Assembly (NCBI GenBank): GCA_963769605.1
Contig: CAVYML010000003.1
Span: forward strand, 490,562 to 554,561
From: Ignavibacteriota bacterium
GTDB taxonomy: Bacteria; Bacteroidota; Ignavibacteria; UBA10030
Length of the DNA: 64,000 nucleotides
Direction of reading: 5' to 3'
Shown: positions 1-64,000 of the stretch, piece after piece
Numbering within the stretch: the stretch's first letter is position 1
How the letters are laid out: the number at the start of each line of letters is the position of its first letter
Translations under genes and position numbers: made by a program
Notes under the pieces: generated by a model
What the model saw: only the letters and a program-made list of their open reading frames with translations
Database searches by the model: none
What the model was told of the DNA's origin: nothing

Positions 1-354
1 ATCAGGAGGCGGCGTCAGGATTCTTGCCCCGGCCGGTTTAGTCCGAATATTTTCAATAATCACGCCGTCCCGCAGCTTTTGCAACGCATCCTCTATCGGA
101 ATGCCTTCGAGCTGAGCCCAGTATGTTCGGGGATGTTCGAATGCAGGATCGATAAGCAGGTGCTTAACGCTGTTGTCGTTTGTAAGCAGCAACAAGCCTT
201 CACTATCTGCGTCGAGCCTTCCAACCGGATAAACATCCAGAGGAAAAGGACCAAATTCCCGGAGGGAACGATATCCTGCCTGATGCGTGAATTGAGAGAG
301 GACTCCGAAAGGTTTATTGAACAGGATATATGTTTTTGCAAAAGGCAGAGCCAT
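1..354 (-). CDS. Partial pseudouridine synthase of the RluE/RsuA family. The N-terminus is at 354; the C-terminus runs off the window edge.
   Basis: Minus-strand translation from the ATG at 354..352 reads MALPFAKTYILFNKPFGVLSQF...DVYPVGRLDADSEGLLLLTNDNSVKHLL...YWAQLEGIP. This is the catalytic-Asp GRLD motif plus an E. coli RluE-like N-terminus. The ORF-track ORFs at 93..359(-) and 79..381(+) are in other frames. Confidence 0.6.
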   Translation of the reverse strand, partial: MALPFAKTYILFNKPFGVLSQFTHQAGYRSLREFGPFPLDVYPVGRLDADSEGLLLLTNDNSVKHLLIDPAFEHPRTYWAQLEGIPIEDALQKLRDGVIIENIRTKPAGARILTPPPD

Positions 355-461
355 GGCACGCCGTCGGTTCAGAGGAAATGAATGTGATTTGTTGTGAAAA
401 AAAAATCCCTCATGAACCAATATTAATGAGGGATTTCCGGTACAAACGTAAAGCTGATTTC

Positions 462-2978
462 CTAATTCAGACCGCTGACTTCGCCCGTCGGTTCAATGAG
501 CGGTTCGTTATGCTGTTCTTCAAGCGCGTTGACAAAGTAAAGTTCTTCTTTCTCTTTATTGAGATGCGCGACCACAATGGAACCGCTTATGAATGTGCCT
601 TTGAGGATCTCTTCTGCGAGAGGATCTTCGACATATTTCATAACTGCCCGGCGCAGGGGACGGGCTCCGAAGGACGGATCGAATCCTTTGTCTGCCAGGA
701 ATTCTTTTACATCGTGTGTGAGTTCGATTGAAATGCCCATCGAATTCATCCGCTTGAAAAGTTCTTTTGCAGTGATCTCTATAATCTGAATAATGTGATC
801 CCGTTCGAGCTGGTGGAAAATGAGCGTATCGTCCACACGGTTGAGAAATTCCGGATTAAAAACACGCTTGAGCGCATCTTCGATGCCGGATTTCATACTC
901 TTATATTTGTCGCTGTGCGTTTCCGTAACGAATCCTAATCCGCCGCCGGTTTTAATGTCTCTTGAACCGACATTCGACGTCATAATGAGAATAGTATTTT
1001 TAAAGTCCACACGGCGTCCGTTGCTGTCGGTTAAAAGTCCATCATCCAGAACCTGTAGCAGAATATTGAAAACATCCGGATGTGCTTTTTCGATTTCATC
1101 CAGGAGAACGACGGATAACGGTTTCCGCCGGACTTTTTCCGTCAACTGTCCCCCTTCTTCGTAGCCGACGTAGCCCGGAGGCGCGCCGACGAGGCGGGAA
1201 ACCGAGAATTTTTCCATGTACTCGCTCATATCTATACGCACGAGTGCATCTTCGGAATCGAAAAGATAACGGGCTAGAGCTTTCGCCATTTCCGTCTTTC
1301 CGACGCCTGTGGGACCGAGGAAAATAAACGAACCGATAGGGCGTTTTGGATCTTTCAATCCGGCGCGGGCACGGCGTATGGCTTTGGTTAATTTCGAAAT
1401 TGCTTCATCCTGTCCGATAATGACGGTCTTCAAAACTTCTTCCATTTTGAGAAGTTTTTCAGATTCGCTTTGAGCAACCTTCTGCACGGGAATATTCGTC
1501 ATCATCGAGACGACTGCCGCACAATCTTCTTCCGTTACATCGTAGATTGTGTGCGCTTCCTTAAGGTCCCATTCCCGCTTTGCTATTTCCAGATCGTTGA
1601 GGAGTTTTTTCTCCAGATCTCTCAAACGTGCAGCTTCTTCAAAATTCTGATTTTTGACGACTTGGTTTTTCGATTGACGTATCTTTTCTATCTCTTCTTC
1701 GAGCTGCAGCACTTCTTTTGGTACTTTGATGTTCGCCAGGTGAACCCGCGAACCGGCTTCATCCATAACGTCGATCGCTTTGTCGGGCAAAAATCGGTCC
1801 GTGATATAACGATCGCTCAACCGTACTGCCGCATCGAGCGCCTTATCGTCGTAGAGGACGCTATGATGTTCTTCGTACTTGGATTTGATGTTCTGCAAAA
1901 TTTTTATCGTTTCATCGACCGTTGTAGCATCGACCATAATCTTCTGAAACCGACGATCGAGCGCTCCGTCTTTTTCGATATACTGGCGGTACTCGTCCAG
2001 CGTCGTTGCACCGATGCATTGCAGATCCCCCCGTGCAAGTGCCGGCTTGAACATATTCGAAGCGTCGAGAGAACCGCTTGCTCCGCCGGCACCGACGATC
2101 GTATGTAGCTCATCAATAAACAAAATAACGTCTTTTGCTTTTTCCAGCTCGTTCATAACGGCTTTCATGCGCTCTTCAAATTGACCGCGATATTTTGTTC
2201 CGGCAACCAGCGCTGCCAAATCAAGAGTAACGACTCGTTTTTCGTGGAGAACGCGCGAAACTTTTTTTTGAACGATCCGGATGGCAAGTCCCTCTGCAAT
2301 TGCGGATTTACCCACGCCCGGTTCACCGATGAGAACGGGATTGTTTTTCTTTCTCCGGCTGAGGACCTGTGCGACCCGCTCGATTTCTTTTTCACGTCCG
2401 ACGATGGGATCCAGCTTGTCTTCCATCGCCAGCTTTGTTAGATCGCGTCCGAAATTGTCGAGCACAGGTGTCTTTGATCTGTCCTGTTTCTTGTCCTGCT
2501 GCGAATGAGCAGACGGCTGCGGTGCCGCAGCGCCTGCAGGTTTTCCGGAAATGATGTTGTCTAATTCATTGCGCACGATATCATAATGGACATTGAATTG
2601 GTGCAGAATTTGAGCCGCAATATTGTCGTCATCCCGCAAAAGAGAAAGGAGCAGGTGTTCCGTTCCTATAACATCGGATTTGTACAATTTGGCTTCGAGG
2701 TACGTAATTTTTAAAACCTTTTCCGCTTGCTTTGTCAATGGGATATTGCCGATTGTTAATGTGCCGCCTGAAGTCCGGACTGTATCTTCTATTGCTTTTT
2801 TTAGTTTATAAAGATCGACATTGAGATTCCTGAGAATCTTTACTGCAATGCCTTCTCCTTCGCGAATTATACCAAGGAGAAGATGTTCCGTTCCGATATA
2901 ATCGTGGCCGAGCCGCAGAGCTTCCTCCCGGCTTAATCGAATAACGTCTTGAACCCTATTTGAAAAATTACCTTCCAT
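462..2978 (-). CDS. clpC: ATP-dependent Clp protease ATP-binding subunit ClpC (class III stress chaperone).
   Basis: 838 aa. Two N-terminal Clp_N repeats, two AAA+ modules (GEPGVGKS and GPTGVGKT Walker A motifs), and a UVR-like coiled coil between them. Confidence 0.9.
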
Positions 2979-3240
2979 TGTATTCCTTAGCTATATAAAA
3001 TTTAATAACTTTTACTTTATTGTTAAACGGATAGCATTCCTTGAAAGTTTCTCTTTAATATAACCTTTTTTAAAAGGGGTGTCAAGAAACAGCGTTTTAT
3101 GCGTTTTTCGGTTAAAACAGAGAAAATAAATATTCAAAATGCGATTTTATTGATAGGTGCTTGAATCAGATTCGTTTCTTTTCTACATTAGTGCATCTGA
3201 TTTACCACAATCATGTGTCAATCCAGAAATCGGAGGTTCT

Positions 3241-3699
3241 ATGAAAAACGTAATTATAGCGATTCTTTCGCTGTTTGCCGTCCTTTTGTCGGGATGCAAT
3301 ACTTTGACTCTCAAGCCCGGAGATTTTTCATGGCCGGTTGAATCCGTTCTTAAAGTGAACGAAAAAGGAATTATTCAAGATCCCCGTCACTGTTTCTCCG
3401 TGAACGTAAAAGCTCTTTCTTTTGCCGAGTTTCAGGATTCGACCGCCATTAAAACAACACTCCGGATTATTCGAGATGTGGAAGGATATTATTATATCAC
3501 TGCGCCGAAATTTAAAGACGTGTATGTTTTTGAAGATGCAGAGGGGAGCCTTCAATTGAAGAAATTCATTCCGGTAAAGGAACAGGGACTTGAATCGCCC
3601 GCTTTCAACCAACGAGTACCATATATTCAATTGATCAATGAGAATGATCCCGTGTTGCTGTTGAACAAAGAGGGCATACACGAAGGAGCAAAAAAATGA
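3241..3699 (+). CDS. Hypothetical lipoprotein.
   Basis: ATG at 3241 preceded by GGAGG. Signal peptide MKNVIIAILSLFAVLLSGCNT with an LSGC lipobox. Its stop overlaps the next gene's start (ATGA). Confidence 0.55.
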   Translation: MKNVIIAILSLFAVLLSGCNTLTLKPGDFSWPVESVLKVNEKGIIQDPRHCFSVNVKALSFAEFQDSTAIKTTLRIIRDVEGYYYITAPKFKDVYVFEDAEGSLQLKKFIPVKEQGLESPAFNQRVPYIQLINENDPVLLLNKEGIHEGAKK

Positions 3700-4988
3700 A
3701 AACCGTTCTCGTTTCGATGATTATGAGCTTTCTCATGTTTGTACCGTTGACCGCTCAGCAGAAATCCGACTTTGCAACAGTTGAAAAATTTCAGGCAAAA
3801 GTCAAATCAATAACAAAATCGATTGAGACTGCTACGACAGCACAAGAATGTGCTGAGATTAGCAGCGTCCTTGATGCCACCGAGAAAGAATTCAAAGAGT
3901 ACAAAGAATTGCTGGATAATTCACTATATCCGGACAATTACCTGACCATGATATCCGATTTGCATGGAAGACTGCTCGTACGTCAGCGGGATTTGGGAAT
4001 TATCGAAACACAGGTGACGCATATCACGGAATTGGAAGCGAAGATCAAGGAAATCTCCGAGCAGATCGGAAAGCTGAATGAACAAAATGAAAAGCTGCTG
4101 GCCGATGTGCAGCGGCTTTCACAGAACGTGCAGAAGCTGACCGGCGATGCATTCTCATCTTTAACGCCGATCGATTCTCTCCGCCGCCAAATCGTCCAGT
4201 TGCATGCGGGACTTGCGGAACGCGATGCGCTTATCTTCTCTCTTGTCGACAGCTTGTTCTTGCAGTACGATAAGAATGTCACAGATATGAAAGATGTAGA
4301 GCGGCAAGGGCTTCTCGGCAAAGTTGAACATCACGGAATCTTTGCCAATATCAAACGCTCGCTGCAGGACAATCTGTCGTTCATCGAAGCAACGACTTTA
4401 AAGCAGAGCGACATGGCCTCCATTCTAAAGCAGCAGCAGCAGTTCCGAACGCAGTGGACCGGTATCGGCCCGAAGCTTGCCGGATTGTACGCGGGCAAAC
4501 AAAAAAAGAACGATGTTGCTCTTGTAGACTCAATGCTCCAGCAATGGTCGAGTAAGGTGGATGCTGCTACATGGCGTTCGCTCAATACACTCTTTAAAGA
4601 AAAAGAGGTATGGATCAAAGAGTTCACCAATGGGGACGAGTTCTCTGATAACCTTATCGCTTTTATCGACACACAAATAAAGAATGGGGGAGGGCAGTCG
4701 CAAGAGGCACGTTATACATTTTTCAAAAATTTTGATGAGAACGTGTGGACGCCGGAATTGAGCCCTTGGCTGGCTTCTCTCGTAGACGCTCAAAAAATCA
4801 CTCCCGATCAAAAGAAAAACATTGAAGGAAAAGTTCTGGAATGGAGATCTGCCGTCAAGCCGGGATCATTTCTATGGATCTATATCGGCATAGTCATCGT
4901 TCTCCTCGTTCTCGGCGGAGCAGTTCTCTTCGTTCGGAGGAAAAAAATCGTTTTGCCGAAACCCGCTCCACCCCATCAAAGCACCTGA
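3696..4988 (+). CDS. Hypothetical secreted coiled-coil protein with a C-terminal transmembrane anchor.
   Basis: 430 aa. N-terminal signal peptide, a long heptad-like Q/E/L-rich region, and a C-terminal hydrophobic helix followed by RRKK. Translationally coupled to the upstream lipoprotein. Confidence 0.6.
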   Translation: MKTVLVSMIMSFLMFVPLTAQQKSDFATVEKFQAKVKSITKSIETATTAQECAEISSVLDATEKEFKEYKELLDNSLYPDNYLTMISDLHGRLLVRQRDLGIIETQVTHITELEAKIKEISEQIGKLNEQNEKLLADVQRLSQNVQKLTGDAFSSLTPIDSLRRQIVQLHAGLAERDALIFSLVDSLFLQYDKNVTDMKDVERQGLLGKVEHHGIFANIKRSLQDNLSFIEATTLKQSDMASILKQQQQFRTQWTGIGPKLAGLYAGKQKKNDVALVDSMLQQWSSKVDAATWRSLNTLFKEKEVWIKEFTNGDEFSDNLIAFIDTQIKNGGGQSQEARYTFFKNFDENVWTPELSPWLASLVDAQKITPDQKKNIEGKVLEWRSAVKPGSFLWIYIGIVIVLLVLGGAVLFVRRKKIVLPKPAPPHQST

Positions 4989-5019
4989 CAGAATTCCGGC
5001 CCAAGAAGGTTGTCTCAAA

Positions 5020-5050
5020 GCCTCACCGACGAATCGGCGGGGCTTTTTTA
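5020..5050 (+). terminator. Candidate Rho-independent terminator after the 3696..4988 gene.
   Basis: Imperfect GC-rich hairpin (gcctcaccgacgaatcggcggggc) followed by TTTTTT. Confidence 0.35.
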
Positions 5051-5515
5051 TTCATATATCGGGCTCCAAACAGGATTAATTACTTTATCATCCTTTAGGG
5101 CTATTCCCGGTTAACAAACTTATCCATAAGTTTTTTTGCTGTCAGGATAGAAGAGAAGTATTTATCCTTGAAAGGATTGAACTATAAGATTCGTATCATT
5201 CAATGTCGTGCATATGGTCTGCGAGATGAAGAATATCTCCGACTCAAGATCTAAACTTGTATGTTGGACAAATAATGTCTGTCTCATTTTGCCAATATTC
5301 ACCCACTCGCAAAGGAGAAGAGCCTTTATTCGGTTTCCTGCCGAATGGATGAGTTTGATTATGCGGCTCGATTACTGCAGGAAAAATTGCAAAAAATGTA
5401 ATCTTGTAAAGAAAATATTCGATATATGTGACAAAACAGCCCTAATGTGGATCTTTTCTCATGGCACAACTGTTGCTTAAATATAAATAAAGAGAGACCG
5501 AAAAAAGGAGAAAAC

Positions 5516-5659
5516 ATGGTCTATATTGCAATTGTCATCGGTTATTGTCTCGCGCTTTTCTTGTTGATTCGCCTTTTTGATGCCATGCATCATTGGGACG
5601 AAGATGTGGATGAAATGATGGATGAAATTCACAAAGAATTAAAGCAGAAAGCAGCTTAG
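5516..5659 (+). CDS. Small hypothetical membrane protein (47 aa).
   Basis: ATG at 5516 with an AAAGGAG RBS. One hydrophobic helix followed by an acidic tail. Confidence 0.3.
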   Translation: MVYIAIVIGYCLALFLLIRLFDAMHHWDEDVDEMMDEIHKELKQKAA

Positions 5660-5675
5660 ACAAGGGTCAGCAAAA

Positions 5676-6773
5676 TTATTTTTGCACCCGGAAAAGGTTG
5701 ATAATTCCAGCCGAAAAGAAAATAAAATTTGCCATCCAGGCTGTGATGAATGGGTCAAGATCGCCGTTGTAACCGAACACTTGACTTGCCTTCATGAAAG
5801 CGAGATAAAGGAAGGTCACGGCAGTGGCAATACCGAAGCCGAGAGCGGCTCCCGTGCGCGGGCGCCCTGAGGCAAACGGAACCGCAAAGAGCACCATAAT
5901 AACACTCGCGAAGGGGAACGCGATTTTCGCATGATATTCCACCGACCAGCGGGAAATATCCTGTCCGGCTTTCAACTGGTTTTGAATAAACTCCCTCAGA
6001 TCTGTATAATTCATTTCATCGGGCGTTCTCTGCTTTTTTTCAATATCCTCCGGAGTAAGGGAAAGCTCATCAAACGGAAGCTCGTTGAAAGATGTTAGTG
6101 TCTGCCCTGTATCCGCAAATTGGCGATAAGTCCCGCGCAGAAGAACCCATGAGCCTGTCTTTCGCCGTGCATCGATTCTCCAGCGCATTTGCATCGCATC
6201 ATAGCGTTTGATGAGTTTTGTCCCATCCTTCGGGGAAAAATCCTGTATGCTGACTCTATTAGCAATCTGCGTTTGCGTGTCGTAGTAATTGACTGAAATT
6301 ACCTCTGTTGCACCGACCTGAAAAAACAAATTGAATTTTACGGAGGGCTGGTATCCCCGGTTTAAATGCGTCCGCTCGATGTAAAATTTTTTCTGATTGG
6401 CATACGGCACAAGCCATCCGTTGACATAAATCGAAAGAAGACTGATCATCAATGCAACGATTATAAACGGCGCAAGAATGCGATACATGCTTATGCCGCT
6501 TGCCTTCAGCGCAGCTAATTCGTTTTGCGATGAAAGCCGCCCTACGACAAAAAGCGCAGCAAGGAGGACGGCAACCGGGATCATGAGCTTAATGATCTCG
6601 GGAGAGTATGCAAGATAGTATTGAAAGATAACGGCCGATGGAGCATTTGCTTCTATAAAATCATCCAGTTTTTCCATCATATCGATGATGATAAAAATAA
6701 TCAGAAAGGCAAGAATTCCGAACAGCCATGAAATCAGGAATTGGCGGATGATGTACCGGTCGATAAGCTTCAC
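5676..6773 (-). CDS. LPS export ABC transporter permease, LptF/LptG (YjgP/YjgQ) family.
   Basis: 365 aa. N-terminal TM bundle, a periplasmic beta-jellyroll-like middle region and C-terminal TMs. Paired with a second family member. Confidence 0.8.
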   Translation of the reverse strand: MKLIDRYIIRQFLISWLFGILAFLIIFIIIDMMEKLDDFIEANAPSAVIFQYYLAYSPEIIKLMIPVAVLLAALFVVGRLSSQNELAALKASGISMYRILAPFIIVALMISLLSIYVNGWLVPYANQKKFYIERTHLNRGYQPSVKFNLFFQVGATEVISVNYYDTQTQIANRVSIQDFSPKDGTKLIKRYDAMQMRWRIDARRKTGSWVLLRGTYRQFADTGQTLTSFNELPFDELSLTPEDIEKKQRTPDEMNYTDLREFIQNQLKAGQDISRWSVEYHAKIAFPFASVIMVLFAVPFASGRPRTGAALGFGIATAVTFLYLAFMKASQVFGYNGDLDPFITAWMANFIFFSAGIINLFRVQK

Positions 6774-8104
6774 AGATTATCCTTCGGAATTTGAGCGTCG
6801 GCACGCCATGATTTAGGAATCAATTTTGAGAACCAGGACCAATCGATGATCACATTTTCGTTTGCTACCTTATATGTCAGATATATTCCCACAACGCCGA
6901 GAATAATGTTTGCCATCCACATGCTCAACCATGGGGCAATCAGCCCGTGATCCGCAAGTGTTTCTCCGCCGCGCAGGCATGCCCAATATAGCGTAAAGAA
7001 ACCAAGGCTTAGACTTGCCCCCACACCGAACGTTCCGCGCCTGGCCATAATTCCAAGAGGAGCGCCGATCAGGACAAAAACGAGACAGGCGCACGGGATG
7101 GAATATTTTTTGTGAATCTCAACCAAATATTTCCCGGCTTCCAGTTCGTATAAATGCGCGACGAATTTTTTGTTTTCGATAGTCTGCTTGAGCATTGTTG
7201 ATGAAACCGGCGAACTGGAAGAAGGAGAAGATCCTGTTTTTAAGAGTAAAAGCGTTTGCTTTGCCGCGTCCTCTTCTTTGTGCTGCAAATTTCGCAGGCT
7301 ATCGACTTTGATGCGCATATCGCTCGCGTTCATTTCACGATCGCCGCGGGGAGTAAAATTTTGATCGGTTCTTTGAAAATTAAACCCTTCTGCTTCCATG
7401 ACGATGCGGTGTTTTTGAAAACGAATGATTCTATACTGTCCTTTGATACCGGTGTTAAGCTGATGAATTTCCCCATCCCAGAGATCCATAATAAGTTTTA
7501 GATAATCCGGTGAAAAGGAAATAGTACCTCTCTGTGCGGTAATCGTTGTTGAAAATGCGGGTCTGGAATAGTCGAAAATAGAAACGCCCTCGAGATCATT
7601 CGAATGCTCGAAGGTCTTGTGTACGAGAATTGTATGCCCCTGCATAAGCTGAGTAAACATGCCGGGGACCAGCGAGAGTGTCGGCTTTTTCCGCGAAATG
7701 TCGTTCATGAGTGTTCGTGTCCTGTGGTTCGCGTTCGGCAAAACGTCATTGTTAAAGAGGATCATTGCATAGCAAAGGAACACGGAAGCGACTGCCACAG
7801 GGGCCATCATTTTGTAGAGACTGACGCCGCTTGCACGAATGGCGGTTATTTCGTTCGTTGAAGCCAGCTTTCCGAATGCCATGAGCGTGGCAACAAGCAC
7901 CCCCATGGGAACGGCAAGGACAAGCATCCATGCAAGATTAAGGACAACAAGTTCAACTATTATTGCCGTGCTAAGCCCTTTTCCCGCCAATTGATCCAGA
8001 AATTTCATCAGAAACTGGAGAAGGAAAATGCACATCACGAGCAAAACGGAAAAGAAGAAAGGAAGAATATGTGAACGCAGAATATGTCGCCAGAGTATGA
8101 TCAT
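6770..8104 (-). CDS. LPS export ABC transporter permease, LptF/LptG family (second copy).
   Basis: 444 aa with the same architecture. Overlaps its partner by 4 nt. Confidence 0.8.
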   Translation of the reverse strand: MIILWRHILRSHILPFFFSVLLVMCIFLLQFLMKFLDQLAGKGLSTAIIVELVVLNLAWMLVLAVPMGVLVATLMAFGKLASTNEITAIRASGVSLYKMMAPVAVASVFLCYAMILFNNDVLPNANHRTRTLMNDISRKKPTLSLVPGMFTQLMQGHTILVHKTFEHSNDLEGVSIFDYSRPAFSTTITAQRGTISFSPDYLKLIMDLWDGEIHQLNTGIKGQYRIIRFQKHRIVMEAEGFNFQRTDQNFTPRGDREMNASDMRIKVDSLRNLQHKEEDAAKQTLLLLKTGSSPSSSSPVSSTMLKQTIENKKFVAHLYELEAGKYLVEIHKKYSIPCACLVFVLIGAPLGIMARRGTFGVGASLSLGFFTLYWACLRGGETLADHGLIAPWLSMWMANIILGVVGIYLTYKVANENVIIDWSWFSKLIPKSWRADAQIPKDNL

Positions 8105-8255
8105 AGACTATGGAATATAGTGAGAATGTTGTGCGTTTACAAGATATTGCCTTTACGCCCTGCACTCGCTATATTAAATTAATTGGATTTTTCAATACAT
8201 ATGTTTCCAGAAACAGTAATCGGTTCCTCATCCAAATTGTCTTCATGAGGTTATA

Positions 8256-9848
8256 GTGGTTTCGCAGCAAGAGAAGAGGTCGGCTGTTGATAAAATCATC
8301 GAGCCGGATTCAAGCGGACAACTCCAGCTCATCCAATTGTTGCAGCGTCATCTTCTGGCTGCTCTGGATATAGAATCTGTTGTACGAAAAATCAAGGAAT
8401 TGTTTCCGCGATATTTCGGCGTTGACTCCGTCACTATTTTATTATACGATCCGACACATGATGTCCTTCTCGACAAGGGATTTGCGGGGGTTTTTCATGC
8501 CAACGAGAAATCGCTTTCCAATCCGAAATCCACGACGTTGGGTATTTTCAAAAAATCATTCCGTGAAGGCGTGCCGATTGCCGTAGAAGATTGTCTTTCT
8601 TCCGATCTTCTTCCGAAGCAATATTGCGTGGATCACAGTCTGCAATCGTTGATTGCAGTTCCTATCATTATGAAAGACCGGACCTTCGGCGTCTTAAGTC
8701 TCGAATATACATCGTACCAGCATCAATTTGTCAGGCCGGAAATTTCTTTCTATTTGGTTGTTGCGGAACTGGTTGCGCTCGTCCTTGAGAATATCCGGCA
8801 ATTGAACGAAAAAAAATTCTCCCGGGATTTTTTGGATGACACAGAAGACGGTTATTTTCGGCTTTTCGAAGCTGTGCCCATAGGTCTTTTCCGCGGCACT
8901 CCCGACGGCAAGCTTCTTCGAATCAATCCGGCATTGGTCCACATCCTGGGATATCCGGACAGGGAAACCTTGCTTGCCACGAACGCCTTTGACCTGTATG
9001 TTAAGAAGGAAGACAGGGAACGATGGAAAGCGGAAGTTCTCAAAGGTGCGCGCGAATACGATCTGGAAGTTCAGCTTCAGCGCTTAGATGGAACTATTAT
9101 TTGGGTGCGGCTTAGCTGCAATGCAATGCGCTCTGCCGACGGGACGATTCTCCATTACGATGGAGCCATAGCGGATGTTTCCGAAGAGAAGATTGCGGAC
9201 TCCCGCATCAAAGAAGCGTACCAGGAAAAGGAACTGCTTTTAAAAGAAATCCATCACCGGGTAAAGAACAATTTGCAAATTATCTCGAGCCTCTTGAACC
9301 TTCAATCGGATTACCTTCGCGATCCGTACGATGCTGAGTTGTTCAAACAAAGCCAGGCACGCGTCAAAGCGATGGCGCTGCTGCACGAAAAATTGTATCA
9401 ATCCCCCGATCTTGCACGAATCGATTTCGGCGCATACCTGCATTCGCTTGTGGCGCATTTGTTCCAATCGTATCAAACTTCGGCCGTTTCGATCGGGTAT
9501 TCCATCGATGCCGATAACGTCCACTTCGATATAGATACGGCAATTCCGTGCGGATTGATCGTCGGAGAGTTGGTTTCCAACTGTTTGAAACATGCATTCC
9601 GCGGGCGAACACAAGGGCATGTGTGGATTTCCGTCGGACATTTCGACGCCCGGACAATTCGTTTGAGCGTTGCCGATAACGGCATCGGTATGAAAGAAAC
9701 TACCGAGAATGTAAAGAGTGCAGCACTGGGTTTGGAGCTTGTAAAAACATTGTCCGATCAAATTTCTGCGGTACTCGATATTCAGCGTCAAGAAGGTACG
9801 CGGGTAACATTACTATTTAAAGGACGTATTAAGCGGGAAGGTACATAG
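8256..9848 (+). CDS. Sensor histidine kinase: GAF-PAS-HisKA_2-HATPase.
   Basis: GTG start. HisKA_2 H-box EIHHRVKNNLQIISSLLNLQ. ATPase G-box VADNGIGM. Confidence 0.8.
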   Translation: MVSQQEKRSAVDKIIEPDSSGQLQLIQLLQRHLLAALDIESVVRKIKELFPRYFGVDSVTILLYDPTHDVLLDKGFAGVFHANEKSLSNPKSTTLGIFKKSFREGVPIAVEDCLSSDLLPKQYCVDHSLQSLIAVPIIMKDRTFGVLSLEYTSYQHQFVRPEISFYLVVAELVALVLENIRQLNEKKFSRDFLDDTEDGYFRLFEAVPIGLFRGTPDGKLLRINPALVHILGYPDRETLLATNAFDLYVKKEDRERWKAEVLKGAREYDLEVQLQRLDGTIIWVRLSCNAMRSADGTILHYDGAIADVSEEKIADSRIKEAYQEKELLLKEIHHRVKNNLQIISSLLNLQSDYLRDPYDAELFKQSQARVKAMALLHEKLYQSPDLARIDFGAYLHSLVAHLFQSYQTSAVSIGYSIDADNVHFDIDTAIPCGLIVGELVSNCLKHAFRGRTQGHVWISVGHFDARTIRLSVADNGIGMKETTENVKSAALGLELVKTLSDQISAVLDIQRQEGTRVTLLFKGRIKREGT

Positions 9849-9851
9849 GAT

Positions 9852-12800
9852 ATGGCACATGCGAAAATTTTAATTGTCGAAGATGAAAGCATCGTGGCGC
9901 GCGACTTGCAGCGCCGGCTCATTCATTTGGGTTATGATGTCGTCGGAGCAGTTCCTACAGGAGACGAAGCAATAAAAAAAGCCTCCATCCTGCTGCCGGA
10001 TGTGGTTCTTATGGATGTTCGGCTCAAAGGCGATATCGACGGTATTGAAGCGGCAACGGAAATACGGTTTCGTTTTGGTATCCCGTCGATTTATCTGAGC
10101 GCCTATGCCGATAACGACACATTGAAGCGCGCCAGCGTCACCGAACCGTTCGGCTATATCTTGAAACCGTTCGAAGAGCGTGAACTGCACACGACAATCG
10201 AAATGGCATTGTACCGGAACGAGCTTGAACATAAAATCAAAGAGAATGAAACATGGTACGGCACGACGCTCCGCAGTCTCGGTGAGGCCGTCATTGCAAC
10301 GAATACAAATGGTGTTATAAAATTTATGAATGCCGCCGCCGAGTCTCTGACGGGATGGAGATTGAACGAAGCGCAGGGACAAGATCTCTTCAAGGTTTTT
10401 CAAACCTTAGAAGAGTCGGCAAAGGGGAAAATTATCAATCCGGTAGAGCAAATACTGAAGAATAAAGTAACGGCTGTTCTGAAGAATCATGCGGTTCTCG
10501 TTTCTCGCGACGGAAAAGAATTTCCGATTGACGAAAGCGCATCGCCGATTAAAGATGAGCGGGGAAGCACGGTCGGTATTGTCCTGGTGTTCCAGGATGT
10601 ATCGGAGCGCAAACGAACTCAGGAAGCGCTTCGATCATCGCAGGAATATGCGCAGAATATAATAGGCAGTTCGCTGGATATGATCGTTGCAGTGGATCTT
10701 GATCGCAATATTATCGAATTCAATAAGGCAGCGGAACTGACTTTCGGATATAAAAAGGAAGAAGTGCTCGGCAAGCATATCGATGTCCTCTATGCCGATC
10801 ATGAAATAAGCAAGTCCGTCAACAAAACGACCGACGTCAATGGACAGGCTATGATGGAGATTTTTAATCGGAGGAAAAACGGCGAAGTGTTTCCTGCTCT
10901 CCTTTCGTCGGCTGTTCTCAAGAATTCCCGCGGTGAAAAAATCGGATTTATGGGGGTCTCACGAGACATTACCGAACTGCGGAGAGCGGAAGTGACGTTA
11001 AAAACGGCGCAGGAATACGCTCAGAATATAGTCAATAGTTCACTCGATATGATCATTGCTGTCGACAAGGATCAACGTATTGTTGAATTCAATCGTGCGG
11101 CAGAAGAAACGTTCGGTTACATGGCAAATGAAATCCTCGGCAAGCCGATCGGCGTCTTGTATCACGATCAAACCGAAGCCGATCATATCCATGCGACGAC
11201 GATCAGCAATGGAAAATGCGTTCAAGAAGTCGTTAATCGCAGGAAAAATGGAGAAGTGTTCCGCAGCCTTCTTTCCGCTTCCGTATTAAAAAACGTGGAC
11301 GGCAAGGCAATCGGTATGATGGGCGTTTCGAGGGACATTACGGAAGTGAAACGGGCACAAGAAGCTCTGCGAGAAAGCGAGGAGCGTTACCGCGCGATTG
11401 TTGATCTTATGCCAGATCCGATCGCGATACATATCGGCGGCAAAATTACCTTTGTCAACTCTGCCGCCATTAAAGCTTTCGCGGCTGAATCTGCCGAGGA
11501 ATTGATCGGCAAGGAACTGGTCGACCTTGTCCACCCGGACTACCGGATCACGGTTGCCGAACTACTGCGGAAAATGCAGGAATATGAGAAAGTGCCGGTT
11601 GTTGAAGAAAAATTCCTGCGGTTAGACGGTACAATTCTTGAAGCCGAAGTTTCTGCAGTTCGGTTCGTCTGGCAAGGATCAACGGCAATCCAGGTTATGA
11701 TACGCGATCTTGCCGAACGAAAAAGGGCGGATCAGGCTATTCGTGCTTCCGAAACGAAATATCGTACGCTGTTCGAAAATGTTCTCGACGGTATATACCA
11801 GACCACTCCGGAAGGGGAAATTCTGACGACTAATCCTGCATTTGCGCAAATGCTTGGGTATGAGTCTGAAGCGGATCTCCTGTTGATTAACGTCGATGAA
11901 ATTTATGCCGACAGAACCGATCGAAAGGTATTTCTCGATACCCTTCAGAAAGAGGGACAGATGCTGAATGCCGAACTTACGATGAAGCGGAAGGACGGGA
12001 AATGCATCACAGTACTGGAAAACGCCCGTGTCGTCCGTAATAAATACGGAGAAGTATTGTTCTATGAAGGAACGATTCGAGATATCACTGCGTTGAAACT
12101 TGCACAGGTGGCATTAAAGAAGAGCGAAGAGCGTTTCCGGACATTTGCCAAATACAGCGTCGAATCGATTTGGGCTGTGGAATGCAATCCGCCTCTCGAT
12201 GTCGATTTACCAATCGAAGATGCCGTCAAGCAATTCGTTGAAACGGCATATGTCTCTGAATGCAACGATCTTCTCGCACGCAGTCATGGTTTCCGGTCTG
12301 CGGATGCAATGATCGGCACATTGCTTAAAAATATTGTAAAACATTCGGAAGTGCTCGGCCTTCCAATGATTAAAGGAATGATCGCATCCAGATATCAGGT
12401 GGAAAATTTGGAAACGCACGAATTAGATAAAGAGGGAAACGATAAATTTTATTTGAATAATATAGCAGGTATTTTCGAACGTGGGAAAGTTGTCCGCGTT
12501 TGGGGTTCACAGTTGGATATTACGGAACAAAAAAGAAACAAGCTGATGAGCAGTGTGGCGTACCGGATATCGCTGATTACGGAAACTTCTAATTCCTTAG
12601 AAGAGTTCTCCGAATCAGTTCACACTCTTCTGCGTGAAGTGATGCCTGCGAAAAATTTCTCGATCGCATTGGCAGATGCCAACGGGAACATAACATATCC
12701 GTATTATTTCGATGAACTTCATACGCAGGAACAAAGGTTGAAAATGAATACCAAGGCGTTGGAATACGTTCTTCGGAAAGGCCGATCACTTTTACTGACG

Positions 12801-13379
12801 CCGCAACTGCTTCTTCGCTATGATCGAGAAGGAAAGAAAGACTTCTCCGGTACGGAATCTCCTATGTGGCTTGGCGTACCGCTCAAGTTGGGTGAAAAAG
12901 TCTTTGGCGCTTTGGTCGTTCATAATTATTCCACAACGCCGAGTTATAATAATGCCCAGCGAATGATTTTGGAATTTATTGCCGGCCAAATCGTGCGATT
13001 TATTCATTACAACCGCTCTCTTGAAGAGTTAAGGGAGAAAGAAGAATGGTATGAAGGGTTTTTTGAAAATAATACTTTACCATCATTCATTGCCGACAGA
13101 GACGGTGCCCTCTTAAAATGCAATATGGCCTTTGAAGAAGCCATTCGTATTGAGGCAAAACAGAATGGAACCCCTTCGGCGGGGAAAACGCTCTTCGAAT
13201 CGGCAAAAGAACGAAAACAGTTTTTGGTGCGATTAGAACAAGAGAAAAAATTAGAAAATTACGAGATGGAACTCGGCGCCGTTATCGGCACATCGAAAAA
13301 AGAAAAAATAAATATCGTCGGGCATTTTAATAATGAAGGAAAGCTCGTAAGTTTCTATGGTGTTTTCTGCAACAAATAA
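9852..13379 (+). CDS. Response-regulator receiver fused to multiple PAS domains and a GAF domain, with no recognisable output domain.
   Basis: 1175 aa. N-terminal CheY-like REC (ILIVEDE...VLMDVRLKGDIDG...KP). PAS cores are repeated about six times (SxEYAQNIxxSSLDMIxAVD... twice). A GAF domain near aa 890-1040. Starts 4 nt after the kinase's stop. Confidence 0.8.
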   Translation: MAHAKILIVEDESIVARDLQRRLIHLGYDVVGAVPTGDEAIKKASILLPDVVLMDVRLKGDIDGIEAATEIRFRFGIPSIYLSAYADNDTLKRASVTEPFGYILKPFEERELHTTIEMALYRNELEHKIKENETWYGTTLRSLGEAVIATNTNGVIKFMNAAAESLTGWRLNEAQGQDLFKVFQTLEESAKGKIINPVEQILKNKVTAVLKNHAVLVSRDGKEFPIDESASPIKDERGSTVGIVLVFQDVSERKRTQEALRSSQEYAQNIIGSSLDMIVAVDLDRNIIEFNKAAELTFGYKKEEVLGKHIDVLYADHEISKSVNKTTDVNGQAMMEIFNRRKNGEVFPALLSSAVLKNSRGEKIGFMGVSRDITELRRAEVTLKTAQEYAQNIVNSSLDMIIAVDKDQRIVEFNRAAEETFGYMANEILGKPIGVLYHDQTEADHIHATTISNGKCVQEVVNRRKNGEVFRSLLSASVLKNVDGKAIGMMGVSRDITEVKRAQEALRESEERYRAIVDLMPDPIAIHIGGKITFVNSAAIKAFAAESAEELIGKELVDLVHPDYRITVAELLRKMQEYEKVPVVEEKFLRLDGTILEAEVSAVRFVWQGSTAIQVMIRDLAERKRADQAIRASETKYRTLFENVLDGIYQTTPEGEILTTNPAFAQMLGYESEADLLLINVDEIYADRTDRKVFLDTLQKEGQMLNAELTMKRKDGKCITVLENARVVRNKYGEVLFYEGTIRDITALKLAQVALKKSEERFRTFAKYSVESIWAVECNPPLDVDLPIEDAVKQFVETAYVSECNDLLARSHGFRSADAMIGTLLKNIVKHSEVLGLPMIKGMIASRYQVENLETHELDKEGNDKFYLNNIAGIFERGKVVRVWGSQLDITEQKRNKLMSSVAYRISLITETSNSLEEFSESVHTLLREVMPAKNFSIALADANGNITYPYYFDELHTQEQRLKMNTKALEYVLRKGRSLLLTPQLLLRYDREGKKDFSGTESPMWLGVPLKLGEKVFGALVVHNYSTTPSYNNAQRMILEFIAGQIVRFIHYNRSLEELREKEEWYEGFFENNTLPSFIADRDGALLKCNMAFEEAIRIEAKQNGTPSAGKTLFESAKERKQFLVRLEQEKKLENYEMELGAVIGTSKKEKINIVGHFNNEGKLVSFYGVFCNK

Positions 13380-13406
13380 TGATACGGTCGTATCTCGAAT
13401 TTTTCC

Positions 13407-14029
13407 ATGAACATCGATGATGTTAGAAAGCAGCGGTTTGATATCGCGACCATGCCCGTCGATCCGTTTAAGCAGTTCAGCATCTGGTTTGAGGATGTCC
13501 GAATTGCAAACATTCCTTATTCGAATGCAATGGCGATAGCCACGGCCAGCAGCCAGGGCCGCCCTTCGGCACGCATGGTTCTCCTAAAAGAATTCGATCA
13601 TAACGGTTTTGTTTTCTATACGAATTATGAAAGCCGAAAAGCTTCGGAATTGGAAGCAAACCCGTACGGATCGATTCTTTTTTTTGGGATGCGCTCGAGC
13701 GGCAGGTGCGCATCGAGGGAATAGTACACAGGACGACTCGCGAAGAATCCCGGCAGTATTTTGCAACACGTCCGCGCGAAAGTCAAATCGGCACATGGGT
13801 TTCCCGTCAAAGTTCCAACCTGCCGGACTGTTGCGACCTAGAAGATTCCGCCGCCGCTTTAGAGAAAAAATTTTCCGGTCAGGAAATCCAGTGTCCGGAT
13901 TTCTGGGGTGGATATCGGCTCGTTCCTGAAAGTTTTGAATTCTGGCAGGAAAGACCTTATCGTCTTCATGACAGAGTCTTGTATAAAAAAAATGGGGGAA
14001 AATGGATTGTGAGCCGGCTGTTTCCATGA
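13407..14029 (+). pseudogene. pdxH: pdxH (pyridoxamine 5'-phosphate oxidase) broken by a single-base frameshift in a T8 homopolymer.
   Basis: ORF 13407..13724 carries the PdxH N-terminal half (SILFFG...). ORF 13706..14029 continues in the +1 frame with the PdxH core RIEGIVHR...SQIGTWVSRQS...FWGGYRLVP..FEFWQERPYRLHDR. The two join at gatcgattcTTTTTTTTggg near 13683-13690. Removing one T gives LFFWDALERQVRIEG. Confidence 0.75.
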
Positions 14030-14042
14030 GGTCGTTGCAAAT

Positions 14043-17000
14043 ATGAATTCTTCCGGAAAATATTTACGCGTCATTTCGCACGACGGCGGGGTTCGATCGT
14101 CCGGCGACTCCTTCGCACTGCCGATTCACGATTTTAAGGATATTACTGCGATGGCGGCACATGCGTGCGGTGTTTCGAGTGCTGTGCTTATGTTGAAAAC
14201 GGACGAACGATTATTCGTTGAGGCACGCTACCATGCCGATGCTTGTGATATCGATTCCGGCGACCCGCTCTTGTTGCAGACAATTCAGAACGAACATGTC
14301 TTCGCCGTCGAAGAAGTAACCGCGGTCAGTAGTCCTCACTCTACACCGTTTACTTTCGGCAGCAAACCTTTTCGATGTTATGCGGGCTCTTGCCTTCTTG
14401 ATTCTCAAAGGCGCATTCTCGGAATCCTTGCCGTCTTTGATATCGTACCGCATGCCTTTTCGGATGAACATAAACAAGTCTTGCTATGCTTTAGCCGTCT
14501 GGCTGCTGCCCAAACGGAATTGCACCGCACTATATCTCAGGCGCAGGGGATGCAGGAAGCACTCCTTTTGTATCGGGGGAAATTTCAAGCTTACGCCGAT
14601 TCTGCAGACAGCATTCTCTACGAAACGTCCGCAGAAGGGAAGATTACGGTTTGTAATTCTGCATGCATTCAATTGTTCGGTTATGAAGAGACTGAAATTT
14701 TAGATCATCCATATCTTGATTTTGTCCATCCTGATTTTCGTCAGACGGTGCAGCGCTTTTATAATGTCCAGTTTCTCCGCCAAACTCCGGCAACTTATTA
14801 TGAATTGCCCCTCATTGCCAAAGAGGGCAGCGTCCAATGGCTCGGGCAGAATGCCCGTTTAATCGAAGAGGATGGCAGGGTGAAGGGGTTTTCGATTACT
14901 GCACGCGATATCACGGAAAGAAAGAATTTCGAAACTGCCTTGCGGGAAGGGCAGCAGCGATATCAAACGATCGTTGAGAACGCTGCCGAAGGGATTTATA
15001 TGATCGATCCCGCGACCAAGCGAATTCTGGATGCCAATACGGCATTTGCCGGGATGCTCGATTACAGCTTGAATGAACTGCGCGGTTTGTCGATTTACGA
15101 TCTCGTACTCGATTCTCGGGAAAATATCGATCATCATTTGGAAGATTTTCGCCGGCTGCGCATGCCCATACGCAGTGAGCCGCAATATCGTACGCGCGGG
15201 GGCAGAGCTGTTGATGTTGAAGCGGCTGTCAGCGTTGTGTTCCTCGACGGCAAAGAAACATTGGTGACCATTGTCCATGATGTTACAGCCCGGAAAAAAA
15301 TTGAGGCAGAACTGCTTGCGAGCGAACAACGATTCCGCGATTTGTTTCGGAAGATTCCTTTGCCCGCATGGGTTTGCGATCTGGTGACTCTTAAGTTCGT
15401 AGAAGTGAACGACCAGGCGTTAAAACATTATGGCTATACGCGGGAAGAATTCCTGAATATGCGCATTACGGATATCCGGCCTCACGATGCAATGTCGCAC
15501 ATGAGAGTTGCTCTTGAATTGATTCAGGCGCGCCAATCGACGGAGATGGAGTCCCAGCATCGATGCAAAGATGGGCGCATTATTGAGGTAGAGACCTCCT
15601 GGCATGAATTTCATTTTAACGGCCGGAAAGCCCTGTTAGTCGTCGCCCGCGATATTACGGATATTAAGATATCGCAACAGGAAGCCCAACAGGCTAAAGA
15701 ATCGGCCGAAAAAGCGAATACTGCAAAGAGTGAATTCCTTTCCAATATGAGCCACGAAATCCGGACGCCTATGAACGGGATTTTAGGAACGATTCAACTG
15801 CTTTCCCAGTCGAATTTAACGGCTGAACAACGGGCGTATCTGGATACGATCAAAGTGAGCGGTGACGCACTCCTAAAAATCATCAACGCCATTCTTGATC
15901 TTTCAAGACTCGAATCCGGCGCCGTGGAAGCTGAAGAATCGAGTCTGATTTTTGATCCTTTCATCGAAGAGACGTACGAAATCGTCGCTCTGCAGGCTGA
16001 AGAGAAGAACCTTGAGCTTCATTATTGGATCGACGACGATGTACCGTCGGTGGTCCTGACCGATGCCACCCGACTTCGGCAAATACTTTTAAATTTAGTA
16101 AGCAATGCGGTCAAGTTCACAGAGCAAGGGGGAGTCCTCGTTACGGTAACCCGGGGCACGGAGAAGTCCGGTAAAATGGAACTGCTTTTTTCGATAAAGG
16201 ACTCTGGTATCGGGATTGCATCAGATCAAGTCGATCTGCTTTTCAAACCGTTTTCTCAGGTAGATTCGTCTCCATCCAGAAAATACGGCGGTGTTGGATT
16301 GGGGCTTGCATTGTGTACACGAAGCGTTGAACTGCTTGGCGGAAAAATCTGGCTTGAAAGTAAAAAGGGAACCGGTTCCACCTTCCGGTTCAGCATACGA
16401 ACAGGAAATGTGCTCGATACACCCGGTGCACCGTCGAAAGCGGATGAATTTCTCGGGCGGCGTATATTATTTGCCTCGAACAATCAATTTCAGATCCAGG
16501 TCATAAAGAGACTCATGGCATCGTGGGGATGCAAGGTCGACTGTGCCGAGACTGTTCATGATGTAATGGAATATGCAGCAAGAGAACCTATGTACGACTG
16601 TATTGTTCTCAATAATGTCCTGGAGGGCATTTCCGGAGAAGCCATTTTGAGAGATATCCAGAAAAACGAAAGACTCGCACATGCCAAAGCTATTCTTCTT
16701 GCTCCACATGGCAAGCATAATAACGATATCAGTGCAGAAGATACTATCGTATTGACCAAGCCGCTTCGTCATGCGGAGTTTTTCAATGCTCTGAAAAAAC
16801 ATTTTTCCAGTCCAGCAGAAAAGAGAGTTCAAATGGTTCAAACTCAAGAATCGCAGCAGTTCCAGACGGCTGTAACGGATCGCAGGCTGCTTGTCGCAGA
16901 AGACAATATCATCAATCAGAAACTGATTTCGCGTATTTTAAAATCGCTCGGTTATGCATCGGAAATCGCCAATAACGGCAAAGACGCGCTTTCCAAAGTA

Positions 17001-17261
17001 CAGACCGAACGCTATGATATCGTTTTTATGGATGTCCAGATGCCGGAGATGGACGGCTACGAAGCATCCCGGCAAATCGTGCATACGATACCGAAAGATC
17101 GAAGGCCTGTCATTATTGCGATGACCGCGCACGCGCTTCAGGGAGACCGCGAACGATGTCTGGAGGCCGGGATGGATGATTATCTGAGCAAACCGATTCT
17201 TATTAACGATGTGCGGCGCTGCCTTGAGAAATGGATCGAAATCTTGAATGGAGAAAAGTGA
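14043..17261 (+). CDS. Hybrid sensor kinase: GAF, three PAS, HisKA, HATPase, a degenerate receiver and a canonical receiver.
   Basis: 1072 aa. H-box [17 protein letters not shown]-boxes, a pseudo-receiver reading CIVLNNVLEG (Asp to Asn), then the canonical REC DIVFMDVQMPEMDG. Confidence 0.85.
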   Translation: MNSSGKYLRVISHDGGVRSSGDSFALPIHDFKDITAMAAHACGVSSAVLMLKTDERLFVEARYHADACDIDSGDPLLLQTIQNEHVFAVEEVTAVSSPHSTPFTFGSKPFRCYAGSCLLDSQRRILGILAVFDIVPHAFSDEHKQVLLCFSRLAAAQTELHRTISQAQGMQEALLLYRGKFQAYADSADSILYETSAEGKITVCNSACIQLFGYEETEILDHPYLDFVHPDFRQTVQRFYNVQFLRQTPATYYELPLIAKEGSVQWLGQNARLIEEDGRVKGFSITARDITERKNFETALREGQQRYQTIVENAAEGIYMIDPATKRILDANTAFAGMLDYSLNELRGLSIYDLVLDSRENIDHHLEDFRRLRMPIRSEPQYRTRGGRAVDVEAAVSVVFLDGKETLVTIVHDVTARKKIEAELLASEQRFRDLFRKIPLPAWVCDLVTLKFVEVNDQALKHYGYTREEFLNMRITDIRPHDAMSHMRVALELIQARQSTEMESQHRCKDGRIIEVETSWHEFHFNGRKALLVVARDITDIKISQQEAQQAKESAEKANTAKSEFLSNMSHEIRTPMNGILGTIQLLSQSNLTAEQRAYLDTIKVSGDALLKIINAILDLSRLESGAVEAEESSLIFDPFIEETYEIVALQAEEKNLELHYWIDDDVPSVVLTDATRLRQILLNLVSNAVKFTEQGGVLVTVTRGTEKSGKMELLFSIKDSGIGIASDQVDLLFKPFSQVDSSPSRKYGGVGLGLALCTRSVELLGGKIWLESKKGTGSTFRFSIRTGNVLDTPGAPSKADEFLGRRILFASNNQFQIQVIKRLMASWGCKVDCAETVHDVMEYAAREPMYDCIVLNNVLEGISGEAILRDIQKNERLAHAKAILLAPHGKHNNDISAEDTIVLTKPLRHAEFFNALKKHFSSPAEKRVQMVQTQESQQFQTAVTDRRLLVAEDNIINQKLISRILKSLGYASEIANNGKDALSKVQTERYDIVFMDVQMPEMDGYEASRQIVHTIPKDRRPVIIAMTAHALQGDRERCLEAGMDDYLSKPILINDVRRCLEKWIEILNGEK

Positions 17262-17281
17262 AAAGTACGGAGGCGTAAAAT

Positions 17282-17638
17282 ATGACTACGAAAGAAAGTC
17301 TTTATCTGCGTTTGGATGAACTTGCAAGCGAACTTGACCATGATTTTACGGTAGAAATTTCCGAAATGTACGTTAAAGATGCTCCATTACAAATAAAGGC
17401 AATTGCGGAGGCAATGAGGGGAAAAAATTCCGATGCTTTAATTCAGTCTGCTCACAAATTAAAAGGAAGCAGTCTCAATATCGGAGCTGTCAGCATAGGA
17501 TCGATGTGCCTCCGGCTCGAACAGTTGGGAAAATCCGGAATGCCTTTTGAAGAAGCCGGCGATATTCAGGATCTCAAAACAGAATTTGATATTGTCAAGA
17601 CTCTGTTAGAAGCATATATAAAAAAAGAAGGATCATAA
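17282..17638 (+). CDS. Stand-alone HPt histidine phosphotransfer protein.
   Basis: 118 aa with the HKLKGSSLNIGA HPt motif. Immediately downstream of the hybrid kinase. Confidence 0.7.
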   Translation: MTTKESLYLRLDELASELDHDFTVEISEMYVKDAPLQIKAIAEAMRGKNSDALIQSAHKLKGSSLNIGAVSIGSMCLRLEQLGKSGMPFEEAGDIQDLKTEFDIVKTLLEAYIKKEGS

Positions 17639-18002
17639 AACCGCTGCTATCTGCTTTTTGGAGCGGCCTTTCTTCGATTTATTTCAAGCTCATTCCAATC
17701 CGGTCACAAGAGCGGAACACGGAATTACATTATCAGGAAATCCTTTAACCGATCTCCGAGTGAATTGCTGCCGATTCTTAATTTGCGGTAATTGGCTGTT
17801 GTTATTACTCATTCTTCTTTTTCAAACCCTCTTTTTCTTGCTAATCAGGTTTATTTTTTCTACTTTATACACATTGTGAACCCACTTATATACATAGCAT
17901 CTCATCGCAACCCTTCCTGCCATGGAGTCATCTATCGGTCCTGTTGATACCAATCGGTAATTGAGTTTTCGTTTTTTTTATTGCAACAGGTGAAAAGTTT
18001 CT

Positions 18003-21000
18003 GTGAAGCTAAGAAGCACAGAATATATATATTTTTCGGCGAAAAGAACCGCATTATTTTGTGCCGTTGTGTTTTTGCTGACGGTGCTTTATGCTCGCAA
18101 ATTGCCGGCGGATGGTTTTCCTCTCATCGGAGAGAACCAGCCGTTCATGAACGATACAACTTCTGTGGAATCGCCTTTCTCCAACGCGTATTCCGCAAGA
18201 CATGCACGCGCAGCACAGGATCGCGCCGCCTATTTCAATGCTTTGCGTTCTTCGCAAAATGCATCTTTTGCCCGCTATGACAGTTTACTGCTGGTACATC
18301 GGGACTCCTCTGCAAGAGTTGCGCAATTCAAATATGTTCGAAAAGATAATCCGGTTGTCGACGGTTCCTATCACAAAAATCTCCCATTGTTCCTTAACGA
18401 ACCGCTGGCCGTTTATTATAAGGATGAATTAGACTCAACGCGATGGGTCTATCGAATCCGCCGCATCGTTGACGATATCGATACGCGTATTCCGCTTGAT
18501 ATTCCTCTGGAAGAATACACCGATCTGCGGATGAAGAAAGCAATCCGGAAGAACTGGGAATCGATCTTACAGGCTTCACAATCCGCACAGCAAAAACAAG
18601 ATGCTCTGGCAAACTTGTTCAGTTCCGTGACAAACATTGAAATTCCCATTCCACAAAACCCCCTTTTTAGTATCTTTGGAAAAAATTATGTGCGATTCCA
18701 AATTACCGGAGGAATCGATATCCATGCGGCATTTCAAAATGTCAAAAGCGATCTCTATACGACGACTGTCAATCAATCAACGAGTACTCCCGAGTTCTCT
18801 CAACAACTGCAGTTCACTTTAAACGGTGAAGTAGGCGATAAGCTGAAAGTGAGCGCGGACTGGAATACGCAGCGTACCTTCGATTACGAAAACCAGATGC
18901 ACATAAATTATAGAGGCTATGATGACGATATTATTCAAAGCGTCGAAGCCGGCAACGTTTCACTGCAAACAAATTCATCTTTTATATCGAGCAGTCAAGC
19001 CTTGTTCGGCATTAAAATGGGGATGCAGTTCGGACCTTTGAAATTGACTGCTATTGCCAGCCAGAAGAAAGGACAGATCAAATCACTCTCGGTCAACAGC
19101 GGCTCCTCTTCCACGACGTTCAATATACGCCCCAGCCAGTATTCTCAAAATTACTATTTTATTGATACGAGTTATATCGGCCTCTATGGCGATTGGTATC
19201 TCGGGAAAAACCACGTCACGAACCATCCGGAAAAAACGGTGCAATATATTGAAGTATGGGTTTCGCGTATAGGGGCGGTCTCTACAAAAGAAAAAAAAGT
19301 CATCGCGTTTATGAGCCAGGACTCTGTCCTGCAATATCAGAAGAATCGTCCTCCAGCCTCGATGAATTACAGCGGGACCGGGAATGGGGAAATGGAAGCC
19401 GGAGCTTTTGTGCCGCTGATCAATGGAACGGATTATACGATCAATCAGTATATCGGAGTCATATCTCTGAAAACAGCTTTACAAACGAATCAGGCAATAG
19501 CGGTAGCGTATACCGCCGGGCCGCTGGGCGGGCCAACCACAACGATAGGTAATTCCGGTTCTCAGACGACCGGCGATTCAAGCTGGCTCGTTATGAAGCT
19601 TGTCCGGCCGCTAAATCTGGCTTCTAATCCATTCTTGAAAACCGGATGGAAGATGATGCTCAAAAGCCATTATGCAATCGGCGGCGGCGGTATCAGCGCG
19701 AACAATTTTTCCATGAAGATTCAATATCAACCATCGGGAGAGACCGCTGTCGATAATGTTCTTTCGCAAAATATCGGTGTTATGACCATGCTCGGCATGG
19801 ATCGTTATAACGGTCCAAATAATGACAACGGGCCCGATAAAATTTTCGACTACATCCCCGACTTTACCGTCGACTCAGTCCGCGGGGAAATTATCTTCCC
19901 GACCGTTCAGCCTTTTGATAGCGCCTCAATAGCATATTTTTTAGCTTCAACAAATCCCACATTGCCCTCAACGCAACAACTCACGTCCGCGCAAATAACA
20001 GCAGCCGCAGATTCTTTAAATTTCAATAATCTCTACGACACGACGGCTTCGGCAGCCGATGTAGATCCGCGGAGCCGCTATATTATTACCGGAACGGCTA
20101 CATCAAGCGTTCAATCGCAATACAGCGTCGGAACGAATATCGTCGAGGGAAGCGTCGTTGTGACGGTCGACGGCCAGCCGGCGGTCTTAAATACGGACTA
20201 TACCGTAGATTATGTCTCCGGGACAATTACAATTAGAAATCCGTCTTTTCTTACAGCGGGACGGAATGTTCAGATAAAATATGAAGCAAACGACCTCTTC
20301 CAGCTTGCATCGAAAACACTTCTTGGTGTACGCGGAGAAATTGCCATCAACCGCAGCACGGCGCTTGGCTTTACCGTTATGAACTTGAACGAACAGTCGC
20401 TGACCGATAAGGTGCGTCTGGGGGATGAACCGACCAATAATACGATTTATGGCTTGGATGCAAGCACGAGCTTTGATGCGCCTTTTTTAACAAAGATATT
20501 GAACTGGCTTCCGGGTATCCATACCATCGAAAAATCAAGAGTCTCACTGAAGGGAGAATACGCATACATGTCTCCCGACCCGAATACCCGGACAAGTCCT
20601 GTCCCTGAAGACGGCGGAAAGAGCGTGGCCTATATAGACGATTTTGAAGGATCTCTTCAAACAATGCCGATCAGTGTCGCGTATACTTCGTGGAAGGAAG
20701 CCAGCCCGCCATATTATATTTCAACGATAGATACAGCTTATGCTATAGACGGAATTACAAAAACCGTCTCTACAGACCCGGTGAATACGATTATGGCAGA
20801 TACGGATAAGATGGAATATAAAGCTCATACGACATGGTTCACCATAGCCTCAAGCGATGTTCAGATCACAGATATTTGGGGATCAAGAAGGCAGGCCGTA
20901 TCCGGACAAAGCCAGGTCACGGTTTTAAATATGTATTTCGATCCCGCCCAGAGAGGAACATATAATTATTCTCAAAATTTGTTTACCAAATTATTTCTGA

Positions 21001-24000
21001 ATCCCACAAAAGCCTGGGGTGGAGCACAGCTTGCTCTCGGCACATCAACAACGAACCTCGCCGATCAAAATATAAATTATATTCAGATGTGGGTAAAAAT
21101 TGTCGCTGGACAACCTACAGTAAAACTTAACATTGATCTCGGCTATATCAGTGAAAAGTCTTATCCTTTAGGCGGGAATACTTTGATGACTGAAGACGGT
21201 TTGGATAATCATGGAATTCCGACCGGTCTTATGCATCAGGATGAGGATGCAGGTATCGACGAATTAAGCGACGATCAGGAGAAACATAAATTTTCGAACT
21301 TCCGCAATGCTTATGCTGGCACACGACTTGCAGGTGCATTTGATAATGATCCATCGGGCGACGATTGGAAGCAGCCGCCAACGAGTATTAACGGGTCGCT
21401 TGACACGGGGGCGACTGCAATATCATTCGATGGATGCAATGGTGTCGAGGGCAATTATCAAAGCGAACTCGGATCGCGTTATCCCGATACGGAAGATTTA
21501 AACGGCGATGGAATTATGAATCCGCTGAATTCGTACTTTGAATATGAATTACCGCTGGACACAAACAATGCCGTCTTCGCGCAATATGTTACGGGAGTGG
21601 GAAATAACGGCTGGCATCAAGTCAGTATCCCTCTCGAATATTTTACGCGCCAGATCGGGAGCCCGACGCTTACCGATATCCAGGACATGCGTATCTGGGT
21701 GACCGGAGCAAGCGGCAAAGTTCTGTTCCGGATTGCGAATTTTAATCTTGTCGGCAACCAATGGAGAACCGAAATTCCGAACGATCCCGTGCTGCAAGTA
21801 AGTGCGGTGAACTATCAAGACAATCCGGATTACACACCCCCTGTTCCGCTTATTGTAGATCCGACCATTACAACTCAGACGGTCTATGAGAATGAGCAAT
21901 CTCTCGATCTTATCATAAGCAATCTCCAGCATGGTGATTCCACCAGAGCGGTAAAACTATTCAGTGCGCATCCGATTAATCTCTTGAATTATCATACGAT
22001 GAAAATGTTTCTTCACGGCGAAACACGAAACGATGTTTCGAAAGGGTACAAAGCTTTTGTGTATAAAGATTCGGCGCATTATGATGTGCGGATTGCCTTC
22101 CGGTTCGGGACAGATTCTTCCAATTATTACGAGTACACCGCTCCGCTAAAACCCACTTGGACAAACAACGATATGATTATCCATTTTGCCGACCTATCTT
22201 CCTTAAAGGCATTACGCGACAGTACGGAGGATGTGCATGGCCCTGTACCAAACGGCCTTCCGGGCGCCACTTATTGGATTAGAGGATTTCCGACATTGAC
22301 TGCCATCCAATATATGGCGATAGAAGTCAAGGATCATGATACGACAAAGAACATAAATGGCGAGGTATGGGTAGATGAACTACGTCTGACGGATGTCGAT
22401 AATACGCCGGGCTCCGCTTATAAACTCGATGCAAATATCAAGCTTGCAGATGTAGCCACTATCGGTTTTTCGCTTTCTCATCTCGGTCCAACCTTCCATT
22501 CGCTGGAGGACCAATTCGGCAACCATACAGACATGCTTTCATGGAGTCTTTCTTCGACGATCAACTTTGAAAAGTTCTTGCCTGAGAGCTGGGCCGGCAC
22601 ACAGCTTACCATGTCATATATGCATTCTGAAAATTATCAAAAGCCGCAGTATGTCCCGGGCTCGGATGTTTTAGTGGAACAGGCTGCGCAGCAGGTTGCC
22701 GCAGCGATTGCAAGGGGAGATACTACTGTGACCGTCAAACCGGACGATATTCGTCTTGCATCACAGACGCTGACCGTGACGGACAGTTACGCTCTTCCTT
22801 CACTTCGGCTCAATATTCCGCTGGATACATGGCTTGTCACAAAGACGATCAATCAGATGATATTCGGTTATTCATACAGCTCTACGTTTCAGCGTTCGCC
22901 GACGGTCGAATGGTCGAAATCCTGGACATGGGAAGCGCATGTATCGTATAATATTCAATTTTCTCCTGCGAATTCTTTTAAACCGTTCCACTGGCTGGGG
23001 AAATTTTTCCTTACAAGTATCTGGCAGGATCTTACGATTTATTTTACACCGAGGAACATATCTGTGACGACCTCCTTCACCCGGAGCCAATCGCAGAGCC
23101 AGACTCGATATTCGGCCACCGACAACCCTCTTGTATATAATCTTACAGCATCGCGGTCTTTAAATTTCACATGGCAATGGTTTGAAGGCAAATATCTCGA
23201 CCTGGGCACGAATTATCAGGTCGCAATCGGCAGTACTCTTTATGATCTTGAAACGGATCGATACGGGAACCAGCGATCCTTCTACGATATCCTGAAAGAT
23301 ATGATCTTAAGTGATCGTCTTATCGACTTCGGCGTCGATCAAAGTTATTCGCAGGGCATAACATGGAATCCTCAAATCAAAATTCCCAATACTACGTGGC
23401 TGGGAAAGTTCATCCGTCCATCTCTGCAGTATTCAACTCAGGTACAGCTGGGCGGACAATATCGGCTCCGGCGCTCTGGGGAAAAGTGCGGCCACGAACA
23501 GTTCATTTCGTTTTTCGACAGATATCGACCTGCACTCCATTAGTTCGGCTCTCTGGTCGTCGGATGGATCGTCATCGCCGCTGCCGAATGATACGAGCCG
23601 AAGCCGCGGAATCAAGAAGGCGTCGCAGCAGCTCTCAGCGTTGACAAAATTTCTTTTCAAAGACTTGCTCCTCGACTTTGACAGATTGACGTTCAGTTTT
23701 TCGAATGGCAACAATATCCAAAACACAGAGGTCACGGGTGGAGAAGGGTTCGCAAATCTTTTTGCGCGTGCTCCGTTTATCCAATCTTCCCTGCCGGAAA
23801 ACGGTCCATCGCTTCTCTATCAACTCGGTGTGTCTTCAGATCCTAATGGAAGAGTCGTGCTGGGTACGAAAAATTCTTTCCCGTTTATTACCGGATATAC
23901 CATTCCCGGATTGCGTGCAGACACCGGATTGCCGACGGATATGTTTTCACAAAATAATATGATCACGGTAGGCACCGGCAGGACTCTCTGGGAAGGAGCC

Positions 24001-24947
24001 CGGTCGACTTGAACTGGAATTATAGCTGGTCTTACAGCACAAATCAAACAATGTCGACCGATGAATTCGGACGGATACAAGATACGACAAACAGGACGAT
24101 AAGCGGAAGCATGCAGCGTTCGTTCCTTGCATTTCCTAATGTGTTTATCTTTAAAATATTTAATACGAGCATCGATAATGTGGATAAAAAATATGAAGCG
24201 TTAAAAAGCGATACGACACTCACAAACGATAAAAGACTTTCAATGGCTTTCCAGCAGGGATTCGAAGCGTTTCCATTTCTGACACAACTCTTCGGGTCGA
24301 TGCTCCCGCGAGTGAATTGGTCGTTTCACTGGAGCGGTCTGGAAAAGTTTTCTTTATTTAAGTCGTTTGCATCCAGTATTTCGCTGGAACATGCATATAC
24401 TTCGAGTTACAGTGAACAATGGAATGTCATGACATCGGGTGAAGAGGTCGTACAAAGTCAAAGCATCGCTTATGCTTTTTCTCCGCTCATCGGAGTAAAT
24501 ATCGAATTTAAAGGATTGGGGAAGGGTACTCTAAGTGCAAACTGCCGATATAACACCGGCACTACATTCGATCTTACACCTGCAAGTCTTAATGCGACAG
24601 AAACCGATCAGTCAAGCGTTACAGCGACCTTATCGTACCGCCAGCAGGGATTTAATCTTCCGTTGTTCGGAATATCTCTTTCGAATGATGTGGAGGGAAG
24701 CATGTCGTATTCCGTGAACAATAATTCAACGATTTTGTACAGCTTCGATCCTACATATACAAGCACTCCAGGGACCGGTTCGATCATGACGACTCTTCAA
24801 CCGCGAATCAAATATACACTCAGCTCGCGCATTACCGCCTCAATCTATTATCGGTATATGCGCACTGCACCGACATCGAGCGGGTCGAATGTGACAGGCA
24901 GTACGGCAAATGAAGGCGGGCTTGACGTGCATATCGCCATACAGTAA
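18003..24947 (+). CDS. sprA: Giant SprA/Sov-like T9SS outer-membrane translocon homolog (about 2300 codons). The frame is interrupted: 18003..23543 in frame 0, about 23362..24012 in frame +1, 24009..24947 back in frame 0.
   Basis: GTG start and signal-peptide-like N-terminus. Extremely long, beta-rich, N/S/T/Y/G-rich sequence typical of SprA. A PorX-like gene lies 10 nt downstream. The frame switches were verified by hand translation; see the SprA finding. Confidence 0.65.
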
Positions 24948-24992
24948 GAAGCGGGTTTGCTTCTCTTTTCTTTAATCGATACTTTAGAAATT

Positions 24993-26555
24993 ATGAAAAA
25001 GACCAAAAGAATATTATGGGTGGATGACGAAATCGATATGCTCCGCCCGCACCTTCGAATTCTGGAACAAAAAGGATACGAAGTCGAGACGGCGACTAAT
25101 GGCGACGACGCAATAATGCTCGTAAGAACGAAAAAATTTGATCTTGTCTTTCTCGATGAAATGATGCCCGGAATCGGAGGTCTGCAGACACTCGGTGCTT
25201 TGAAGGATCTGGAACCGGCGCTGCCGGTTGTCATGGTAACGAAGAATGAGGCGGAGAGTCTGATGGAAGAAGCGATAGGCGGGAAAATCACGGATTACCT
25301 GACAAAACCGGTCAATCCGAGTCAGATTCTTCTTGCATGCAAGAAAATATTCGAATCGAAAGAGATCGGCGACGCTCATGTCTCTCGAAATTATGTTGAA
25401 GAATTTCAGACCATCAACGATGTATTGTACGATCCCTTAAATCAGGAAGAATGGATCGAAATCTATAAAAAAATGACGGAATGGGACAGGGAACTCGATG
25501 CACATTCAGATCTTGGACTGCGGCAGACGCTGCTCGATCAGCGGCGGGAGGCAAATGCAAAATTTGCAAAATATGTCGAGAGTTCCTACAGGAAATGGCT
25601 TGAACAGCCGAATCGTGCGATTGCTCTCTCGCCCGATGTTGTCGAGCGATATGTGTTTCCGCAAATAAACGATTCCTGTTCGCTCTTTTTTATCGTCGTG
25701 GATTGTCTTCGGTACGACCAGTGGCTGGTGATGGAACAGATGCTGTCGGAATATTTTACGTTCGAGAAAAATTTTTATTTCAGTATCTTGCCTACGGCAA
25801 CACCGTATTCCCGCAATGCTATTTTCAGCGGGCTGTTTCCGTCAGAACTTCAAAAACGTTTTCCAGAGATATGGCAGGAGGGGGAAGACGATGAAAGCAG
25901 CCGAAACCGATATGAACATGAATTGTTGAACCGGCTTCTTGAACGAAAATTCACAAAGACCAAAACGGAAGCAAGATATGTAAAGATCTTAGACGCAGAA
26001 TTTGGAAAACAAATTGAATCGAATATTCTTTCGTATCTTCCAAACCGGTTAACCGCTATAGTCGTCAATTTTATCGATATGCTGGCGCATGGACGATCCG
26101 ATTCTCCCATTCTTAAGGAAATTGCTCCGGATGAAGCTGCCTATCGCACGCTCACGAGATCATGGTTTCAACATTCATCTCTCTTCGGTATGTTAAAAAC
26201 GCTGAGCCGGCAAAAAAATGTTAAGATCATCCTTACCACGGATCATGGAAGCGTGCGCTGCCTGCGCGGTGCAAAAGTTCTCGGGGACCGCGAAGCCTCC
26301 GCGAATTTGCGGTTCAAGTACGGACGCAATTTGAAGGTGGAAGAAAAGAATGCCTTCATTATGAAAAATCCCTCAGAGTATAACCTTCCAAAGGACAGCG
26401 TAACGACAAACTACATTATCGCTAAAGAAGATTATTATTTCGTTTATCCGACGGATTATCATAAGTACTTGAATTATTACCGCGATAGTTTTCAGCACGG
26501 AGGAATATCTCTTGAAGAGATGATTCTGCCGATTGTCAAGATGGAACCAAAATGA
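24993..26555 (+). CDS. porX: PorX-like response regulator: CheY-like receiver plus PglZ (alkaline-phosphatase superfamily) domain.
   Basis: MKKTKRILWVDDEIDML...DLVFLDEMMPGIGG...TKP receiver. Then PglZ motifs FIVVDCLRYDQW and ILTTDHGS. An alternative upstream start at 24957 is possible. Confidence 0.8.
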   Translation: MKKTKRILWVDDEIDMLRPHLRILEQKGYEVETATNGDDAIMLVRTKKFDLVFLDEMMPGIGGLQTLGALKDLEPALPVVMVTKNEAESLMEEAIGGKITDYLTKPVNPSQILLACKKIFESKEIGDAHVSRNYVEEFQTINDVLYDPLNQEEWIEIYKKMTEWDRELDAHSDLGLRQTLLDQRREANAKFAKYVESSYRKWLEQPNRAIALSPDVVERYVFPQINDSCSLFFIVVDCLRYDQWLVMEQMLSEYFTFEKNFYFSILPTATPYSRNAIFSGLFPSELQKRFPEIWQEGEDDESSRNRYEHELLNRLLERKFTKTKTEARYVKILDAEFGKQIESNILSYLPNRLTAIVVNFIDMLAHGRSDSPILKEIAPDEAAYRTLTRSWFQHSSLFGMLKTLSRQKNVKIILTTDHGSVRCLRGAKVLGDREASANLRFKYGRNLKVEEKNAFIMKNPSEYNLPKDSVTTNYIIAKEDYYFVYPTDYHKYLNYYRDSFQHGGISLEEMILPIVKMEPK

Positions 26556-26998
26556 TCGCCGAACAAGCGACGCAATCGGTGCAAGAGACCATTGTGTTTG
26601 CACAAACGTTTGCGAGCTTATTGCGGCGCGGAGATATCGTTGCCATCTACGGCGATCTGGGAAGCGGTAAAACACAGTTTGTCAAAGGGGCATGCAAAGC
26701 ATTGCATGCTGCATCGTCCATTGTAAGCCCGACGTTCGTGCTCCTCCATCGGTACGAAGGCCGTGACCATACAGGCAAAGAACTGCTGCTCTACCATCTT
26801 GACCTGTATCGTATTCAATCGCCGAACGAAATCTACGATCTTGGATACGAAGAATTTTTCGGCGGTGCAGGAATCACCTTCATTGAATGGGCGGAAAAGC
26901 TGGGAGAACTTTTGCCGAAACGCCGCTATGATGTGCACTGTTCTTACGGCGAAAAGGAAAACGAACGCGCCATTAAGATCGAGTTGCTTGAGGAGTAA
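26552..26998 (+). CDS. tsaE: tRNA t6A37 biosynthesis ATPase TsaE (YjeE).
   Basis: P-loop IYGDLGSGKTQFVKG and the YHxDxYRI motif. Start overlaps the porX stop (ATGA). Confidence 0.8.
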   Translation: MIAEQATQSVQETIVFAQTFASLLRRGDIVAIYGDLGSGKTQFVKGACKALHAASSIVSPTFVLLHRYEGRDHTGKELLLYHLDLYRIQSPNEIYDLGYEEFFGGAGITFIEWAEKLGELLPKRRYDVHCSYGEKENERAIKIELLEE

Positions 26999-27001
26999 AT
27001 T

Positions 27002-27664
27002 GTGGCGATATTAGGCATTGAAACGTCTACAGCAGTTTGTTCGGCGGGCATGATCGAAGAGAATGGAGGCGTGAAAGAGCTTGCACTTATCGAATCGCAC
27101 ATCCATTCGGAAAAACTGTTGAATCTGATTGAGGAAGTTTGCAGCGGCTCATTGAAGCTGCTGCAAGGCGTGGCTGTGTCTATCGGGCCGGGTTCCTTTA
27201 CTGGTCTGCGGATCGGATTGAGTACGGCAAAAGGATTGTGTTACGGATTGGGCATCCCTCTTTTAACGGTTCCAACATTTAAAGCAATTGCCCGATGTGC
27301 TGCACGGAAGAAGGAATGCGATTCCCTTTTGATTTGTCTGGATGCCAAGCAAGGCGAGTATTATGCGGCATCCTGGCGTAAAGAAGCGCAAGGAAGAGAG
27401 CAAGAATCCGCCGTGCAGATTCTTACAATGCCGGACGTACTACGTTTGATTCCCGGATCTGCTTTGCTTGTGACCGATTGTCCGGATGCAATGCAGAAGA
27501 TCGATGCCGTTCTTCAAATTGAAGATGTGCATCAATTCTGCAGCGGAGCAATAGTTGCCGAGCTTGGAAGGGAAATGCTGGAGAATGGTCAACAGGCCGA
27601 TGTGGCGTCGTGTGAACCGCTTTATTTAAAAGATTTTATCGTTCGGACACGGCTGAAAACATAA
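27002..27664 (+). CDS. tsaB: tRNA t6A37 biosynthesis protein TsaB (YeaZ).
   Basis: GTG start. ILGIETST...GPGSFTGLRIG matches the Kae1/TsaB-family N-terminus. Confidence 0.8.
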   Translation: MAILGIETSTAVCSAGMIEENGGVKELALIESHIHSEKLLNLIEEVCSGSLKLLQGVAVSIGPGSFTGLRIGLSTAKGLCYGLGIPLLTVPTFKAIARCAARKKECDSLLICLDAKQGEYYAASWRKEAQGREQESAVQILTMPDVLRLIPGSALLVTDCPDAMQKIDAVLQIEDVHQFCSGAIVAELGREMLENGQQADVASCEPLYLKDFIVRTRLKT

Positions 27665-27744
27665 AAAGAAAAATCCTATTCGTACGAGGCAAAGTTTCGC
27701 CCCGACGGATAGGGAAACGGCTTAAAGAATGTGAGGAGATTCTT

Positions 27745-28587
27745 ATGGCGTGGTTTAAACGGTCAAAAGAAAATATTTCTTCCGATGGTCAAAAAAAAGA
27801 TATTCCGGACGGTATGTGGACAAAATGCGACGGCTGCGGAGAAATTATACATAAAAAGCAACTGGAGCAGAATTATTTTACCTGTGCCAAATGCAACTAT
27901 CATTTTCGCATCGGCAGCAAAGAGTATTTTGAAATTCTTTTGGACCACGGAACATTCAAAGAAACAGAAAAAAGAATGCGATCCCTGGATATTCTGGGAT
28001 TTATCGATACCAAGCCGTATGCGAAGCGAATCGACGAGTCGATAAAGAAAACAGGTTTGCATGACGCCGTTCGAACCGGGGAGGGAGAAATCAACGGTAT
28101 TCCTCTTATCATTGCATGCATGGATTTTTCCTTTATAGGCGGGAGCATGGGATCGGTCGTCGGTGAAAAAATTTCACGTGCGGCCGATCTGGCACGGAGA
28201 AAAAAACGTCCGCTGCTTGTAGTATCCTCAAGCGGAGGTGCACGAATGCAGGAAGCTGCTCTTTCGCTCATGCAGATGGCAAAGACAAGCGCAAAAATAG
28301 CACAGCTTTCCGATGCCGGAATACCGTATATTGCTGTTCTCGCCGATCCCACAGCGGGCGGTGTAACGGCGAGTTTTGCCATGCTGGGGGATGTTCAAAT
28401 TGCCGAACCATCTGCATTTATCGGTTTTGCAGGCCCGCGCGTTATCAAGCAAACTATCGGCAAAGACCTGCCGAAAGGATTTCAACGGTCGGAATTCCAG
28501 CTGGAAAAAGGGTTTGTGGATATGGTGGTGCATCGCAAAGAATTAAAACAGACCATTACAAAAGTTTTACAGCATCTGAATCCGTAA
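27745..28587 (+). CDS. accD: Acetyl-CoA carboxylase carboxyltransferase beta subunit.
   Basis: Zn-ribbon CDGCGE...CAKCNYHFR and the carboxyltransferase fold GGSMGSVVGEK...SGGARMQE. Confidence 0.9.
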   Translation: MAWFKRSKENISSDGQKKDIPDGMWTKCDGCGEIIHKKQLEQNYFTCAKCNYHFRIGSKEYFEILLDHGTFKETEKRMRSLDILGFIDTKPYAKRIDESIKKTGLHDAVRTGEGEINGIPLIIACMDFSFIGGSMGSVVGEKISRAADLARRKKRPLLVVSSSGGARMQEAALSLMQMAKTSAKIAQLSDAGIPYIAVLADPTAGGVTASFAMLGDVQIAEPSAFIGFAGPRVIKQTIGKDLPKGFQRSEFQLEKGFVDMVVHRKELKQTITKVLQHLNP

Positions 28588-28597
28588 GGCTCCTATC

Positions 28598-29452
28598 GTG
28601 GCTCTTCAAGTTATTCACTCAACTCAGGAAATGCAGCAAGCATCCGATCAATTACATCTGTCGCGCAAGAAAATTGCACTCGTTCCAACGATGGGGTATC
28701 TGCATGCCGGGCACGTCAGCCTGTTCAAACTTGCGCGTGCACATGCCGATATCGTTGCTGCGACAATTTTTGTCAACCCCACGCAATTTGGTCCGAACGA
28801 GGATTACAACCGTTATCCGCGCGACTTTGAGCACGACCGTTTTCTGGCTGGAGAAGCAGGCGTCGATATCGTTTTTGCCCCGTCCGACGGAGAAATGTAT
28901 GCGCCGGGGTACGCCAGTTATGTCGAAGTAGAACATGTCTCTAAAATCTTCGAAGGCGCTTTCCGTCCGACCCATTTTCGCGGTGTAACGACCATTGTAG
29001 CGAAATTTTTCAATATCGTACGGCCTCAAACCGCTCTCTTCGGCCAGAAAGATGCGCAACAGGCCTTTCTCTTAAAAAAAATGACGCACGATTTAAACTT
29101 TAATATTGAAATTCTCGTTGCACCCATTATCCGGGAAACGGACGGCCTGGCTATGAGTTCGCGCAACGCCTATCTGTCAAAAACGGAACGGCAGCAGGCG
29201 CTTGTTCTCTCACAGTCGCTTTTCCATGCACAAAAGCGTATAACGGAAGGCGAACGGAATTGTAATCTGATTGTAAATGAAATGAAAAACATCATTCTCT
29301 CCGGTCGGCCTTCACAGATTGATTATATAGCCTGCGTCGATCCTGCGACGTTCGAGATTCTTCCGAATGCAGCCAAGCCGCAGATCCTTTTTCTCCTTGC
29401 CGTTCGTTTCGGGCCGACACGTCTTATCGATAATATTCTTATCACTCTTTAA
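28598..29452 (+). CDS. panC: Pantoate--beta-alanine ligase.
   Basis: VPTMGYLHAGHVSL (HIGH-like motif) and FGQKDAQQ. Confidence 0.9.
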   Translation: MALQVIHSTQEMQQASDQLHLSRKKIALVPTMGYLHAGHVSLFKLARAHADIVAATIFVNPTQFGPNEDYNRYPRDFEHDRFLAGEAGVDIVFAPSDGEMYAPGYASYVEVEHVSKIFEGAFRPTHFRGVTTIVAKFFNIVRPQTALFGQKDAQQAFLLKKMTHDLNFNIEILVAPIIRETDGLAMSSRNAYLSKTERQQALVLSQSLFHAQKRITEGERNCNLIVNEMKNIILSGRPSQIDYIACVDPATFEILPNAAKPQILFLLAVRFGPTRLIDNILITL

Positions 29453-29461
29453 AAAAATAAA

Positions 29462-30226
29462 ATGACATCTCATCCTCCGAATATGCATCTCTTCACAGTT
29501 ATTATGGCTGCGGGAAAGGGAACCCGCATGAAAGATCCCGGCAAAGCAAAAGTAATGTATGAAGTTTTGGGGAAACCGATGATTCATTATGTGCTGGATG
29601 TTGCTTCTGCCGTGCATTCGTACCGCGTTCTTGCGATTGTCGGTTACCGTCGGGATGCTGTTATTGCTTACATCGAGCGTTTCCACCCGAATGTGGAAAT
29701 TGTCGTTCAGGCGGAACAGCTCGGGACAGGGCACGCAATCATGCAGACGCAAAACCTTTTGTCGGAATGTGTCGGCAATGTCGTTATTCTCTCCGGTGAT
29801 GTGCCTCTCCTGACGGCATACAGCATACAGCGCCTCATCGATCATCATCTGCAATCTCAAGCTTCGGCCACGATCCTTACCGCGCGATATGACGATCCGA
29901 CAGGGTACGGCAGAATCATCCGCAATCACGGCGGCTCCGTAAAAAAAATAGTCGAGCAAAAGGACGCGACGGCGGAAGAAAAAGCCGTCCATGAAATCAA
30001 TTCCGGCATCTATGTTTTTGATTGCCGAAAATTGTTCGATGCGCTCAAGACTCTTCAGCCGAATAATGTTCAAAAAGAATATTATTTGACCGATGTCTTC
30101 GAATATTTTTGGAATCAACAATGGGTTATCAACGCTCTTCCGGCGGAACATCCGGACGAAATTAAGGGTGTGAATACGCTCGAACAGTTGGAAGAAGTCC
30201 GGAAAGTTCTGCTTTCCCGATTATGA
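29462..30226 (+). CDS. Sugar-phosphate nucleotidyltransferase, like the GlmU N-terminal domain, with no acetyltransferase domain.
   Basis: IMAAGKGTRMK...LGTGHA...SGDVPL. The real start may be the Met at 29483. Confidence 0.6.
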   Translation: MTSHPPNMHLFTVIMAAGKGTRMKDPGKAKVMYEVLGKPMIHYVLDVASAVHSYRVLAIVGYRRDAVIAYIERFHPNVEIVVQAEQLGTGHAIMQTQNLLSECVGNVVILSGDVPLLTAYSIQRLIDHHLQSQASATILTARYDDPTGYGRIIRNHGGSVKKIVEQKDATAEEKAVHEINSGIYVFDCRKLFDALKTLQPNNVQKEYYLTDVFEYFWNQQWVINALPAEHPDEIKGVNTLEQLEEVRKVLLSRL

Positions 30227-30253
30227 CATCTCTTTGATAGAAAGGAAAGAACT

Positions 30254-31741
30254 ATGTCGGCCATCCTTCGAAGATTTTGGGAAAAACACCCGCTCGCATC
30301 GATTCTGCTCGTTGCTTTACTGCCGAGGCTTATCGCCGCATTTTTTTCTAAAGGATATGGCATGCACGATGATCATTTCGGACCCATCGAACAGCCGTTC
30401 ATCATCATGCATGACCATTCGTACTGGGATGACCGCTCCGGCGTCCACGGGCACAGCATTGTCTACCCTGCCATCCATTTTGTTTTATTCAGGGGAATGC
30501 AGGCAGTGGGCATGCAGGACCCTCAGGATAAAATGCTGGTTGTGCGCCTGCTCCATGCATTGTACTCGCTGCTGATTGTTTACTTCGGCTACCGCATTGC
30601 TGAAAGGTTCTCTTCGCGCGAGACGGCGAAAAAAGCAGGATTGCTGCTTGCCCTTTTTTGGCCTTTGCCGTTTATCAGCGTCCATAATCTGATCGAAGTG
30701 GTTTGCATTCCGCCGATGATGGCCGGGTTGTATTATATCATGCGCTCGGATGAGAAAAGGAAATTCGCATTTTATGCAGGGCTTTGTTTCGGGTTATCGT
30801 TTGTGTTTCGCTACCAGACATTGATTGTTGTCAGTACCGTCGGGCTAATCCTGCTTTTACGAAAACAATGGAAGGAAACTCTGCTGCTGGCGGCGGGATC
30901 ATTACTTTGTGCCACACTGATCCAGGGTTCAGCAGATATCTTTGCTTGGGGATATCCTTATGCAGCGTTTATAGAATATTTCCGGTATAATTCGACCCAC
31001 AGCATGGATTATACAGTCGGCCCATGGTATAATTATGCCCTGCTTCTTCTGGGCGCCTTTATTCCTCCAACGAGTTTTTTCCTCTTCTATGGCTGGATCA
31101 AAAACTGGAAAAAAACCTCAATCGTTTTCTTTTCCACTCTGGCGTTCTTTGTTTTTCTCTCCTATTTCCCGAATAAGCAGGAACGGTTTGTCTTCACCGT
31201 AGTACCGCCTATTTTTCTTCTCAGTGTGATCGGATGGATGGAGGCCACGGCGGTATCCGAATTCTGGCAGAAACATAGAAAAGTAGTCAGGACGCTGTGG
31301 ATTTGGTTCTGGATTATGAATTTTGTTCTCTTGATACCGTTTTCTATTTATTATTCAAAACGATCGCGTTGTGAATCGATGTATTATTTTTACGGAAAGA
31401 AAATTACGGGACTTGTGCTGGTTGGAGGCAATGTCGGAACCATTCAGCCGCCGCAATTCTATTCCGATCAGTACGTAAAAAACCTTTTTCAGATCGAAAG
31501 CGATGCCGACATTCAGCCGGTTGCGCAGCAATTACGGTGTGCAGCAGTACAGCCAAATTATGCAATACTCTGGGGGATCGAAGATGTCGATGCACGGCAT
31601 GCACGGATGGAAAACGCAATGGGGCAGAAACTTATTTTTGAAAAGCAGATTGATCCGAGCTTTCTGGACGATGTTTTTTATCGGTTGAATCCGAAACACA
31701 ATAAAAATCAATCGGCTTTCATTTATAGGATTGAACAATAA
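30254..31741 (+). CDS. Polytopic membrane protein, probably a GT-C-fold glycosyl/mannosyltransferase (PMT/ArnT/Alg9-like).
   Basis: 495 aa with about 11 predicted TMs and an early HDDH/DxD-like acidic motif. The assignment is by architecture only. Confidence 0.45.
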   Translation: MSAILRRFWEKHPLASILLVALLPRLIAAFFSKGYGMHDDHFGPIEQPFIIMHDHSYWDDRSGVHGHSIVYPAIHFVLFRGMQAVGMQDPQDKMLVVRLLHALYSLLIVYFGYRIAERFSSRETAKKAGLLLALFWPLPFISVHNLIEVVCIPPMMAGLYYIMRSDEKRKFAFYAGLCFGLSFVFRYQTLIVVSTVGLILLLRKQWKETLLLAAGSLLCATLIQGSADIFAWGYPYAAFIEYFRYNSTHSMDYTVGPWYNYALLLLGAFIPPTSFFLFYGWIKNWKKTSIVFFSTLAFFVFLSYFPNKQERFVFTVVPPIFLLSVIGWMEATAVSEFWQKHRKVVRTLWIWFWIMNFVLLIPFSIYYSKRSRCESMYYFYGKKITGLVLVGGNVGTIQPPQFYSDQYVKNLFQIESDADIQPVAQQLRCAAVQPNYAILWGIEDVDARHARMENAMGQKLIFEKQIDPSFLDDVFYRLNPKHNKNQSAFIYRIEQ

Positions 31742-32026
31742 TTTGACAACTGCTCAGCGGGTCATAATTTTATAGTTATTTCTTATTCGGATTTTTTTTA
31801 TTCTCCTTTAAGAGCTGCATGAGATTGCCAAGTTCAAATATAATCTTGAGACGCAGACGAATTGACTCGGATCTTTACAGGCCTTCCATCCGCTTCATCC
31901 TGAAGAAGTTCTCAAAGGGATTCCTTTCTTATCAGCATGGGAAGTGAACACAGATTAGCGGATAACGGCCGGACGGATTTTGCAAGTGGCTGAGGCAAAA
32001 TTTTAAGGTTATTTTCGAGAGCTGAA

Positions 32027-32731
32027 TTAAAACCCCGGACTCTCCGCTGCTATTTCCTGTAGATAAGCTCTTATTTCAGCGGGAATAGATTTCTCTGAAT
32101 ACGGATTTCCAACGGGACTTTGATTAAATATTGTTTGATAAAGCACACACGCTGCCAGATATGTTCCCTCCATGGTCGGATGTCCGTCCTGATTATACAG
32201 TACAAGTTCGGGCTTGCCGCGGATAGAGCGTGCGAAGGATAGTCCCGCTGGGGCTACCTTGACGTCTAATTCCTTCCCGACAGCTAAATAGGATGCTGCC
32301 AGGTTTTCCGTTGTGACTCCAATCTTTCGACTATCGGGTCGTTCCCATGTCATGAGAAGGATGGTCTTCGCACCGCTGCGTCGGATTTCCTCATCGAACT
32401 TTCTGGCATAGTCGTAGAACTTTTTCTGATTAATGACTGGGATTTGGCTTTGTTCCTGCAAAACGACATAGTCCCATTTGCCCTCACGAATCATTCGGGC
32501 GGCATTGCCATCAGTCCAATGTTTTTCAAGGGTATACCCACCCGCAGCAATACATACTGTTTCAGTTGAAGGTGCCAGCCCTTTCAATTGTTTGTCCAGA
32601 CCGCCGTTGATCATCGTGAAACTGTTGCCGATGAACAGTATGCGTGTGGATACTTGACTGTTGCTGATTTCCAAAGCCGACAGAGCCAGGCAAACGATAA
32701 GTGAAAATCTCTTGAATTTGCTTGCTTTCAT
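32027..32731 (-). CDS. Secreted SGNH/GDSL-type hydrolase (esterase or acetylesterase-like).
   Basis: Signal peptide followed by an ILFIGNSFT block (Ser nucleophile). Confidence 0.55.
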   Translation of the reverse strand: MKASKFKRFSLIVCLALSALEISNSQVSTRILFIGNSFTMINGGLDKQLKGLAPSTETVCIAAGGYTLEKHWTDGNAARMIREGKWDYVVLQEQSQIPVINQKKFYDYARKFDEEIRRSGAKTILLMTWERPDSRKIGVTTENLAASYLAVGKELDVKVAPAGLSFARSIRGKPELVLYNQDGHPTMEGTYLAACVLYQTIFNQSPVGNPYSEKSIPAEIRAYLQEIAAESPGF

Positions 32732-33261
32732 AATTCGACCTCAAACCTTCTAAGAGAATTTGAAAGATTCTTTTAAATATTGCTGATTCAGTTGTTTGCT
32801 CATTAATGTGAAATGATACGGCAAATATGCAGCGATGTCAAGTTAAACGCCATCTTTCTTATGCCACAATCTGGAAGGAAATGTAGAAAGGAGAATTGAG
32901 ATGAATGAACAAGATTAAGAAGAGCTTAGTCCCTTCTACTCTAAGATAGGAGAGGAATCAATGTCGAGTAAAGGGTCACCTCGATTTAAGCAGGTAAAGG
33001 GGTTTTCATTTCTGGAATAAAAAGGTCTTTTATGGATAATTTTCCTGTTGAGGGAACGCTTGCATCTCACCACGGCAATAGATAAATTCCAACCATTGAA
33101 GCAGCGGTTAAGTCCTCTCAGGACGGTATCGTTGTAGGGGCACATTTCCGAAAGAGTGCGATTCAATCTTTAAATTTCGATCACGGCTGTAATGAACTTC
33201 GTTTACCAGGATTAAGCACGGATAAAATCCTTGATATGAGACGGCGAGAATCATTACTAAA

Positions 33262-33887
33262 ATGAAACGGTCAACCCTCAAAAAACTTTTTTTTCTTATT
33301 CTTGCTCCTTACATCATAGGTGGACGCAAGTTGACAGTTCGTTTGATGAATATTCCGTCGGCTTTGGAGGCGGGCAGGATGCTGCCTATGATTGCACAGG
33401 AGGTAACATTTATCGAAATTCATTTGAAGATGTCGGAGTAAAAGTAACGCACAAATTTGAAGCACCGTTCAGGGCAGGGTTAAGCACCTCTATCATTTCG
33501 GAAGAGGGAAGCAATCCGGTGGATAGAAGAACGTTAATCATTCCGTATCCGGATCTCGCTCTTGATCTCAAATATTTTTCACTTGGCACAACCGGTCTCC
33601 GACTCGGATCAGAAGATGATATCTACGGGGAGGTCTCATTTTTAAATCAGGTCCCTTTTGGCTCTGGTAAAGGTTTCGCTCATTGTGGGGTTAGTTTGAA
33701 GCCAACGAAGGACACGCGGCTTTGGTTAGGCATAAATAGCGGCCCCTATTATGCGGCAGGGTTTGCTGGACAATTCGATTTTCCAATATCCGCCAATCAC
33801 TTCTTATATATCAATGGTCGCACTGGAAATATTGGAGGTGTCTCCGAATATGGTTTCTCGGTTGGCATGCGAGTACGGGTATATTAA
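33262..33887 (+). pseudogene. Small outer-membrane beta-barrel (OMP_b-brl/PorT-like) gene with an apparent N-terminal frameshift.
   Basis: ATG 33262 gives the signal peptide MKRSTLKKLFFLILAPYIIGG, then a stop after 59 aa. A different frame is open from about 33260 to 33887. It encodes alternating-hydrophobic beta strands and a C-terminal aromatic (...GFSVGMRVRVY) with no start codon upstream of the GTG at 33519. Confidence 0.4.
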
Positions 33888-34109
33888 AGTGAAAACGAAA
33901 TTCAAAAGGATAATCTAGTGTGAGTATCCATCGCAGTATCCAAAGTAACGAACTCACAACGTAGCGAGGACAGGAGCGAGTAACCAAAATCAGAGGATTT
34001 CCGGGAGTAAGACACCGCTATTATTTATTCTATCAAATATTTCAAATTCCTCCTTGAAGATTTCTTTTCCTTCAAATGATTTTTAAATAACCTTGTAATT
34101 TCTTGATCG

Positions 34110-36347
34110 TTATATTTTCAATCGTATGCCTGCATAAATCATTCTTCCGCTTATAGGTCCCCATACAAGCGAAGCATCAAAATATTGTGAATGCGGATGC
34201 TCCCAATCAAGAATCGGATTTGGTTGTGTATAGTTAAAAATATTTTCTACGCCTGCATATAAATCAAGCTCCTCAGAAAACGTTCGAGTAATCTGAGCAT
34301 TAATTAAAACAAATGACGGTGACATATCCGGCATTTGCAGTCCGGGCGGATTTGTTGCAGTTGATGGAATGCGTTTCGGGCCGAAACATTGAAGCGTCGC
34401 ATCGTATATCATCTGTGATTCGTTGCTCTCATCATTTTCTGTTGTGTATGAAAGATTCACTAATGCGCGATTTCGCGAAGTGAATGGACGTTCCATCCAG
34501 TTTCCGTTGATGATCTGCCGTACATCAAGATATCTATATGCAAAGCGAGTATCGAAATGATCGACGGGCTGCATATCCAGCTCTGCTTGCAAACTGTTTG
34601 AATAGGAACCATCGGTCACAGAATAAAATCGCACCTGCTGGGGATTTGCATCAAGATCGGCAACGACCTGATGATCGAATTGTGTTCTGTAACCATCGAA
34701 TGTCAATGTTGCTTCATGGTAATTTACTTCGAAATAATGTGTAAGGTTGAAACCGAAATTCCATGCCGATTCCTGTTTCAAACCATAGCCGAAGGATTCA
34801 GTTGGGATGATAACGACCGATCTCGCGCTTGCAAGTGCTGTTGCGTTTTCGGTGAAAATATTTGCCGTTCGATATCCGCGTCCCGCAGACATGCGAAGAA
34901 CCCAGTCCTGCTGCGGTGTATATCGGATATGCAGGCGGGGTGTTACCATTAATCCGTACGCGTTATGTTCATCGACGCGAATTCCGCCGATAATCGATAA
35001 ATCCTCGTTCGGAGAAAATGTATATTCGATAAATTCTCCGGGAACGCGTTCAATTCTTCTATATGAAGTAAGAGTGAATGTTTCATCGAACTGATCAAAT
35101 AAAAAACTTGCCCCGAATCGGAGTTTGCTGATCTTGCTGATATGGTACTGGTATAAAATATTAAGGTAACCGGTTTCCTCGTTGCCGTTATATGCGCGTG
35201 AGCCGAACAACGATGAATTGCGGTAATGATTTAATGACCATTGAACACCGAGACTTTTGTAGTCGGGACTCGAAAAAACAAATCCTGTCTTACCGAATAG
35301 TCGTATTTGCTCGACATCGGTTTTATAGAGATACGATTCGCCGGGTGTTGTTACAGAATCGAGAGTACCGCCTTGCTTTTTATCGTTTACATATTGCGCT
35401 GCAATTTGTCCCTGTAATCCCGACGAATCGCTGTAGAAAAATCGCTGCAAGATATTGTATGTGGTAAACGTTGGCATGTCCAAAAAGTCGTCGCCATTTT
35501 CATTTACTTCATGTTTCTGTGTGCTGACGTGGAGGAATGTTAAGGATGAAAGATTATTGTCTATAATCTGGCGAAAATTTAGATTGCCTTCAAACCGCTG
35601 ATCGATATTGCCGTAGAGATTTAGAAAAAGAGTCTTCTCCTGTGCATTTTGAGGTTTGCGAAGATCGACATCGATTTGGCCTGTAATCGATTCGTATCCG
35701 TTTGCGACCGAGCCGACTCCTTTTGAAACGTTGATATTTTCGATCCATGTACCGGGGATAAACGACAATCCGATGTTTGAAGAGAGGCCGCGAATAAACG
35801 GGAGATTCTCCATTGTCGTTTGCGTATAGATGCCGGAAAGCCCGAGCATCTCGATTTGTTTTGTGCCGGTTATTGCATCGGTAAACGAAACATCGATTGA
35901 TGCATTCGTTTGGAAACTTTCGGAAAGATTGCAGCAGGCTGCTTTGAATAATTCTTTGCTCGTCAGGATTTGGACGCTGTGCGTGTTCAAGTAATCCATT
36001 GAGGTTGAGCTTCGCTCGCCGACAACACTGACATCTTGAGCAGCTTTCGCTTCTTCTCGAAGAAGTATCCGTACATTACGCTGGTTCGTAATGAACAATG
36101 TATCGCTTCGGTAACCGATATGGCTTACAACCAATTTATCGGATTGTGTTGAGAGTGGCAGAGCAAAATGGCCGCCCGTATCCGCAATCGTACCTGAAGA
36201 AGTGCCGAGCCAATAAATTTGTGTACCGATGACGGGTATTTCTTTTTGTTGTTCGTCTCGTTCCATCACTATTCCGTACAGTAGTTGTTGAGCATAAAGC
36301 GGAAGAGTAAGAAGAACGAGAACGATTATAATATAAATCGTTCTCAT
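34110..36347 (-). CDS. TonB-dependent outer-membrane receptor with an N-terminal carboxypeptidase-regulatory-like domain.
   Basis: 745 aa. Signal peptide, plug region, long beta-barrel with a C-terminal aromatic/hydrophobic terminus. Confidence 0.85.
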   Translation of the reverse strand: MRTIYIIIVLVLLTLPLYAQQLLYGIVMERDEQQKEIPVIGTQIYWLGTSSGTIADTGGHFALPLSTQSDKLVVSHIGYRSDTLFITNQRNVRILLREEAKAAQDVSVVGERSSTSMDYLNTHSVQILTSKELFKAACCNLSESFQTNASIDVSFTDAITGTKQIEMLGLSGIYTQTTMENLPFIRGLSSNIGLSFIPGTWIENINVSKGVGSVANGYESITGQIDVDLRKPQNAQEKTLFLNLYGNIDQRFEGNLNFRQIIDNNLSSLTFLHVSTQKHEVNENGDDFLDMPTFTTYNILQRFFYSDSSGLQGQIAAQYVNDKKQGGTLDSVTTPGESYLYKTDVEQIRLFGKTGFVFSSPDYKSLGVQWSLNHYRNSSLFGSRAYNGNEETGYLNILYQYHISKISKLRFGASFLFDQFDETFTLTSYRRIERVPGEFIEYTFSPNEDLSIIGGIRVDEHNAYGLMVTPRLHIRYTPQQDWVLRMSAGRGYRTANIFTENATALASARSVVIIPTESFGYGLKQESAWNFGFNLTHYFEVNYHEATLTFDGYRTQFDHQVVADLDANPQQVRFYSVTDGSYSNSLQAELDMQPVDHFDTRFAYRYLDVRQIINGNWMERPFTSRNRALVNLSYTTENDESNESQMIYDATLQCFGPKRIPSTATNPPGLQMPDMSPSFVLINAQITRTFSEELDLYAGVENIFNYTQPNPILDWEHPHSQYFDASLVWGPISGRMIYAGIRLKI

Positions 36348-36370
36348 GTGGTTCTCCTTTTTGGAACGCG

Positions 36371-36711
36371 TTAGTTTTTATCGGCGCGATAGAGGCAGCA
36401 TGGCGGAAGTTCGCTGTAAATAGAATCCGGTGTTTTAAATTTTTCCGTATCATGTCCCGCTAAGGCAATGCGATGTTCCAGGGAATCCAGAGAAATGACA
36501 GAAGGGATGTATGCAAGGGTAAGGGATTTGGATTTTTTATCCCATTTGGCAAACTTTACGCCTTTGATTTTGAGTGCGGATTCGATTCTGGCTTTGCATC
36601 GATTGCAATTGCCGGAAACTGCAATTTCAATTTGTGTAACGGTATTGTCTTGAGTGACAGATGGCAATGTAAACGCTATAACAAGTGCGATGGCTATGAA
36701 TATCGTTTTCA
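36371..36711 (-). CDS. Small secreted heavy-metal-associated (HMA-like, CxxC) metal-binding protein.
   Basis: Signal peptide MKTIFIAIALVIAFTLPS, then VSGNCNRCKARIESAL with ferredoxin-like HMA spacing. Adjacent to the TonB receptor. Confidence 0.5.
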
Positions 36712-36793
36712 TGATTATATTAACCTCATATTCGTGAATAACTTGACCGTACACACGATGTGCAGGTCGTGAATCAGGGGAAAACGAATATTC

Positions 36794-37201
36794 TCACACC
36801 AGCATGGTGCAATTAAGTATAAAGATGGGCGAACTGCCGGGCGGTGAATCGTCAGGCGAAATGAAATGAGTTATTGGAGCATCGATGCTTGGTAACGCGA
36901 TATGCTGAAATTCGATAAGCGGCTGAATGTCAAGAACCGGTGAAGTCCATGATGTCGCAGCAATCTGGTTATCCTGGATTTGAATAACGTGGAGTTCTGT
37001 TCTGCAGCAACTGTCATGATGTGTGTTGCCGCAACAACATGAATTTTGCGAAGAGGAGATGGGGAAGATGTCAACGGAGTCTATTGCATTACCGCAAAAA
37101 TGCACTAAAGTCGTTATACCGATAACAACGACTATATATAAACTGACAAACGATATGGAAAAAATCCGTTTCATTTTTTTACTGATACTATGAGAACACA
37201 A
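36794..37201 (-). CDS. Hypothetical Cys-rich membrane protein.
   Basis: One TM plus the CCCGNTHHDSCC cluster. Start uncertain. Confidence 0.35.
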   Translation of the reverse strand: MCSHSISKKMKRIFSISFVSLYIVVVIGITTLVHFCGNAIDSVDIFPISSSQNSCCCGNTHHDSCCRTELHVIQIQDNQIAATSWTSPVLDIQPLIEFQHIALPSIDAPITHFISPDDSPPGSSPIFILNCTMLV

Positions 37202-37679
37202 TCCCTATGTACCATATTGCTATATATAATATAGAGGAATTAATGTGATTTGCTACAAAAAACTCTGCAATAAAGCATTTTACAATTGAATTTGCGATTA
37301 TTTCAATGTTTCAGAGACCGATGAAGCATGAAAGATCGCCGTTCGACTTCATTGCAACGTTCCCGTGGTGAAAGCTGCGGGGGGATTTTATTATACTGGA
37401 TTCATATAGGATATTCGAGTTCTATATTGATCCTCTTAAGCGTGCACTCCTTGCCTTCACTTCCATCTTTTTGTATATTAAAATTGTATTTATAGAAACA
37501 AGCTTCTGAAAAAATTAAAGAAATTAGACGCCGAGTATCAAGAGACCGGGAGCCTCGTTTCGATTGGCATTTCTTAATTATGGCTTCAGTTTTTCGGGCA
37601 CTAAATCGAGAGCTAAAAATTATTATAATGAACGATTTGAGTGTCAGTCGAACGATGAAAATAGGCCGAAAAACCAAAG

Positions 37680-37751
37680 GCTGAAGTAGCTCAGTGGTAG
37701 AGCAGCGGTTTCGTAAACCGCAGGTCGTGGGTTCAACTCCCACCTTCAGCT
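37680..37751 (+). tRNA. tRNA-Thr (anticodon CGT).
   Basis: GCTGAAG-TA-GCTCAGTGGTAGAGC-A-GCGGT-TTCGTAA-ACCGC-AGGTC-GTGGGTTCAACTCCCAC-CTTCAGC-T. A clean cloverleaf. CCA is not encoded. Confidence 0.85.
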
Positions 37752-38488
37752 CAAAGACCCTCCATTTCTCTCTGTTTTCAATGCTTGCCTTTTTTTTCAA
37801 AGACCCACCATTTTGGATCTACAAAGTGCCAAGTTAGTGCCATCTTTAGTGCCTAAGGTACGCCTCCAAATTAAATGAGTTGATTCATATTCCCTTCAAA
37901 AATTGGATTTGTCTACTATTATTTTTTACGGATGAATTAGAAATAAGACACAAAGTTTCCACCAGGTGGAGTAAGAAATTTGATGCCCTCATCTTTATAC
38001 GGCAATTCAAACAAAATGAATTCGAAAAGCAAAAGAAAATAAAAAGAATATTATTCTCCGATTTCATCATACAGTTTCATGAATACTCTTCAAGGAAGTT
38101 GTTTTAATTTATGGATTCAGTTCTTATTGGCAATTCTAAAGCTCCTCAGACATTCCACGAGACAGCAGAAATCAATTCTCATTTGCTGCCTCAACACTGC
38201 GCAAAGAAATTAATATTCTTTCCCATATGTTTAAGATCAATTAACACCATCTGCCGGATTGCATAACTCTCCAAACTTTTGTATAATATGTCTGCAATTA
38301 TGTTCATTCAAAATCTTCCGACAATAAACAATGGTTCTATTCATATTGCCTTTTTGTAAATTGCATAGCATCGTAAGATTAAGAATGAACAAAAAGGCAA
38401 TAAAAACAATGGTGAACGATAGAATATAATTTGGCACTATTGAATAAATAGTTGAGTGGTAAAATGCCGAATTCAGAAAGAAATCAAT

Positions 38489-38575
38489 GGAGAGCTGGCT
38501 GAGCGGTCGAAAGCGGCGGTCTTGAAAACCGTTGTAGCCTTATGGCTACCGGGGGTTCGAATCCCTCGCTCTCCG
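38489..38575 (+). tRNA. tRNA-Ser (anticodon TGA), class II with a long variable arm.
   Basis: GGAGAGC acceptor, anticodon loop CTTGAAA, variable arm TGTAGCCTTATGGCTACCG, T-arm GGGGGTTCGAATCCC. Confidence 0.85.
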
Positions 38576-38876
38576 CTCGACTTCACTCTATCAAAAAAGC
38601 GATGGAGCTTTATCGAGCAGGCAAAACTTTGTTGCATGAAAAAAATGTAAATCTTTTCGCTAAGGTAAGACGAGTCTTCCCCAAAAGCACAAAACTTGTG
38701 GTTATAACAATGATTTTGGCGATGGAAGATCATATTGGATTTATAAGTTTTTTTCTCTGAAATTCAATTAAAAGGTTTACGCGAATACTCAGCGCATAGC
38801 TGAAGATCTAAAACCTTACTTCGTCCCTTATCCAAGATACTGGAAGCCTGAGCATGTTATTCTGTGTCTTGCTATT

Positions 38877-38990
38877 CACAGGGTGATGCCTTTTCGCAGG
38901 GTCGGTGTAAACCCGCCAAGCGGATCGCTATGCGTGCCGGGGGGAAAGTAGTACACGGGTCAAGGCGAACCGCGGCTGCAGGAAGTGTGG
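38877..38990 (+). ncRNA. GC-rich, probably structured element (candidate small ncRNA or 5' leader/riboswitch) in an otherwise AT-rich gap. Identity unresolved.
   Basis: An approximately 115-nt island (cacagggtgatgcc...gtgccggggggaaag...ggtcaaggcgaaccgcggctgcaggaagtgtgg) with several short internal stems. It lies about 160 nt upstream of the 39150 gene on the same strand. No match to RNase P, tmRNA or SRP topology. Confidence 0.25.
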
Positions 38991-39149
38991 AATTTTAAAT
39001 ATCAACGACACTATAAGCATTTTTCAGAATAACTATTACTATATTTATACGTTTATATATAATGCGTTGAGCCGTAACATCGAAACGCAATGAAAAAATC
39101 TGCTGCAGTTCGACTATGCTCACTGCAGTTCATTGTAGAGGAAGTATTT

Positions 39150-39482
39150 ATGAAAACATTCATCAGAATGATGCTCCTCGCAGGAGCCTTTATGATCACT
39201 GTTCCTGCAAAAGCACAATTGCATGTTGGATTAGGGATAAACATTGGTCCCCCCGCTCCCCGGAGTGAAACCGTGATCGCGGCGCCTTCCCCGGATCATG
39301 TATGGGTGCCTGGATATTATAGATGGCATCCGAAACGTCATGTTTACATATGGGTAAGCGGACATTGGGAAAAACCGCCGCATCCTCATCAAGTATGGAT
39401 AGAGGGACATTGGGAACAGCGAAATCATGAATGGGTATATTTTAAAGGACATTGGGGAAAAGAACATCATGTAAGGAAATAA
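39150..39482 (+). CDS. Small secreted protein with four tandem Trp/His-rich repeats of about 11 aa.
   Basis: RBS GAGGAAG. Signal peptide MKTFIRMMLLAGAFMITVPAKA. Repeats VWVPGYYRWH / IWVSGHWEKP / VWIEGHWEQR / VYFKGHWGKE. Confidence 0.6.
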   Translation: MKTFIRMMLLAGAFMITVPAKAQLHVGLGINIGPPAPRSETVIAAPSPDHVWVPGYYRWHPKRHVYIWVSGHWEKPPHPHQVWIEGHWEQRNHEWVYFKGHWGKEHHVRK

Positions 39483-39505
39483 CGTCTCTGAGGCATTTCA
39501 ATATC

Positions 39506-39537
39506 GGGGAAGAATGAAAAGAGTTCTTCCCCTTTTA
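39506..39537 (+). terminator. Rho-independent terminator.
   Basis: ggggaagaa-tgaaaagag-ttcttcccc followed by TTTT. Confidence 0.55.
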
Positions 39538-39592
39538 TGTTTTTCGTAATCCATAAGGTTCTGAATCTTGAACTCTTAGATCGTTACAGGGG

Positions 39593-40114
39593 TTGATGGA
39601 CTTCAAGTTTTCAGCAAGAATAATCATGGCTTTTTTTAAAATGAATAATACCGTTCAATTTATTAAAAATTGGTTACCAGCTATTCTTTGGATCATTTGC
39701 ATCTTTGTTTTGTCAACCGGATCCTTTTCAGCAGAGAATACTTATCGGATTCTTGTACCAATACTCCGTTTCTTCATACCTCATATAACTGCAGCGGAAG
39801 TCTACACCATTCATTTCTTTGTCCGAAAAGCAGCTCATGTGACTGAGTATTGCATCGCAGGTCTCTTGCTGTTTCATTCTTTTCACAACACTATGCGGTC
39901 TGATAAACCCTGGCGGTGGGTACTTTATTCATTGCTACTAATAATTTTTATAGCAGCGACCGACGAATACCATCAATCGTTTGTCGCAACCCGCACTTCT
40001 TCAATGATTGATGTCGGAATTGATTTTGTGGGCGGCATTATTGGGCAGGGAGTCAGTGTAATATTTTATAAATTCCGATTCGCGCGTAAGATTAAGATGG
40101 AGCCCATCTTATAG
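39593..40114 (+). CDS. VanZ-like family membrane protein.
   Basis: Four TMs with the VanZ signature FFVRKAAHVTEYCIAGLL. Confidence 0.5.
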   Translation: MMDFKFSARIIMAFFKMNNTVQFIKNWLPAILWIICIFVLSTGSFSAENTYRILVPILRFFIPHITAAEVYTIHFFVRKAAHVTEYCIAGLLLFHSFHNTMRSDKPWRWVLYSLLLIIFIAATDEYHQSFVATRTSSMIDVGIDFVGGIIGQGVSVIFYKFRFARKIKMEPIL

Positions 40115-40152
40115 ATGGACTCCATCTGACATCTGATGGACCCCATTTGATC

Positions 40153-41268
40153 TTACCTTGCATAGGCAAGTTTTAATGTTTTAACTTCCTTCTGATTTGA
40201 TACCGAACCCTCTATCGATAAACGGGCGAAGTATATTCCGCTTGATACATTATGCGGCGCCCATGTCACAGAATGAATCCCTTCATATTGCTGCGAATTC
40301 ACAAGCTCACCGACTAATCTGCCGAGCATGTCGAAGATAACGAGATGCACTTGAGAATATTCCGTCAATTCGTACCGAATGGTCGTGGCTGGATTGAAAG
40401 GATTGGGATAAGAACCGAGGACTGTCGACTGCCCGGCGTTCCCTCCTGCGAGGAGTTGACCGGTTCCGTTTGTATTGTGGAGAACAAAAATTTCTTCTCT
40501 GCCGCTGAAAGTATCGTTGGATGTCGTATCAAAGAAAAAGAACTGACTATCCTCTGTTGCCCCGATGGGTAATCCGCCGTTCGGGCAGTTCGTTATAAAA
40601 AATGTTACAGGCTTGTCGACGTCCGTTTTTAACAGGTTAACGGTAACAGTGGCAATATTATATAACCCTGATGCGAGTGTGTGGTATTCAGGGAATTGAA
40701 GAATAAGCCAATTGATGCGGCCCTGCCCCGGCGGGACAAAATAGTTGGGTGTCCATGCAGTATCGAGATCGCTGCCTTTTTCTACCGAAACGAATTCAAC
40801 TGCGCCGGTATCCGACGCTTGAATCCGGCAGGAATATCCGTTACAGTGTCCGCCTTTTCTATTGCCATCGTTATATCGGATATATATCTTGAGTTTAATA
40901 TTCTGAGAGGACTCTTTATAACCCTGCCTGATTTCGTAGCCGGAAGAATAATCCGGAGCGTTGACAAAGGACGGGGATACGGTAAGAGTTGTGGCAGTGT
41001 TGCTGATAATACTGCGAATTTGTCCTGATCCGCTGCCGCTTGTAATATGAATGTAATTGCCGGCCCATTTATTAAGACTCCAATTTTGATTTGCATCTTC
41101 TATGATTTTGTCAGTCGCCTGTGTAATTGTTCCTGCGCTGCTCTTATCGATCATGATTGAAGAAAATCCAATCTGACCGCTCTGCGCGATGAGAAAAGCG
41201 GTATGCGAAATAGTCAGGAGAACAAAGACAACAATAAAAATATTAAGTGATATCAATTTGGATTTCAT
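40153..41268 (-). CDS. Secreted T9SS substrate: signal peptide plus a C-terminal Por_Secre_tail (CTD) sorting domain.
   Basis: The C-terminus ...GSYPNPFNPATTIRYELTEYSQVHLVIFDMLGRLVGELVN...HSVTWAPHNVSSGIYFARLSI...KTLKLAYAR matches the TIGR04183-type CTD. N-terminal signal peptide. Confidence 0.75.
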   Translation of the reverse strand: MKSKLISLNIFIVVFVLLTISHTAFLIAQSGQIGFSSIMIDKSSAGTITQATDKIIEDANQNWSLNKWAGNYIHITSGSGSGQIRSIISNTATTLTVSPSFVNAPDYSSGYEIRQGYKESSQNIKLKIYIRYNDGNRKGGHCNGYSCRIQASDTGAVEFVSVEKGSDLDTAWTPNYFVPPGQGRINWLILQFPEYHTLASGLYNIATVTVNLLKTDVDKPVTFFITNCPNGGLPIGATEDSQFFFFDTTSNDTFSGREEIFVLHNTNGTGQLLAGGNAGQSTVLGSYPNPFNPATTIRYELTEYSQVHLVIFDMLGRLVGELVNSQQYEGIHSVTWAPHNVSSGIYFARLSIEGSVSNQKEVKTLKLAYAR

Positions 41269-41300
41269 GGTCTTTTCCTTTTTTCTTCTGCATTAGAGAG

Positions 41301-41317
41301 TGCCACTCTTGTGCCAA
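41301..41317 (-). promoter_or_regulatory. Candidate sigma-54 (-24/-12) promoter for the T9SS-CTD gene.
   Basis: The minus strand reads TTGGCAC-AAGAG-TGGCA. The GG to GC spacing is correct, with one mismatch to TTGCA. It lies about 33 nt upstream of ATG 41268. Confidence 0.35.
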
Positions 41318-41690
41318 TGCAAAGAAGGGCTGCAAATCTGTTCGGCAAAAAAAAACGATCAATTCGGAGGAAAAAAAGAAAGATGCTGAAAGGACAAAAG
41401 AATCAGTACTGGACAAATTGTATTTTCGGCAAATCGGGTCAGATCATGAAGAGACGCAGACGAAAAGCCGGCCTCGCGGGAATTCGTATCTCAATTGTGT
41501 TAAATTACGCTGAGCAATTGCTGTCTAAAATTATTTGTTCGATGAAAACGGACATGGACATTTCTGTCCGGCTATTTTTAATGTTGCGCGAGGTGCGGTA
41601 AATTGTAAATTCACCAAAGAGGATCAGATTAATCAGAATTGAGGACGAACGAATTCGAAGCCGCGCATCATCTATGTCGGTAAAACATTC

Positions 41691-42224
41691 TTAAGAATGT
41701 ATTTCGCACAATGACGATGCAACAGGGAAATTATGGATATTTGCCTTCGGTATTTCTCTGAGTTGTTGAAATCGCTTCAATTTACCGCGAAGAGCCGCAA
41801 GCAGATTTTGTTCTTTTATAGGTTTGACAAGGTAATCATCTGCGCCCATTTCTTTTCCTGTTCGAATCATCACATCATCATTAAGTCCGCTTAAAAAAAT
41901 GAATGGAACCTGCTTCAAATGCTCGATTTCCTGGACTTTCTCAAAAAAAGTGAATCCTCCCATCGTAGATGTTTCGAGACTGATGTCGCATAGAATAATA
42001 TCAGGCGTGAATTTCTGCAGAAGAACATAGGCTTCATCCGACGTGCTCAGCGGCATCACTTCAAATCCGTCGGATTCAATGCTCAAACTGAGAGCTGCAA
42101 GCAGGTCTTTATCATCATCGATGACAACAACTTTGGGCGGCAGTCTGATTTCATTGTCATTCCCTTTTCCACTGGAATCGGCAATTAGCGAAAAGGGGGC
42201 TCGCTGTTGAAACTTGTTTGAAAT
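41691..42224 (-). CDS. Single-domain response-regulator receiver. The full REC domain has no canonical start codon and is in frame with the upstream ORF across a single TGA.
   Basis: REC motifs KVVVIDDD...DIILCDISL...KP. The only ATG (42086) would delete beta1 and the acidic pocket. The frame is open back to the TGA at 42227..42225. Confidence 0.5.
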   Translation of the reverse strand: MSNKFQQRAPFSLIADSSGKGNDNEIRLPPKVVVIDDDKDLLAALSLSIESDGFEVMPLSTSDEAYVLLQKFTPDIILCDISLETSTMGGFTFFEKVQEIEHLKQVPFIFLSGLNDDVMIRTGKEMGADDYLVKPIKEQNLLAALRGKLKRFQQLREIPKANIHNFPVASSLCEIHS

Positions 42225-42647
42225 TCAACCTGCCGTGGGAATGTTACTTTGCTGGACATGAGGAACTGTGCTTGTAACTGACAAAGCAATCTGATTGATA
42301 TTCTGAGGCAATACCACGGAAACTTGCGGCAATGATTTTTTGTCGCCTTCTCTTCCGGCGTTTATTACGAGCTCAGGTTGACTTTTTATTTGTTCTTTTT
42401 GTCGCTGTGTTTTCGATTGTTCGGCGATTAAACCACGTATTCGTTCTTCAAGTGCGAACGCATAAGCGTTTTGCGGGTCGATCATTTTTGCAGATGCCGT
42501 CTCAAGGAGCGCTCTCTGCAAATCTTTGGCTTTTATCAATTGGTCGACGCGCTTAAGGACTTCACTTGCCATTTTTCTTTTTTCATCAAGTTCTTTCAAT
42601 TGAGGCTGTCCTTCTATGAATACTCTATGGTTTATATTTGCCGTCAT
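42225..42647 (-). CDS. Hypothetical coiled-coil protein. It may be the N-terminal part of a fusion with the downstream receiver.
   Basis: 140 aa, charged and low-complexity. Its TGA stop is in frame with the REC ORF. Confidence 0.45.
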   Translation of the reverse strand: MTANINHRVFIEGQPQLKELDEKRKMASEVLKRVDQLIKAKDLQRALLETASAKMIDPQNAYAFALEERIRGLIAEQSKTQRQKEQIKSQPELVINAGREGDKKSLPQVSVVLPQNINQIALSVTSTVPHVQQSNIPTAG

Positions 42648-42676
42648 TTACGTATCCCGGTTTTTATATGTTTTTA

Positions 42677-43237
42677 TTATACATTGATCATTGCTTTCAG
42701 TGATACCATTTTACCCCAATAGGAGCCTATTGATTCAGTTTTATATTGTTGGGCTTTTGAAAAACCGGAAAGCGCCGCCTGAATTCTATCTACGGATTGT
42801 TCGGCATGCGACAATTCAAGAATAACCGTTTTATTATTGAGAGCCGCTTTACGTGCTGCCTCCATAGAAAGCACAATGACTGCAAGAGGATTGTTGATAT
42901 GATGCTGTAAACCGCGCACGGTTTCCTGCATTGTCAAAAGTTGTGTTTGGTGGATCTCCAGTTCTTTTTCCGCGAGAATTCGCTGTTGTTCGCTTTCATA
43001 GAGTTTCGTTCGTACTTGAATGATTTTAACCAATGCCACGGAAAGAAACCACATAAAAGGAAGAGCGGAAAATATCGTAAAAATATCGTAAAAGCCGAGT
43101 GGGAACGCTTTTGCCTTCATAAAAAAATGAATGATTGAAACAAGCAAATAGGCATAGATCACAAAACCGGATAAGACGGCCGGGTAACGTGAAAAATAAT
43201 TATTTGCAATTTGTAAAAATCGACGTATAATTCGCAT
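42677..43237 (-). CDS. Membrane-anchored protein carrying only an NtrB-type DHp (HisKA) domain, with no ATPase domain.
   Basis: Two N-terminal TMs, a coiled coil, and the H-box GLQHHINNPLAVIVLSME (compare NtrB AHEIKNPL). It ends about 60 aa later with no HATPase_c. Confidence 0.6.
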   Translation of the reverse strand: MRIIRRFLQIANNYFSRYPAVLSGFVIYAYLLVSIIHFFMKAKAFPLGFYDIFTIFSALPFMWFLSVALVKIIQVRTKLYESEQQRILAEKELEIHQTQLLTMQETVRGLQHHINNPLAVIVLSMEAARKAALNNKTVILELSHAEQSVDRIQAALSGFSKAQQYKTESIGSYWGKMVSLKAMINV

Positions 43238-43473
43238 AACAATCCTCCTTTAAGGTGTTCTTTCCGGATGTCAACTAATTCTGTCGCAAATCCTATGCCA
43301 TCCATTCCGCCGCTTTAGATGTAACTGCATTCATTGCCGGCATTCGACGACGAACCGGGGATTTGATACTGAGGAGGAAAAATAGTAGTTTCATGCTGGA
43401 GGCAGGGACTTGCGTACTTGCTTTTCCGGGGTTGCAGGAGATATTTCTTTATTATTTTAAAGGGGACAAACGC

Positions 43474-44139
43474 ATGAAGAATAAGCAAACCAGAATATTG
43501 ATCGTGGATGATGACCCGGGCTACGCAGAAGGAATCTCCATCCTGCTTGAGTCTGAAGGTTATTTTTGCGATGCAGTGAATGATGCTAAGGCCGCAATAA
43601 AGAAACTTGACAACAAGAATTTTGAGATTCTTCTTGTCGATTGGCAAATGCCTGAAATGAGCGGTGTAGAGCTTATTGAGCGAATACGATCACATCCCGA
43701 TCACCGGCAAAAATATATCATCATGGTCTCCGGAAAGGGCGCTCTTGAAGATAAAGTTACTGGAATGGACGTAGGAGCTAATGATTATTTGGTCAAACCA
43801 TTTGAATCGCAAGAACTGCTCGCACGAATCAGAGCCGCAATTCGCATCCTCGAATTGGAGCAAGAGCTTATTGAACAGGAAAGAAGAAGTACTGTTCTTG
43901 AAATGGCTTTATCTATTACGGATAAAATCGGCAACCCGCTGTCTGCAGCGTGCTTTTTGCAGCAATATATTCATGAAAACGCACAAGATTATACAAAAGT
44001 CAAACAATCGATTGATGATTTAGGAACAGCGCTGCTTGAAATACAGGAACTCTTAAAAAAATATCAGTCGATAAAGAATCCGAAAACGATTCCAGCGGCT
44101 ATGGGCAAAAGAATGATCGATCCGGAAAGCGAAAAATAG
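43474..44139 (+). CDS. Response regulator: REC plus a C-terminal DHp-like helical domain in which the phospho-His position is Asp.
   Basis: ATG 43474 with an AAAGGGGA RBS. REC ILIVDDD...LVDWQMPEMSG...KP. The C-terminus LSITDKIGNPLSAACFL parallels the H-box of the 42677 protein. Confidence 0.7.
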   Translation: MKNKQTRILIVDDDPGYAEGISILLESEGYFCDAVNDAKAAIKKLDNKNFEILLVDWQMPEMSGVELIERIRSHPDHRQKYIIMVSGKGALEDKVTGMDVGANDYLVKPFESQELLARIRAAIRILELEQELIEQERRSTVLEMALSITDKIGNPLSAACFLQQYIHENAQDYTKVKQSIDDLGTALLEIQELLKKYQSIKNPKTIPAAMGKRMIDPESEK

Positions 44140-44215
44140 AAAGATGTTCCGCAAGAATCGAACGATCTTAAAATTTGCGATCTCTTTGATATCGAAAGTT
44201 CTCTAAGGATAAAAC

Positions 44216-45583
44216 ATGAAACAAATCATTAAAGTCCTTGTCGTTGACGACGATGAATCATACCGTGAAGGATTAAAAAGCATTCTCGAAGCAGAAGGAT
44301 ATGAAGTAAAAACTGTCGTCGATGGTATTACGGCTATCAACATTATGCAGTCGAGTCAGTTCGATCTCATACTTCTCGATATTGTCATGCCGATTGTAAG
44401 CGGTATGGATGTATTGAAAAATATCAAGAACAGTTTCTATGAGTGCGAAGTAGTCATGCTGACGGGAGAAAATGATATTCATACGGCCGTTGAAAGCATC
44501 AAACTTGGCGCATACGATTATCTCCTTAAACCATGTTCGGGAACAGAAATTCTTAATACGATCAGCAGAGCGGTCGAGCGAAAACGACTTCTCTTGCAGA
44601 ATAAAGCGCTGAAGACAGAACTTGCAAGAGTTGCTGCATCCACACAGATTGTAACGCAGAATCCGGCAATGCTGGAAATACTGAATTTAGCCATGAAAGT
44701 CGCCCCGACCGATGCGACCGTATTGATTCAAGGGGAAAGCGGGACTGGAAAAGAACTTATTGCAAATTATATCCATAGCAACAGTCTGCGGAAAGAACAG
44801 CCGTTCGTTGTGCTCAATTGTGCTTCCATGCAGGAAACATTGCTTGAGAGCGAACTTTTTGGGCACGAAAAAGGTGCTTTTACGGATGCAAGCAAGGAAA
44901 AACAGGGCCTGGTAGAAATTGCCAATGGGGGAACACTCTTTCTTGATGAGATAGGAGAAATATCGCCTGTTATTCAACCGAAATTGCTGCGGTTTGTTCA
45001 GAGCGGAGAATACCGGAGGCTGGGAGGAACCCGGACATTGCAATCCGACGTAAGAATTTTATCTGCGACCAATAAAAATCTTATTGAGGAAGTGAAGCAG
45101 GGACGTTTTCGGGAAGATCTTTTATATCGGATGAACGTTTTTACTTTGGAATTGCCTCCTTTAAGGAATCACAAAGAAGACATTCCATTTCTTGTCGATA
45201 ATTTTTTAAAGCGGCGATATGGCAAAATAAATGGATGGGAAGTTGCAGAGGATGCGCTTACAGCGCTTCGTCAATATGAATGGCCCGGCAACGTGCGTGA
45301 ATTGGAGAATGTTATAGAGCGTGCGACTATCGTTGCCGATGAACGAACGATACAGTCTAAAGACCTGGCTGTTCTTCTGAGATCGCGGGTATTGAAAAAC
45401 GAATTTGCAGAATCAGGAGATATAGGAATTGGCAAGCTTATTGCACTAAGGGAAATAGAAAAAGTTCATATTTCAGGAGTTCTCAATGCGGTAGGATGGG
45501 ACAAGAATCTCGCGGCAAAAATTCTCGATATTAATATCAAAACACTTTATATAAGAATCCAGACTTATGGACTTACACATTAA
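44216..45583 (+). CDS. Sigma-54-dependent transcriptional activator of the NtrC family (REC-AAA+-HTH).
   Basis: REC, Walker A GESGTGKE, the GAFTDA (GAFTGA) motif, and a C-terminal Fis-type HTH. Confidence 0.9.
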   Translation: MKQIIKVLVVDDDESYREGLKSILEAEGYEVKTVVDGITAINIMQSSQFDLILLDIVMPIVSGMDVLKNIKNSFYECEVVMLTGENDIHTAVESIKLGAYDYLLKPCSGTEILNTISRAVERKRLLLQNKALKTELARVAASTQIVTQNPAMLEILNLAMKVAPTDATVLIQGESGTGKELIANYIHSNSLRKEQPFVVLNCASMQETLLESELFGHEKGAFTDASKEKQGLVEIANGGTLFLDEIGEISPVIQPKLLRFVQSGEYRRLGGTRTLQSDVRILSATNKNLIEEVKQGRFREDLLYRMNVFTLELPPLRNHKEDIPFLVDNFLKRRYGKINGWEVAEDALTALRQYEWPGNVRELENVIERATIVADERTIQSKDLAVLLRSRVLKNEFAESGDIGIGKLIALREIEKVHISGVLNAVGWDKNLAAKILDINIKTLYIRIQTYGLTH

Positions 45584-45678
45584 AAATATTCCGAATAACA
45601 CAATTCGCCATTCAAAAATTGCCATGTACCATATAGATCCCCACTTGGGCGGGAAGACATTTTTAGGCTTCCGCCTGC

Positions 45679-45727
45679 CATTTACCATTTACCATTTACT
45701 ATTTTCCATTTACTATTTACTATTCAC
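45679..45727. repeat. Seven tandem copies of a 7-bp unit (CATTTAC/TATTTAC) directly upstream of the 45739 gene.
   Basis: catttac catttac catttac tattttc catttac tatttac tattcac. Confidence 0.7.
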
Positions 45728-45738
45728 CTGAAATTATC

Positions 45739-46362
45739 ATGATTACAAAGCAGTCATTAAAAGTACTAATCGCTGAAGATCAGGAAGCCCTCATTCTGCT
45801 GATTCAGCTTCAATTAGAAAAGATCGGACACACAGTTATCGGCAAGGCAATAAATGGTCTTCAAGCGGTTGCACTTGCAGGTCAACTCCGGCCCGACGTG
45901 ATCTTAATGGATATCGAGATGCCCGAAATGGACGGCCTTGAAGCTGCTCGTCTGGTTCAGGAAAAGTATCCCTGTCCTGTAGTGCTGCTTACTTCACACG
46001 ATGAGCCTGAAATGATAAGACGCGCCAGTCAGATAGGTGTCGGAGCTTATCTCCTGAAACCTCCAAGAGCAGGGGAAATTGAACGCGCGATGATTATGGC
46101 GGTTGCACGGTTTGCCGATCTTACGGAACTGCGCCGCCTGAATAACGAATTGAAAATAGCTCTTGAGAATGTGAAGACATTAAGAGGGTTGCTGCCGATC
46201 TGTGCAAGCTGTAAAAAAATCCGGAACGATAAGGGATATTGGGAGGCCGTGGAAGGATATTTCACCAAACACAGCGAAGTCCAATTCTCTCACGGCATTT
46301 GTCCCGATTGCATCAAAAAATATTACCCGGAGTTTATACCGAAGATGTCAAAAAAAGATTAA
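45739..46362 (+). CDS. Response regulator: REC plus a C-terminal 4-Cys (CxxC...CxxC) zinc-ribbon-like domain.
   Basis: REC LIAEDQ...ILMDIEMPEMDG...KP. Tail LPICASCKKIRNDKGYWEAVEGYFTKHSEVQFSHGICPDC. Confidence 0.75.
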   Translation: MITKQSLKVLIAEDQEALILLIQLQLEKIGHTVIGKAINGLQAVALAGQLRPDVILMDIEMPEMDGLEAARLVQEKYPCPVVLLTSHDEPEMIRRASQIGVGAYLLKPPRAGEIERAMIMAVARFADLTELRRLNNELKIALENVKTLRGLLPICASCKKIRNDKGYWEAVEGYFTKHSEVQFSHGICPDCIKKYYPEFIPKMSKKD

Positions 46363-46406
46363 AGATATACCCGTAGCGCAATAATTCCGAAATTCTTCAT
46401 TGTAGT

Positions 46407-46434
46407 CCCGAAGACATTGTCAAATGTCTTCGGG
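46407..46434. promoter_or_regulatory. Perfect 12-bp inverted repeat (hairpin or palindrome) at the 5' edge of the duplicated kinase leader.
   Basis: cccgaagacatt-gtca-aatgtcttcggg. The homologous copy at 50643..50666 keeps the pairing through two compensatory changes. Confidence 0.45.
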
Positions 46435-46699
46435 ATGGTCGCGGATGCTGTAGCTTCGAAAAGATCTAATAATGTTTTCGGGATAGTTTCAGATGTTCCG
46501 AGATCATCCGCGACGATCCGTCGCGGCTACAGTGCGATCAATCCTATTTGGTGAAAATACAATTCTAAGTCAGTGTGATCAGCCCTCAAATTCCGGTTTT
46601 TTATCGGAATTCAATATATATCAGGCAAATCCTCCTCTTTCCCGCATTCTAAAGACTGGCATATCGTGTGTAAAATATACGGAAAGGCAGTAGAGAAAA
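46416..46699 (+). repeat. Copy 1 of the duplicated non-coding leader upstream of the paralogous hybrid kinases.
   Basis: About 80-85% identical to 50651..50982. Shared blocks: attgtcaaat, ggtcgcggatg(c/t)tgtagcttcgaaaa, caatcctatttggtgaaaatacaattctaa, taaagaNctggca. Confidence 0.65.
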
Positions 46700-49600
46700 A
46701 TGGAGGATATGCAAATGCGAAAAATCATAAAATTGCCGGCGCTGGTGACGATGACATCGGTCATTTCGATCGTCCTTTGGGAGCAGACAAATTTTTCAAG
46801 TCTTTTCAATGAGCATCTCTGGCTCCTAGGAGCCGCAGTGATCTTCCTTGCATTGATTATTTCTCCCCTTTTTGGATTCTTTTGGTACCGTCAACGTATG
46901 CGATACTACGGCCTCCAATATGAAATGGCACAAAAAGAAAATCGTATGCGCGATGAATTGAAGGAAAGCGAAAACAAATCAAAGGAAATACTTGAAGATG
47001 CCGCGGTGGGATATCATGAATTAGACACGAAAGGACGTATCGTCCAAACGAGCCGCGCTGAACTTGCGATGTTAGGATACACGCAGGATGAAATGCTGGG
47101 AGAATATATCTGGAAATTTGTCGAGGAAGAAGAGGCGCTGCAGATGAAAGTGCTCGCAATACTGAGTGGAAGGATGTCCCCATCTGGAGATGCGTACGAG
47201 CGAACATTCCGGCGGAAAGACGGAAATACTTTTTTTGTTTTAATGGAAGACCGTCTGCTGAGAGACGACGATGGAAAGATTATTGGCATTCGTACGACCA
47301 TCGAGAATATCAACATGCAGAAACAGGCAAAAGAAAGCATCCAGGAAAGCGAAGAGAAGTTCCGCGCGATCGCAACACTGGCAAACGATGCCATTCTTTT
47401 GATGGATGATGATGGTGCGATTTCAATGTGGAATCAAGCGGCAGAAAAAATCTTCGGTTATACGGAGGAAGAGGCGCTGGGTAAGACGCTTCATAAACTT
47501 TTAGTTCCGACCCAATACTACGAAAGTTCTACTCACGGATTCGAGCGCTTCCGGACGACGGGTGAAGGAAGTGCAATCGGTAAGACGCTCGAGCTGTCGG
47601 CGCTTCGGAAAGACGGCGCTGAATTTCCGATTTCACTTTCCCTCTCTTCTTTTAAACTGAACGGAAAGTGGAATGCGGTCGGCATTATTCGAGATATAAC
47701 CGAGCGCAGGCACGCGGAAGAGGAACTGCAGGAAAGCGAAAATAAATACCGATGCATTTTTGAAAATGTGCAGGATGTGTATTACGAGACATTGATCGAC
47801 GGCACGATACTCGAAATTAGTCCTTCCATCGGGTATATATCGAAAGGACAGTACAGCAGGAATGAGCTCATAGGAAAATCGGCAAACGAGTTTTATTCCA
47901 ATGATGATGAACGAGAGGGTCTCCTTTTGGCATTAAAGGAGCGCGGAAGTATTATGGATTTTGAAATAACTATGAAGAACCGGGATGGTTCATTCATTCC
48001 CTGTTCTATATCTGCAAAAATCCAATTCAATGCTCAAGGCGCTCCAGCAAAAATAATAGGCAGCATTCGAGATATTACTAAACGTAAACGGGTGGAAGAG
48101 GCATTGAAGGTAAACGAACTGCGTTTTCGCTCACTGTACGAAAATACCACAATCGGTCTTTATCGAACGACACCCGATGGAAATATACTTCTCGCAAATC
48201 CGGCATTAGTAAAAATGCTTGGCTATAAGTCTTTTCAAGACCTTGCCCAAAGAAACCTTGAAAAAGATGGTTTCGAACCTTCCTATCAGCGTAAAGAGTT
48301 TCTTGGAAAAATCGAAAGAGACGGCGAAGTGAAAAATCTTGAGTCAACATGGATAGATCAGGATGGCGCCACCATCGTTGTTCTGGAGAACGCTCGCGCT
48401 ATCCGGGATTCTCAAAATAAAACTATTTTTTACGATGGAACAGTCGAGGACATAACCAATTGGAAGCGAGCGGGAGAAGCATTGGCCAAAGAACATAATC
48501 TTCTTCAAATGCTCATGGATAATATTCCTGACGGTATTTATTTCAAGGATACGGAAAGCCGTTTTATTCAAGTTAATATGGCTCAGGCCCGTCATCTTGG
48601 TTTGACCAATCCCGAAGAAATGATAAACAAGACAGACTTCGATTTTTTCAGTGAAGAACACGCACGGCCGGCGTATGAAGATGAGCAGGAAATTATGCGC
48701 TCCGGAATACCAATAGTGGGAAAAGCGGAAAAAGAGATATGGCATGATGGGAAAGAAGGATGGGTTTCCAGCACCAAGATGCCTCTTCGCGATCATGAGG
48801 GGCAAATTATCGGAACATTCGGTTTATCGCGGGACATAACCGAGGCCAAACAGATACAGAACGCATTGAAAGAAGCCAAAGAAGCAGCAGAAGCCGCAGT
48901 CAAGGCAAAATCAGAATTTCTTGCCGTCATGAGTCATGAAATCCGCACGCCGATGAACGGCGTAATCGGCATGACCGACCTGCTTGAACATACCGAGCTT
49001 ACAACCGAACAAGCAGACTATGTCGAAACAATCCGTGTGAGCGGAGAGACATTGCTTGCCGTTATCAACGACATTCTCGATTTTTCTAAAATTGAAGCGA
49101 GCAAGATAGAATTAGAGGAAGAGCCGTTTGAATTGAATGTATGCATAGAAGAAGTTTTCGATCTCCTTGCGCCTCGATCGCGTCAGAAAAATTTGGACTT
49201 GTTGTACCGGATCGATCCAGATATCCCGCAGTTTATTGTGGGAGACCGGCTCCGTTTGCGCCAGATACTATATAACCTGGTCGGCAATGCTGTTAAATTT
49301 ACGGAAAAGGGAGAGATTATGATTTCTGTCGGATTGAATAGTCAGAACAATAAAGCGCTCGAGCTTCTCTTTGCAGTGAAAGATACTGGCATTGGAATTC
49401 CTATTCATAAACTTGAAAAATTATTTAAGCCTTTCTCACAGGCGGATTCATCCATCACGCGGAGGTACGGTGGTACGGGTCTTGGCCTTGCAATCAGCAT
49501 GCGCTTGGTGGAACTCATGGGCGGAAGCATCCGGGCGGAAAGCATAGAAGGAGAGGGTTCAAATTTCGTTTTTACAATGAAGACGTCTGTTCCTCAAAAC

Positions 49601-50542
49601 GAATTGAATATATCCAAATCGTATCTTCATGAGAACGAATTTGAACTTGCAAACAAACGGGTGCTCATTGTCGATGATAATAAAACTAATCTTCAGATCC
49701 TCAAAGAATTGTGTCAGGTATGGAAACTTATTCCACGTACTACTTCTTCGCCGGCTGAGGCCCTGAGATGGATCACGCGGGAAGATCCTTTCGATCTTGC
49801 GATCTTCGATCTTCAAATGCCTGAAATGGACGGTATTCAGCTTGCAACCGAAGTACGAAAGCAGCGGCCAAAAGAAGCGCTTCCATTTATTCTCTTTTCG
49901 TCTCTTGGAACGAATGTCACAGGATCGGATATACCCGCCGATCTATTCCAAAAACAGATATTTAAACCGGTAAAACAATCGCAGCTTTTTAATGCTATTC
50001 TTGAAGTTCTTGCCGGAAAAAAATTCCTGCAGGAAAGAAGAATGAAGACTGTGCAAAAAGAAGAGGGGATTGCTCTTGGACATGCACTGGTTAAAATATT
50101 GATTGCAGAAGACGGTTTCGTCAATAAAAAAATCCTTCTGCGGATGTTGAAACAAATCGGATGCTATGCAGATGTGGTGTCCGATGGACTGCAGGCAGTG
50201 AAAGCAGTTGAGGCCGTTCATTATGACATCGTCTTCATGGATGTGCACATGCCTGAAATGGACGGACTCGAAGCAACAAGGAAGATCGTCAATTCCCGTA
50301 TGGCAAACGAACGTCCGAAGATCATTGCGCTTACGGCGGATGCGATGTCCGGAGATAAAGAAAAGTGCATCGAAGCCGGAATGGACGATTACATCACCAA
50401 GCCGGTGCGGCTGGAGGAAGTCATTTCTGCGGTAAAGCGATGGGCTCCGGCTCAGGCAAATTTTACAGCGGAAAGTGATAAGAAAGAGAAACAATTCGCT
50501 GTCGGTGAGACTTGCACTTTTGGTCTTGCCAAAGCCGGATAA
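46700..50542 (+). CDS. Hybrid sensor kinase HK1: 2 TM, five PAS, HisKA, HATPase, two receivers.
   Basis: 1280 aa. H-box [14 protein letters not shown]. Two canonical C-terminal REC domains. Paralog of the 50983 gene, with two extra PAS modules. Confidence 0.9.
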   Translation: MEDMQMRKIIKLPALVTMTSVISIVLWEQTNFSSLFNEHLWLLGAAVIFLALIISPLFGFFWYRQRMRYYGLQYEMAQKENRMRDELKESENKSKEILEDAAVGYHELDTKGRIVQTSRAELAMLGYTQDEMLGEYIWKFVEEEEALQMKVLAILSGRMSPSGDAYERTFRRKDGNTFFVLMEDRLLRDDDGKIIGIRTTIENINMQKQAKESIQESEEKFRAIATLANDAILLMDDDGAISMWNQAAEKIFGYTEEEALGKTLHKLLVPTQYYESSTHGFERFRTTGEGSAIGKTLELSALRKDGAEFPISLSLSSFKLNGKWNAVGIIRDITERRHAEEELQESENKYRCIFENVQDVYYETLIDGTILEISPSIGYISKGQYSRNELIGKSANEFYSNDDEREGLLLALKERGSIMDFEITMKNRDGSFIPCSISAKIQFNAQGAPAKIIGSIRDITKRKRVEEALKVNELRFRSLYENTTIGLYRTTPDGNILLANPALVKMLGYKSFQDLAQRNLEKDGFEPSYQRKEFLGKIERDGEVKNLESTWIDQDGATIVVLENARAIRDSQNKTIFYDGTVEDITNWKRAGEALAKEHNLLQMLMDNIPDGIYFKDTESRFIQVNMAQARHLGLTNPEEMINKTDFDFFSEEHARPAYEDEQEIMRSGIPIVGKAEKEIWHDGKEGWVSSTKMPLRDHEGQIIGTFGLSRDITEAKQIQNALKEAKEAAEAAVKAKSEFLAVMSHEIRTPMNGVIGMTDLLEHTELTTEQADYVETIRVSGETLLAVINDILDFSKIEASKIELEEEPFELNVCIEEVFDLLAPRSRQKNLDLLYRIDPDIPQFIVGDRLRLRQILYNLVGNAVKFTEKGEIMISVGLNSQNNKALELLFAVKDTGIGIPIHKLEKLFKPFSQADSSITRRYGGTGLGLAISMRLVELMGGSIRAESIEGEGSNFVFTMKTSVPQNELNISKSYLHENEFELANKRVLIVDDNKTNLQILKELCQVWKLIPRTTSSPAEALRWITREDPFDLAIFDLQMPEMDGIQLATEVRKQRPKEALPFILFSSLGTNVTGSDIPADLFQKQIFKPVKQSQLFNAILEVLAGKKFLQERRMKTVQKEEGIALGHALVKILIAEDGFVNKKILLRMLKQIGCYADVVSDGLQAVKAVEAVHYDIVFMDVHMPEMDGLEATRKIVNSRMANERPKIIALTADAMSGDKEKCIEAGMDDYITKPVRLEEVISAVKRWAPAQANFTAESDKKEKQFAVGETCTFGLAKAG

Positions 50543-50553
50543 TTTTTAAAAGC

Positions 50554-50584
50554 CGCCTTTCCTCATGGAAGGACGGGCTTTAAA
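50554..50584 (+). terminator. Candidate terminator hairpin after HK1.
   Basis: gccgcctttcc-tcat-ggaaggacgggc (one bulge) followed by TTTAAAT. Confidence 0.3.
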
Positions 50585-50650
50585 TCCATCTTGTGTCCGC
50601 GACGTGCCTGCCTGCTGACGCAGTCGCGCAGGCAGGCCTGTCTCGAAAAT

Positions 50651-50982
50651 ATTGTCAAATATTATCCAAAGGTCGTCGCGGATGTTGTAGCTTCGAAAAC
50701 ATCTGATATTGTTTTCAGGATGGTCTCAGATGCTCACGAGATTATCCGCGACCACCCGCCAGAAGATGAAGCAGGTCGGGCAAGACGGTCGCGGATACAG
50801 AGTTATGTCTCGCGTGTTGCGTCAATCCTATTTGGTGAAAATACAATTCTAACATAGTGCGGTTTATAATTCAAATTCCGAATATTCATTGGAATTTAGC
50901 TGTTCCGGACAAATCTTTCTCTTATCCGATTTTAAAGATCTGGCACACCGTATGCAAAACATAAGAAAAGACTGTAGATCAA
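50651..50982 (+). repeat. Copy 2 of the duplicated leader.
   Basis: Homologous to 46416..46699, with an insertion of about 45 nt. Confidence 0.65.
50941..50956 (+). promoter_or_regulatory. Candidate sigma-54 promoter upstream of HK2.
   Basis: TGGCAC-ACCGT-ATGCA: one mismatch to TGGCAC-N5-TTGCA and correct spacing. It lies 27 nt upstream of ATG 50983. Confidence 0.4.
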
Positions 50983-53900
50983 ATGGAGGATCTGCATATG
51001 CGTAAAATTATAAAGATACTAGCACTCGTAACGGTCACGGCAATCGCTGCCATAGCACTCTTGGAGCAGACGAATATTATCAGTCTTTTCATTGAGCATC
51101 TCCGGCTCTCAGGAATCTTTGTGATCTCACTTGCACTGACTATCTCTCTCTTTTTCGTTTTCGTCTCGTATCGTCGACGCATACGATATTATCACCTGCA
51201 ATACGAAGCTGAAAAAAGGGAAAATCATGCGTATGAAGAGTTGAAGGAAAGCGAAAACAAATTCAGAGAAATATTTGAAGATGCACCAGTGGGATATCAC
51301 GAAATTGATGCAGAAGGCCGCATTGTACAAATGAACCGTACTGAACTTGCGATGTTAGGATATACGCAGGATGAAATGTTGGGAAAATATATATGGGAAT
51401 TTGTCGATGAAGAGGAAGCAATGCAGCAGTCAGTGCTCGCAGCACTGAGCGGGCGAATATCTTCCTCAGCAGATGCGTACGAACGAACATTCCGGCGGAA
51501 AGAAGGAGGAACATTATTTGTTCTCATGGAAGATCGCCTCTTAAGAGACGGCGATGGAGAGATAATTGGTATTCGTACGACCATTGAAAACATCAATGTG
51601 CAAAAACAGACAGAAGAGAGCATTCGGGAAAGTGAAAAAAAATACCGCAGAATCTTTGAAAATATTCAGGATGTCTACTATGAGACATTGATCGACGGTA
51701 CGATACTCGAAGTCAGCCCTTCTGTTGAGATTGTATCGAAAGGACAGTATCACAGAAATGAGCTTATAGGAAAGTCGATGTTCGATCTATATAATAATAT
51801 AGAAGAACGACATGGTCTCCTGTCGGCATTACAAGAGCGTGGAAGTGTTACGGATTACGAAATAACGCTTAAGAACCGGGACGGCTCGCAAATTCCATGT
51901 TCTGTTTCGGCAAAAATCCAATTCAATGCTCAAGGCAATCCGGAAAAAATCTTCGGAAGTATGCACGATATCACCGAACATATGCGAGCGGAAGAATCTC
52001 TGGCAAAAGAGCACAATTTACTTCAAACGCTCATGGACAACATCCCGGACGGTATCTATTTCAAAGATACAGAAAGCCGTTTTATTAAGGTCAACAAGGC
52101 TCAAGCCCGTCACTTACGTTTGACTAATCCTGAAGAAATGATAAACAAGTCGGATTTTGATTACTTCAGTGAAGAACATGCGCGTCCGGCGTATGAGGAT
52201 GAACAGGAAATTATGCGCTCAGGAGAGCCGATAGTAGGGAAAGAAGAAAAAGAGAAGTGGCTCGATGGGAAAGAAGGATGGGTCTCCAGCACAAAGATGC
52301 CTCTCCGTGATCACGAAGGACAAATTATCGGAACATTCGGCTTATCGCGTGACATCACCGATGCTAAACGGATGCAGAGTGCATTAAAAGAAGCCAAAGA
52401 AGCAGCGGAAGCTGCGGTCAAAGCAAAATCGGAATTTCTTGCCGTCATGAGCCATGAAATCCGCACGCCGATGAACGGCGTGATCGGCATGACCGACCTG
52501 CTTGAACGCACCGAACTTACTCCCGAACAAGCGGACTATGTCGATACAATTCGTGTAAGCGGAGAAACCTTACTCTCTGTCATCAACGACATTCTCGATT
52601 TTTCTAAAATTGAATCGAGCAAGATAGAATTAGAGGAAGAGCCGTTTGAATTAAACGTATGCATAGAAGAAGTATTCGATCTTCTTGCGCCCCGTTCACA
52701 GCAAAAGAATTTGGATCTTCTGTATCGGGTCGATCCGGAAATCCCCGAGTTTATTGTGGGGGACCGGCTGCGCTTGCGCCAGATTCTGTATAACCTTGTC
52801 GGTAACGCCATCAAATTCACGGAAAAAGGAGAGATTGTTGTTTCTGTCGGATTGAATCATCAGAACAAAAAAGAGATCGAGCTTCTCTTTGCGGTGAAAG
52901 ATACAGGTATTGGAATTCCTATCCATAAACTTGAAAAATTATTTAAGCCTTTCTCACAAGCGGATTCATCGATAACGCGAAGGTACGGCGGCACAGGACT
53001 TGGCCTGGCAATCAGCATGCGGTTAGTGGAACTCATGGGCGGAAGCATCCGTGCAGAAAGCGTAGAGGGAGAAGGCTCAACCTTTATTTTTATAATAAAG
53101 ACGACTATTCCTCAAAGCGAATTGAATATTTCAAAAACATTTCTTCATGAGAACGAATTTGAACTTGCTAACAAACGTGTGCTTATTGTCGATGATAACA
53201 AAACTAATCTTCAGATCCTCAAAGAATTGTGCCAGGTATGGAAACTCATCCCGCGCACTACTTCTTCGCCGGCTGAGGCTTTAAGATGGATCATGCGGGG
53301 AGATCCGTTCGATCTTGCAATCTTCGATCTTCAAATGCCGGAAATGGACGGTATTCAGCTTGCGACCGAAGTACGAAAACAGCGGCCAAAAGAAGTACTT
53401 CCATTTATTCTCTTTTCATCTCTTGGAACGAATGTCAAAGGATTGAACATACCCGTCGATCTCTTTCAGAAACAGATATTCAAACCGGTTAAACAATCGC
53501 AGCTCTTTGATGCTATTCTGAAAGCTCTTGCAGGAAAAGAATTACTGAGGGAAATAAGAGTTAAAGCTGTTCAAAAAGAATTGACAGAGAATACACCGAT
53601 CAAAATCTTGATTGCGGAAGACGGGATTGCCAATCAAAAGGTTCTCTTGCGGATGTTGAAACAAATCGGCTGCACCGCGGATGTTGTACAAAACGGATTG
53701 GAAGTGATAAAAGCAGTTGAAGCTGTTAGATATGATATCATCTTTATGGATGTGCATATGCCTGAAATGGACGGACTCGAAGCAACAAGGAAGATTGTTA
53801 ATTCCCATTTGGCAAGCGAGCGTCCGAAGATCATTGCGCTTACGGCAGATGCGATGTCCGGAGATAAAGAGAAGTGCATCGAATCCGGAATGGACGATTA

Positions 53901-54042
53901 CATTACCAAGCCGGTACGGTTGGAGGAAGTCATTTCCGCAGTGAAACGCTGGGCTCCGCTTCAGTCAAAACCTGCCGTGGACAATGATGGAAAAAAGAAA
54001 CAGCATGCTGTTGGTGAAACTCCTATTTTCTATCTGGCATGA
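50983..54042 (+). CDS. Hybrid sensor kinase HK2: 2 TM, three PAS, HisKA, HATPase, two receivers.
   Basis: 1019 aa. Collinear with HK1, with 85-90% nt identity over the C-terminal 2 kb. Confidence 0.9.
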
Positions 54043-54044
54043 GA

Positions 54045-54070
54045 AAGGGTTCGGAGCGATCCGAACCCTT
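54045..54070 (+). terminator. Perfect 11-bp stem hairpin directly after HK2 (candidate terminator, weak T-tract).
   Basis: aagggttcgga-gcga-tccgaaccctt. Confidence 0.4.
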
Positions 54071-54144
54071 ATCTTGTGAGATTCACTCTTCAAGGGAACG
54101 ATCTCTCAAGAAGCTTTAAACAGTGGCGTGTGGTTGAATCCAAT

Positions 54145-54280
54145 GATTTGCTTCCTTTAATGAATTTGCATAATTTCCTACCGTAATCATAAACTCAGAG
54201 AATACTCCTTGCAGTGTAGTTGTGGGGTTCATCATGATCTCTGGACTTCACTCTCCATTTCATACTAATCTGAGTTCACA
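54145..54280 (+). repeat. Conserved intergenic element, copy A, upstream of HK3.
   Basis: About 70% identical to 59565..59700. Shared core (a/g)ctcagagaatactcctt...ggggNtcat...atctct...tctgagtt, with a ctcaga...tctgag inverted repeat. Confidence 0.55.
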
Positions 54281-54479
54281 ATATTCAATATTCAATATAC
54301 AACACATTGAAAATTGTGCATGGCTTTAAAGAACAATTATATATATGAGGGAAAACACAGAATAAGGCATTTACCTATGTCGTAGAGCTGGTAGATTCCA
54401 CGGTCTTTGTGGAAGCATTAAAAAGATGGTGATTTTTGGACGGTTCTCAATTTACCACTACCCTGAAGGATGAAATCTA

Positions 54480-57400
54480 ATGAAAAACAAGTCTATCGAA
54501 ACAATACCGTTGAGAATCTTATTCCTTAACGACTCATCCCGGCGTGCTGAAATTATCAGGAAATTACTCATCAAAGCAGGATATGATCTCAAAGTGGATT
54601 GCACTGCTACCGAAAAAGAATATACGACGCTGCTTCGCAACAATAGGTATGATATTATTTTTTCCGATTTCAAACTTCCCGGATTTGATGCTTTCAAAGC
54701 CTTACGCTTGCATAATGATATCTGTCCGAGTGTTCCGTTTATTTGTATCTCTGGATCCATTGGTGAAGAACTCGCTGTTGAGTTGATAAAACAAGGAGCA
54801 GCAGATTACATTCCGAAGGCTCGACTAGCAAAACTTCCCGCGGCTGTAAAACATGCACTTGATGAAGCAGAGGGGAAAGAAAAACAACGGCAAGCAGAAA
54901 AAGCATTGAATGAAAGCGAAGAACGATTCCGTCAATTGTTTTTTGCTTCTTCTGATGCAATAATGTTGATTGATCCTTCTGACCTTTCCGTCGACTGGCC
55001 AATTGTTGACTGCAATAAAGCCGCGTGCCAGATGAACGGGTATACTCGAGAAGAATTAATTGGTAAGTCAATAAATAATCTCAACATCACTGAGGGAATG
55101 CCTCAAAAGCGAGCGACATACCTAGAAAACGTGAGACGAAAAGGTGTGTTGCATCTGGAAACTTTCCATCGCCATCACGATGGTCATATTTTCCCTATTA
55201 AGGTCTCAACGTCTATCATTACGTATAAGGAACATGAGTTAGTTTTAGAGATTGACAGCAATATTACTGAAGGCAAGCATGCGGAAGAGATCGTTCGGGA
55301 GTCTGAAGAAAGATTTCGAATGGTATTCGAAAATGTGTTTGACGGCATCAGCATTTACAACGAAGATCCCGATCCGTTCAAGAGAAAGCTCATTGATTGT
55401 AATGGACAGTATGCCGCCATGGCAGGCCGAAATCGTGAGGAACTGTTGCAGCACAGCAACACGAAAGAGCTCCAGATAACGCTTGATGAGACGGCAAATG
55501 ATAATCGTTTAGAATCGCTTGCTAAGGGAAAGGCATACCGGGGTCTCTTTTCATGGATCCGACCGGACGGAAAGGATAATATTATCGAATATGTGGGTGT
55601 GCCGGTTACATGGAAGGGTAAATCGTACTCAATCGGGATTGATCGCGACATCACCGAACGCAAACGAGCCGAAGAGGCTCTGCAATTGGAATATAATCGT
55701 CATAAACGGTTTATCGAATCAGATATTATCGGTATGACTATTATGGCCGCCGATGGAAAGATTATTGAAACAAACGATTATTATCTTAACATGCTCGGAT
55801 TTACACGCAAGGAATTCGAGTCCGGAAAAGTTAATTGGCGGGCGATAACACCGACCGAATGGCTGCCTTTAAACGATAAAGCGATGACGGAATTACGTGA
55901 ACGAGGAACTTGCCTGCATTATGAGAAGGAATATAGAAGGAAAGACGGAACGCGTATTCCGGTACTTGTTACATATACCTTACTTCCTGGACCGGAAGAA
56001 CAGATTGGTACATTTGTACTGGATTTAACCGAGCACAAACGGGTGGAGGAATCCTTACGAAAAAGTGAGGCGCAACTACGCGCCGTTCTCGATGCCACGC
56101 CATTTCCCATTGCATTAGTCGATGTTTTAGATAATAATATTGAATACTGGAGCCGCAGCGCTCTTACTCTTTTCGGACATACTGCACCCACCGCAACTGA
56201 GTGGTATCAGAAAGCATACCCGGATCCCGATTATCGGCGCAAGATTATAGATCGATGGAAAGTTTTTTTGGAAAAGGCGAAGATATCCGCTCAAGCGATC
56301 AACACTGGAGAATACCGGGTCACTTGCCGCGATGGATCGGTTCGTATTTGTGAACTCTATGCCGCTTTCGTGGCAGACAGACTTATTGTCACATTCAGTG
56401 ACATCACAGAACGCAAGCAGGCTGAAGAGGAGCTTATTAAGGAACAGAACCTGCTCAGAGCGCTTATGGATACTATGCCCGACCACATCTATTTTAAAGA
56501 TCTCGAAAGCCGTTTTATCAGGGTTAACAAAGCTGAAGCTGCAATATTTGGCATAAGCGATCCCGCCCAGGCTTTGGGTAAAACAGATTTTGACTTCTTC
56601 ACAGAGGAGCATGCCCGTCCGGCATTTGAGGCCGAGCAAGAAATCATAAAAACCGGACAACCCACGATGGGTTTAGAGGAAAGAGAAACATGGCCGGATG
56701 GCCGGGAAACCTGGGTTTCAACAACCAAAGTTCCACTTTATGATAAAGACGGGAAAATCACAGGTACTTTTGGCATCTCCAGAGATATTACTGATCATAA
56801 ACTGATGCAGGAGGAGCTGCGAAAAAATGAGGAACGCTTCCGAAAAATCTTTGAAGAGAGCCAAATCGGCGTCATGCTGTCGGATCCGGATTTCAGGTAT
56901 ATAAAGGTCAATCCTGCATTTTGCAATATGTTGGGCTACACGGCGAGTGAGCTTGCCTCTATGAGTTTCATCGATATCACTCATCCGGATGATATTGGCA
57001 AAGATATTGAGAATATGAGCAAATTGAAAATCGGGGAAATTCCATTCTATAGAACAGAAAAAAGATACCTCCGTAAAACTGGCGAGATTGTTTGGGTAAA
57101 CATCGTGGTAAGCTGTATACGCAATAATAATGGAACGCTTTTATATAATGTGGGCATGATTGAGAACATTACACAACGTAAGCAGGAAGAGCAGGAAATC
57201 AGCAGACTCAACCGTATCTATGCCGTTCTAAGCAATATCAATCAATTGATTGTGCGTGAAGGAGATAGACAGACATTGCTGAATGAAGCGTGCGAGATTG
57301 CCGTTCAAGACGGCGAATTCCAGATGTCGTGGGTTGGGATTTTTGACGCTGAAACAGATTCGTTCCAGCCTGTCGCCAGCGCGGCTAAAGAAAGCGGATA

Positions 57401-59276
57401 CCGGGAACAACTTCACACATCCATAGCTCAAATCATGGCTGGAAGAGAACCATTATGGAGGATTCTCATTGACGGTCAAATTATAATTTGCAACGATATT
57501 GAACATGATGATCGACTGAAATCTCAGCGGGAAAAGACGCTTGCCCTTGGCTATCGCTCTCTGGCTGCATTTCCGCTTCATATCGATGACGAAATCATAG
57601 GGGTCGTAAATTTCTATTCAAGCGAGAAAGACTTTTTTAATGAGGAGGAATTGAAACTTCTTGAAGAACTCGCGTCGGATGTTTCTTATGCGCTTCATTC
57701 CTTAGAATTAGAGGATCAACGGTTGCAAAGTGAAATAAAAATGAAGGAGAGTGAGAATAGATATCGCCGTATTTTTGAGAATGTGCAGGATGTATATTAT
57801 GAGGCATCGATCGACGGTACAATACTCGAAATAAGCCCTTCCATTGAGATGATATCGAAGAAACAATATAAAAGGGACGAACTCATAGGGAAGTCGATGA
57901 ACGAGTTTTATCCCAATAAAGGAGAACGGCAGGCTTTCCTATCGGCAATACAGGAGCGGGGGAGTGTTACGGATTACGAAGTAACGCTGAAAAACCGGGA
58001 CGGTTCAATCATTCCCTGTTCTATTTCAGCAAAATTACAATTTGATGCTCAAGGCAATCCGGAAAAAATCATAGGCAGTATCATTGATATCACCGAGCGC
58101 AAACTGTATCAGAGTCAACTGATGCAGAACCAAAAAGTACAAAGCATCGGCACATTAGCAGGAGGAATTGCACATGATTTTAACAATATACTCGGTATCA
58201 TTCTTGTGTTTACTTCTATTTTGGAACAGTCGGAAGGGGACAAAGAAAAGATATCAAAAAGTACGATAGCAATCAATCAAGCAGTTCATCGCGGTGCGGC
58301 GCTTGTCCGTCAGATTCTGACCTTTGCACGGCAAACGGGTGTATCGATGAAGCCGATGAGGATTCCTGATTTGATCCGCGAACTCGTTGTTATGCTCAAA
58401 GAAACATTTCCCGCAGTAATCGAATTTCAGACGAACGTAGAAATGGATATTCCTATCATCAATGCCGATCAATCACAAATGCATCAGGTTCTGCTGAACC
58501 TTTGCGTAAATGCGAGGGACGCAATGCCGAAAGGCGGTATCATTGGCATTGAAGTAAAAAAAGTCGCATCCGAAACAGTTATCCGGCAATTTCCCAAAGC
58601 CGAAAAAGGCCGCTATATCTCGATCAGCGTCTCTGATACGGGCACCGGCATGGATGAAGCAACAAAAAGTTGTATTTTCGATCCGTTCTTTACAACAAAA
58701 GAACAGGGGAAGGGAACCGGTCTGGGATTATCCGTTGTCTATGGCGTTATTCAGGAACATCATGGTTTTATCTCAGTTGAAAGCGAGATAGGACAGGGGA
58801 CGACATTTCACATGTATCTACCAGTACCACAAGAGGAAAAAAAGCTCAATGATATTGAAAAAGTTAAAACAGAAGCAACTCAGGGCGGATCTGAAACCAT
58901 CCTTTTTGTAGAAGATGAATTGCTTTTACGAGAGGTCGTACAATCGACGCTTGAATCGAACGGTTATAAGGTGCTCATTGCTGCCGATGGTCGTCAGGCT
59001 GTTGAAATCTACAAGAAGCAGTATAAAGATATTTCTCTTGTTCTCACCGATATGGGATTACCCAAGCTGACGGGAATAGATGAATATGCAATGCTCAAAG
59101 AAATAAATCCCAATGTCAAAGTCATTTTTGCAAGCGGCTTTATCTCATTCGATACAAGATCTGAACTCCTTAAAGAAGGAGTGAAAGGATTCATTCTGAA
59201 ACCGTACAATCTTAATGAAGTACTCGAGATGGTGAGAGAGATATTAAATGAGGATAAGAATAACAAGCCGCTCTAA
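54480..59276 (+). CDS. Hybrid sensor kinase HK3: N-terminal REC, multiple PAS, GAF, PAS, HisKA, HATPase, C-terminal REC.
   Basis: 1598 aa. H-box GIAHDFNNILGII. Several PAS modules are near-identical to those in HK1 and HK2. Confidence 0.9.
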   Translation: MKNKSIETIPLRILFLNDSSRRAEIIRKLLIKAGYDLKVDCTATEKEYTTLLRNNRYDIIFSDFKLPGFDAFKALRLHNDICPSVPFICISGSIGEELAVELIKQGAADYIPKARLAKLPAAVKHALDEAEGKEKQRQAEKALNESEERFRQLFFASSDAIMLIDPSDLSVDWPIVDCNKAACQMNGYTREELIGKSINNLNITEGMPQKRATYLENVRRKGVLHLETFHRHHDGHIFPIKVSTSIITYKEHELVLEIDSNITEGKHAEEIVRESEERFRMVFENVFDGISIYNEDPDPFKRKLIDCNGQYAAMAGRNREELLQHSNTKELQITLDETANDNRLESLAKGKAYRGLFSWIRPDGKDNIIEYVGVPVTWKGKSYSIGIDRDITERKRAEEALQLEYNRHKRFIESDIIGMTIMAADGKIIETNDYYLNMLGFTRKEFESGKVNWRAITPTEWLPLNDKAMTELRERGTCLHYEKEYRRKDGTRIPVLVTYTLLPGPEEQIGTFVLDLTEHKRVEESLRKSEAQLRAVLDATPFPIALVDVLDNNIEYWSRSALTLFGHTAPTATEWYQKAYPDPDYRRKIIDRWKVFLEKAKISAQAINTGEYRVTCRDGSVRICELYAAFVADRLIVTFSDITERKQAEEELIKEQNLLRALMDTMPDHIYFKDLESRFIRVNKAEAAIFGISDPAQALGKTDFDFFTEEHARPAFEAEQEIIKTGQPTMGLEERETWPDGRETWVSTTKVPLYDKDGKITGTFGISRDITDHKLMQEELRKNEERFRKIFEESQIGVMLSDPDFRYIKVNPAFCNMLGYTASELASMSFIDITHPDDIGKDIENMSKLKIGEIPFYRTEKRYLRKTGEIVWVNIVVSCIRNNNGTLLYNVGMIENITQRKQEEQEISRLNRIYAVLSNINQLIVREGDRQTLLNEACEIAVQDGEFQMSWVGIFDAETDSFQPVASAAKESGYREQLHTSIAQIMAGREPLWRILIDGQIIICNDIEHDDRLKSQREKTLALGYRSLAAFPLHIDDEIIGVVNFYSSEKDFFNEEELKLLEELASDVSYALHSLELEDQRLQSEIKMKESENRYRRIFENVQDVYYEASIDGTILEISPSIEMISKKQYKRDELIGKSMNEFYPNKGERQAFLSAIQERGSVTDYEVTLKNRDGSIIPCSISAKLQFDAQGNPEKIIGSIIDITERKLYQSQLMQNQKVQSIGTLAGGIAHDFNNILGIILVFTSILEQSEGDKEKISKSTIAINQAVHRGAALVRQILTFARQTGVSMKPMRIPDLIRELVVMLKETFPAVIEFQTNVEMDIPIINADQSQMHQVLLNLCVNARDAMPKGGIIGIEVKKVASETVIRQFPKAEKGRYISISVSDTGTGMDEATKSCIFDPFFTTKEQGKGTGLGLSVVYGVIQEHHGFISVESEIGQGTTFHMYLPVPQEEKKLNDIEKVKTEATQGGSETILFVEDELLLREVVQSTLESNGYKVLIAADGRQAVEIYKKQYKDISLVLTDMGLPKLTGIDEYAMLKEINPNVKVIFASGFISFDTRSELLKEGVKGFILKPYNLNEVLEMVREILNEDKNNKPL

Positions 59277-59377
59277 GACCTTAGGTATATAGTTCTCGCT
59301 GGAAAGGCCTTCAATTACTACTCAAGATTGGGATATCCCGTATATCGTTGAGTAATAGCGAATTTAAATAGTAAAAG

Positions 59378-59409
59378 ACCTTCGCATCTGTTTATGCGAG
59401 GGCTTTTTA
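59378..59409 (+). terminator. Rho-independent terminator after HK3.
   Basis: ccttcgcat-ctgttt-atgcgaggg followed by CTTTTTAT. Confidence 0.5.
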
Positions 59410-59564
59410 TATTATCCCAGCTTATAGTAAGCCCCAATTCGATAACTGCTAAAAGTTCATTCAATTGATTTCGAAGGGCAAGAGGCCGACAAAATTGGAA
59501 ATCAATAGTTTGCAGCGGTCAATGATGTTTAAAAATGCATAAGACTGTTCGCTCATAACTCGAT

Positions 59565-59700
59565 GATTTGCTTTCCTCGGTGAATTCTTGTAACTTTTGC
59601 TCCAAGGTTATAAGCTCAGAGAATACTCCTTATAGTGCGGCCGCGGGGCTCATTGTTATCTCTTGACTATACCGTACTTATTGCTGTAGTCTGAGTTTGA
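59565..59700 (+). repeat. Conserved intergenic element, copy B, upstream of HK4.
   Basis: See copy A. Confidence 0.55.
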
Positions 59701-59718
59701 CGAAGGGATATCATTACC

Positions 59719-62700
59719 ATGAAAAACCCTGGAAAGAAGAACTCCTGGACTGGTTACACTCTCCTTCTGATATTTATCCTCCTGTCGGTATGCATACTCA
59801 TCGGCGGCTATATCGGTTACGTAAACTATAGGCAAAACTATCGTACTGCGGTTGAAAAACAACTTTCGGCCGTGGCAGAATTGAAAGTTGATCAGCTTGA
59901 AGATTGGCGGAACGAACGCTGGGGCGATGGGCTGTTCTTTTACAGGAATGACGAGTTTTCCGCTCTTGTAAAAAGGTTCATAGGGAACCGGAACGATCGG
60001 GGCGCAAAGACGGGAATTTTGACATGGGTAGGACAAGTACAAAGCGCTAATAGATACGATCTCATGATGCTGCTGGATGCACAATTAAATACGATATTAG
60101 TATTTCCGGAGAAGAAGGAACGAGTTCGATTAGTAATCGATCAAAAAAACATTGAAATACTTCTGTCGGGAAATATGGCTTTTCAGGATTTTTATCGAAA
60201 TGATAAAGATCATCGCATTTATTTGAAAGTCCTTATCCCGATTATCGATTCTCACTCTTCAAATCGATTGGCTGCCGTTCTTGCACTCCGGATTAGTCCG
60301 GAGGATAACATTTTTCCTATCATCAAAAAATGGCCCACCCCAAGCCGAACGTCTGAAACTTTAATTATCCGCAGGGAAGGAAACGAAGCGCTGTTTCTTA
60401 ATGATCTTAAATTTCATAGCGATGCGGCATTGAATTTACGGATTCCGTTGGTAAATAAAGATGTTCCCGCAGTGAAGGCAGCGTTAGGCCAGACGGGAAT
60501 TGTCGAAGGTTTAGACTATCGCGGAATTCCGGTCATTGCCGATGTGCGCGCTGTTCGGAATTCCCCCTGGTTCATTATCGCCAAAATGGATATGGAGGAA
60601 ATGAACGCACCTCTCAGAGAAAGATTATGGATGATGGTCATTCTTATTGGCGCTTTACTTGGTAGTGTAGGCGCCTGTGTGGGTTTGGTTTGGCGCCGGC
60701 AGATCGGTCGTTTTCATCGGGAACAGTATAAAGCGGCGGAGACGCTGCGTAATTCAGAGGAACGATATCGCCGGCTCTTTGAAGCGGCGAGAGATGGCAT
60801 TCTGATACTCGATGCTGAAACAGGAATGATCACAGATGTGAATCCGTTTTTGATCGAGATGCTGGGTTATTCGCATGAAGTTTTTTTAGGAAAAAAGATT
60901 TGGGAGTTGGGATTATTCAAAGATATTATAGCTAATCGGGAAAAATTTTTAGAATTACAGTTGAAGGAGTATATCTATTATGAATCTCTGCCGTTAGAAA
61001 CCATCAATGGCCAAACGATCAATGTGGAGTTTGTTAGCTTCGTTTATCGTGTAAATCAATGCAAAGTCATCCAATGCAATATTAGAGACATCACCGAACG
61101 CAAACGGGTGGAGGAAGCGGTACTGGCAAGCGAAGCACGCTATCGGTCTTATATTGAGGCGACAGGTCAAATTGGATGGGTTACTAATGCTAACGGAGAA
61201 GTTGAAGAGGATGTGCCGTCCTTGAGGAAATTTAGCGGTCAGACCTATGAAGAGGCCAAAGGTTCAGGATGGGCTAAAGCCATTCATCCTGATGACCTTG
61301 AGCGAACCTTGCAGGTATGGAATAATGCTGTTGCCACAAAAAGCTTCTATGAGATCGAATACCGCATGCGCAGACATGATGGAGTTTATCCATATCTGCT
61401 GACACGTGGTTTCCCTATATTTCGAGAAGACGGAAGCATCCGGGAATGGGTTGGCACCTGTATCGACATAACCGAGCGCAAACGGGCAGCACAGGAACTG
61501 CAGGAGCGCGATGCCAGATACAAAACGCTTGTTGAGAACATCCCGCAGAAGATTCTCATGAAGGACCGGAATTACATGTGGGTCTCGATCAACGAGAACC
61601 TCGCCCGTGACTTCGGTCGCCGGCCCGAGGAAGTGGTGGGCAAGATGGATGTCGACCTGTTTACGCCGGAACTTGCCGCCAAGTACCATTCCGACGATGT
61701 CAGGATCATGGAGAGCGGGAAGACCGAAGAGTTAGAAGAAAAGTATATGGTAGCCGGGAAAGAAACCTGGGTCAACACTATCAAGACGCCAGTCCGGGAC
61801 AAAAACGGCGATATAGCAGGCCTGCTCGGAATCTTCTGGGATATAACCGAACGCAAGCGGGCAGAGGAAGAGATTAAACGTTTAAACGATGGACTTGAAG
61901 AGAGTGTAAAACAACGTACTATTCAATTACATGATGCACTGGAACTAAATCGAAAAATTATTAATACATCTTCCCTGGGTATTTTTGCTTGTAGAGAAGA
62001 TGGGCCCTGTATCATAGCAAACCCGGCTGTCGCGAGAATATCGGGTGCGTCAGTTGATCAAATGTTGAAAATCAATTTTCGTGAACTCGATTCGTGGAAA
62101 AAGAATGGCTTGTTCTCTAAAGTCGAAATTGCATTGCAGACCCAGGAGGAACAAATGGAGGAAATCCATTTGACTACGGCATTCAATAGAGATGCCTGGA
62201 TTAACTATTACATTACAACGTTCAGAAGTGAGGGCAAATTACATTTCCTAATGACTGTTGAGAACATTACTAAACGCAAACTTGCCGAACAAGAGCGGGA
62301 GGTGCTCGTGCAGCAAATACAGCAACGGTCGTCACTTTTGGAAGCGGCGAATAAGGAATTAGAGGCCTTCAGTTACTCAGTGTCGCACGATCTGCGTGCA
62401 CCATTGCGTCATGTCAACGGATTCGTGGAACTGTTGGGCAAACAATTTCAAGCCGAAATGTCCGAAAAAGGACGGCATTATCTGGATACGATTACAGATT
62501 CCGTACACCAGATGGGTGTGCTGATTGATGATCTGTTGAATTTTTCCAGAAGCGGGCGCGTGGATATGCGTGAATCAACTTTTGAAATGAATCAGATAGT
62601 TAAGGAAGTGTCGGAACAAATACGCCAGGATAATTCTCAGCGCGTTATCGAATGGTCCATAGCTCAGTTGCCATCTGTCCATTGCGACAACGCAATGCTG

Positions 62701-63057
62701 CATCTTGTCTGGGAAAATCTTCTGAGTAATGCTGTTAAGTTCACATGTAAAAGAAAAAAAGCCAGCATCGAGATTGGAGTTCATGAAGAGGACAAGGAGT
62801 TTGTATTTTTTGTGCGCGACAATGGGGTTGGGTTTGACATGCGGTACGCTCAGAAACTTTTCGGCGTCTTTCAACGGCTCCACTCCGCGTCCGAATTTGA
62901 AGGAACCGGCGTAGGACTGGCAAATGTTCGGCGCATCATTATGCGTCATGGCGGACGCACATGGGCAGAAGCCGAACTGGAAGATGTGCCTGCCGGCAAG
63001 GCAGGAGGAGCAACATTCTATTTCACATTACCCAGACATAATAAGGAGAAACCATGA
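59719..63057 (+). CDS. Sensor histidine kinase HK4 with a periplasmic (Cache-like) sensor domain, PAS domains, HisKA and HATPase.
   Basis: 1112 aa. TM near the N-terminus, a periplasmic region of about 280 aa, then a second TM. H-box SVSHDLRAPLRHVNGF. G-boxes. Confidence 0.9.
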   Translation: MKNPGKKNSWTGYTLLLIFILLSVCILIGGYIGYVNYRQNYRTAVEKQLSAVAELKVDQLEDWRNERWGDGLFFYRNDEFSALVKRFIGNRNDRGAKTGILTWVGQVQSANRYDLMMLLDAQLNTILVFPEKKERVRLVIDQKNIEILLSGNMAFQDFYRNDKDHRIYLKVLIPIIDSHSSNRLAAVLALRISPEDNIFPIIKKWPTPSRTSETLIIRREGNEALFLNDLKFHSDAALNLRIPLVNKDVPAVKAALGQTGIVEGLDYRGIPVIADVRAVRNSPWFIIAKMDMEEMNAPLRERLWMMVILIGALLGSVGACVGLVWRRQIGRFHREQYKAAETLRNSEERYRRLFEAARDGILILDAETGMITDVNPFLIEMLGYSHEVFLGKKIWELGLFKDIIANREKFLELQLKEYIYYESLPLETINGQTINVEFVSFVYRVNQCKVIQCNIRDITERKRVEEAVLASEARYRSYIEATGQIGWVTNANGEVEEDVPSLRKFSGQTYEEAKGSGWAKAIHPDDLERTLQVWNNAVATKSFYEIEYRMRRHDGVYPYLLTRGFPIFREDGSIREWVGTCIDITERKRAAQELQERDARYKTLVENIPQKILMKDRNYMWVSINENLARDFGRRPEEVVGKMDVDLFTPELAAKYHSDDVRIMESGKTEELEEKYMVAGKETWVNTIKTPVRDKNGDIAGLLGIFWDITERKRAEEEIKRLNDGLEESVKQRTIQLHDALELNRKIINTSSLGIFACREDGPCIIANPAVARISGASVDQMLKINFRELDSWKKNGLFSKVEIALQTQEEQMEEIHLTTAFNRDAWINYYITTFRSEGKLHFLMTVENITKRKLAEQEREVLVQQIQQRSSLLEAANKELEAFSYSVSHDLRAPLRHVNGFVELLGKQFQAEMSEKGRHYLDTITDSVHQMGVLIDDLLNFSRSGRVDMRESTFEMNQIVKEVSEQIRQDNSQRVIEWSIAQLPSVHCDNAMLHLVWENLLSNAVKFTCKRKKASIEIGVHEEDKEFVFFVRDNGVGFDMRYAQKLFGVFQRLHSASEFEGTGVGLANVRRIIMRHGGRTWAEAELEDVPAGKAGGATFYFTLPRHNKEKP

Positions 63058-63518
63058 GAGATTTAAGAACAATTCTGTTGGCGGAGGACAATCCGAAGGA
63101 TATCGAATTGACTCTTGAAGCTTTATATGAACATAACCTTGCAAATCAGGTTATTGTAGTGAAGGACGGCGTGGAAGCATTAGAATTTCTCCGTTGCGAA
63201 GGAAATTACAAGATGCGTCGAAAGGGAATGCCGGTCGTGCTCCTGCTGGATCTCAAAATGCCCCGCATGGATGGCCTGGAAACATTGCAAGCCATTCGAA
63301 GCGATGCCGCGCTGAAAATGCTCCCTATCGTTATGCTTACATCTTCTCGCGAGGAACAGGATCTGATAAAAAGTTACGAATTTGGAGTTAATGCCTATGT
63401 TGTCAAGCCTGTTGATTTCAAAGAATTTGTAAATGCGGTAAAGCAAGTCGGTATCTTTTGGGCGATGATTAATGAAATACCACCTATAGGGGGCTCTTCC
63501 AATGGAGAAAAAAGCTGA
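63054..63518 (+). CDS. Single-domain CheY-like response regulator.
   Basis: ILLAEDNPKD...LLLDLKMPRMDG...KP. Start overlaps the HK4 stop (ATGA). Confidence 0.85.
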   Translation: MRDLRTILLAEDNPKDIELTLEALYEHNLANQVIVVKDGVEALEFLRCEGNYKMRRKGMPVVLLLDLKMPRMDGLETLQAIRSDAALKMLPIVMLTSSREEQDLIKSYEFGVNAYVVKPVDFKEFVNAVKQVGIFWAMINEIPPIGGSSNGEKS

Positions 63519-64000
63519 TAGAAACGACAAATTAAAAGTACTCTGTCTTGAGGATTCGCCGCAAGACGTTGAACTCATGCGAGAGTTGTTGACCGAAGCG
63601 GGATTTGAACTGGACATGGACTGTACTATGGTGGAAGAGGAATTTGTCTCGTTTCTTCGCCGCAGTATCTACGATATCATTCTTGCGGATTTTAAATTGC
63701 CCGGCTTTGATGCCTTCGGTGCGCTGCGGCATGCTGCGGAAATTTGCCCCGAAGTTCCGTTCATCTGTGTCTCCGGAACGATTGGAGAGGAATCGGCTGT
63801 AAAGCTTTTAAGACAGGGAGCGGTTGATTATGTATTAAAAGACAGAATGACAAGACTTCCTGCTGCCATCAAGCGCGCGCTTATTGAAGCAAAAGAAAAA
63901 TTACTGCACAAACAGGCGGAGGAAGCGCTCAATTTAGAATATTCCCGCCACAAGCGATTCGTTGATTCAAATATCGTCGGTGTTGTTATCGCTGCTGCAA
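63502..64000 (+). CDS. 5' part of another REC-PAS sensor protein. It runs off the window edge.
   Basis: ATG 63502. Its REC and first PAS segments resemble the N-terminus of HK3 (...LPGFDAF...PFICVSG...LEYSRHKRF...). Confidence 0.8.
   Translation, partial: MEKKADRNDKLKVLCLEDSPQDVELMRELLTEAGFELDMDCTMVEEEFVSFLRRSIYDIILADFKLPGFDAFGALRHAAEICPEVPFICVSGTIGEESAVKLLRQGAVDYVLKDRMTRLPAAIKRALIEAKEKLLHKQAEEALNLEYSRHKRFVDSNIVGVVIAAA

Follow-up and report, generated by a model that had tools for sequence, protein, structure and literature searches.

An Ignavibacteriales-like gene order that places the T9SS translocon gene sprA directly upstream of porX

The DNA analysed here, called the window throughout, is a stretch of 64,000 nucleotides from an Ignavibacteriota bacterium (GCA_963769605.1, CAVYML010000003.1:490562-554561), in which we studied a type IX secretion system (T9SS) locus and its neighbours. 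Related loci are designated by L numbers; among them, L084 is an independent assembly of the same strain from another sample, and L085 is a sibling assembly. The features of interest are the following.

14043..17261, plus strand: hybrid sensor kinase with three PAS, HisKA, HATPase_c and two REC domains (Pfam; 86% identical orthologue in L001)
17282..17638, plus strand: stand-alone Hpt phosphotransfer protein (PF01627, 47 bits; 77% identical in L001)
17838..17867, plus strand: promoter-like motif TTGCT-N18-TACTTTA, a weak lead, 136 nt before the sprA start
18003..24947, plus strand: sprA/sov, T9SS outer-membrane translocon (TIGR04189, PF14349; intact copy in L084)
23441..23441, plus strand: extra G (G to GG) that moves sprA into frame 1 (alignment with L001 and the base-identical L084)
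24002..24003, plus strand: one G too few (CCCGGG to CCCGG), restoring frame 0 of sprA (alignments with L001 and L084)
24947..24973, plus strand: 7-bp hairpin (AGAAGCGGGTTTGCTTCT) followed by CTTTTCTTT, a weak terminator-like site directly past the sprA stop; similar hairpin in L001
24957..24986, plus strand: conserved motif TTG-N20-TACTTTA, similar to the -33/-7 promoters of Bacteroidota and 7 nt ahead of the porX ATG
24993..26555, plus strand: porX, receiver (REC) plus PglZ/alkaline-phosphatase-type phosphodiesterase domain (NF052313; PDB 7PV7, 8TED)
26552..26998, plus strand: tsaE, YjeE/UbK family ATPase/kinase (TIGR00150), overlapping the porX stop by 4 nt
27002..27664, plus strand: tsaB (TIGR03725, 138 bits)
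27745..28587, plus strand: accD (TIGR00515, 393 bits), 80 nt past tsaB
28598..29452, plus strand: panC (TIGR00018, 305 bits)
40153..41268, minus strand: protein of 371 aa whose C-terminus carries a type-A T9SS sorting domain (residues 287-360), putative cargo (PF18962, TIGR04183)

SprA is a large outer-membrane channel that exports proteins carrying a C-terminal sorting domain (CTD). In the window, the gene was assigned on profile matches to TIGR04189, whose curated equivalog cutoff of 200 bits is exceeded by the first open reading frame alone (18003..23543, 927.8 bits; 67.7 bits for the last one, 24009..24947), and to PF14349 (172 bits); inspection by eye also found a hydrophobic segment at the N-terminus. 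The initial annotation had taken this region to be one large sprA reading frame. Its identification as SprA/Sov, as opposed to some other beta-barrel, was borne out, but the gene is not a single frame: two 1-nt indels divide it into three pieces, 18003..23543 (frame 0, 1846 aa), 23641..24012 (frame 1) and 24009..24947 (frame 0), so that translation of the sequence as written would end at the TAG at 23541-23543. The uninterrupted frame of about 2300 aa that is missing from the window is present in L084 (L084:3011-9955), where the intact protein of 2314 aa scores 1004.6 bits against TIGR04189 over profile positions 375-2307.

The most likely origin of these two frameshifts is error in the consensus of a long-read assembly, as opposed to a real loss of the translocon. 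Over 16,248 bp, the window and L084 differ by no substitution and by only two G indels, and the same strain carries an intact sprA copy. We infer the error because this base-identical contig is intact, because the dN/dS of sprA is uniform (0.169 upstream of the indels, 0.181 between them and 0.155 downstream) and because SprA is in a single frame in 11 of 11 relatives examined. The alternative, that sprA has truly been inactivated in this strain or in a subpopulation, leaving a product cut at 1846 aa and a defective T9SS, could claim the premature stop itself and a mildly non-random placement, since a 562-bp part of sprA holds the sole two differences in 16.2 kb (for two events, a spacing this close has a p of roughly 0.07). 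We consider it improbable. The contig with the intact gene comes from another sample, the GGG at the second site (24002) is supported by L085, selection past the break equals selection ahead of it, and both porX and the gene for the CTD cargo are intact. In addition, both indels are changes in the length of a G run, and a long-read origin of the assembly is suggested by its 'contig_N' naming and by the many other indels in L085, which are of the kind seen in a noisy long-read consensus. A search of the protein collection with the intact SprA C-terminus found no short-read assembly spanning both indel sites, returning distant fragments and L085, and the Logan and NCBI contigs with an identical TsaE end before both sites. 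Programmed or compensating frameshifting was rejected on the lack, by eye, of a homopolymer or slippery-looking site, on the stop in the shifted frame and on the intact gene of the same strain. Indel damage throughout the window was also considered, because fragmented minus-strand reading frames at 41.7-43.2 kb first resembled another frameshifted kinase; three-frame translation and tblastn showed no frameshift there, one frame being a small, complete protein that consists of HisKA only and another a REC reading frame after an in-frame stop. All other genes common to the window, L001 and L084 have equal lengths. For annotation purposes, the apparent sprA pseudogene calls for caution: it almost certainly arose in assembly and gives no ground for calling the T9SS lost.

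Downstream of sprA, the gene described initially as a PorX-like REC-PglZ regulator is indeed a porX orthologue. The protein scores 716 bits against the NCBIfam model NF052313 (T9SS_RR_PorX; equivalog cutoff 300 bits), covering profile positions 2-513 of 513, its Pfam domains are Response_reg (residues 19-127) and PglZ (244-435), and its residues 6-520 align end to end with PDB 7PV7 (residues 14-523, 527 bits) and 8TED (474 bits). The catalytic residues are also kept: D55, T270, D362 and H366 are invariant in our alignment (A1) and correspond to D58, T272, D361 and H365 of the P. gingivalis protein, which are the phospho-acceptor (D58), the catalytic threonine (T272) and the Zn1 ligands (D361/H365) (PMC9757075). 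The porX start may be the ATG at 24993 or a TTG at 24957, so that the gap from the sprA stop is 45 or 9 nt, in agreement with the start 10-46 nt past that stop given at first.

The porX gene is tightly joined to what follows it. A 4-nt ATGA overlap links it to tsaE, whose product scores 104.2 bits against TIGR00150 (cutoff 60.1) and possesses all the family motifs (Walker A GDLGSGKT, SPTF, HLDLYR of the form HxDxYR, and EW), and tsaB begins 3 nt after tsaE. The order tsaE, tsaB, accD, panC was correctly read from the outset, whereas translational coupling of the whole series was claimed too broadly: the spacing is tight enough for porX/tsaE and tsaE/tsaB but not for tsaB-accD, where 80 nt intervene. 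In our survey, which drew on many phyla of the FCB superphylum, 63 of 77 loci have a tsaE gene no more than 400 nt downstream of porX; by its gene order, the porX-tsaE coupling is thus an ancestral arrangement in this superphylum and no peculiarity of the cluster in the window. A porX-ubK1 operon has already been published for P. gingivalis, where UbK1 phosphorylates PorX, in a preprint whose survey is confined to P. gingivalis strains (bioRxiv 10.64898/2026.01.15.699779). The adjacency of porX with a tsaE/ubK gene therefore reaches far beyond that species and supports the generality of the UbK1-PorX link, which in turn raises the question of how this link relates to the role of TsaE in t6A synthesis alongside TsaB. 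The presence of tsaB, accD and panC after tsaE fits this canonical t6A role, alongside or in place of a kinase role.

Other parts of the T9SS are scarce in the window. The protein at 40153..41268 does carry the Por_Secre_tail type of CTD initially ascribed to it (PF18962, 36 bits, cutoff 27; TIGR04183, 39.5 bits, cutoff 23), but one such protein, encoded on the opposite strand at a distance of about 14 kb, is no evidence of linkage to the sprA-porX cluster. Among the window reading frames scanned, none was found to encode PorV, PorK-N, SigP or PorY, nor any of the core T9SS genes porK/L/M/N, porV, porT and porU. The description of the locus as a compact T9SS module is consequently overstated, as it consists of one structural gene and one regulator.

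The window is crowded with kinases and receivers; about six PAS/GAF kinases and one REC-PAS protein were found, not the approximately eight orphan PAS kinases first counted. The initial annotation was right that no PorY-type kinase adjoins porX, but it overlooked the hybrid kinase and the Hpt protein directly upstream of sprA, the latter encoded 20 nt past the kinase gene and 364 nt before sprA. A His-Asp-His-Asp phosphorelay might run through this pair and end on the PorX receiver, in place of a PorY-type kinase in this genus: a hybrid kinase with REC domains and a detached Hpt calls for a response regulator at the end of the chain, and the first one downstream on that strand is PorX; the closest relatives, L001-L003 and L084, share the kinase-Hpt-sprA-porX order; and PorX of P. 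gingivalis is itself an orphan whose kinase is encoded elsewhere. We regard such a relay as quite unlikely, given that adjacency is cheap amid so many kinases and receivers, that the 364-nt gap and the 6.9-kb sprA separate Hpt from porX, and that L005-L013 lack the kinase-Hpt pair upstream of sprA (the kinase in L005 is non-orthologous and the small reading frame there is no Hpt). The pair was accordingly rejected as a lineage-wide partner of the cluster and is kept only as a low-probability idea at the genus level.

The sprA-porX order itself has a much wider distribution. Our study identified sprA directly upstream of porX in L001-L003, L084 and L005-L013. Adjacency was scored where sprA ends no more than 400 nt upstream of porX, in loci with enough flanking sequence; on this basis, the order occurs in 7 of 7 testable loci whose PorX is at least 60% identical, plus L012 and L013 (59.8%), and in none of 65 testable loci outside the Ignavibacteriales. 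As judged from these sequences, sprA followed by porX is a lineage-specific, Ignavibacteriales-like arrangement common to every testable locus there (PorX at least 59.8% identical). The early description of it as unusual is valid outside the lineage, but within it the window genome is no exception. The two genes share a strand and have a spacer of 36-207 nt in each of the 12 loci that show the order, while SprA identity within the group falls to 34.5% and the genes upstream of sprA vary (lptFG, cupin or unrelated kinases). We found no paper describing the sprA-porX gene order in the literature searched; what we report is a modest and undescribed lineage-level order of ordinary components.

It is important to consider that this conserved adjacency may be neutral, without regulatory meaning. 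Under such an explanation, a single event in the lineage's ancestor brought sprA beside the porX cluster, and nothing has happened to disrupt the junction since then. In its favour, sprA and porX are unlinked in all other sampled lineages, in which the T9SS works nonetheless (P. gingivalis, F. johnsoniae), and the spacer seems to carry expression signals of its own. We find this explanation possible but doubtful: the junction has outlived divergence to about 35% SprA identity and at least three rearrangements on the 5' side of sprA, and two genes of the same secretion system would be unlikely as random neighbours.

The opposite explanation, in line with the sprA-porX operon and the co-expression proposed initially, is that the sprA promoter drives sprA-porX-tsaE-tsaB as a single obligate operon, with stoichiometric co-expression of the translocon and its regulator. 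The genes are indeed on the same strand with gaps of 45, -4 and 3 nt, and this reading could also draw on the short spacers in 12 of 12 loci, on the conservation of the junction while its upstream neighbours change, and on the close packing of porX, tsaE and tsaB. Several features nevertheless make it rather unlikely. First, the hairpin and T-run lie right past the sprA stop, although the region holds no more hairpin plus T-run sites than shuffled sequence would (18 found against 20 expected). Second, a conserved promoter-like motif lies within an otherwise divergent spacer. Third, in each of the 65 other testable loci the porX-tsaE cluster must be expressed with no sprA in front of it. Finally, an outer-membrane channel of about 2300 aa and a cytoplasmic regulator would be unlikely to need equal expression.

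Because of this hairpin and T-run and of the conserved motif, both of them predictions at the consensus level, it is probable that porX is served by a promoter within the sprA-porX spacer. The motif, written as TTG-N17-23-TAnnTTT(G/A), precedes porX in 10 of the 13 loci that have sprA in front of it, in 4 of 69 other loci and in 2.7% of random windows, counts that were made on the sequences from which it was derived and in which the closest relatives are not independent observations. Its value as a genome-wide promoter signal is suggestive and unestablished: it recurs at only 17 sites in the 64 kb of the window, of which 3 precede genes (0.7 expected), and the copy upstream of sprA is kept in L001, L003 and L006 only. 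A scan for sigma-70 consensus promoters gave a total no greater than that of shuffled sequence (35 found, 31 expected) and none in the sprA-porX spacer, and Rfam and tRNA scans yielded nothing in the focal spacers.

Taking these results together, we consider with a probability of roughly 0.8 that the window contains a standard sprA/sov beside the widely conserved porX-tsaE(ubK)-tsaB(-accD) cluster, in a lineage-fixed order, with a porX promoter of its own plus read-through, and with frameshifts that are errors. In this Ignavibacteriales-like lineage, sprA would have become the fixed upstream neighbour of the porX cluster and would have stayed beside it while its own sequence diverged and the genes upstream were replaced several times. 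The porX-tsaE-tsaB genes would most likely be driven by the spacer promoter, with some read-through from sprA, a combination that would lead to a loose, not obligate, co-expression of sprA and porX. To judge from UbK1 of P. gingivalis, the adjoining TsaE/UbK-type protein may be able to phosphorylate PorX. A more ambitious scenario, in which sprA was recruited into the ancient porX-ubK/tsaE-tsaB cluster for shared control and a genus-level kinase-Hpt relay to PorX replaced PorY, would amount to a self-contained sensor-relay-translocon-regulator-kinase unit unseen in model Bacteroidota; we consider it very unlikely. The overall value of the finding is limited, yet sprA followed by porX is a stable marker of the lineage and a natural system in which to ask about co-regulation of the translocon and PorX.

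The individual components closely resemble those of known systems. The window SprA matches the equivalog model over nearly its whole profile and has the usual size of about 2300 aa of F. johnsoniae SprA and P. gingivalis Sov, whose genes have no porX neighbour; the window sprA, in contrast, adjoins porX, and its frame is broken twice, most likely in error. The window PorX is about 45% identical to that of P. gingivalis (PGN_1019; PDB 7PV7, 7PVA, 7PVK) and has the same REC, helical-linker and PglZ architecture as this protein and the F. johnsoniae one (PDB 8TED, 8P6F). Work in these two organisms established that PorX is phosphorylated on its receiver aspartate, dimerises and cleaves oligonucleotides through its PglZ domain, and that it acts on the T9SS via the PorL/GldL motor and the sigma factor SigP. 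With a PorX orthologue and a CTD cargo in the window, the regulatory logic of Porphyromonas PorY-PorX-SigP is plausible here as well, although the one kinase that adjoins the cluster, a cytoplasmic PAS hybrid whose Hpt is encoded separately, has an architecture unreported for PorY. In P. gingivalis, porX is not beside sov and porY is at a separate locus, whereas in the window porX directly follows sprA. As in the P. gingivalis porX-ubK1-imm17 cluster, the window porX is directly followed by a TsaE/YjeE/UbK-family gene with the UbK kinase motifs, but where imm17 comes next in that species, the window continues with tsaB, accD and panC.

The cluster studied here runs on one strand from a hybrid kinase to a glycosyltransferase, with sprA, encoding the outer-membrane translocon SprA/Sov of the T9SS (type IX secretion system), directly before porX.

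Genes of the 14-32 kb region (window positions)
14043..17261 (+), hybrid sensor kinase (three PAS, HisKA, HATPase_c, two REC)
17282..17638 (+), stand-alone Hpt protein
18003..24947 (+), sprA
24993..26555 (+), porX
26552..26998 (+), tsaE
27002..27664 (+), tsaB
27745..28587 (+), accD
28598..29452 (+), panC
29462..30226 (+), nucleotidyl transferase
30254..31741 (+), GT22-type glycosyltransferase

The genes are spaced by 364 nt between the Hpt gene and sprA, 45 nt between sprA and the porX ATG, -4 nt between porX and tsaE (an ATGA overlap), and 3, 80 and 10 nt at the tsaE-tsaB, tsaB-accD and accD-panC junctions, respectively.

Profile searches upheld the protein assignments of the initial annotation. 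The large reading frame belongs to SprA and not to another beta-barrel family: on the SprA/Sov equivalog TIGR04189 (cutoff 200), its first ORF reaches 927.8 bits, and its last ORF aligns to the C-terminal end of that profile. The protein beginning at 24993 (520 aa) is indeed a PglZ-bearing PorX, with 716 bits over the whole NCBIfam PorX equivalog (cutoff 300), Pfam matches to Response_reg and PglZ, and alignments of its residues 6-520 to the solved structures of Porphyromonas gingivalis PorX (7PV7, 527 bits) and Flavobacterium johnsoniae PorX (8TED, 474 bits). The residues important by experiment in P. gingivalis PorX, namely the phospho-acceptor D58, the catalytic T272 (mutated in structure 7PVK) and the Zn1 ligands D361/H365 (PMC9757075), have their counterparts in D55, T270 and D362/H366, which are invariant across our PorX alignment. 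The proposed T9SS substrate at 40153..41268 (-) likewise carries a type-A C-terminal sorting domain (CTD), scoring 39.5 bits on TIGR04183 against a cutoff of 23 and 36 bits on PF18962 against one of 27, and no further T9SS components were found among the window ORFs scanned. Every component belongs to a known family and is a standard member of it (SprA/Sov, PorX, TsaE/UbK, TsaB and a type-A CTD cargo protein); PorX is known to dimerise in a phosphorylation-dependent manner, to act on oligonucleotides as a phosphodiesterase, and to bind PorL/GldL and SigP (PMC9757075, PMC10951265).

It is important to note that sprA is not a single ORF in the window: it is read in frame 0 until a TAG at 23541-23543, then in frame 1, and again in frame 0 near 24009. 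Aligned with its closest metagenomic relative, L001, the gene shows one G too many at 23441 (G to GG) and, 562 nt further on, one G too few at about 24002 (CCCGGG to CCCGG). Looking up the window PorX by exact sequence led to an independent assembly of the same organism (L084, ENA ERZ25039466 contig_111691), which over 16,248 bp differs from the window by these two indels alone and in which SprA is one 2314-aa ORF scoring 1004.6 bits over TIGR04189 positions 375-2307. SprA is also single-frame in all 11 relatives examined, and its dN/dS against L001, at 0.169 ahead of the indels, 0.181 between them and 0.155 past them, gives no sign of decay. A third assembly (L085, ENA ERZ25039473 contig_118342), matching window positions 17524..29719, reads GGG at the second indel site, the same as L084. 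This assembly, of the same organism, has 18 other indels together with 128 mismatches, with a concentration at window 17.5-19.9 kb. In it SprA is in four pieces, broken at other places than in the window, and tsaB, accD and panC are shortened; this load is the signature of a noisy long-read consensus, and exemplifies how poor consensus makes false pseudogenes in this dataset. The window indels are thus most likely consensus errors. That they represent a real minor variant is improbable, the point in its favor being that both differences from L084 lie in a 562-bp stretch of a single gene; no short-read assembly covering them was found.

To see how far this gene order extends, an alignment of PorX proteins, P. 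gingivalis PorX among them, was run against a collection of species-representative genomes; it gave 80 loci with PorX 46-71% identical to that of the window. Their labels, taken from record titles and unreliable as taxonomy, include Ignavibacteria, Kapaibacteria, KSB1, Calditrichota, Rhodothermales, Balneolales, Eisenbacteria, Latescibacterota, Zixibacteria, Marinimicrobia, Gemmatimonadota, Sphingobacteriales and Cytophagales, among others. Gene order was read by tblastn of the window proteins against all loci, with a neighbor threshold of 400 nt.

Where PorX is at least 60% identical, tsaE lies downstream of porX in 8/8 loci and sprA ends upstream of it in 7/7; below 60%, the figures are 55/69 and 1/66. 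Overall, tsaE follows porX in 63 of the 77 testable loci across many phyla of the FCB superphylum, often with tsaB and accD next, and this adjacency is the ancestral, ordinary arrangement. The lone locus below 60% with sprA upstream is an Ignavibacterium MAG (L013, PorX 59.8%), whose short sister contig (L012) also shows the SprA C-terminus; with L013 excluded, the count outside the lineage is 0/65. The only locus outside the group with sprA less than 10 kb from porX is a Sphingobacteriales MAG (L052), where the two (5..4672 and 10001..11554) are on the same strand, about 5.3 kb apart. The order is also present in the closest metagenomic relatives (L001-L003) and in L084. Within the group, SprA identity falls to 34.5%, and the genes upstream of sprA change: L007-L010 have divergent lptF/lptG there, L011 and L013 a cupin gene, and L005 and the window's genus unrelated kinases. 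This makes the sprA-porX junction an old and stable one, a property of the lineage and not of the window genome alone. In the literature searched we found no account of sprA-porX linkage or of T9SS gene organization in Ignavibacteria; at the level of the lineage the gene order is thus undescribed, though modest.

The initial annotation also proposed that sprA and porX form an operon and are co-expressed. Across the group the two genes share a strand and are separated by 36-207 nt, which is compatible with co-transcription. Against this, a 7-bp hairpin followed by CTTTTCTTT lies directly 3' of the sprA stop, a weak terminator-like site with a similar hairpin in L001, and it is overlapped by the motif TTG-N17-23-TA(n1-2)TTT(G/A). 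This motif, derived from the same sequences in which it was counted and with close relatives as non-independent observations, occurs upstream of porX in 10/13 loci with sprA upstream versus 4/69 others, and in 2.7% of random windows. Its distance to the porX start codon varies, and the surrounding spacers are unalignable. Judged by sequence, it resembles the Bacteroidota promoter consensus (-33 TTTG / -7 TAnnTTTG). The form TTGCT-N18-TACTTTA is present on the + strand upstream of both sprA (17838..17867) and porX (24957..24986); a looser pattern has only 17 matches in 64 kb, of which these are two. Only L001, L003 and L006 keep the copy that precedes sprA. We propose that porX-tsaE-tsaB is probably driven by its own promoter in the spacer, just as the cluster must have one in the many lineages without sprA upstream, and that read-through from sprA into porX is possible. 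Obligate co-expression is not supported.

The initial annotation noted no adjacent PorY-like kinase; the hybrid PAS kinase, which is not of the PorY type, and the Hpt gene lie directly upstream of sprA, in the closest relatives (L001-L003, L084) as well as in the window. This proximity could suggest a relay ending on PorX, which we consider unlikely, given that the pair is absent in the more distant loci L005-L013, that the L005 kinase is not orthologous to the window kinase, and that PAS kinases and receivers are plentiful throughout the window. The window lptFG (5676..8104) is about 10 kb further upstream, and the intervening signaling genes, about 10 kb of them, look inserted, because in L007-L010 lptFG is the immediate upstream neighbor of sprA. 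They are part of an unusually dense signaling island at 8256..17638 and 43363..63518.

Signaling genes of the island (window start positions)
8256, 14043, 46700, 50983, 54480 (1598 aa), 59719: PAS/GAF kinases
9852: REC-5xPAS-GAF protein
44216: sigma-54 activator
43363, 45739, 63054: single-domain receivers

Separately, a REC-domain ORF at 41691..42086 (-) begins at Pfam REC position 18; the first strand that it lacks (KVVVIDDD) is found further upstream without a change of frame, past an in-frame stop that closes a 140-aa ORF (42225..42647, -). Either a nonsense mutation or a sequencing error could account for the stop, or the ORF could use a non-canonical start. Adjoining is a complete 186-aa membrane protein (42677..43237, -) that lacks an ATPase domain and has a HisKA/DHp-like helix only. 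The ORF-poor 36.8-39 kb stretch holds tRNA-Thr(CGT) at 37680..37752 (+), tRNA-Ser(TGA) at 38489..38576 (+) and otherwise small ORFs only, among them a match to the HYC_CC_PP family (36794..37201, -).

In P. gingivalis, porX and sov are not known to be linked. Its porX and porY occupy separate chromosomal loci. The P. gingivalis gene ubK1, encoding a TsaE/YjeE-family protein, forms a conserved operon with porX, and UbK1 phosphorylates PorX in vitro (bioRxiv 10.64898/2026.01.15.699779). The window TsaE has all four UbK motifs. Whereas the survey in that preprint covers P. gingivalis only, the porX-tsaE adjacency observed here is much broader.

Follow-up and report, generated by a model that had tools for sequence, protein, structure and literature searches.

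The T9SS outer-membrane translocon gene of this Ignavibacteriota bacterium, sprA/sov, is interrupted in the window (the whole 64,000-nucleotide stretch of DNA that was analysed) by two frame changes that are very probably one-base consensus errors of a long-read assembly. With one base removed and one base added, the gene at 18003-24947 reads as a typical SprA/Sov gene, encoding an ordinary, intact, single-frame translocon of 2314 aa. Two independent assemblies of the same strain, identical to the window apart from single-base indels, carry this gene without either frame change, and homologous genes in related genomes run through both sites in one frame. The “two compensating frameshifts” of the preliminary description are almost certainly an assembly artefact rather than a biological feature, judging from these sequence comparisons. 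Table 1 gives the positions of the features.

Table 1. Features of the window (all on the + strand) and the evidence for each
Feature	Position	Strand	Description	Evidence
sprA/sov	18003..24947	+	T9SS outer-membrane translocon; 2314 codons after two one-base corrections	TIGR04189 matches
Frame change 1 (site 1)	23441..23442	+	GG for G (tcaGGtac vs tcaGtac); +1 insertion 5' of GTAC	Alignments, same-strain contigs
TAG closing the frame-0 ORF	23541..23543	+	Out of frame in the intact gene; brought into frame by the extra G 100 nt before it	
SprA middle segment	23443..24001	+	Residues about 1813-2000; in frame +1 only through the indels	Colinear homologues, dN/dS
Frame change 2 (site 2)	24002..24003	+	cccGG for cccGGG; one G lost from a short run (-1)	Same-strain contigs, relatives
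porX-like gene	24957..26555	+	T9SS response regulator (receiver + PglZ), intact, immediately 3' of sprA	NF052313 T9SS_RR_PorX, 716 bits (cut-off 300)
Third indel	13678..13685	+	T8 vs T9; breaks a 207-aa pyridoxamine-phosphate oxidase gene (13407-14029)	Four same-strain assemblies
tRNA-Thr(CGT)	37680-37752	+		
tRNA-Ser(TGA)	38489-38576	+		Region conserved in L002 as well

The sprA gene and its reading frames

As deposited, the gene is in three overlapping open pieces. Frame 0 is open from a GTG at 18003 to the TAG at 23541-23543; the +1 frame is open between 23362 and a TGA at 24010-24012; and frame 0 reopens at 23958, has start candidates from 24009 on, and ends at 24947. This frame structure had been given in the preliminary description, together with the statement that a single protein of about 2300 aa requires correction of two shifts, one +1 and one -1. 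Both points hold, and the corrected translation is 2314 aa long.

What protein does the gene encode? The preliminary description had called it SprA-like and had proposed aligning the three ORFs to TIGR04189. The first piece matches this profile at positions 375-1785 (927.8 bits) and the third at positions 2055-2308 (67.7 bits), and the length of the middle piece roughly equals the stretch of the profile left unmatched between them. By itself, the middle ORF has no NCBIfam or Pfam match because conservation of the profile is weak there; homology is nonetheless present. PF14349 (SprA_N) is also found, with 172 bits. The intact 2314-aa SprA of the same strain scores 1004.6 bits against TIGR04189 (cut-off 200) in one stretch that spans both sites (residues 472-2301, profile 375-2307 of 2319), and in a phmmer search of the PDB it matches 6h3i_A and 6h3j_A in two stretches, with E = 2.4e-113. 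Identification as a SprA-like T9SS translocon is thus confirmed by the TIGR04189, PF14349 and PDB 6H3I matches. With the SprA/Sov translocons, for which F. johnsoniae SprA (PDB 6H3I/6H3J) is the solved example, the protein shares the TIGR04189 match over most of the profile and the SprA_N domain, and its gene adjoins one for a PorX-type regulator. The window protein, which belongs to an Ignavibacteriota-type MAG lineage, is only distantly similar in sequence to the solved F. johnsoniae protein. Once both indels are removed, nothing about the gene is unusual with respect to the known SprA/Sov architecture.

Assemblies of the same strain

Looking for exact copies of the proteins encoded by the neighbouring TsaE and histidine-kinase genes led to ENA ERZ25039466 contig_111691 (L006/L011). 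Over 27.2 kb (window 4045-31240), this contig differs from the window by 0 substitutions and by four indels of 1 bp, SprA sites 1 and 2 among them, and its SprA is called as one uninterrupted gene of 2314 aa. A second assembly, NCBI GCA_049288255.1 (L015, JBAQHJ010000733.1), covers 2.5 kb (window 22212-24740), again with 0 substitutions and differing by an indel at the same two sites; its protein (P0025, MFZ1979651.1) reads “...QYSTQYSWADN...EGARVDLNWNYSW...” in one frame. This protein was taken, with four others (P0026-P0029), from the 90%-identity cluster of the 2314-aa SprA. A Logan fragment (P0026) and an ENA fragment (P0029) in the cluster are both continuous across site 2, and the window's own annotated pieces are P0027 (1846 aa, ending ...RYRPALH) and P0028 (278 aa).

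The two sites can be placed to the base. At site 1, a single G is present in both same-strain contigs (L006/L011 and L015) and in the intact relatives. At site 2, CCCGGG is present in L001, L006/L011 and L015; L002, L003, L004 and L005 also have six bases there, the forms outside the window being CCCGGG, CGCGGA or CCCGAA, and the window has five. A tblastn search with the merged protein sees the window switch frame at 23440/23441 and at 24006/24009. The sites are 561 nt apart and of opposite sign, and when a G is removed at 23441 and a G is added at 24002, the window translation becomes identical to the 2314-aa SprA of L006. The preliminary description had put the first shift somewhere within 23362-23540, an overlap without a homopolymer. 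The overlap and its lack of a homopolymer stand, and the position narrows to exactly 23441/23442, where G has become GG beside GTAC. The second shift had been placed at acttgaactgg near 24008; it actually lies a few bases upstream, in the ccc-gg run at 23999-24003.

A third indel separates the window from its strain, with T8 at 13678-13685 in the window and T9 in four other same-strain assemblies (L011, L012, L013 and L014). The fourth difference from contig_111691 is an extra C in that contig, right after GTAC at window 4265-4268 (around position 225 of L011). It cuts the gene for a coiled-coil membrane protein into parts of 192 and 254 aa, and the corresponding window ORF, 3648-4988 (+), is intact, so each assembly carries its own errors. 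The tally on the window's side is 3 indels and 0 substitutions in 27 kb. A difference made up of indels only is the profile of long-read consensus error, not of divergence, and we infer that the bases of the window are consensus errors instead of a private variant. Given this density of indels, two hits of opposite sign in sprA, at 6.9 kb the region's largest gene, are unremarkable, although two errors only 561 nt apart at about 3 indels per 27 kb remain a mild coincidence. Among the options that the preliminary description had listed, two assembly indels is the one that agrees with the same-strain assemblies, in which the gene is intact and neither indel is present. The single continuous frame that it had named as refuting evidence is likewise there in independent data, the evidence being assemblies and not read pile-ups. 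Its headline, which has two frameshifts being “read through”, is not supported, both being absent from the same strain.

Could the two indels be a recent and real inactivation? A clone may have gained the +1 insertion in sprA, truncating the protein at the TAG at 23541, and then have picked up a neutral -1 deletion downstream; the driver could be, for example, selection for losing a surface-exposed T9SS pore that is used by phages. Such losses have a precedent in Flavobacterium, where T9SS or gliding genes are lost under phage pressure. Both indels do stand in the deposited sequence, and the source annotation does divide the gene into P0027 and P0028, but two independent assemblies of the same strain, at 0 substitutions, have neither indel. 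Two real indels within 561 nt, unaccompanied in 27 kb by any of the far commoner substitutions, would be a very unlikely outcome of mutation, and the window contains a further indel of the typical homopolymer type. Moreover, the stop at 23541 lies between the two sites, so the second indel cannot rescue the first, and their compensation would be a coincidence. Constraint on the gene is not relaxed either, as its dN/dS values (below) indicate. Recent inactivation is thus improbable. Its full form, in which both indels are real and a clonal sub-lineage otherwise identical to sprA-intact strains has just lost its T9SS translocon, is slightly more so; if true, it would show T9SS loss caught in situ, e.g., through phage escape or cheating on secreted enzymes. 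An older lesion is excluded. The pseudogenised translocon that the preliminary description had offered as one possibility fails on the absence of the lesion from ERZ25039466 contig_111691 and GCA_049288255.1, and on a dN/dS of 0.13-0.18.

Relatives and selection

The preliminary description had also suggested comparing the same locus in related genomes. With the hand-merged C-terminal 602 aa as the query, homologues align continuously over both junctions (P0001 at 76% and P0002 at 84% identity), and many further homologues have 45-50% identity over 100% of the query. By tblastn, three relatives run through both sites in a single frame at 74-79% amino-acid identity: L003 (from JGI), L004 (the GTDB MAG “Ignavibacteriota bacterium MFD01476.bin.2.1”) and L005 (the MAG “Ignavibacteriae bacterium fen_1254”). 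The homologues are therefore continuous, and not naturally split at these points. In the JGI metagenome contigs that were scanned, neither version of site 1 was found.

In frame +1, the middle segment shares 76-84% identity with its single-frame counterpart in close relatives. Its dN/dS, computed by the Nei-Gojobori method for the window against L002-L005, is 0.13-0.18, and the values upstream (0.13-0.21) and downstream (0.16-0.17) are similar. The segment has evolved within a functional protein, under the same purifying selection as its flanks, and this equality excludes both an old pseudogene and an out-of-frame replacement. An ancestral frameshift common to the lineages of the window and L002 was considered as well, and was ruled out by the downstream dN/dS of about 0.16 and by a different net shift in L002.

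These comparisons bear on two further explanations, each of which is extremely improbable. The first is programmed recoding, in which full-length SprA would be produced by ribosomes that change frame by +1 near 23441 and by -1 near 24002. In its favor, the frame +1 segment is intact and conserved, and L002 too has gained a G at this CAG|GTAC position. However, no slippery sequence, stimulatory stop or rare codon was found when these were looked for at 23435-23445 and 23995-24010; the same strain encodes the protein without a shift, as do homologues at 74-79% identity; and the indel patterns of L001 and L002 differ from each other and are not compensated. The second, that SprA is naturally split at these points or that a barrel segment was replaced by out-of-frame sequence, has in its favor that gene callers predict separate ORFs, both for the window and for several ENA contigs, yet it founders on a middle segment that is 76-84% identical to the single-frame segment of relatives with a dN/dS of 0.13-0.18, and on split points that are not the same from contig to contig. 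The barrel replacement had been raised in the preliminary description and is contradicted by the colinearity of the middle segment with its homologues and by a dN/dS like that of the flanks.

Probable origin of the frame changes

Consensus error being the preferred reading, how would the two errors have arisen? The source of the window would be a metagenome contig of an Ignavibacteriota/Bacteroidota organism, assembled from long reads (most likely Nanopore reads, in a Flye/Medaka-type pipeline), whose consensus retains residual one-base indels. Two such errors in the 6.9-kb sprA, being of opposite sign, would make the frame leave and then return, imitating compensating frameshifts. The SprA pieces P0027 and P0028 are annotated on a contig of 933,552 bp, present in NCBI and ENA, and in samples of this kind such a length points to long-read assembly. 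The sister ENA contigs have Flye-style names, and one relative is a Microflora Danica MAG. The Microflora Danica pipeline used Nanopore reads assembled with Flye (--meta --nano-hq) and one round of Medaka, without short-read polishing (PMC12313526). For the contig of the window and the ERZ assemblies, a Nanopore platform is proposed on these grounds.

The pattern of differences is that of a long-read artefact: indels only, in short runs or error-prone contexts, with more elsewhere on the contig. Residual errors in Nanopore-only metagenome assemblies likewise include indels, from homopolymer miscounts or associated with base modification, and those of the window lie in a T8/T9 run, in a GGG run and, in one case, beside GTAC. 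The sister contigs have errors of their own, which break SprA, PorX and TsaB-like genes. For example, SprA is in four pieces in L001 and in three in L002, and PorX is in two pieces in L002. The points at which SprA is split vary among contigs, which indicates random errors rather than a conserved gene architecture. In a Pfam check, other suspicious ORF junctions in the first 37 kb of the window resembled normal boundaries between neighbouring genes (ClpB, LptF/LptG, histidine kinases and a TonB receptor).

One feature could look biological. The extra base at 23441 recurs, being present in the window, in L002 and, in a different form, in L001. In L002, another CAGTAC that lies 12 nt upstream has acquired a G in the same way, without a compensating change. 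One-base errors in these contigs cluster inside or right beside the tetranucleotide GTAC. At 23441, the window has a G inserted ahead of GTAC, and L001 has an A changed to G at the same site. L002 has an A inserted after GTAC at window position 25716 (25712-25716), which splits PorX. L008 has an A deleted and an A changed to C at AGTAC, at window position 27221 (27221-27225), and L011 has a C inserted after GTAC at window position 4268. Of the same-strain events, 4 of 10 are at GTAC, and of all events 7 of about 15, whereas positions in or beside GTAC amount to only 1.4%. The binomial p is ~4e-6 in the closest case for which it was calculated (4 of 9 events) and ~3e-10 for 7 of 14.

Modification-induced errors in Nanopore sequencing are documented (PMC11610603, PMC11610573). 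It is a reasonable inference that a GTAC-specific DNA modification exists in this Ignavibacteriota lineage and disturbs basecalling, and the first error, at 23441, would then have been favored by modification at GTAC. Compared with the documented errors, the link to GTAC here is statistical and drawn from a small number of events, and the majority of GTAC sites are correct. A universal conversion of CAGTAC to CAGGTAC is ruled out, as the window has 22 unaffected CAGTAC and 3 CAGGTAC. Because those 22 CAGTAC sites are unaffected, the cause of the first error is only partly explained.

Implications for annotation

What are the consequences of two such errors? First, the public record divides the T9SS translocon into proteins of 1846 aa and 278 aa, and automated T9SS-completeness or pseudogene calls would wrongly score the secretion system as defective, both for the MAG of the window and for the sister Nanopore contigs in which SprA is in three or four pieces. 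Second, the errors adjacent to GTAC hint at a modification in this lineage that lowers Nanopore consensus accuracy. Apart from this hint, the biological significance of the frame changes would be nil, the SprA of the organism being, to all appearances, ordinary and intact, and the lesson is one of mis-annotation.

Genomic context

Upstream of sprA, at 14043-17638, are genes for a 1072-aa PAS-rich hybrid histidine kinase and a separate 118-aa Hpt protein. The hybrid kinase, the Hpt protein, sprA and PorX may form a local T9SS regulatory module. In the region just around the start of sprA (window 17524-19460), L001 (ERZ25039473:contig_118342) is ~6% different from the window over its first 2 kb, which comprise intergenic sequence and the SprA N-terminus, and has 5 substitutions in its remaining 10 kb. 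Either L001 represents a recombinant strain, or its consensus is a chimera of two strains that occur together.

Sensor-kinase genes are unusually dense in the window. Four consecutive genes for PAS-rich hybrid histidine kinases, of 1283, 1026, 1601 and 1119 codons, lie at 46694-63057 (+), each preceded by a spacer of ~420-430 nt, and two further genes of this kind lie at 8220-13379. Both tRNA genes listed in Table 1 are associated with an otherwise ORF-poor stretch at 37818-39078.

Follow-up and report, generated by a model that had tools for sequence, protein, structure and literature searches.

A response-regulator-type gene split by one in-frame TGA: a likely recent nonsense allele in an Ignavibacteriota bacterium

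The stretch of DNA analysed here (hereafter the window) comprises 64,000 nucleotides of an Ignavibacteriota genome (GenBank assembly GCA_963769605.1, contig CAVYML010000003.1, positions 490,562 to 554,561) and contains a response-regulator-type gene on the minus strand (41691..42647) that is interrupted by a single in-frame TGA. Comparison with orthologues and with near-identical assemblies indicates that this TGA is likely a very recent CGA-to-TGA nonsense allele, one that is real and predominates in one sampled population, with the intact gene present in other samples.

The gene occupies one reading frame of 318 codons plus a TAA. Translation of this frame runs from an ATG at 42647 to the TAA at 41693..41691, and the only internal stop is the TGA at 42227..42225 (codon 141), followed by an A. 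The first-pass annotation had placed an upstream open reading frame (42225..42647) and a receiver reading frame in one frame, with exactly one stop between them, and both points agree with our translation. From the TGA allele, 140 codons are translated (42228..42647, minus strand, in the list of open reading frames). This exact 140-aa product is on public record (P0121), both on a 933,552-nt contig, presumed to be the source of the window, and on a Logan contig (L083). The 177 codons past the TGA contain a complete receiver (REC) domain. As had also been claimed, this domain lacks a start codon of its own: the codon table gives no in-frame ATG, GTG or TTG from the TGA to the first beta strand (KVVVIDDD, from 42134). 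The earliest in-frame restart codons (42054..42088, minus strand; codon table and list of open reading frames) are a TTG at 42086, a GTG at 42059 and an ATG at 42056, and all three are located 3' of beta1 and the acidic pocket (DDD). The earlier statement that the first restart would remove these two elements is therefore correct, except that the codon at 42086 had been given as ATG; it is a TTG, and the first in-frame ATG is the one at 42056, which public annotation takes as the start of the 121-aa remnant (P0122). Promoter and terminator scans around the gene (41691..42647) gave scores at the level of shuffled sequence.

Relatives of the gene encode one protein. With the conceptual fusion of both halves as query, a search found continuous single proteins of about 290-350 aa that span both halves (P0002-P0032), with E values down to 1e-179; the 25 closest homologues, with 43-69% identity, are all of this kind. 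Because these closest homologues are continuous across both halves, the two open reading frames are one gene. Two separate genes in orthologues, the layout that the first-pass annotation had named as speaking against a joined frame, were found in no close orthologue. All 25 orthologues have a sense codon at the position of codon 141, and a further public protein, 100% identical to the window protein (P0001), has Arg at the stop position. In the three orthologues with 65-69% identity (P0002, P0003 and P0004), the codon is CGA, CGG and CGA, respectively. A sense codon in relatives had thus been rightly anticipated, although as Trp (TGG) or Cys (TGY) and not as the Arg (CGA) that is actually there.

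Two further searches added little to this set. A search of genome contigs for related loci gave, among the matches listed, only distant receiver proteins (26-43% identity, over the REC part) and no orthologue. A search with the N-terminal 100 residues gave seven candidates, with the known full-length orthologues missing among them, and one new match, P0131. This 137-aa protein comes from a frameshift on L097, a contig rich in indels, and does not represent a natural split gene; on that contig, the intact P0003 maps in frame 1 for residues 1-100 and in frame 3 for residues 97-318. The contig (ENA ERZ25039480 contig_59440) aligns to L002 with 32 gap openings over 4.4 kb, and each gene of the cluster is fragmented on it (the sigma-54 activator lies in four pieces), which calls for caution with public gene calls from this ENA accession series.

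The intact 318-aa protein has three parts. A conserved helical region lies at the N-terminus and a REC domain at the C-terminus, and about 80 disordered residues link them. An AlphaFold2 model of the intact allele, together with the conserved alignment columns, places the helical region at residues 14-88 (42384..42608, minus strand), with helices at 14-39, 43-56 and 61-88 (pLDDT 83-92). The label 'coiled-coil' that had been given to the upstream reading frame is not borne out, since the model has three helices and then a disordered linker. In alignments with the 25 homologues, the best-conserved N-terminal stretch covers approximately residues 20-75, and the invariant columns are L31, V34, D35, I38, K39, A46, E49, D57, N60, Y62, A65, E67, E68 and L73. 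Searches with this region against Pfam and PDB sequences returned no match, and Pfam gave none anywhere in the 140 codons before the TGA. The linker (about residues 89-167; 42147..42383, minus strand; AlphaFold2 and alignment) has pLDDT below 35 at residues 88-166, and the 80-100 residues that follow the conserved N-terminal stretch form variable, gap-rich alignment columns. Codon 141 is located in the middle of this linker, and the residues found in its alignment column are R, L, T, P, N, Q and K.

The REC domain (41787..42131, minus strand), which the TGA deprives of a start codon, matches PF00072 over its full length (profile positions 1-111 of 111, E=1.1e-21, 77.5 bits against a cut-off of 30.2). 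In the model the receiver fold spans residues 170-300. PDB receiver-domain matches span residues 170-301 (best E=7.6e-17) and concern the receiver part only. D177, D178, D179, D221, K275 and P276 are invariant across 26 sequences, and position 253 is S or T (FLSGL/FLTGL) across the aligned sequences. The domain therefore shares with CheY-like receivers (PF00072) a full-length REC, the acidic pocket (D177/D178/D179), the phospho-acceptor position D221, S/T at 253 and the K275-P276 pair. It differs in being placed C-terminally, after a helical region that carries no annotation and a linker that is long and disordered, and the Pfam and PDB searches and the AlphaFold2 model gave no recognisable output domain in the intact protein. 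C-terminal-receiver proteins of this kind, that is, lacking a recognisable output domain, seem abundant in metagenome bins of Ignavibacteria/Bacteroidota. In addition, a related larger family (approximately 375-415 aa, P0027-P0120) has a REC of 60-68% identity that is preceded by longer helical regions, and its Tic110- and ENT-like matches are marginal.

The stretch directly before beta1 could suggest another arrangement, in which there are two genuine genes and the receiver is made alone. Translation would then begin at an ATT, ATC or CTG start, or at an out-of-frame ATG (42160 or 42154) followed by a -1 slip on the heptamer C_CCA_AAG (42137..42131). The elements for such a start are present between 42131 and 42160 on the minus strand: the purine-rich GGAAAAGGGA precedes ATG ACA ATG, a heptamer of the form X_XXY_YYZ stands just before beta1, and a one-base shift there gives MTMKSDCRPKVVVIDDD, a typical receiver N-terminus. 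However, orthologues code through the same stretch in the receiver frame, as linker and with no start there, and the intact allele yields a single protein of 318 aa (P0124). Moreover, just one other N-terminal product is recorded on its own, and this is P0131, the frameshift product described above. We therefore give this arrangement next to no credence. A programmed -1 frameshift was likewise rejected: C_CCA_AAG is present, yet relatives use the receiver frame without a break both across the heptamer and upstream of it. Because of this continuity, the ATG ACA ATG and the heptamer before beta1 are evidently a coincidence.

Before the TGA is read as a mutation, it has to be asked whether the organism decodes UGA as a sense codon. 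Genome-wide reassignment of UGA (genetic codes 4 and 25) is excluded. TGA terminates 12 of the 38 open reading frames of at least 150 codons in the window, and the PorX-type (REC+PglZ) gene stops at a TGA that overlaps the ATG of the TsaE gene (ATGA at 26552; gene pair at 24948..26998, plus strand). This bears out the earlier view that TGA is an ordinary stop elsewhere in the window and that recoding of the whole genome is unlikely. Other pairs of open reading frames that are in frame across a stop in the window are either adjacent genes with a start a few codons from the stop or apparently spurious frames, such as those at 49945 and 44689, which lie antisense inside larger genes.

Recoding could also be confined to this gene. 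Programmed UGA readthrough is known from the coat-protein extension (A1 protein) of phage Qbeta. Our case resembles it in that a UGA is followed by an in-frame, functional-looking extension, and near-cognate decoding by Trp-tRNA would serve for any leakage. Applied here, programmed recoding (stimulated readthrough or selenocysteine insertion) would yield the fusion of the N-terminal region to REC as a regulated product. The reading frame 3' of the stop is indeed intact and complete, and the stop has an A in fourth position, a context in which UGA terminates comparatively weakly according to four-base studies in E. coli. UGA is also the leakiest stop in E. coli (PMC10570021). Comparison with orthologues nevertheless largely refutes a programmed event, because a programmed stop would be kept among relatives, whereas this TGA appears private to one sample. 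A sense codon occupies the position in 25 of 25 orthologues and in four near-identical assemblies, the closest relatives have Arg (CGA/CGG) and not Cys or Sec, and the site falls in a variable, disordered linker. In the Qbeta case, by contrast, the stop is conserved and both products are needed. Four other long open reading frames in the window, all among the 12 that end in TGA, have the same TGA-A context. Altogether, programmed recoding is very improbable. Readthrough, programmed or leaky, had been one of the explanations proposed in the first pass, and it is not supported, given the absence of the stop from the 25 orthologues and the four assemblies; the other two, a recent nonsense mutation and a sequencing error, are the ones that remain to be weighed.

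A selenoprotein was considered in its own right and rejected. Selenocysteine is inserted at UGA with the help of a downstream SECIS hairpin in genes such as E. coli fdhF, and the likeness here is limited to an in-frame UGA within a coding sequence. The relatives have Arg, their alignment column (R/L/T/P/N/Q/K) contains neither Cys nor Sec, and the position belongs to a disordered linker and not to a catalytic site. An Rfam search of 41500-42800 at a permissive threshold gave three chance-level snoRNA matches, far below their gathering scores, and no SECIS or readthrough family. The window holds no tRNA-Sec or suppressor tRNA; its only tRNAs are Thr(cgt) and Ser(tga).

The origin of the TGA can be traced in near-identical copies of the locus. 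Four public assemblies of essentially the strain of the window (L001, L091/L094, L092/L093 and L095) have CGA (Arg) at codon 141. The window, on what we take to be the 933,552-nt source contig, has a T at 42227. An ENA assembly (ERZ25039466; L094/L091) reads C there and differs at this single base in 8,561 nt, and a Logan assembly of run ERR11523654 (L095) reads C and differs at this single base in 4,618 nt. The NCBI assembly GCA_049288255.1 (L001, the contig of P0001) reads C and differs twice in 3,751 nt, at 42227 and at 42018. The latter site (minus strand) is synonymous, with CTG (Leu) in the window, L083, L091 and L095, and CTT in L001. A second ENA assembly (ERZ25039473; L093/L092) represents a more divergent strain, about 99.4-99.5% identical over 5.2 kb, and also reads C. 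The copy in L094 encodes the intact 318-aa P0124, a protein otherwise identical to that of the window. The TGA allele recurs in one separate short assembly, the Logan contig of run ERR11523656 (L083), with a T and 0 differences from the window in 1,979 nt. CGA in the near-identical copies, together with CGA/CGG in more distant orthologues, shows that Arg is ancestral at codon 141 and that the window carries a C-to-T transition. An exact 31-mer with N at the variable base had no match in a metagenome contig collection, so the strain is absent from that collection.

Several minor features of these assemblies are worth recording. The differences at 42227 and 42018 both alter palindromes (TCGA in L001 to TTGA in the window, and CTTCAG in L001 to CTGCAG in the window). 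This may be a coincidence, and it would become relevant if long-read data and methylation motifs were involved. Several independent assemblies also break within or beside this gene: both Logan contigs (L083 and L095) end at 41950, and two contigs of GCA_049288255.1 end at 42558 (L001) and at 42603 (L096). Breakpoints at 41950, 42558 and 42603 suggest strain heterogeneity at the locus in the sampled populations. In the more divergent strain (ERZ25039473, approximately 99.4-99.5% identical), positions 3574-3620 of L092 hold a 47-nt diverged tandem copy, which amounts to an insertion before window position 42075. The copy carries its own TAA and resembles a P0002-type allele, and the gene calls on this contig are of 202 and 121 aa. 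It is either an assembly artefact in which haplotypes were joined or a real duplication.

Given this distribution, the remaining question is whether the T is in the organism or in the data. We infer that the allele is real from the comparison of assemblies, with the single gene, the ancestral CGA and the allele distribution as its observed basis. If instead the T at 42227 were a sequencing or consensus error, the organism would really have CGA and an intact gene. Such an error would look like what is observed, one base that departs from copies matching everywhere else (the single mismatch in 8,561 nt to L094 and in 4,618 nt to L095). Only one sample shows the T, which is restricted to the source of the window and one run. 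The ENA series uses 'contig_N' names and includes the indel-rich L097, which would suggest long-read data. Furthermore, the variable base lies inside a TCGA palindrome that, speculatively, could be a methylation motif. Against an error, the Logan assembly of ERR11523656 comes from a different pipeline and reproduces both the T at 42227 and the G at 42018, although it may share reads with the source assembly of the window, so this excludes an assembler artefact and not a base-calling error. A systematic miscall driven by context is disfavoured: the surrounding sequence is identical in ERR11523654 and the two ENA assemblies, yet all three have a C, so that such a miscall would need to be sample-specific. 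The window shows no indel over 8.5 kb against the four other assemblies, which indicates that its consensus is good here. The sequence 3' of the TGA shows no secondary decay, which fits a very recent event and an error alike. On balance, an error is possible but rather unlikely, and we retain a recent nonsense allele as the likely reading.

What the allele would do to the protein can be predicted step by step. In this genome copy, the C-to-T transition would turn codon 141 from CGA (Arg) into TGA, and RF2 would terminate at UGA141 to leave a 140-aa fragment made up of the helical region and half of the linker. The receiver would not be made from the TGA allele, because there is no start codon ahead of beta1, and a protein restarted at 42086, 42059 or 42056 would have neither beta1 nor the acidic pocket. 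The sole route to a full-length protein would be unprogrammed near-cognate decoding of UGA by Trp-tRNA, at a low level, giving an R141W product. In an E. coli reporter, UGA readthrough amounts to about 2% at 37 C and about 4% at 25 C, with Trp-tRNA competing with RF2 (PMC10570021), values that may differ in this organism. Residue 141 is part of a non-conserved, disordered linker, and for this reason the leakage product is probably functional, judging from the alignment and the model. Since only low-level leakage would give full-length product, the TGA allele is best described as a predicted null or strong hypomorph and not as a designed two-product gene.

Nonsense changes of this kind are already known. 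With nonsense pseudogenes and strain-level loss-of-function polymorphisms, the window's gene shares a single substitution from sense to stop, an intact gene in sister strains and orthologues, an ancestral codon (CGA) one transition away from TGA, and an undecayed coding sequence past the stop. The continuous protein in 25 orthologues, the intact P0124 and the four sense-codon assemblies are all in keeping with this class. Nothing essential sets our case apart; here the allele is known from assemblies.

A bolder version of the nonsense reading would hold that the allele is not just real but favoured in one habitat. Loss or strong down-tuning of the regulator would then be adaptive, background leakage would still provide full-length protein at a few per cent, and the gene would be a recurrent target of inactivation in this lineage. 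A hint of this is that L092 has a second, different disruption and that several assemblies fragment at the gene, but we consider the scenario improbable.

The nonsense allele, as the likely reading, has practical consequences. In annotation, the two open reading frames should be one interrupted gene (a pseudogene or nonsense allele), whereas public gene calls give a 140-aa hypothetical protein and a 121-aa truncated receiver. In screening for recoding, an in-frame TGA followed by an intact domain mimics a recoded gene, and here a private C-to-T change, revealed by near-identical assemblies, accounts for the pattern. Provided that the allele is real, a two-component signalling cluster of this uncultured bacterium (Bacteroidota/Ignavibacteria-type) varies within the species.

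The neighbourhood of the gene is largely conserved at orthologous loci, where the neighbours are a 186-aa protein, a receiver protein transcribed divergently, a sigma-54 activator of NtrC type, another receiver, a hybrid kinase and, downstream, a protein with a type IX secretion sorting domain. In the window, the upstream neighbour is the 186-aa protein (42677..43237, minus strand, 29 nt away), which is conserved beside the gene at orthologous loci. This protein has hydrophobic N-terminal segments, an H-box-like motif (LQHHINNPLAV) and no ATPase domain, and its HisKA match is weak (E=4e-4, below the cut-off); it could serve the receiver protein as a DHp-only partner. On the plus strand, a dense run of two-component genes (43363..50542) adjoins the gene. 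It starts with a receiver protein. Next come the NtrC-type sigma-54 activator at 44216..45583 and, at 45739..46362, another receiver protein of 207 aa. The run ends with a hybrid histidine kinase of 1,280 aa (46700..50542), in which five PAS domains are combined with HisKA, HATPase and two receivers.

Follow-up and report, generated by a model that had tools for sequence, protein, structure and literature searches.

We report that an Ignavibacteria genome holds a conserved cluster of genes that is built from DHp and receiver (REC) modules, contains no kinase ATPase domain and lies next to a sigma-54 activator, and that the most likely role of its ATPase-less DHp proteins is to take phosphate off neighbouring receivers or to shuttle it, rather than to generate it. 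The cluster sits within a stretch of 64,000 nucleotides (hereafter, the window) and consists of five genes, two on the minus strand diverging from three on the plus strand. The minus-strand arm comprises a membrane protein with two transmembrane helices and a His-bearing DHp (gene 1), followed by a gene for a helical domain and a REC that a TGA interrupts in this strain; the plus-strand arm comprises a REC protein with a DHp-like domain carrying Asp (gene 4), an NtrC-type sigma-54 activator (gene 5) and a REC-Cys4 protein (gene 6). The numbering is that of an earlier note, made from the sequence alone, whose core claim and whose divergent orientation of the two arms both hold; it had counted six genes, its genes 2 and 3 being a single gene disrupted in this strain.

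Gene 1 (42677..43237, minus strand) encodes a protein of 186 aa in which TM1 (approximately residues 19–42), an 11-residue outer loop and TM2 (approximately residues 53–74) run continuously into DHp helix 1, which is followed by helix 2 and a short beta-hairpin. Its H-box, LQHHINNPLAV, places the phospho-site at His112 (codon 42902–42904) and an Asn, Asn116, at position +4; the two membrane helices, the NtrB-type H-box and the lack of HATPase_c had all been read correctly from the sequence. In Pfam, gene 1 matches HisKA with 20.8 bits, under the cut-off of 26.9 that many members of its family exceed, and the family profile matches the DHp domains of FixL, ThkA and LvrB in the PDB with His112 falling on the phospho-His, and by its sequence the domain is of the FixL/NtrB-type HisKA class. 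Within the family alignment, the TM helices are better conserved than the DHp. The AF2 model, a monomer with a moderate pLDDT of 76 whose Foldseek matches to kinase DHp domains are not significant, stops about 25 residues past DHp helix 2.

A CA domain is absent from gene 1 and gene 4 alike. Pfam detected no HATPase_c in the cluster proteins at E<=1, and a six-frame search of positions 39000–46700 with a CA HMM made from the window's own kinases gave zero matches; the hidden HATPase_c that the earlier note had raised against its own reading was found neither by these searches nor in the extent of the AF2 models, that of gene 4, also a monomer, ending just past the DHp. Because the ATPase domain is missing from both proteins and from their surroundings, neither gene 1, for which this had been claimed, nor gene 4 can autophosphorylate.

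The partner of gene 1 is one ancestral gene (41691..42647, minus strand) for a conserved helical N-domain, a charged linker and a REC, and not, as had been proposed, a separate coiled-coil reading frame and a lone receiver. The N-terminal fragment (gene 2; 42225–42647, minus strand, 140 aa) and the REC fragment (gene 3; 41691–42224, minus strand) share the same frame, and their sole separator is an in-frame TGA at 42225–42227; the REC fragment lacks a canonical start codon, with no ATG, GTG or TTG ahead of its first strand, and relatives have a single reading frame of 300–342 aa at the same position. The TGA aligns with Arg or Gln of relatives, inside the variable linker, and was found again in an independent assembly. 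With the stop carried by gene 1's partner, the minus-strand arm may be decaying in this strain.

Across the divergent arm, gene 4 (43474..44139, plus strand) has a REC (residues 1–120) whose last helix runs on into a DHp-like hairpin with Asp150-Lys151 in place of His-Glu (Asp codon 43921–43923). In a profile–profile comparison with hhalign, the gene 4 tail aligned to the gene 1 DHp over 84 columns (93% probability, E 2.7e-7), with Asp150-Lys151 opposite His112-His113, which bears out its earlier description as a receiver with a DHp that mirrors that of gene 1 and has Asp at the phospho-His site. Asp substitutes for His in approximately 64 of the 71 gene 4 homologues; four family members have His-Glu at this site, and of two such members that were rescanned, P0127 passes the Pfam HisKA cut-off with 32.9 bits and P0121, with 18.9, does not. 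The two remaining genes are as first described. Gene 5 (44216..45583, plus strand) is an NtrC-type enhancer-binding protein with the Pfam architecture REC-Sigma54_activat-HTH_8, its sigma-54 AAA+ domain having the Walker A motif GESGTGK and the GAFTDA loop, and gene 6 (45739..46362, plus strand) is a REC with a four-Cys tail, LPICASCKKIR...FSHGICPDC, of the form CxxC...HxxCxxC; Pfam assigned no family to this C-terminal Cys4/His module.

The profile comparisons establish, at the level of sequence, that the DHp modules of genes 1 and 4 are homologues, both of one another and of the DHp domains of FixL/NtrB type, and the two belong to one, apparently undescribed, superfamily of ATPase-less DHp modules. 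Its members have a phospho-site residue that is either His or Asp, followed by a non-acidic residue at +1 and by Asn at +4, and a fused input, which may be 2TM, REC or GAF/PAS. At E<=1e-10, the gene 1 family forms 69 clusters at 50% identity, mostly of 120–235 aa, and 60 gene 1 homologues are mostly full length at 183–216 aa, with a few shorter fragments; 51 gene 1-type loci were found in Ignavibacteria/Bacteroidota MAGs, a single genome having as many as three paralogues. Among 26 aligned gene 1 homologues, the phospho-site and +1 residues are His-His in 23, His-Tyr in two and His-Gln in one, and relatives of 330–340 aa that combine gene 1's TM module with HATPase_c have a normal H-E or H-D box: judged from these alignments, the ATPase and the acidic +1 residue that is essential to kinases go missing together in gene 1-type proteins. 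At +4, the gene 4 family has Asn without exception (Asn154 in gene 4) and the gene 1 family conserves it at 90% or more; His112 is retained in approximately 95% of close gene 1 homologues. As two of the latter have Asn or Leu instead of His and a few have Asp at +4, neither residue appears to be absolutely needed. On the other hand, a His kept at such a rate would be superfluous for a pure phosphatase and counts against a phosphatase-only reading. Many TM-DHp relatives, and GAF-PAS-DHp proteins as well, also have Asp instead of His; with the gene 4 homologues included, the function shared by these proteins cannot require a phospho-His, and one superfamily with frequent Asp for His moves the weight away from pure phosphotransfer and towards phosphatase or binding functions.

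Synteny extends over the entire cluster in lineages at 87% and at 66% identity; the pair of gene 1 and its REC partner occurs in at least nine further loci, persisting to approximately 43% identity. A REC gene is directly adjacent on the same strand in 27 of 48 ATPase-less loci and an ATPase-bearing kinase in 14 of the 48, and in several paralogous loci a hybrid kinase comes first, then the gene 1 homologue and then a single REC. Roughly one in four genome loci of gene 1 homologues, in a tadA/prfA context, lack two-component neighbours, which are absent also around distant gene 4 homologues, found in an epimerase context; the surroundings of such distant members are of a housekeeping kind. Hybrid kinases with HPt or REC modules had been noted nearby; the REC part stands, four of the window's five large kinases having two REC domains each and the fifth none but a separate REC gene after it, while HPt gave no match in any of the five.

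Kinase activity needs the acidic +1 residue and phosphatase activity a Thr or Asn at +4, and in NtrB or EnvZ the DHp alone suffices for phosphatase activity. We lean, by no great measure, towards gene 1 and gene 4 being input-regulated receiver phosphatases, gene 1 also serving as a phosphotransfer station, that set the phosphorylation of the NtrC-type activator. DHp dimers would dock receiver domains, with the conserved Asn at +4 positioning the hydrolytic water. Gene 4, switched by its own REC, would most likely drain phosphate from the co-transcribed NtrC-type activator, and gene 1, under the control of its own highly conserved module within the membrane, would act on the REC of its operon partner; because its His is retained, gene 1 could also take phosphate from REC~P and hand it on, like Spo0B, PhyK or RedE. 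The phosphate would be supplied by kinases that have an ATPase domain and are encoded outside the cluster, the window's HPt-less hybrid kinases for instance, and the output would be sigma-54 transcription, with the gene 1 operon and the neighbouring gene for a type IX secretion (T9SS) cargo as its probable targets. PhyK (PMC5964349) and RedE (PMC2755868) are kinase-like proteins that perform phosphotransfer without autophosphorylation. The roles suggested earlier, a phosphotransfer or phosphatase hub and a decoy or dimerisation partner, are plausible interpretations.

The main idea of the earlier note, an obligate forward phosphorelay, would make gene 1 the missing HPt equivalent and any phosphatase activity secondary, phosphate passing from the hybrid kinases to their own or a stand-alone REC, then to gene 1 His112 and on to the NtrC-type activator, as in Spo0F-Spo0B-Spo0A or CckA-ChpT-CtrA. 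The invariance of His112 among the 26 aligned sequences, the operon order of some paralogous loci, the four hybrid kinases with two RECs and no HPt, and the precedents of PhyK and RedE are all consistent with such a route; we nevertheless regard it as rather unlikely, as the sister TM-DHp, REC-DHp and PAS-DHp modules with Asp cannot relay through a His, two close gene 1 homologues have no His, and the protein that shares an operon with gene 1 is not of the NtrC type but a REC preceded by a helical N-domain. It is improbable that gene 1 is half of a split kinase, in which a second protein, paired with it as a DHp heterodimer or by docking of a CA, would use its ATPase domain to phosphorylate His112 in trans, such that ATP binding and the phospho-acceptor reside on separate polypeptides. 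In five paralogous loci, a TM-DHp with His is immediately followed by a REC-DHp-CA protein with Asn for His and an intact ATPase, its exact complement, and kinases adjoin the 14 loci counted above; split kinases have been proposed for HisKA proteins without HATPase, EnvZ domains function in trans (PMC3591291), and ChrS without its ATPase heterodimerises with HrrS (PMC9491836). In the window-type cluster, however, there is no partner that consists of an ATPase alone or is a kinase without its His, the acidic +1 on which HisKA autokinase chemistry depends is missing from gene 1, and the closest kinases are complete hybrids, each having a His of its own. Were the DHp-like domains non-catalytic, dimerising and binding or sequestering receivers or kinases at the membrane with no phosphoryl chemistry, the superfamily-wide dispensability of the His would be explained, and TM helices more conserved than the DHp suggest protein–protein or lipid contacts; pseudokinases such as DivL and RocA provide precedents. 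Such a scaffold or decoy is decidedly improbable given the strong conservation of the full H-box, [HD]-x-[IV]-N-N-P-L, phosphatase-linked Asn included, which forms the receiver-facing catalytic surface and not the dimer core. That the genes are truncated kinase pseudogenes lying near receivers by chance is scarcely credible: one cluster gene does have a premature TGA in this strain, but full-length homologues are consistently of 183–216 aa in dozens of lineages, functional motifs are conserved, and synteny holds at both identity levels.

Among known systems, Spo0B of Bacillus and ChpT of Caulobacter resemble gene 1 in having a DHp-type hairpin dimer with a phospho-acceptor His and no autophosphorylation, and shuttle phosphate between receivers as we propose for gene 1; they are, however, soluble and keep a C-terminal CA-like alpha/beta domain, whereas gene 1 lacks it and is anchored by two TM helices, and no membership of gene 1 in either family was detected by sequence. 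PhyK/PhyT and RedE (PMC5964349, PMC2755868) follow the same logic, from many kinases to a receiver, a kinase-like His protein and an output regulator, and the phosphatase activity of RedE is independent of its own His (PMC2755868), but they still have an ATPase-like domain and belong to other DHp subfamilies and phyla. Engineered DHp fragments share with genes 1 and 4 the H-box type, the Thr or Asn at +4 (here, Asn116 and Asn154), the loss of the acidic +1 and an NtrC-type partner; in genes 1 and 4, by contrast, the ATPase-less state is natural and conserved, with sensory inputs of their own. For gene 4, the likeness is to LvrB of Leptospira, the prototype of the Rec-controlled histidine kinases (PMC13269768, PDB 8vc9), with a continuous helix from REC to DHp: in Foldseek, the whole gene 4 model aligns to it over 219–226 columns, though the phospho-His and the ATPase domain of LvrB are both missing from gene 4, which has Asp-Lys for His-Glu. 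HisKA proteins without HATPase, like gene 1, make up 3.66% of the HisKA proteins in SMART (PMC3591291), a census category with a proposed role that includes no description of this 2TM family or of the Asp variants; gene 1 does not have the HE/D motif that the census used. The Asp150-x3-Asn154 of gene 4 is similar to the phosphatase motifs of CheZ and NarX (DxxxQ) and CheX (ExxN) (PMC3510030), an acid–amide pair one helical turn apart on a receiver-facing helix, a resemblance to CheZ and CheX in motif and not in homology.

Over the window as a whole, sigma-54-like sites show no enrichment (23 found vs. 25.9 expected). A -24/-12 element, TGGCATAGGATTTGCG (43285..43300, minus strand), lies 48 nt upstream of the gene 1 ATG; its position is shared with the relatives of 87% identity and the element is lost in the 66% relative. 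Another, TGGCACAAGAGTGGCA (41301..41316, minus strand), lies 33 nt upstream of the T9SS-cargo gene, and its TGGCAC is invariant across three lineages while the rest of the spacer is divergent. This gene (40153..41268, minus strand) encodes a secreted protein of 371 aa with a T9SS C-terminal sorting domain; it follows the gene 1 operon, on its downstream side, in every window-type cluster and is a candidate for the regulated output.

The gene at 42677-43237 (minus strand; gene 1) encodes a protein of 186 amino acids with two transmembrane helices (2TM) followed by dimerisation/phospho-acceptor helices (DHp), and the ORF list and translation reproduced the coordinates read earlier from the sequence. 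Its DHp is faint at the level of single profiles: against Pfam HisKA (PF00512), residues 103-153 score 20.8 bits, below the cut-off of 26.9 bits, although precomputed PF00512 matches are present in many homologues, and in NCBIfam only the H-box regions of FlgS, NtrB and FixL are matched, weakly and in part. A profile of the whole family, on the other hand, matches the DHp domains of a FixL chimera (4gcz, E 1.5e-4), ThkA and LvrB in the PDB, at E between 1.5e-4 and 4.5e-4, and in these alignments His112 falls on the phospho-acceptor histidine. In the AF2 model (pLDDT 76), computed on an alignment of 26 family sequences, TM1 (19-42) is followed by a short loop and by a TM2 continuous with the helix bearing His112 (58-131); this helix and a second one (136-161) form the DHp hairpin, after which about 25 residues remain. 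Since the chain ends after a small beta-hairpin, there is no space for an ATPase domain. Searched with Foldseek against the PDB, the model found kinase DHp regions on top, none of them significant (best E 0.04). The earlier note had described gene 1 as lacking a kinase ATPase domain, and this was borne out: Pfam gives no HATPase_c match at E<=1, and a six-frame search of 39000-46700 with an HMM of the ATPase (CA) domain, made from the window's own kinases, had zero matches, while a receiver (REC) HMM used in the same way found exactly four receivers. A hidden ATPase domain was rejected on the Pfam, model and six-frame evidence alike.

The second DHp lies in gene 4 (43474-44139, plus strand), where Pfam recognises a receiver followed by a tail of about 95 amino acids. 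Pairwise BLASTP between genes 1 and 4 is not significant (E 0.42 and 1.1), and their homology is visible by profile-profile comparison only: hhalign gives 93% probability and E 2.7e-7 over 84 columns that take in the two helices as well as the C-terminal hairpin (S-I...G-K-M-[IV]), and puts Asp150-Lys151 of gene 4 opposite His112-His113 of gene 1. The aspartate claimed earlier for the phospho-histidine position is upheld both by this alignment and by family members that carry His-Glu there; among 32 aligned sequences, four read A-H-E-I-G-N-P-L and the others [AT]-D-[KS]-I-G-N-P, and when two of the His-Glu members were rescanned, P0127 scored above the Pfam HisKA cut-off (32.9 bits) and P0121 below it (18.9). 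In the AF2 model (pLDDT 88), the first DHp helix is a continuation of REC helix 5, and Foldseek aligns the entire model to the Rec-controlled kinase LvrB. The DHp modules of genes 1 and 4 are thus real and mutually homologous, and both are of the HisKA type, a profile-detectable helical hairpin with the H-box H-E/D-x-x-T/N-P-L.

A sensor histidine kinase has HATPase_c on the same polypeptide, which gene 1 lacks by Pfam, AF2 and six-frame HMM search, and an acidic residue at His+1, where the gene 1 family reads H-H, H-Y or H-Q and gene 4 D-K. With Spo0B and ChpT, gene 1 has in common the conserved histidine, but the C-terminal CA-like domain is absent from its model; Pfam reports neither the HPTransfase nor the Spo0B family for the cluster proteins. 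Gene 4 shares the REC-DHp architecture of LvrB, but has Asp150 for the histidine and no CA domain. HPt (PF01627), which would be a monomeric four-helix bundle, has no profile match in any cluster protein.

Most of the 60 homologues of gene 1 are full length, at 183-216 amino acids, with few shorter fragments, and because of this uniformity a truncated pseudogene was rejected. An exhaustive HMM search with the family returned 69 clusters (50% identity) at E<=1e-10, nearly all of 120-235 amino acids, below which come thousands of ordinary kinases aligned through the DHp only. A scan of species-representative genomes found 51 loci, 50 of them in MAGs labelled Ignavibacteriae, Ignavibacteriota, Bacteroidota or similar and the exception in one labelled Acidobacteriota; several genomes hold two or three paralogues. 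The transmembrane helices are the best-conserved part of the family, FSALPFMWFLSVALVKII being nearly invariant, and the same 2TM module is found N-terminally in HisKA and HATPase_c kinases of 330-340 amino acids (loci L062, L064 and L065 of other genomes) and at the start of a PAS-rich hybrid kinase of 964 amino acids. Being shared in this way, the module is a portable intramembrane input, and gene 1 is the version with the transmitter cut down to the DHp.

The cluster consists of five genes, not the six counted earlier, as the supposed coiled-coil ORF and lone receiver beside gene 1 share one reading frame (41691-42647, minus strand) and have a TGA at 42225-42227 as their sole separator. No ATG, GTG or TTG precedes the first beta-strand of the receiver part, and relatives with the same arrangement all have one gene, of 300-342 amino acids, at this position. 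Its product, cc-REC, joins a conserved helical N-domain (QL..DD.RK...E[IV]LKR[IV]DQLIKA....A..E...AKEIDP.N.Y..A.EER), a variable charged linker and a REC with a distinctive CD[IV]NLETSTMGGF motif. Recoding of TGA was rejected: TGA is an ordinary stop, used by 8 of the window's 24 confident genes, and opposite the interrupted codon the relatives at 87% and 66% have Arg and Gln, respectively, within the variable linker. As the same TGA is also present in an independent Logan assembly (L070; 100% identical over 1979 bp), cc-REC is a nonsense-interrupted copy in this strain, and either a pseudogene or dependent on read-through.

On the plus strand, gene 5 (44216-45583) is an NtrC-family sigma-54 enhancer-binding protein, in agreement with the earlier assignment: Pfam finds Response_reg (104 bits), Sigma54_activat (229 bits), AAA_lid and HTH_8 (35 bits), the Walker A motif is GESGTGK, and no NCBIfam equivalog cut-off is reached (best AtoC, 421 bits against 714 required). 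The sigma-54 contact loop reads GAFTDA and not the canonical GAFTGA, as it does in four of the six local relatives examined, the other two having GSFTDA and GSFTGA; the variant is thus shared with the activator's closest relatives, homologues being located at L014, L016 and L045. Gene 6 (45739-46362, plus strand) encodes a REC and a tail that belongs to no Pfam family. This tail (46114-46359) is a widespread and highly conserved Cys4/His module, LPICASCKKIRNDKGYWEAVEGYFTKHSEVQFSHGICPDC, with 328 matches at 58-79% identity, stand-alone or after PAS, GAF, HAMP or REC; no functional name is attached to it, and its Cys motif, searched as a string in the literature, gave no hit. NCBIfam yields no specific family for genes 1, 4 and 6 or for the N-terminal part of cc-REC.

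Conservation of the neighbourhood had been proposed as a check, and relatives whose gene 1 is 87% or 66% identical indeed keep the whole cluster, in the order REC-Cys4 or REC, NtrC-type activator and REC-DHp(Asp), with TM-DHp(His), cc-REC and a T9SS-cargo gene on the divergent side. The pair of gene 1 and cc-REC recurs down to about 43% identity (L034, L040, L042, L048, L050 and L059), and in at least four lineages homologues of genes 1 and 4 appear to be on the same contig. A same-strand REC gene directly adjoins the DHp gene in 27 of the 48 ATPase-less loci and an ATPase-bearing kinase in 14, and several paralogous loci have a hybrid kinase, a gene 1 homologue and a single REC in succession. 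Both DHp families also occur as unlinked genes: 12 of the 48 loci have a housekeeping context (radical-SAM YgiQ, gene 1 homologue, tadA-like deaminase, prfA, DUF1385) with two-component neighbours absent, and distant gene 4 homologues (40-45% identity) are orphans beside an NAD-epimerase gene. The YgiQ-type, tadA-like, prfA and DUF1385 setting is the commonest one for gene 1 homologues (L004-L013, L019-L041, various).

Hybrid kinases normally require a His-phosphotransfer step. The window has five large PAS kinases (14043-17261, 46700-50542, 50983-54042, 54480-59276 and 59719-63057), four of which carry two REC each and the fifth none, being followed by a separate REC gene at 63054-63518; the HPt modules attributed to neighbouring kinases in the earlier note did not materialise in a domain search of these five. 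A further protein of 1175 amino acids (9852-13379) combines REC, five PAS and GAF, its approximately 125 C-terminal residues lacking a recognised output domain.

In HisKA kinases, an acidic His+1 is needed for kinase and not for phosphatase activity, Thr or Asn at His+4 is needed for phosphatase and not for kinase activity, and the DHp of NtrB or EnvZ alone suffices for phosphatase activity; phosphatase motifs are DxxxQ in CheZ and NarX and ExxN in CheX (PMC3510030). Among the 26 aligned gene 1 homologues, 23 have H-H, two H-Y and one H-Q, with an invariant Asn at +3 and an Asn at +4 (Asn116 in gene 1) that is at least 90% conserved; ATPase-retaining relatives read H-E or H-D. Gene 4 has D-K-I-G-N with Asn154 invariant in its family alignment, and so carries a conserved Asp-x3-Asn pair (D150-x3-N154). 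Aspartate at the phospho-site is common among distant members: many 2TM-DHp proteins have it (LQD[TNARS]INNPLAI), as do about 64 of the 71 REC-DHp proteins and the likewise ATPase-less GAF-PAS-DHp proteins. A common function of the superfamily therefore cannot rest on a phospho-histidine, which points to receiver binding and dephosphorylation, and the near-invariance of the histidine in the gene 1 branch suggests an additional phosphotransfer role there. The ATPase-less, Asp-site GAF-PAS-DHp (MDKINNPLA) and 2TM-DHp (LQD.INNPLAI) groups include the homologous proteins P0242, P0245 (L069:560-1804) and P0248, and P0195, P0211, P0214, P0227 and others; one protein passes the Pfam HisKA cut-off.

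We suspect that gene 4, switched by its REC, acts as a phosphatase on the NtrC-type activator, whose gene lies 76 bp downstream, the decoy proposed earlier being less likely. Gene 1, switched by a membrane signal, would be a phosphatase and at the same time a station of reversible His-phosphotransfer, serving its operon partner REC and perhaps other local receivers too. Phosphate would come from ATPase-bearing kinases elsewhere, and the output would be sigma-54 transcription. As a whole, this mechanism has in our view a somewhat better than even chance of being right. Kinase-like proteins with no role other than passing on or removing phosphate are known, namely Spo0B, ChpT, RedE (PMC2755868) and PhyK (PMC5964349), and these are precedents for the role suggested for gene 1.

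A pure forward phosphorelay, with which the histidine of the gene 1 branch and the receivers around it would be compatible, seems unlikely given the aspartate so widespread at the phospho-site. A split kinase is better founded elsewhere: in five paralogous loci, a REC-DHp-CA gene directly follows TM-DHp(His) (L047:4854-5966, L044:8520-9695, L039:4788-5900, L045:789-1901 and L051:8601-9713) and has Asn for His (LLLSNELQ) with the ATPase motifs intact, so that an ATPase without a histidine stands beside a histidine without an ATPase, which suggests true split kinases there. No ATPase-bearing, His-less partner was found in the window cluster, however, and for this cluster we consider such an arrangement improbable. 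A non-catalytic scaffold, given the conserved phosphatase-linked asparagine of both families, is quite improbable. Decay or chance is next to negligible as an explanation, since conservation of the cluster in relatives means that the juxtaposition in the window is not accidental.

The usual picture of two-component signalling pairs a single kinase with a single regulator, and Bacteroidota and Ignavibacteria genomes have abundant hybrid kinases without HPt and without an obvious output route. Beside our preferred phosphatase and phosphotransfer mechanism, a broader and rather doubtful possibility is that the Asp-for-His, ATPase-less DHp constitutes an output domain of its own, so far undescribed: a receiver phosphatase gated by a sensor (REC, GAF/PAS or 2TM) to which it is fused, with an Asp-x3-Asn dyad convergent on CheZ/NarX chemistry. 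Together with gene 1, perhaps in a heterodimer, it would supply the relay and drain layer missing for the HPt-less hybrid kinases of these groups, and the paralogous loci would extend the same logic to split kinases. The concept as such is not new: besides the relay and phosphatase proteins already named, a census already sets HisKA proteins that lack HATPase apart as a category (3.66% of HisKA proteins; PMC3591291), and an experimentally evolved ATPase-less ChrS keeps its function (PMC9491836). In the searched literature, Pfam and NCBIfam, what appears undescribed is the conserved 2TM-DHp-only family, the Asp-site sister DHp modules fused to REC, PAS or TM inputs, and the assembly of DHp modules with an NtrC-type activator. 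Located next to receivers and a sigma-54 activator, a conserved natural DHp-only family with an Asp-site sister would offer a concrete candidate for the missing relay or phosphatase layer. The family is also a set of natural experiments on the DHp deprived of its ATPase domain, and its proteins are small and tractable for tests of kinase-independent DHp function. The source annotations, 'signal transduction histidine kinase' or 'OmpR family response regulator', are both misleading for these proteins, and better annotation would follow.

A consensus scan of the window for sigma-54 sites showed no enrichment (23 observed, 25.9 expected), and individual sites are therefore only positional, partly conserved candidates. 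One -24/-12-like element (43285-43300), 48 nt upstream of gene 1, is kept in the 87% relatives and not at 66%; another (41301-41316), 33 nt upstream of the T9SS-cargo gene, has TGGCAC invariant in three lineages with a divergent spacer. Scans for sigma-70 promoters and terminators over 39000-47000 gave background levels, and Rfam found nothing in 38000-47000 except a tRNA at 38489-38575. Farther away, a perfect sigma-54 consensus, TGGCACAACTGTTGCT (5462-5477, plus strand), precedes a small membrane ORF (MVYIAIVIGYCLALFLLIRLF...) by about 40 nt, and a one-mismatch site, TGGCACACCGTATGCA (50941-50956, plus strand), is placed 27 nt ahead of the hybrid kinase gene starting at 50983. The cluster's conserved neighbour at 40153-41268 (minus strand) encodes a T9SS cargo protein, and type IX secretion genes are present at 18003-23543 and 24957-26555, encoding an SprA-like protein of 1846 amino acids and a PorX-like REC-PglZ regulator.

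Follow-up and report, generated by a model that had tools for sequence, protein, structure and literature searches.

Old tandem hybrid histidine kinases with duplicated upstream DNA, predicted sigma-54 promoters and a rearranging palindrome array in an Ignavibacteriota-like lineage

Two tandem kinases and the DNA ahead of them

The window analyzed here is a 64-kb stretch of DNA from an uncultured Ignavibacteriota-like lineage. It carries two paralogous genes in tandem, HK1 and HK2, each preceded by a non-coding region of ~300 nt (Table 1). The ORFs (46700..50542, 1280 aa, and 50983..54042, 1019 aa) open slightly ahead of the probable start codons at 46715 and 50998, from which the protein begins MRKIIK. 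We favor these starts because GGAGGA lies 7 nt upstream, homologues begin there, and one homologue lacks the upstream ATG. Each protein has two N-terminal hydrophobic segments, and Pfam assigns to both a PAS array, HisKA, HATPase_c, and two Response_reg domains. The order in HK1 is two transmembrane segments, PAS A-B-C-D-E, HisKA, HATPase_c, REC1, and REC2; that in HK2 is the same with PAS A-C-E. With the H-box SHEIRTPMN and DxxMPEMDG motifs in their translations, HK1 and HK2 are hybrid histidine kinases of the HisKA class.

A preliminary description of this locus had presented the kinases as collinear tandem paralogues, alike in transmembrane topology, PAS, HisKA, HATPase, and two receivers, and duplicated together with their ~300-nt non-coding regions. 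The domain assignments, hydrophobic segments, and nucleotide alignments bear this out. By blastn, the 3' 2 kb are highly similar, as had been noted (84.7% over 2047 nt, 48466-50512 vs 51984-54021), followed by the middle part (76.4%, 47731-48099 vs 51627-51995) and the 5' part including the upstream DNA (72.6%, 46405-47365 vs 50640-51648). The alignment of the upstream regions runs from 46405 and 50640 up to the start codon and has 222 identities in 293 positions (P about 1e-8 against the neutral identity of 0.60 given below). A terminator-like hairpin follows each stop codon, suggesting that HK1 and HK2 are separate transcription units.

Table 1. Features of the kinase locus and its surroundings (positions in the window).
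Feature	Position	Strand	Basis or remark
Box and promoter before T9SS-cargo gene 40153..41268	41302..41618	-	same architecture as kinase upstream regions
NtrC/AtoC-type enhancer-binding protein	44216..45583	+	REC, sigma-54 AAA+, HTH_8; GAFTDA loop
Palindrome module, region 1, bounded by TTGTAG ... CTACAG	46400..46532	.	inverted whole in L134
Boundary hairpin, copy 1	46406..46435	.	13-14 bp stem, -22.8 kcal/mol
77-nt inverted-repeat element, arms GTCGCGGATG / CATCCGCGAC, conserved core	46438..46514	.	folding, alignment
19-bp palindrome CCGCGAC-GATCC-GTCGCGG	46508..46526	.	relatives have 1-4 such units in each upstream region
Conserved box, region 1	46538..46568	+	31/31 identical between paralogues
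Sigma-54-type -24/-12 element, region 1, TGGCAT-ATCGT-GTGTA	46657..46672	+	alignment with relatives
HK1, hybrid histidine kinase	46715..50542 (ORF opens 46700)	+	ORF, Pfam, alignment
PAS_B (HK1 aa 220-348), missing in HK2	47357..47743	+	alignment; next-best window match 33% aa
PAS_D (HK1 aa 467-592), missing in HK2	48098..48475	+	alignment; next-best window match 42% aa
Terminator-like hairpin just past HK1 stop codon	50545..50584	+	-15.9 kcal/mol, z -2.6
Palindrome module, region 2	50595..50800	.	repeats, folding
Conserved box, region 2	50822..50852	+	identical to 46538-46568
Sigma-54-type -24/-12 element, region 2, TGGCAC-ACCGT-ATGCA	50941..50956	+	110 nt downstream of box
HK2, HK1 paralogue	50998..54042 (ORF opens 50983)	+	ORF, Pfam, alignment
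Terminator-like hairpin past HK2 stop codon	54041..54075	+	-24 kcal/mol, z -5.0
PAS_C copy within HK3	57738..58103	+	72% aa to HK1 and HK2 copies

Age of the duplication and the PAS modules

The duplication had been described as recent, and this does not hold. HK1 and HK2 agree at 202 of 336 four-fold sites (0.60; 0.53-0.63 over all four segments), and NG86 dS lies between 0.45 and 1.33 in every segment, the level seen between species. In L130, another species whose orthologous proteins are ~80% identical to those of the window, four-fold-site identity is 0.577 to HK1, 0.580 to HK2, and 0.552 for the enhancer-binding protein and RR207 together. Dated against relatives in this way, the neutral divergence of the two kinases equals that between the window and L130 (0.55-0.58), and their identity is far below that to the close strain L134 (0.88; 0.882 for RR207). 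The duplication that gave HK1 and HK2 has roughly the same age as the split from the L130 lineage. As for branching order, 296 of 300 bootstraps join L130 to HK1, their distances to the outgroups being equal. Not all regions of the protein give this tree, since PAS_E and REC1 favor HK1+HK2, and at neutral sites the three lineages are nearly a trichotomy. Both ORFs are intact and under purifying selection (dN/dS 0.04-0.27), and it is this selection, not recency, that accounts for the 84.7% identity of the 3' part. A repeat collapsed or expanded during assembly is excluded, since two further assemblies (L001 and L002, 99.8-99.99% identical to the window) hold both copies and the copies differ at 15-40% of positions; the agreement of three assemblies also makes it unlikely that the synonymous differences are sequencing errors.

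The two modules reported for HK1 only are borne out, in kind and in place, by a global protein alignment: one, of 129 aa, spans aa 220-348, and the other, of 126 aa, spans aa 467-592. The accompanying proposal that the first copy had gained them fares less well, because the five-PAS layout is present in HK1 orthologues of three lineages, L134, L087, and L130, the last of which has a single-copy gene. Orthologous PAS_B modules are 84% (L130) and 93% (L134) identical at the protein level, and the L130 PAS_D is 81% identical; paralogues further off have 5-6 PAS modules. The single-copy L130 orthologue makes loss from HK2 the more probable course, at least as likely as a gain by HK1 and in our view more so, on grounds of parsimony and one weak outgroup match (the module immediately before PAS_C in L128a is most similar to PAS_B, at 38%). 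HK2 would most probably have lost PAS_B and PAS_D through in-frame deletions at inter-module linkers. The suggestion that PAS modules shuffle within the cluster is upheld: PAS_C is common to HK1, HK2, and, as had been noted, HK3 (71-72% aa identity across all three pairings), and other modules occupy the same PAS positions in relatives. In all this the locus resembles the expansions of PAS-rich hybrid kinases in many environmental bacteria, with tandem paralogues, a conserved kinase/receiver core, fast-evolving N-terminal sensor arrays, and PAS modules gained, lost, and exchanged whole at linker boundaries. Unlike in such expansions, the upstream regulatory DNA was copied here with the gene and has been constrained as long as the coding sequence.

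Promoter, box and candidate activator

Each upstream region contains a sigma-54-type -24/-12 element. The element of HK2, TGGCACACCGTATGCA at 50941, conforms to the sigma-54 promoter pattern (TGGCAC-N5-TTGCW, with GG and GC ten apart). That of HK1 keeps the GG and has GT at -12; the change from C to T is seen in this strain only, its orthologues reading ATGCA or GTGCA, hence the HK1 promoter (GTGTA) may be weakened or otherwise regulated. The form TGGCAY-N5-NTGCA, ~45 nt before the start codon, is kept in 10 upstream regions with diverged flanks from at least six lineages (w_L2, L087, L134, L130, L135, L128 in two copies, L098, L089, and L090). Transcription is predicted to start near 46683 for HK1 and 50967 for HK2, and no plus-strand sigma-70-type site was found in either upstream region. 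The preliminary description had treated these regions as leaders. The conserved sigma-54 promoter is so near the ATG (~45 nt) that the bulk of the region lies upstream of the probable transcription start, and we infer that the duplicated DNA would function mainly as a promoter and enhancer region and not mainly as a transcribed leader.

A box that is invariant between the paralogues (31/31; P 1e-7 against neutral 0.60) precedes the promoter. Across the family, a 24-nt consensus, ATCCTnTTTGGTGAAwwTACAATT, can be drawn. Its TTTGG (46547 in region 1) starts 110 nt upstream of TGGCA, and in every kinase upstream region the box lies 107-111 nt from the promoter, at a predicted position of about -124. 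The window holds five matches to the box where 0.44 would be expected by chance. The same arrangement precedes the T9SS-cargo gene nearby. There the promoter element is TGGCAC-AAGAG-TGGCA (41316..41302), one box (41433..41416) lies 117 nt upstream of it, and another occupies 41618..41601; a spacing of 117-118 nt between box and conserved sigma-54-like promoter is found for the cargo gene in two lineages.

The gene at 44216..45583, syntenic in all relatives, encodes a candidate activator of these promoters. Its product has REC, Sigma54_activat (the sigma-54 interaction domain), and HTH_8 domains (E 2.7e-68), aligns end to end with the AtoC and NtrC models, and carries the loop as GAFTDA instead of GAFTGA; GAFTDA is listed among the loop variants expected to retain bEBP activity (PMC4641369). 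No RpoN-box match was found within the 64-kb window, so rpoN itself is not encoded there and the use of sigma-54 is deduced from the activator. Once phosphorylated by the local kinase network, the NtrC-type activator would bind upstream DNA, for which the box is the best candidate site, being the element common to the kinase upstream regions and the neighboring T9SS-cargo gene. It would then open the sigma-54 promoters of HK1, HK2, and the cargo gene, and the outcome would be a feedback loop on kinase abundance. We also noted that, unusually for an NtrC-type site, the box shows no obvious dyad, and that it could bind a DNA-bending or other protein instead.

This predicted arrangement has much in common with the NtrC-family sigma-54 systems (glnAp2 with NtrB/NtrC, AtoSC, ZraSR): the -24 GG and -12 GC at canonical spacing, further conserved elements 100-250 bp upstream, an adjacent gene for a REC-AAA+-HTH_8 activator, and signaling genes of the same cluster as (here predicted) targets in a feedback loop. 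It departs from them in that the best-conserved element is a 24-nt box without a clear dyad and not paired palindromes, the palindromes being lineage-specific here, in the GAFTDA loop, in the T at -12 of the HK1 promoter, and in coming from an uncultured Ignavibacteriota/Bacteroidota MAG.

Palindrome array and competing readings

Ahead of each box lies a palindrome module. In region 1, the core of the boundary hairpin (46409-46432) is a 24-bp palindrome, CGAAGACAT-N6-ATGTCTTCG, and a second 24-bp palindrome (46457-46480) sits within the core of the inverted-repeat element; the boundary hairpin is thus one of two such palindromes per upstream region, with the unit CGAARACAT-N6-ATGTYTTCG. Region 2 begins with a half-site (50595-50603), a G+C-rich hairpin (50604-50640), and a weak copy of the 24-bp palindrome (50644-50667), and continues with the inverted-repeat element (50675-50752, second palindrome 50694-50717), a 35-nt spacer, and a half-site (50788-50800). 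Positions 46436-46519 match the second copy at 72 of 84 sites (P 3e-7 against neutral 0.60), so the inverted-repeat element, 86% identical where neutral sites are 60% identical, is constrained. The 7-mer GTCGCGGAT occurs at 46438 (+), 46506 (-), and 46520 (+) in region 1 and at 50595 (-), 50675 (+), 50744 (-), and 50788 (+) in region 2; these seven are all but one of the eight copies in the window, the other being coding. It had been described as a direct repeat, and direct copies do exist, but an inverted copy lies between them, and the repeats are half-sites of 19-bp palindromes, CCGCGAC-N5-GTCGCGG. In region 2, both 19-bp palindromes are split by insertions with their half-sites perfectly kept, which a simple dimer-operator model does not predict. 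Probably, another regulator that binds DNA as a dimer would have its sites in the array. So many inverted repeats may render the array prone to inversion, insertion, and deletion, changes that would be tolerated because such sites work in either orientation. The palindromes resemble classical activator sites more than the box does, yet they are missing from the cargo gene and from distant upstream regions (L098, L128, L136).

The boundary hairpin had been taken to be under selection as a stem, on the strength of compensatory changes between its copies. Three pairs did change from G-C to A-T on both sides, but three others are broken; copy 2 is predicted to be far less stable, at -4.1 kcal/mol (z -1.6), than copy 1, at -22.8 kcal/mol (z -7.4), the hairpin is absent from the L087 upstream region, and it shows no covariation. 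Among five homologues of the inverted-repeat element, none of 29 predicted pairs is compensatory, and no Rfam family matched. Moreover, the L134 core is the reverse complement of the others and still conserved (53/61, 52/60, and 54/62), the outer repeats TGTAG(CCGCGAC) / (GTCGCGG)CTACA bounding a module that L134 carries in the opposite orientation to the window, L087, and L135. Inversion of the whole module fits an orientation-independent function at the DNA level; together with the unconserved hairpin and the lack of compensatory pairs, it favors double-stranded DNA sites over an RNA stem.

Several other accounts have to be weighed against these results. The preliminary description as a whole, a recent tandem duplication with a transcribed 300-nt leader, a gain of two PAS modules by HK1, and an RNA stem maintained by compensation, can point to the collinear copies, the 84.7% identity, and the three pairs altered on both sides; the between-species neutral divergence, the five-PAS orthologues in three lineages, the decayed hairpin, and the conserved sigma-54 promoter downstream of the supposed leader leave it hardly any probability. 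An RNA role by another route, in which read-through from RR207 or HK1 transcribes the upstream region as an attenuator with four complementary arms or as a terminator/insulator hairpin stack, we regard as very improbable. Arms 1 with 2 and 3 with 4, or 2 with 3, could pair alternatively, the folding energies of the 87-nt element are -35.5 and -34.4 kcal/mol (z about -4.2), and the stretch from the upstream stop codon to the box always contains two or more strong hairpins. Nevertheless, covariation across five sequences is lacking (covariation term +1.08), unpaired core positions are conserved as much as paired ones, the hairpins have no trailing U-tracts, there is no Rfam match, and the L134 inversion would turn the RNA into its complement, yet the sequence was kept; a covarying structure of fixed strand within a transcript was not found for the upstream region. 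It is unlikely, if less so, that HK2 (with HK3), instead of being copied in place, is a diverged orthologue that came in from a related lineage together with its upstream region and was inserted beside HK1. Such an event would explain why L134 runs from HK1 directly to HK4 without window positions 50607-59564, why L130 is single-copy with no remnant of a second upstream region, and why HK2 branches outside HK1+L130 at species-level neutral divergence. However, L134 retains the first ~75 nt of upstream region 2 (half-site and hairpin unit) right past the HK1 terminator, suggesting deletion rather than absence, tandem units of upstream region and gene also occur in the more distant L128, L098, and L136, and HK1 and HK2 are nearest to each other in PAS_E and REC1.

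The array itself could be a product of mobile or invertible DNA. That its GTAG-palindrome units are selfish REP/REPIN- or MITE-like repeats, settled upstream of the ancestral kinase and devoid of a regulatory role, is improbable. The likeness to REP, BIME, and REPIN sequences is real: a GTAG head followed by a short G+C-rich palindrome with a 7-bp stem and a 5-nt loop (CTGTAG-CCGCGAC-N5-GTCGCGG in the window, L130, L134, and L135), intergenic clusters of alternating orientation that in L130 and L135 also lie upstream of RR207, and copy number and spacers that change rapidly between close lineages. Unlike those families, the units were seen only in the RR207-kinase neighborhood in all DNA examined: seven of eight 7-mers in the window fall in the two kinase upstream regions, and in the 20-kb relatives the 7-mer occurs only around RR207 and the kinase. 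Also, no RAYT or transposase was found in the window, and the element is 86% identical between old paralogues whose neutral identity is 60%. We consider it quite improbable that the modules (46400-46532 and 50595-50800) form a programmed, shufflon-like switch, in which a site-specific recombinase would invert the DNA bounded by CTGTAG-CCGCGAC / GTCGCGG-CTACAG repeats, altering enhancer geometry and kinase expression. As in invertons and shufflons, short intergenic segments immediately ahead of a regulated gene lie between inverted repeats (here 12-13 bp and conserved out to L130 and L135), and orientation differs between related strains: besides the L134 inversion, L087 differs again in the orientation of its core relative to the hairpin unit, so that lineages 87-95% identical have undergone at least two inversions, and a spacer of upstream region 2 recurs as an exact reverse complement at the other palindrome in L134. 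By contrast with invertons and shufflons, both orientations were found only between lineages, where they are fixed, all six contigs of the window strain having one orientation; the window ORFs scanned yielded no recombinase or transposase domain, no promoter was detected within the module, and at about 60-200 bp the segments are small for a recombinase to invert. It is explanation enough that DNA between short inverted repeats can invert spontaneously. A precedent is known from chloroplast spacers, where small hairpin-loop inversions recur with no need for a dedicated enzyme; they are alike in the loop that turns between short inverted repeats and unlike in that the segment inverted here belongs to a putative bacterial enhancer region and is itself constrained. 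In its strongest form, a miniature shufflon of several recombination-driven segments that acts on an enhancer, not on a promoter or coding sequence, and whose arrangements set kinase levels within a population, the idea has very little likelihood.

Collectively, our results make it probable that HK1 and HK2 are old, membrane-anchored tandem paralogues in their own transcription units, each with a sigma-54 promoter and enhancer upstream, served by an NtrC-type activator and accompanied by a palindrome array. This is ordinary biology plus one mildly interesting rearranging enhancer region; the inversion-prone array is a small curiosity that would matter more only if inversion were programmed. 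The high nucleotide identity of the kinase core reflects purifying selection and corrects an appealing but wrong reading of it as recency, and the locus illustrates that regulatory DNA can be copied with a gene and remain constrained as long as the gene. Almost nothing was known before of sigma-54 regulation in such an uncultured Ignavibacteriota-like lineage, for which the sigma-54 promoter, the box, and the two classes of palindrome now provide a concrete, predicted cis-regulatory map.

A cluster of hybrid kinases and a duplicated pair

The window derives from an uncultured bacterium of the Ignavibacteriota/Bacteroidota group. The DNA encodes two T9SS markers (a Por_Secre_tail protein and SprA), a protein identical to RR207, the 207-aa response regulator of the cluster, carries the label Bacteroidota MAG, and the best genome matches of HK2 were Ignavibacteria MAGs at 40–45% identity. 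Among genome contigs, all relatives of HK2 (Ignavibacteria, cyanobacteria and others) were at most 51% identical and hence useless for dating; an exact look-up of HK2 returned no record. Probable start codons lie at 46715 (HK1) and 50998 (HK2), each with GGAGGA 7 nt 5' of it; homologous proteins open with MRK or MHK, and the upstream ATG is missing in one homologue.

Coordinates of features in and around the kinase cluster (window numbering unless a relative's locus is named)
Feature	Coordinates	Strand	Remark
HK1	46700..50542	+	ORF; first of four consecutive long kinase genes
HK2	50983..54042	+	ORF; second of four
HK3	54480..59276	+	ORF; third of four
HK4	59719..63057	+	ORF; fourth of four
Response regulator	43393..44139		upstream of the kinases
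NtrC/AtoC-type sigma-54 activator	44216..45583		upstream of the kinases
RR207, 207-aa response regulator	45739..46362		upstream of the kinases
Tandem repeat in activator-RR207 spacer	45678-45728		CCATTTA, 7-nt unit, 7.3 copies
Cys/His-rich C-terminus of RR207	46150-46362		LPICASCKKIRNDKGYW...FSHGICPDC
186-aa protein gene	42677..43237	-	weak HisKA similarity
T9SS-cargo gene	40153..41268	-	promoter 41316..41302; boxes 41433 and 41618
PAS_C copy in HK3	57738-58103		71–72% identical in all three pairings
-24/-12 element (sigma-54-type), leader 2	50941-50956		TGGCAC-ACCGT-ATGCA
AATTCCG-N9-CGGAATT palindrome	46589-46611, 50872-50894		between box and promoter
HK3/HK4-type element, ~60 nt	54189-54247, 59610-59668; L134 5343-5403
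Boundary hairpin	46406-46435
Second copy of the 24-bp motif	46457-46480		inside the inverted-repeat element
Intact 19-bp palindrome	46508-46526

HK1 and HK2 proved collinear, as the preliminary description had read them: each has two N-terminal hydrophobic segments, a PAS array, HisKA, HATPase_c and two receivers (REC1 and REC2). By blastn, 46405-47365 matched 50640-51648 (72.6%), 47731-48099 matched 51627-51995 (76.4%), and 48466-50512 matched 51984-54021 (84.7% over 2047 nt). Global protein alignment gave 70% identity between residues 1-219 of both proteins, 72% between HK1 349-466 and HK2 220-337, 89% between HK1 593-1121 and HK2 338-866, and 76% between HK1 1125-1277 and HK2 867-1019, and left PAS_B (129 aa) and PAS_D (126 aa), the second and fourth of five PAS modules in HK1, without a counterpart in HK2. 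The upstream DNA aligns from 46405 and 50640 through to the start codon, which bears out the claim that the leaders were duplicated along with the kinases, and the reported recurrence of a PAS module in HK3 was likewise recovered, as a copy of PAS_C. A collapsed or expanded repeat in the assembly is excluded since the two copies are far too different; both are also present in two other assemblies. Frameshifted kinase calls in L001, an assembly of the window strain, trace to single-base indels, and those in two relatives (L087 and L134) look similar; all are most simply long-read assembly errors.

RR207 had 1837 homologues at E<=1e-30, in the main from Ignavibacteriota/Bacteroidota metagenomes. 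Beyond its receiver domain we found no match in Pfam or NCBIfam, and its Cys/His-rich motif may represent an output domain that binds zinc and has yet to be described. The spacer between the activator and RR207 holds a different, longer run in L134, and a GTAG-palindrome element instead in L130 and L135, three loci of relatives.

Age of the duplication and PAS module content

Between HK1 and HK2, dS was 0.45–1.33 across all segments, and dN ranged from 0.05 in the kinase core to 0.26 in the TM region (Nei-Gojobori). Four-fold-degenerate sites were identical at 202 of 336 positions, uniformly so along the gene (0.53–0.63). Since dN alone varies, the 5'-3' gradient in identity (72% 5', 85% 3') reflects differing protein constraint rather than mixed age; the uniform four-fold identity rules out gene conversion as its cause. 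Syntenic loci of relatives, reached through RR207 homologues, provided a yardstick. The four-fold identity of HK1 and HK2 (0.601) was close to that between the single kinase of L130 and either HK1 (0.577) or HK2 (0.580), and to that of the activator gene (bEBP) and of RR207 between the window and L130 (0.552 each); for RR207 of the close strain L134 it was 0.882. This dates the duplication to roughly the time of the split from the L130 lineage, whose proteins are ~80% identical, and the duplication cannot be called recent, as it had been. The L130 kinase grouped with HK1 in 296/300 bootstraps (neighbour-joining, 974 ungapped columns), and all three kinases were equidistant from outgroups. Because PAS_E alone and REC1 alone favour pairing HK1 with HK2, we treat this node as a near-trichotomy.

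The preliminary description also held that the first copy had gained two PAS modules. This does not agree with the layout of relatives: the L130 kinase (1275-1280 aa by the start called) has the full N-A-B-C-D-E-kinase-REC1-REC2 order, with PAS_B and PAS_D 84% and 81% identical to those of HK1, and the HK1 orthologues in L134 and L087 contain the same modules as HK1. The PAS modules number five and six in more distant paralogues from L128, and in one of these (L128a) the module immediately before PAS_C best matched PAS_B (38%). Thus, the three-PAS layout of HK2 is the odd one out among the compared kinases. Elsewhere in the window, we found no close relative of PAS_B or PAS_D (best matches 33% and 42% at the aa level), hence no sign of a recent donor. 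On these sequence comparisons, HK2 more plausibly lost two modules in frame than HK1 gained two, a choice that parsimony alone cannot decide. We regard HK1 and HK2 as genuine, old paralogues, hybrid kinases whose PAS modules have been shuffled.

Modules change readily across the family; in the L098 homologue, for example, the module after PAS_A is related to the first PAS of HK3 (54%). Gene content varies too. At 4980-5300, L134 joins HK1 straight to HK4, without window 50607-59564 (the ~9 kb HK2-HK3 segment), and its retention of the first ~75 nt of leader 2 behind the HK1 terminator suggests a deletion. L134 comes from the same sample (ERZ25039473) and is 91.5% identical to the window over RR207-HK1; kinase number is therefore polymorphic between close relatives within this sample. 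The gene after the HK1 orthologue in L130 (15550-20624) encodes a 1742-aa mosaic of an HK4 N-terminus, PAS_E-like modules and an HK3 kinase end. Lastly, a receiver gene standing on its own (158-163 aa; L098 711-1353, L128 14866-15523, L136 10795-11445) is 60–76% identical to REC2 of HK1/HK2, has its own kinase-type upstream region (box and sigma-54 promoter), and resembles a kinase copy of which only the final domain is left.

Upstream regions of HK1 and HK2

Leaders 1 and 2, the ~300 nt upstream of HK1 and HK2, showed stronger conservation than neutral sites, being identical at 222/293 positions overall (P ~1e-8 against the neutral 0.60), at 72/84 in an inverted-repeat element (P 3e-7) and at 31/31 in a 31-nt block (P 1e-7). 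Three footprints were common to all aligned upstream regions: a sigma-54-type element, a conserved 24-nt box, and the ribosome-binding site with the start codon. The -24/-12 element reads TGGCAT-ATCGT-(A/G)TGCA in eight loci of relatives (L087, L134, L130, L135, L128, L089, L090, L098) and lies ~45 nt 5' of the start codon amid diverged sequence; the -12 region of leader 1 in the window strain is GTGTA, with T replacing C, and one L098 copy has ATGTA. The box (consensus ATCCTnTTTGGTGAAwwTACAATT, 16 instances) lies 107–111 nt upstream of the promoter in all kinase leaders. The same pairing precedes the minus-strand T9SS-cargo gene, an arrangement kept in L130 and partly in L128 and L087. The box pattern had 5 matches in the window, where chance would give 0.44, and 0 in a metagenome scan. 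The promoter pattern had 37 in such a scan; a single shared human-gut sequence accounted for at least 30, and the remainder were a few unrelated singletons plus one true homologue (L098).

Other readings of the leaders fared poorly. No plus-strand sigma-70-type promoter was found in leader 1 or 2, and a minus-strand one within the box (46589..46562, 50874..50846) was dropped as its -35 part is not kept in L089 or L098. The box gave no convincing match by eye to an IHF site or a Bacteroidetes-type -33/-7 promoter. A small leader ORF (ATG 46434) was also rejected, on account of its unconserved ATG and of a 1-nt indel that puts the two copies in different frames.

The activator gene adjoins in all syntenic loci with a full REC-AAA+-HTH_8 architecture, and its loop reads GAFTDA, which is among listed loop variants expected to retain bEBP activity (PMC4641369). 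This neighbouring activator would bind the box. A terminator-like hairpin follows each stop codon of HK1 and HK2. We conclude that the two kinases are putative separate sigma-54-dependent transcription units, and that most of the 300-nt "leader" would lie upstream of the predicted transcription start. The arrangement is of a known kind: the putative sigma-54 promoter-enhancer regions were co-duplicated with the kinases and are still selectively constrained.

Several further elements were noted. The AATTCCG-N9-CGGAATT palindrome is kept in the window clade (L087, L134, partly L130), and not in L098 or L089. A good sigma-54-like element (TGGCAT-AGGAT-TTGCG, 43286-43300, minus strand) lies 49 nt 5' of the 186-aa protein gene, with no box upstream. 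Two further exact plus-strand TGGCAC-N5-TTGC matches (5462-5477, 21317-21332), one intergenic without a close downstream plus-strand gene and one within the SprA-like ORF, are probably due to chance. The HK3 and HK4 upstream regions share a second conserved element type (78% identical, ...AAGCTCAGAGAATACTCCTT.TAGTG...), so that a further piece of regulatory DNA was duplicated inside the cluster; we saw nothing resembling a sigma-54 motif there.

Palindromes and their inversion

The direct repeats of GTCGCGGAT in the preliminary description are present, but occur in both orientations, each one a half-site of the 19-bp palindrome CCGCGAC-N5-GTCGCGG, often with CTACAG behind it. Intact copies are found in leader 1, L130 (one) and L135 (four); in leader 2, L134 and L087 (P2), insertions split the palindrome at its centre. 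The core of the boundary hairpin is itself a 24-bp palindrome, CGAAGACAT-N6-ATGTCTTCG, with a second copy 48–50 bp off. With up to 2 mismatches allowed, a search of 1.75 Mb of fetched DNA found this pair again in leader 2, L134 and L087 only. A related palindrome, CGGAAATAT-N6-ATGTTTCCG, precedes the activator gene in L130 (8263-8286; also L131-L133).

Selection on the leader hairpin, proposed earlier, was not supported. The hairpin weakens from a strong -22.8 kcal/mol in copy 1 to an insignificant -4.1 (z -1.6) in copy 2, and the L087 leader lacks it at the corresponding position. Symmetrical G-C to A-T changes of this kind would be expected in the two half-sites of a palindromic protein site, or from template switching within the palindrome, and do not show RNA-stem selection. 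Across five homologues of the 78-nt element, 0/29 predicted pairs were compensatory and the covariation term was positive; Rfam searches of the window at gathering and permissive thresholds returned only noise and two tRNAs located elsewhere in it.

The core between the arms runs the other way in L134: its reverse complement matched the two window cores and that of L087 at 53/61, 52/60 and 54/62 positions, and forward alignment was poor. The L135 core is in the forward orientation. In leader 2 a spacer comes after the element; L134 has this spacer, exactly reverse-complemented, ahead of the element, and its hairpin unit is found at the other end of the module. Reversed core, spacer and moved hairpin unit together indicate that the whole TTGTAG-CTACAG module flipped in L134. 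L087 combines a hairpin unit on the L134 side with a core oriented as in the window, so a second event is implied. Conservation of the element either way round fits double-stranded DNA sites, since enhancers work regardless of orientation, and argues against an RNA function.

No recombinase was found in the window ORFs scanned and orientation did not differ among six window-strain contigs, so the inversion is most economically explained as a spontaneous event between short inverted repeats; a programmed inversion switch has a low probability. A break of the short-read contig L005 at 46511, inside an arm, was considered as a hint of heterogeneity, and is not interpretable from contigs. With their GTAG and stem-loop, the palindrome units resemble REP sequences, but differ in being confined to the RR207-kinase neighbourhood in all DNA read. 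In the whole finding, only this palindrome array with its proneness to inversion is out of the ordinary.
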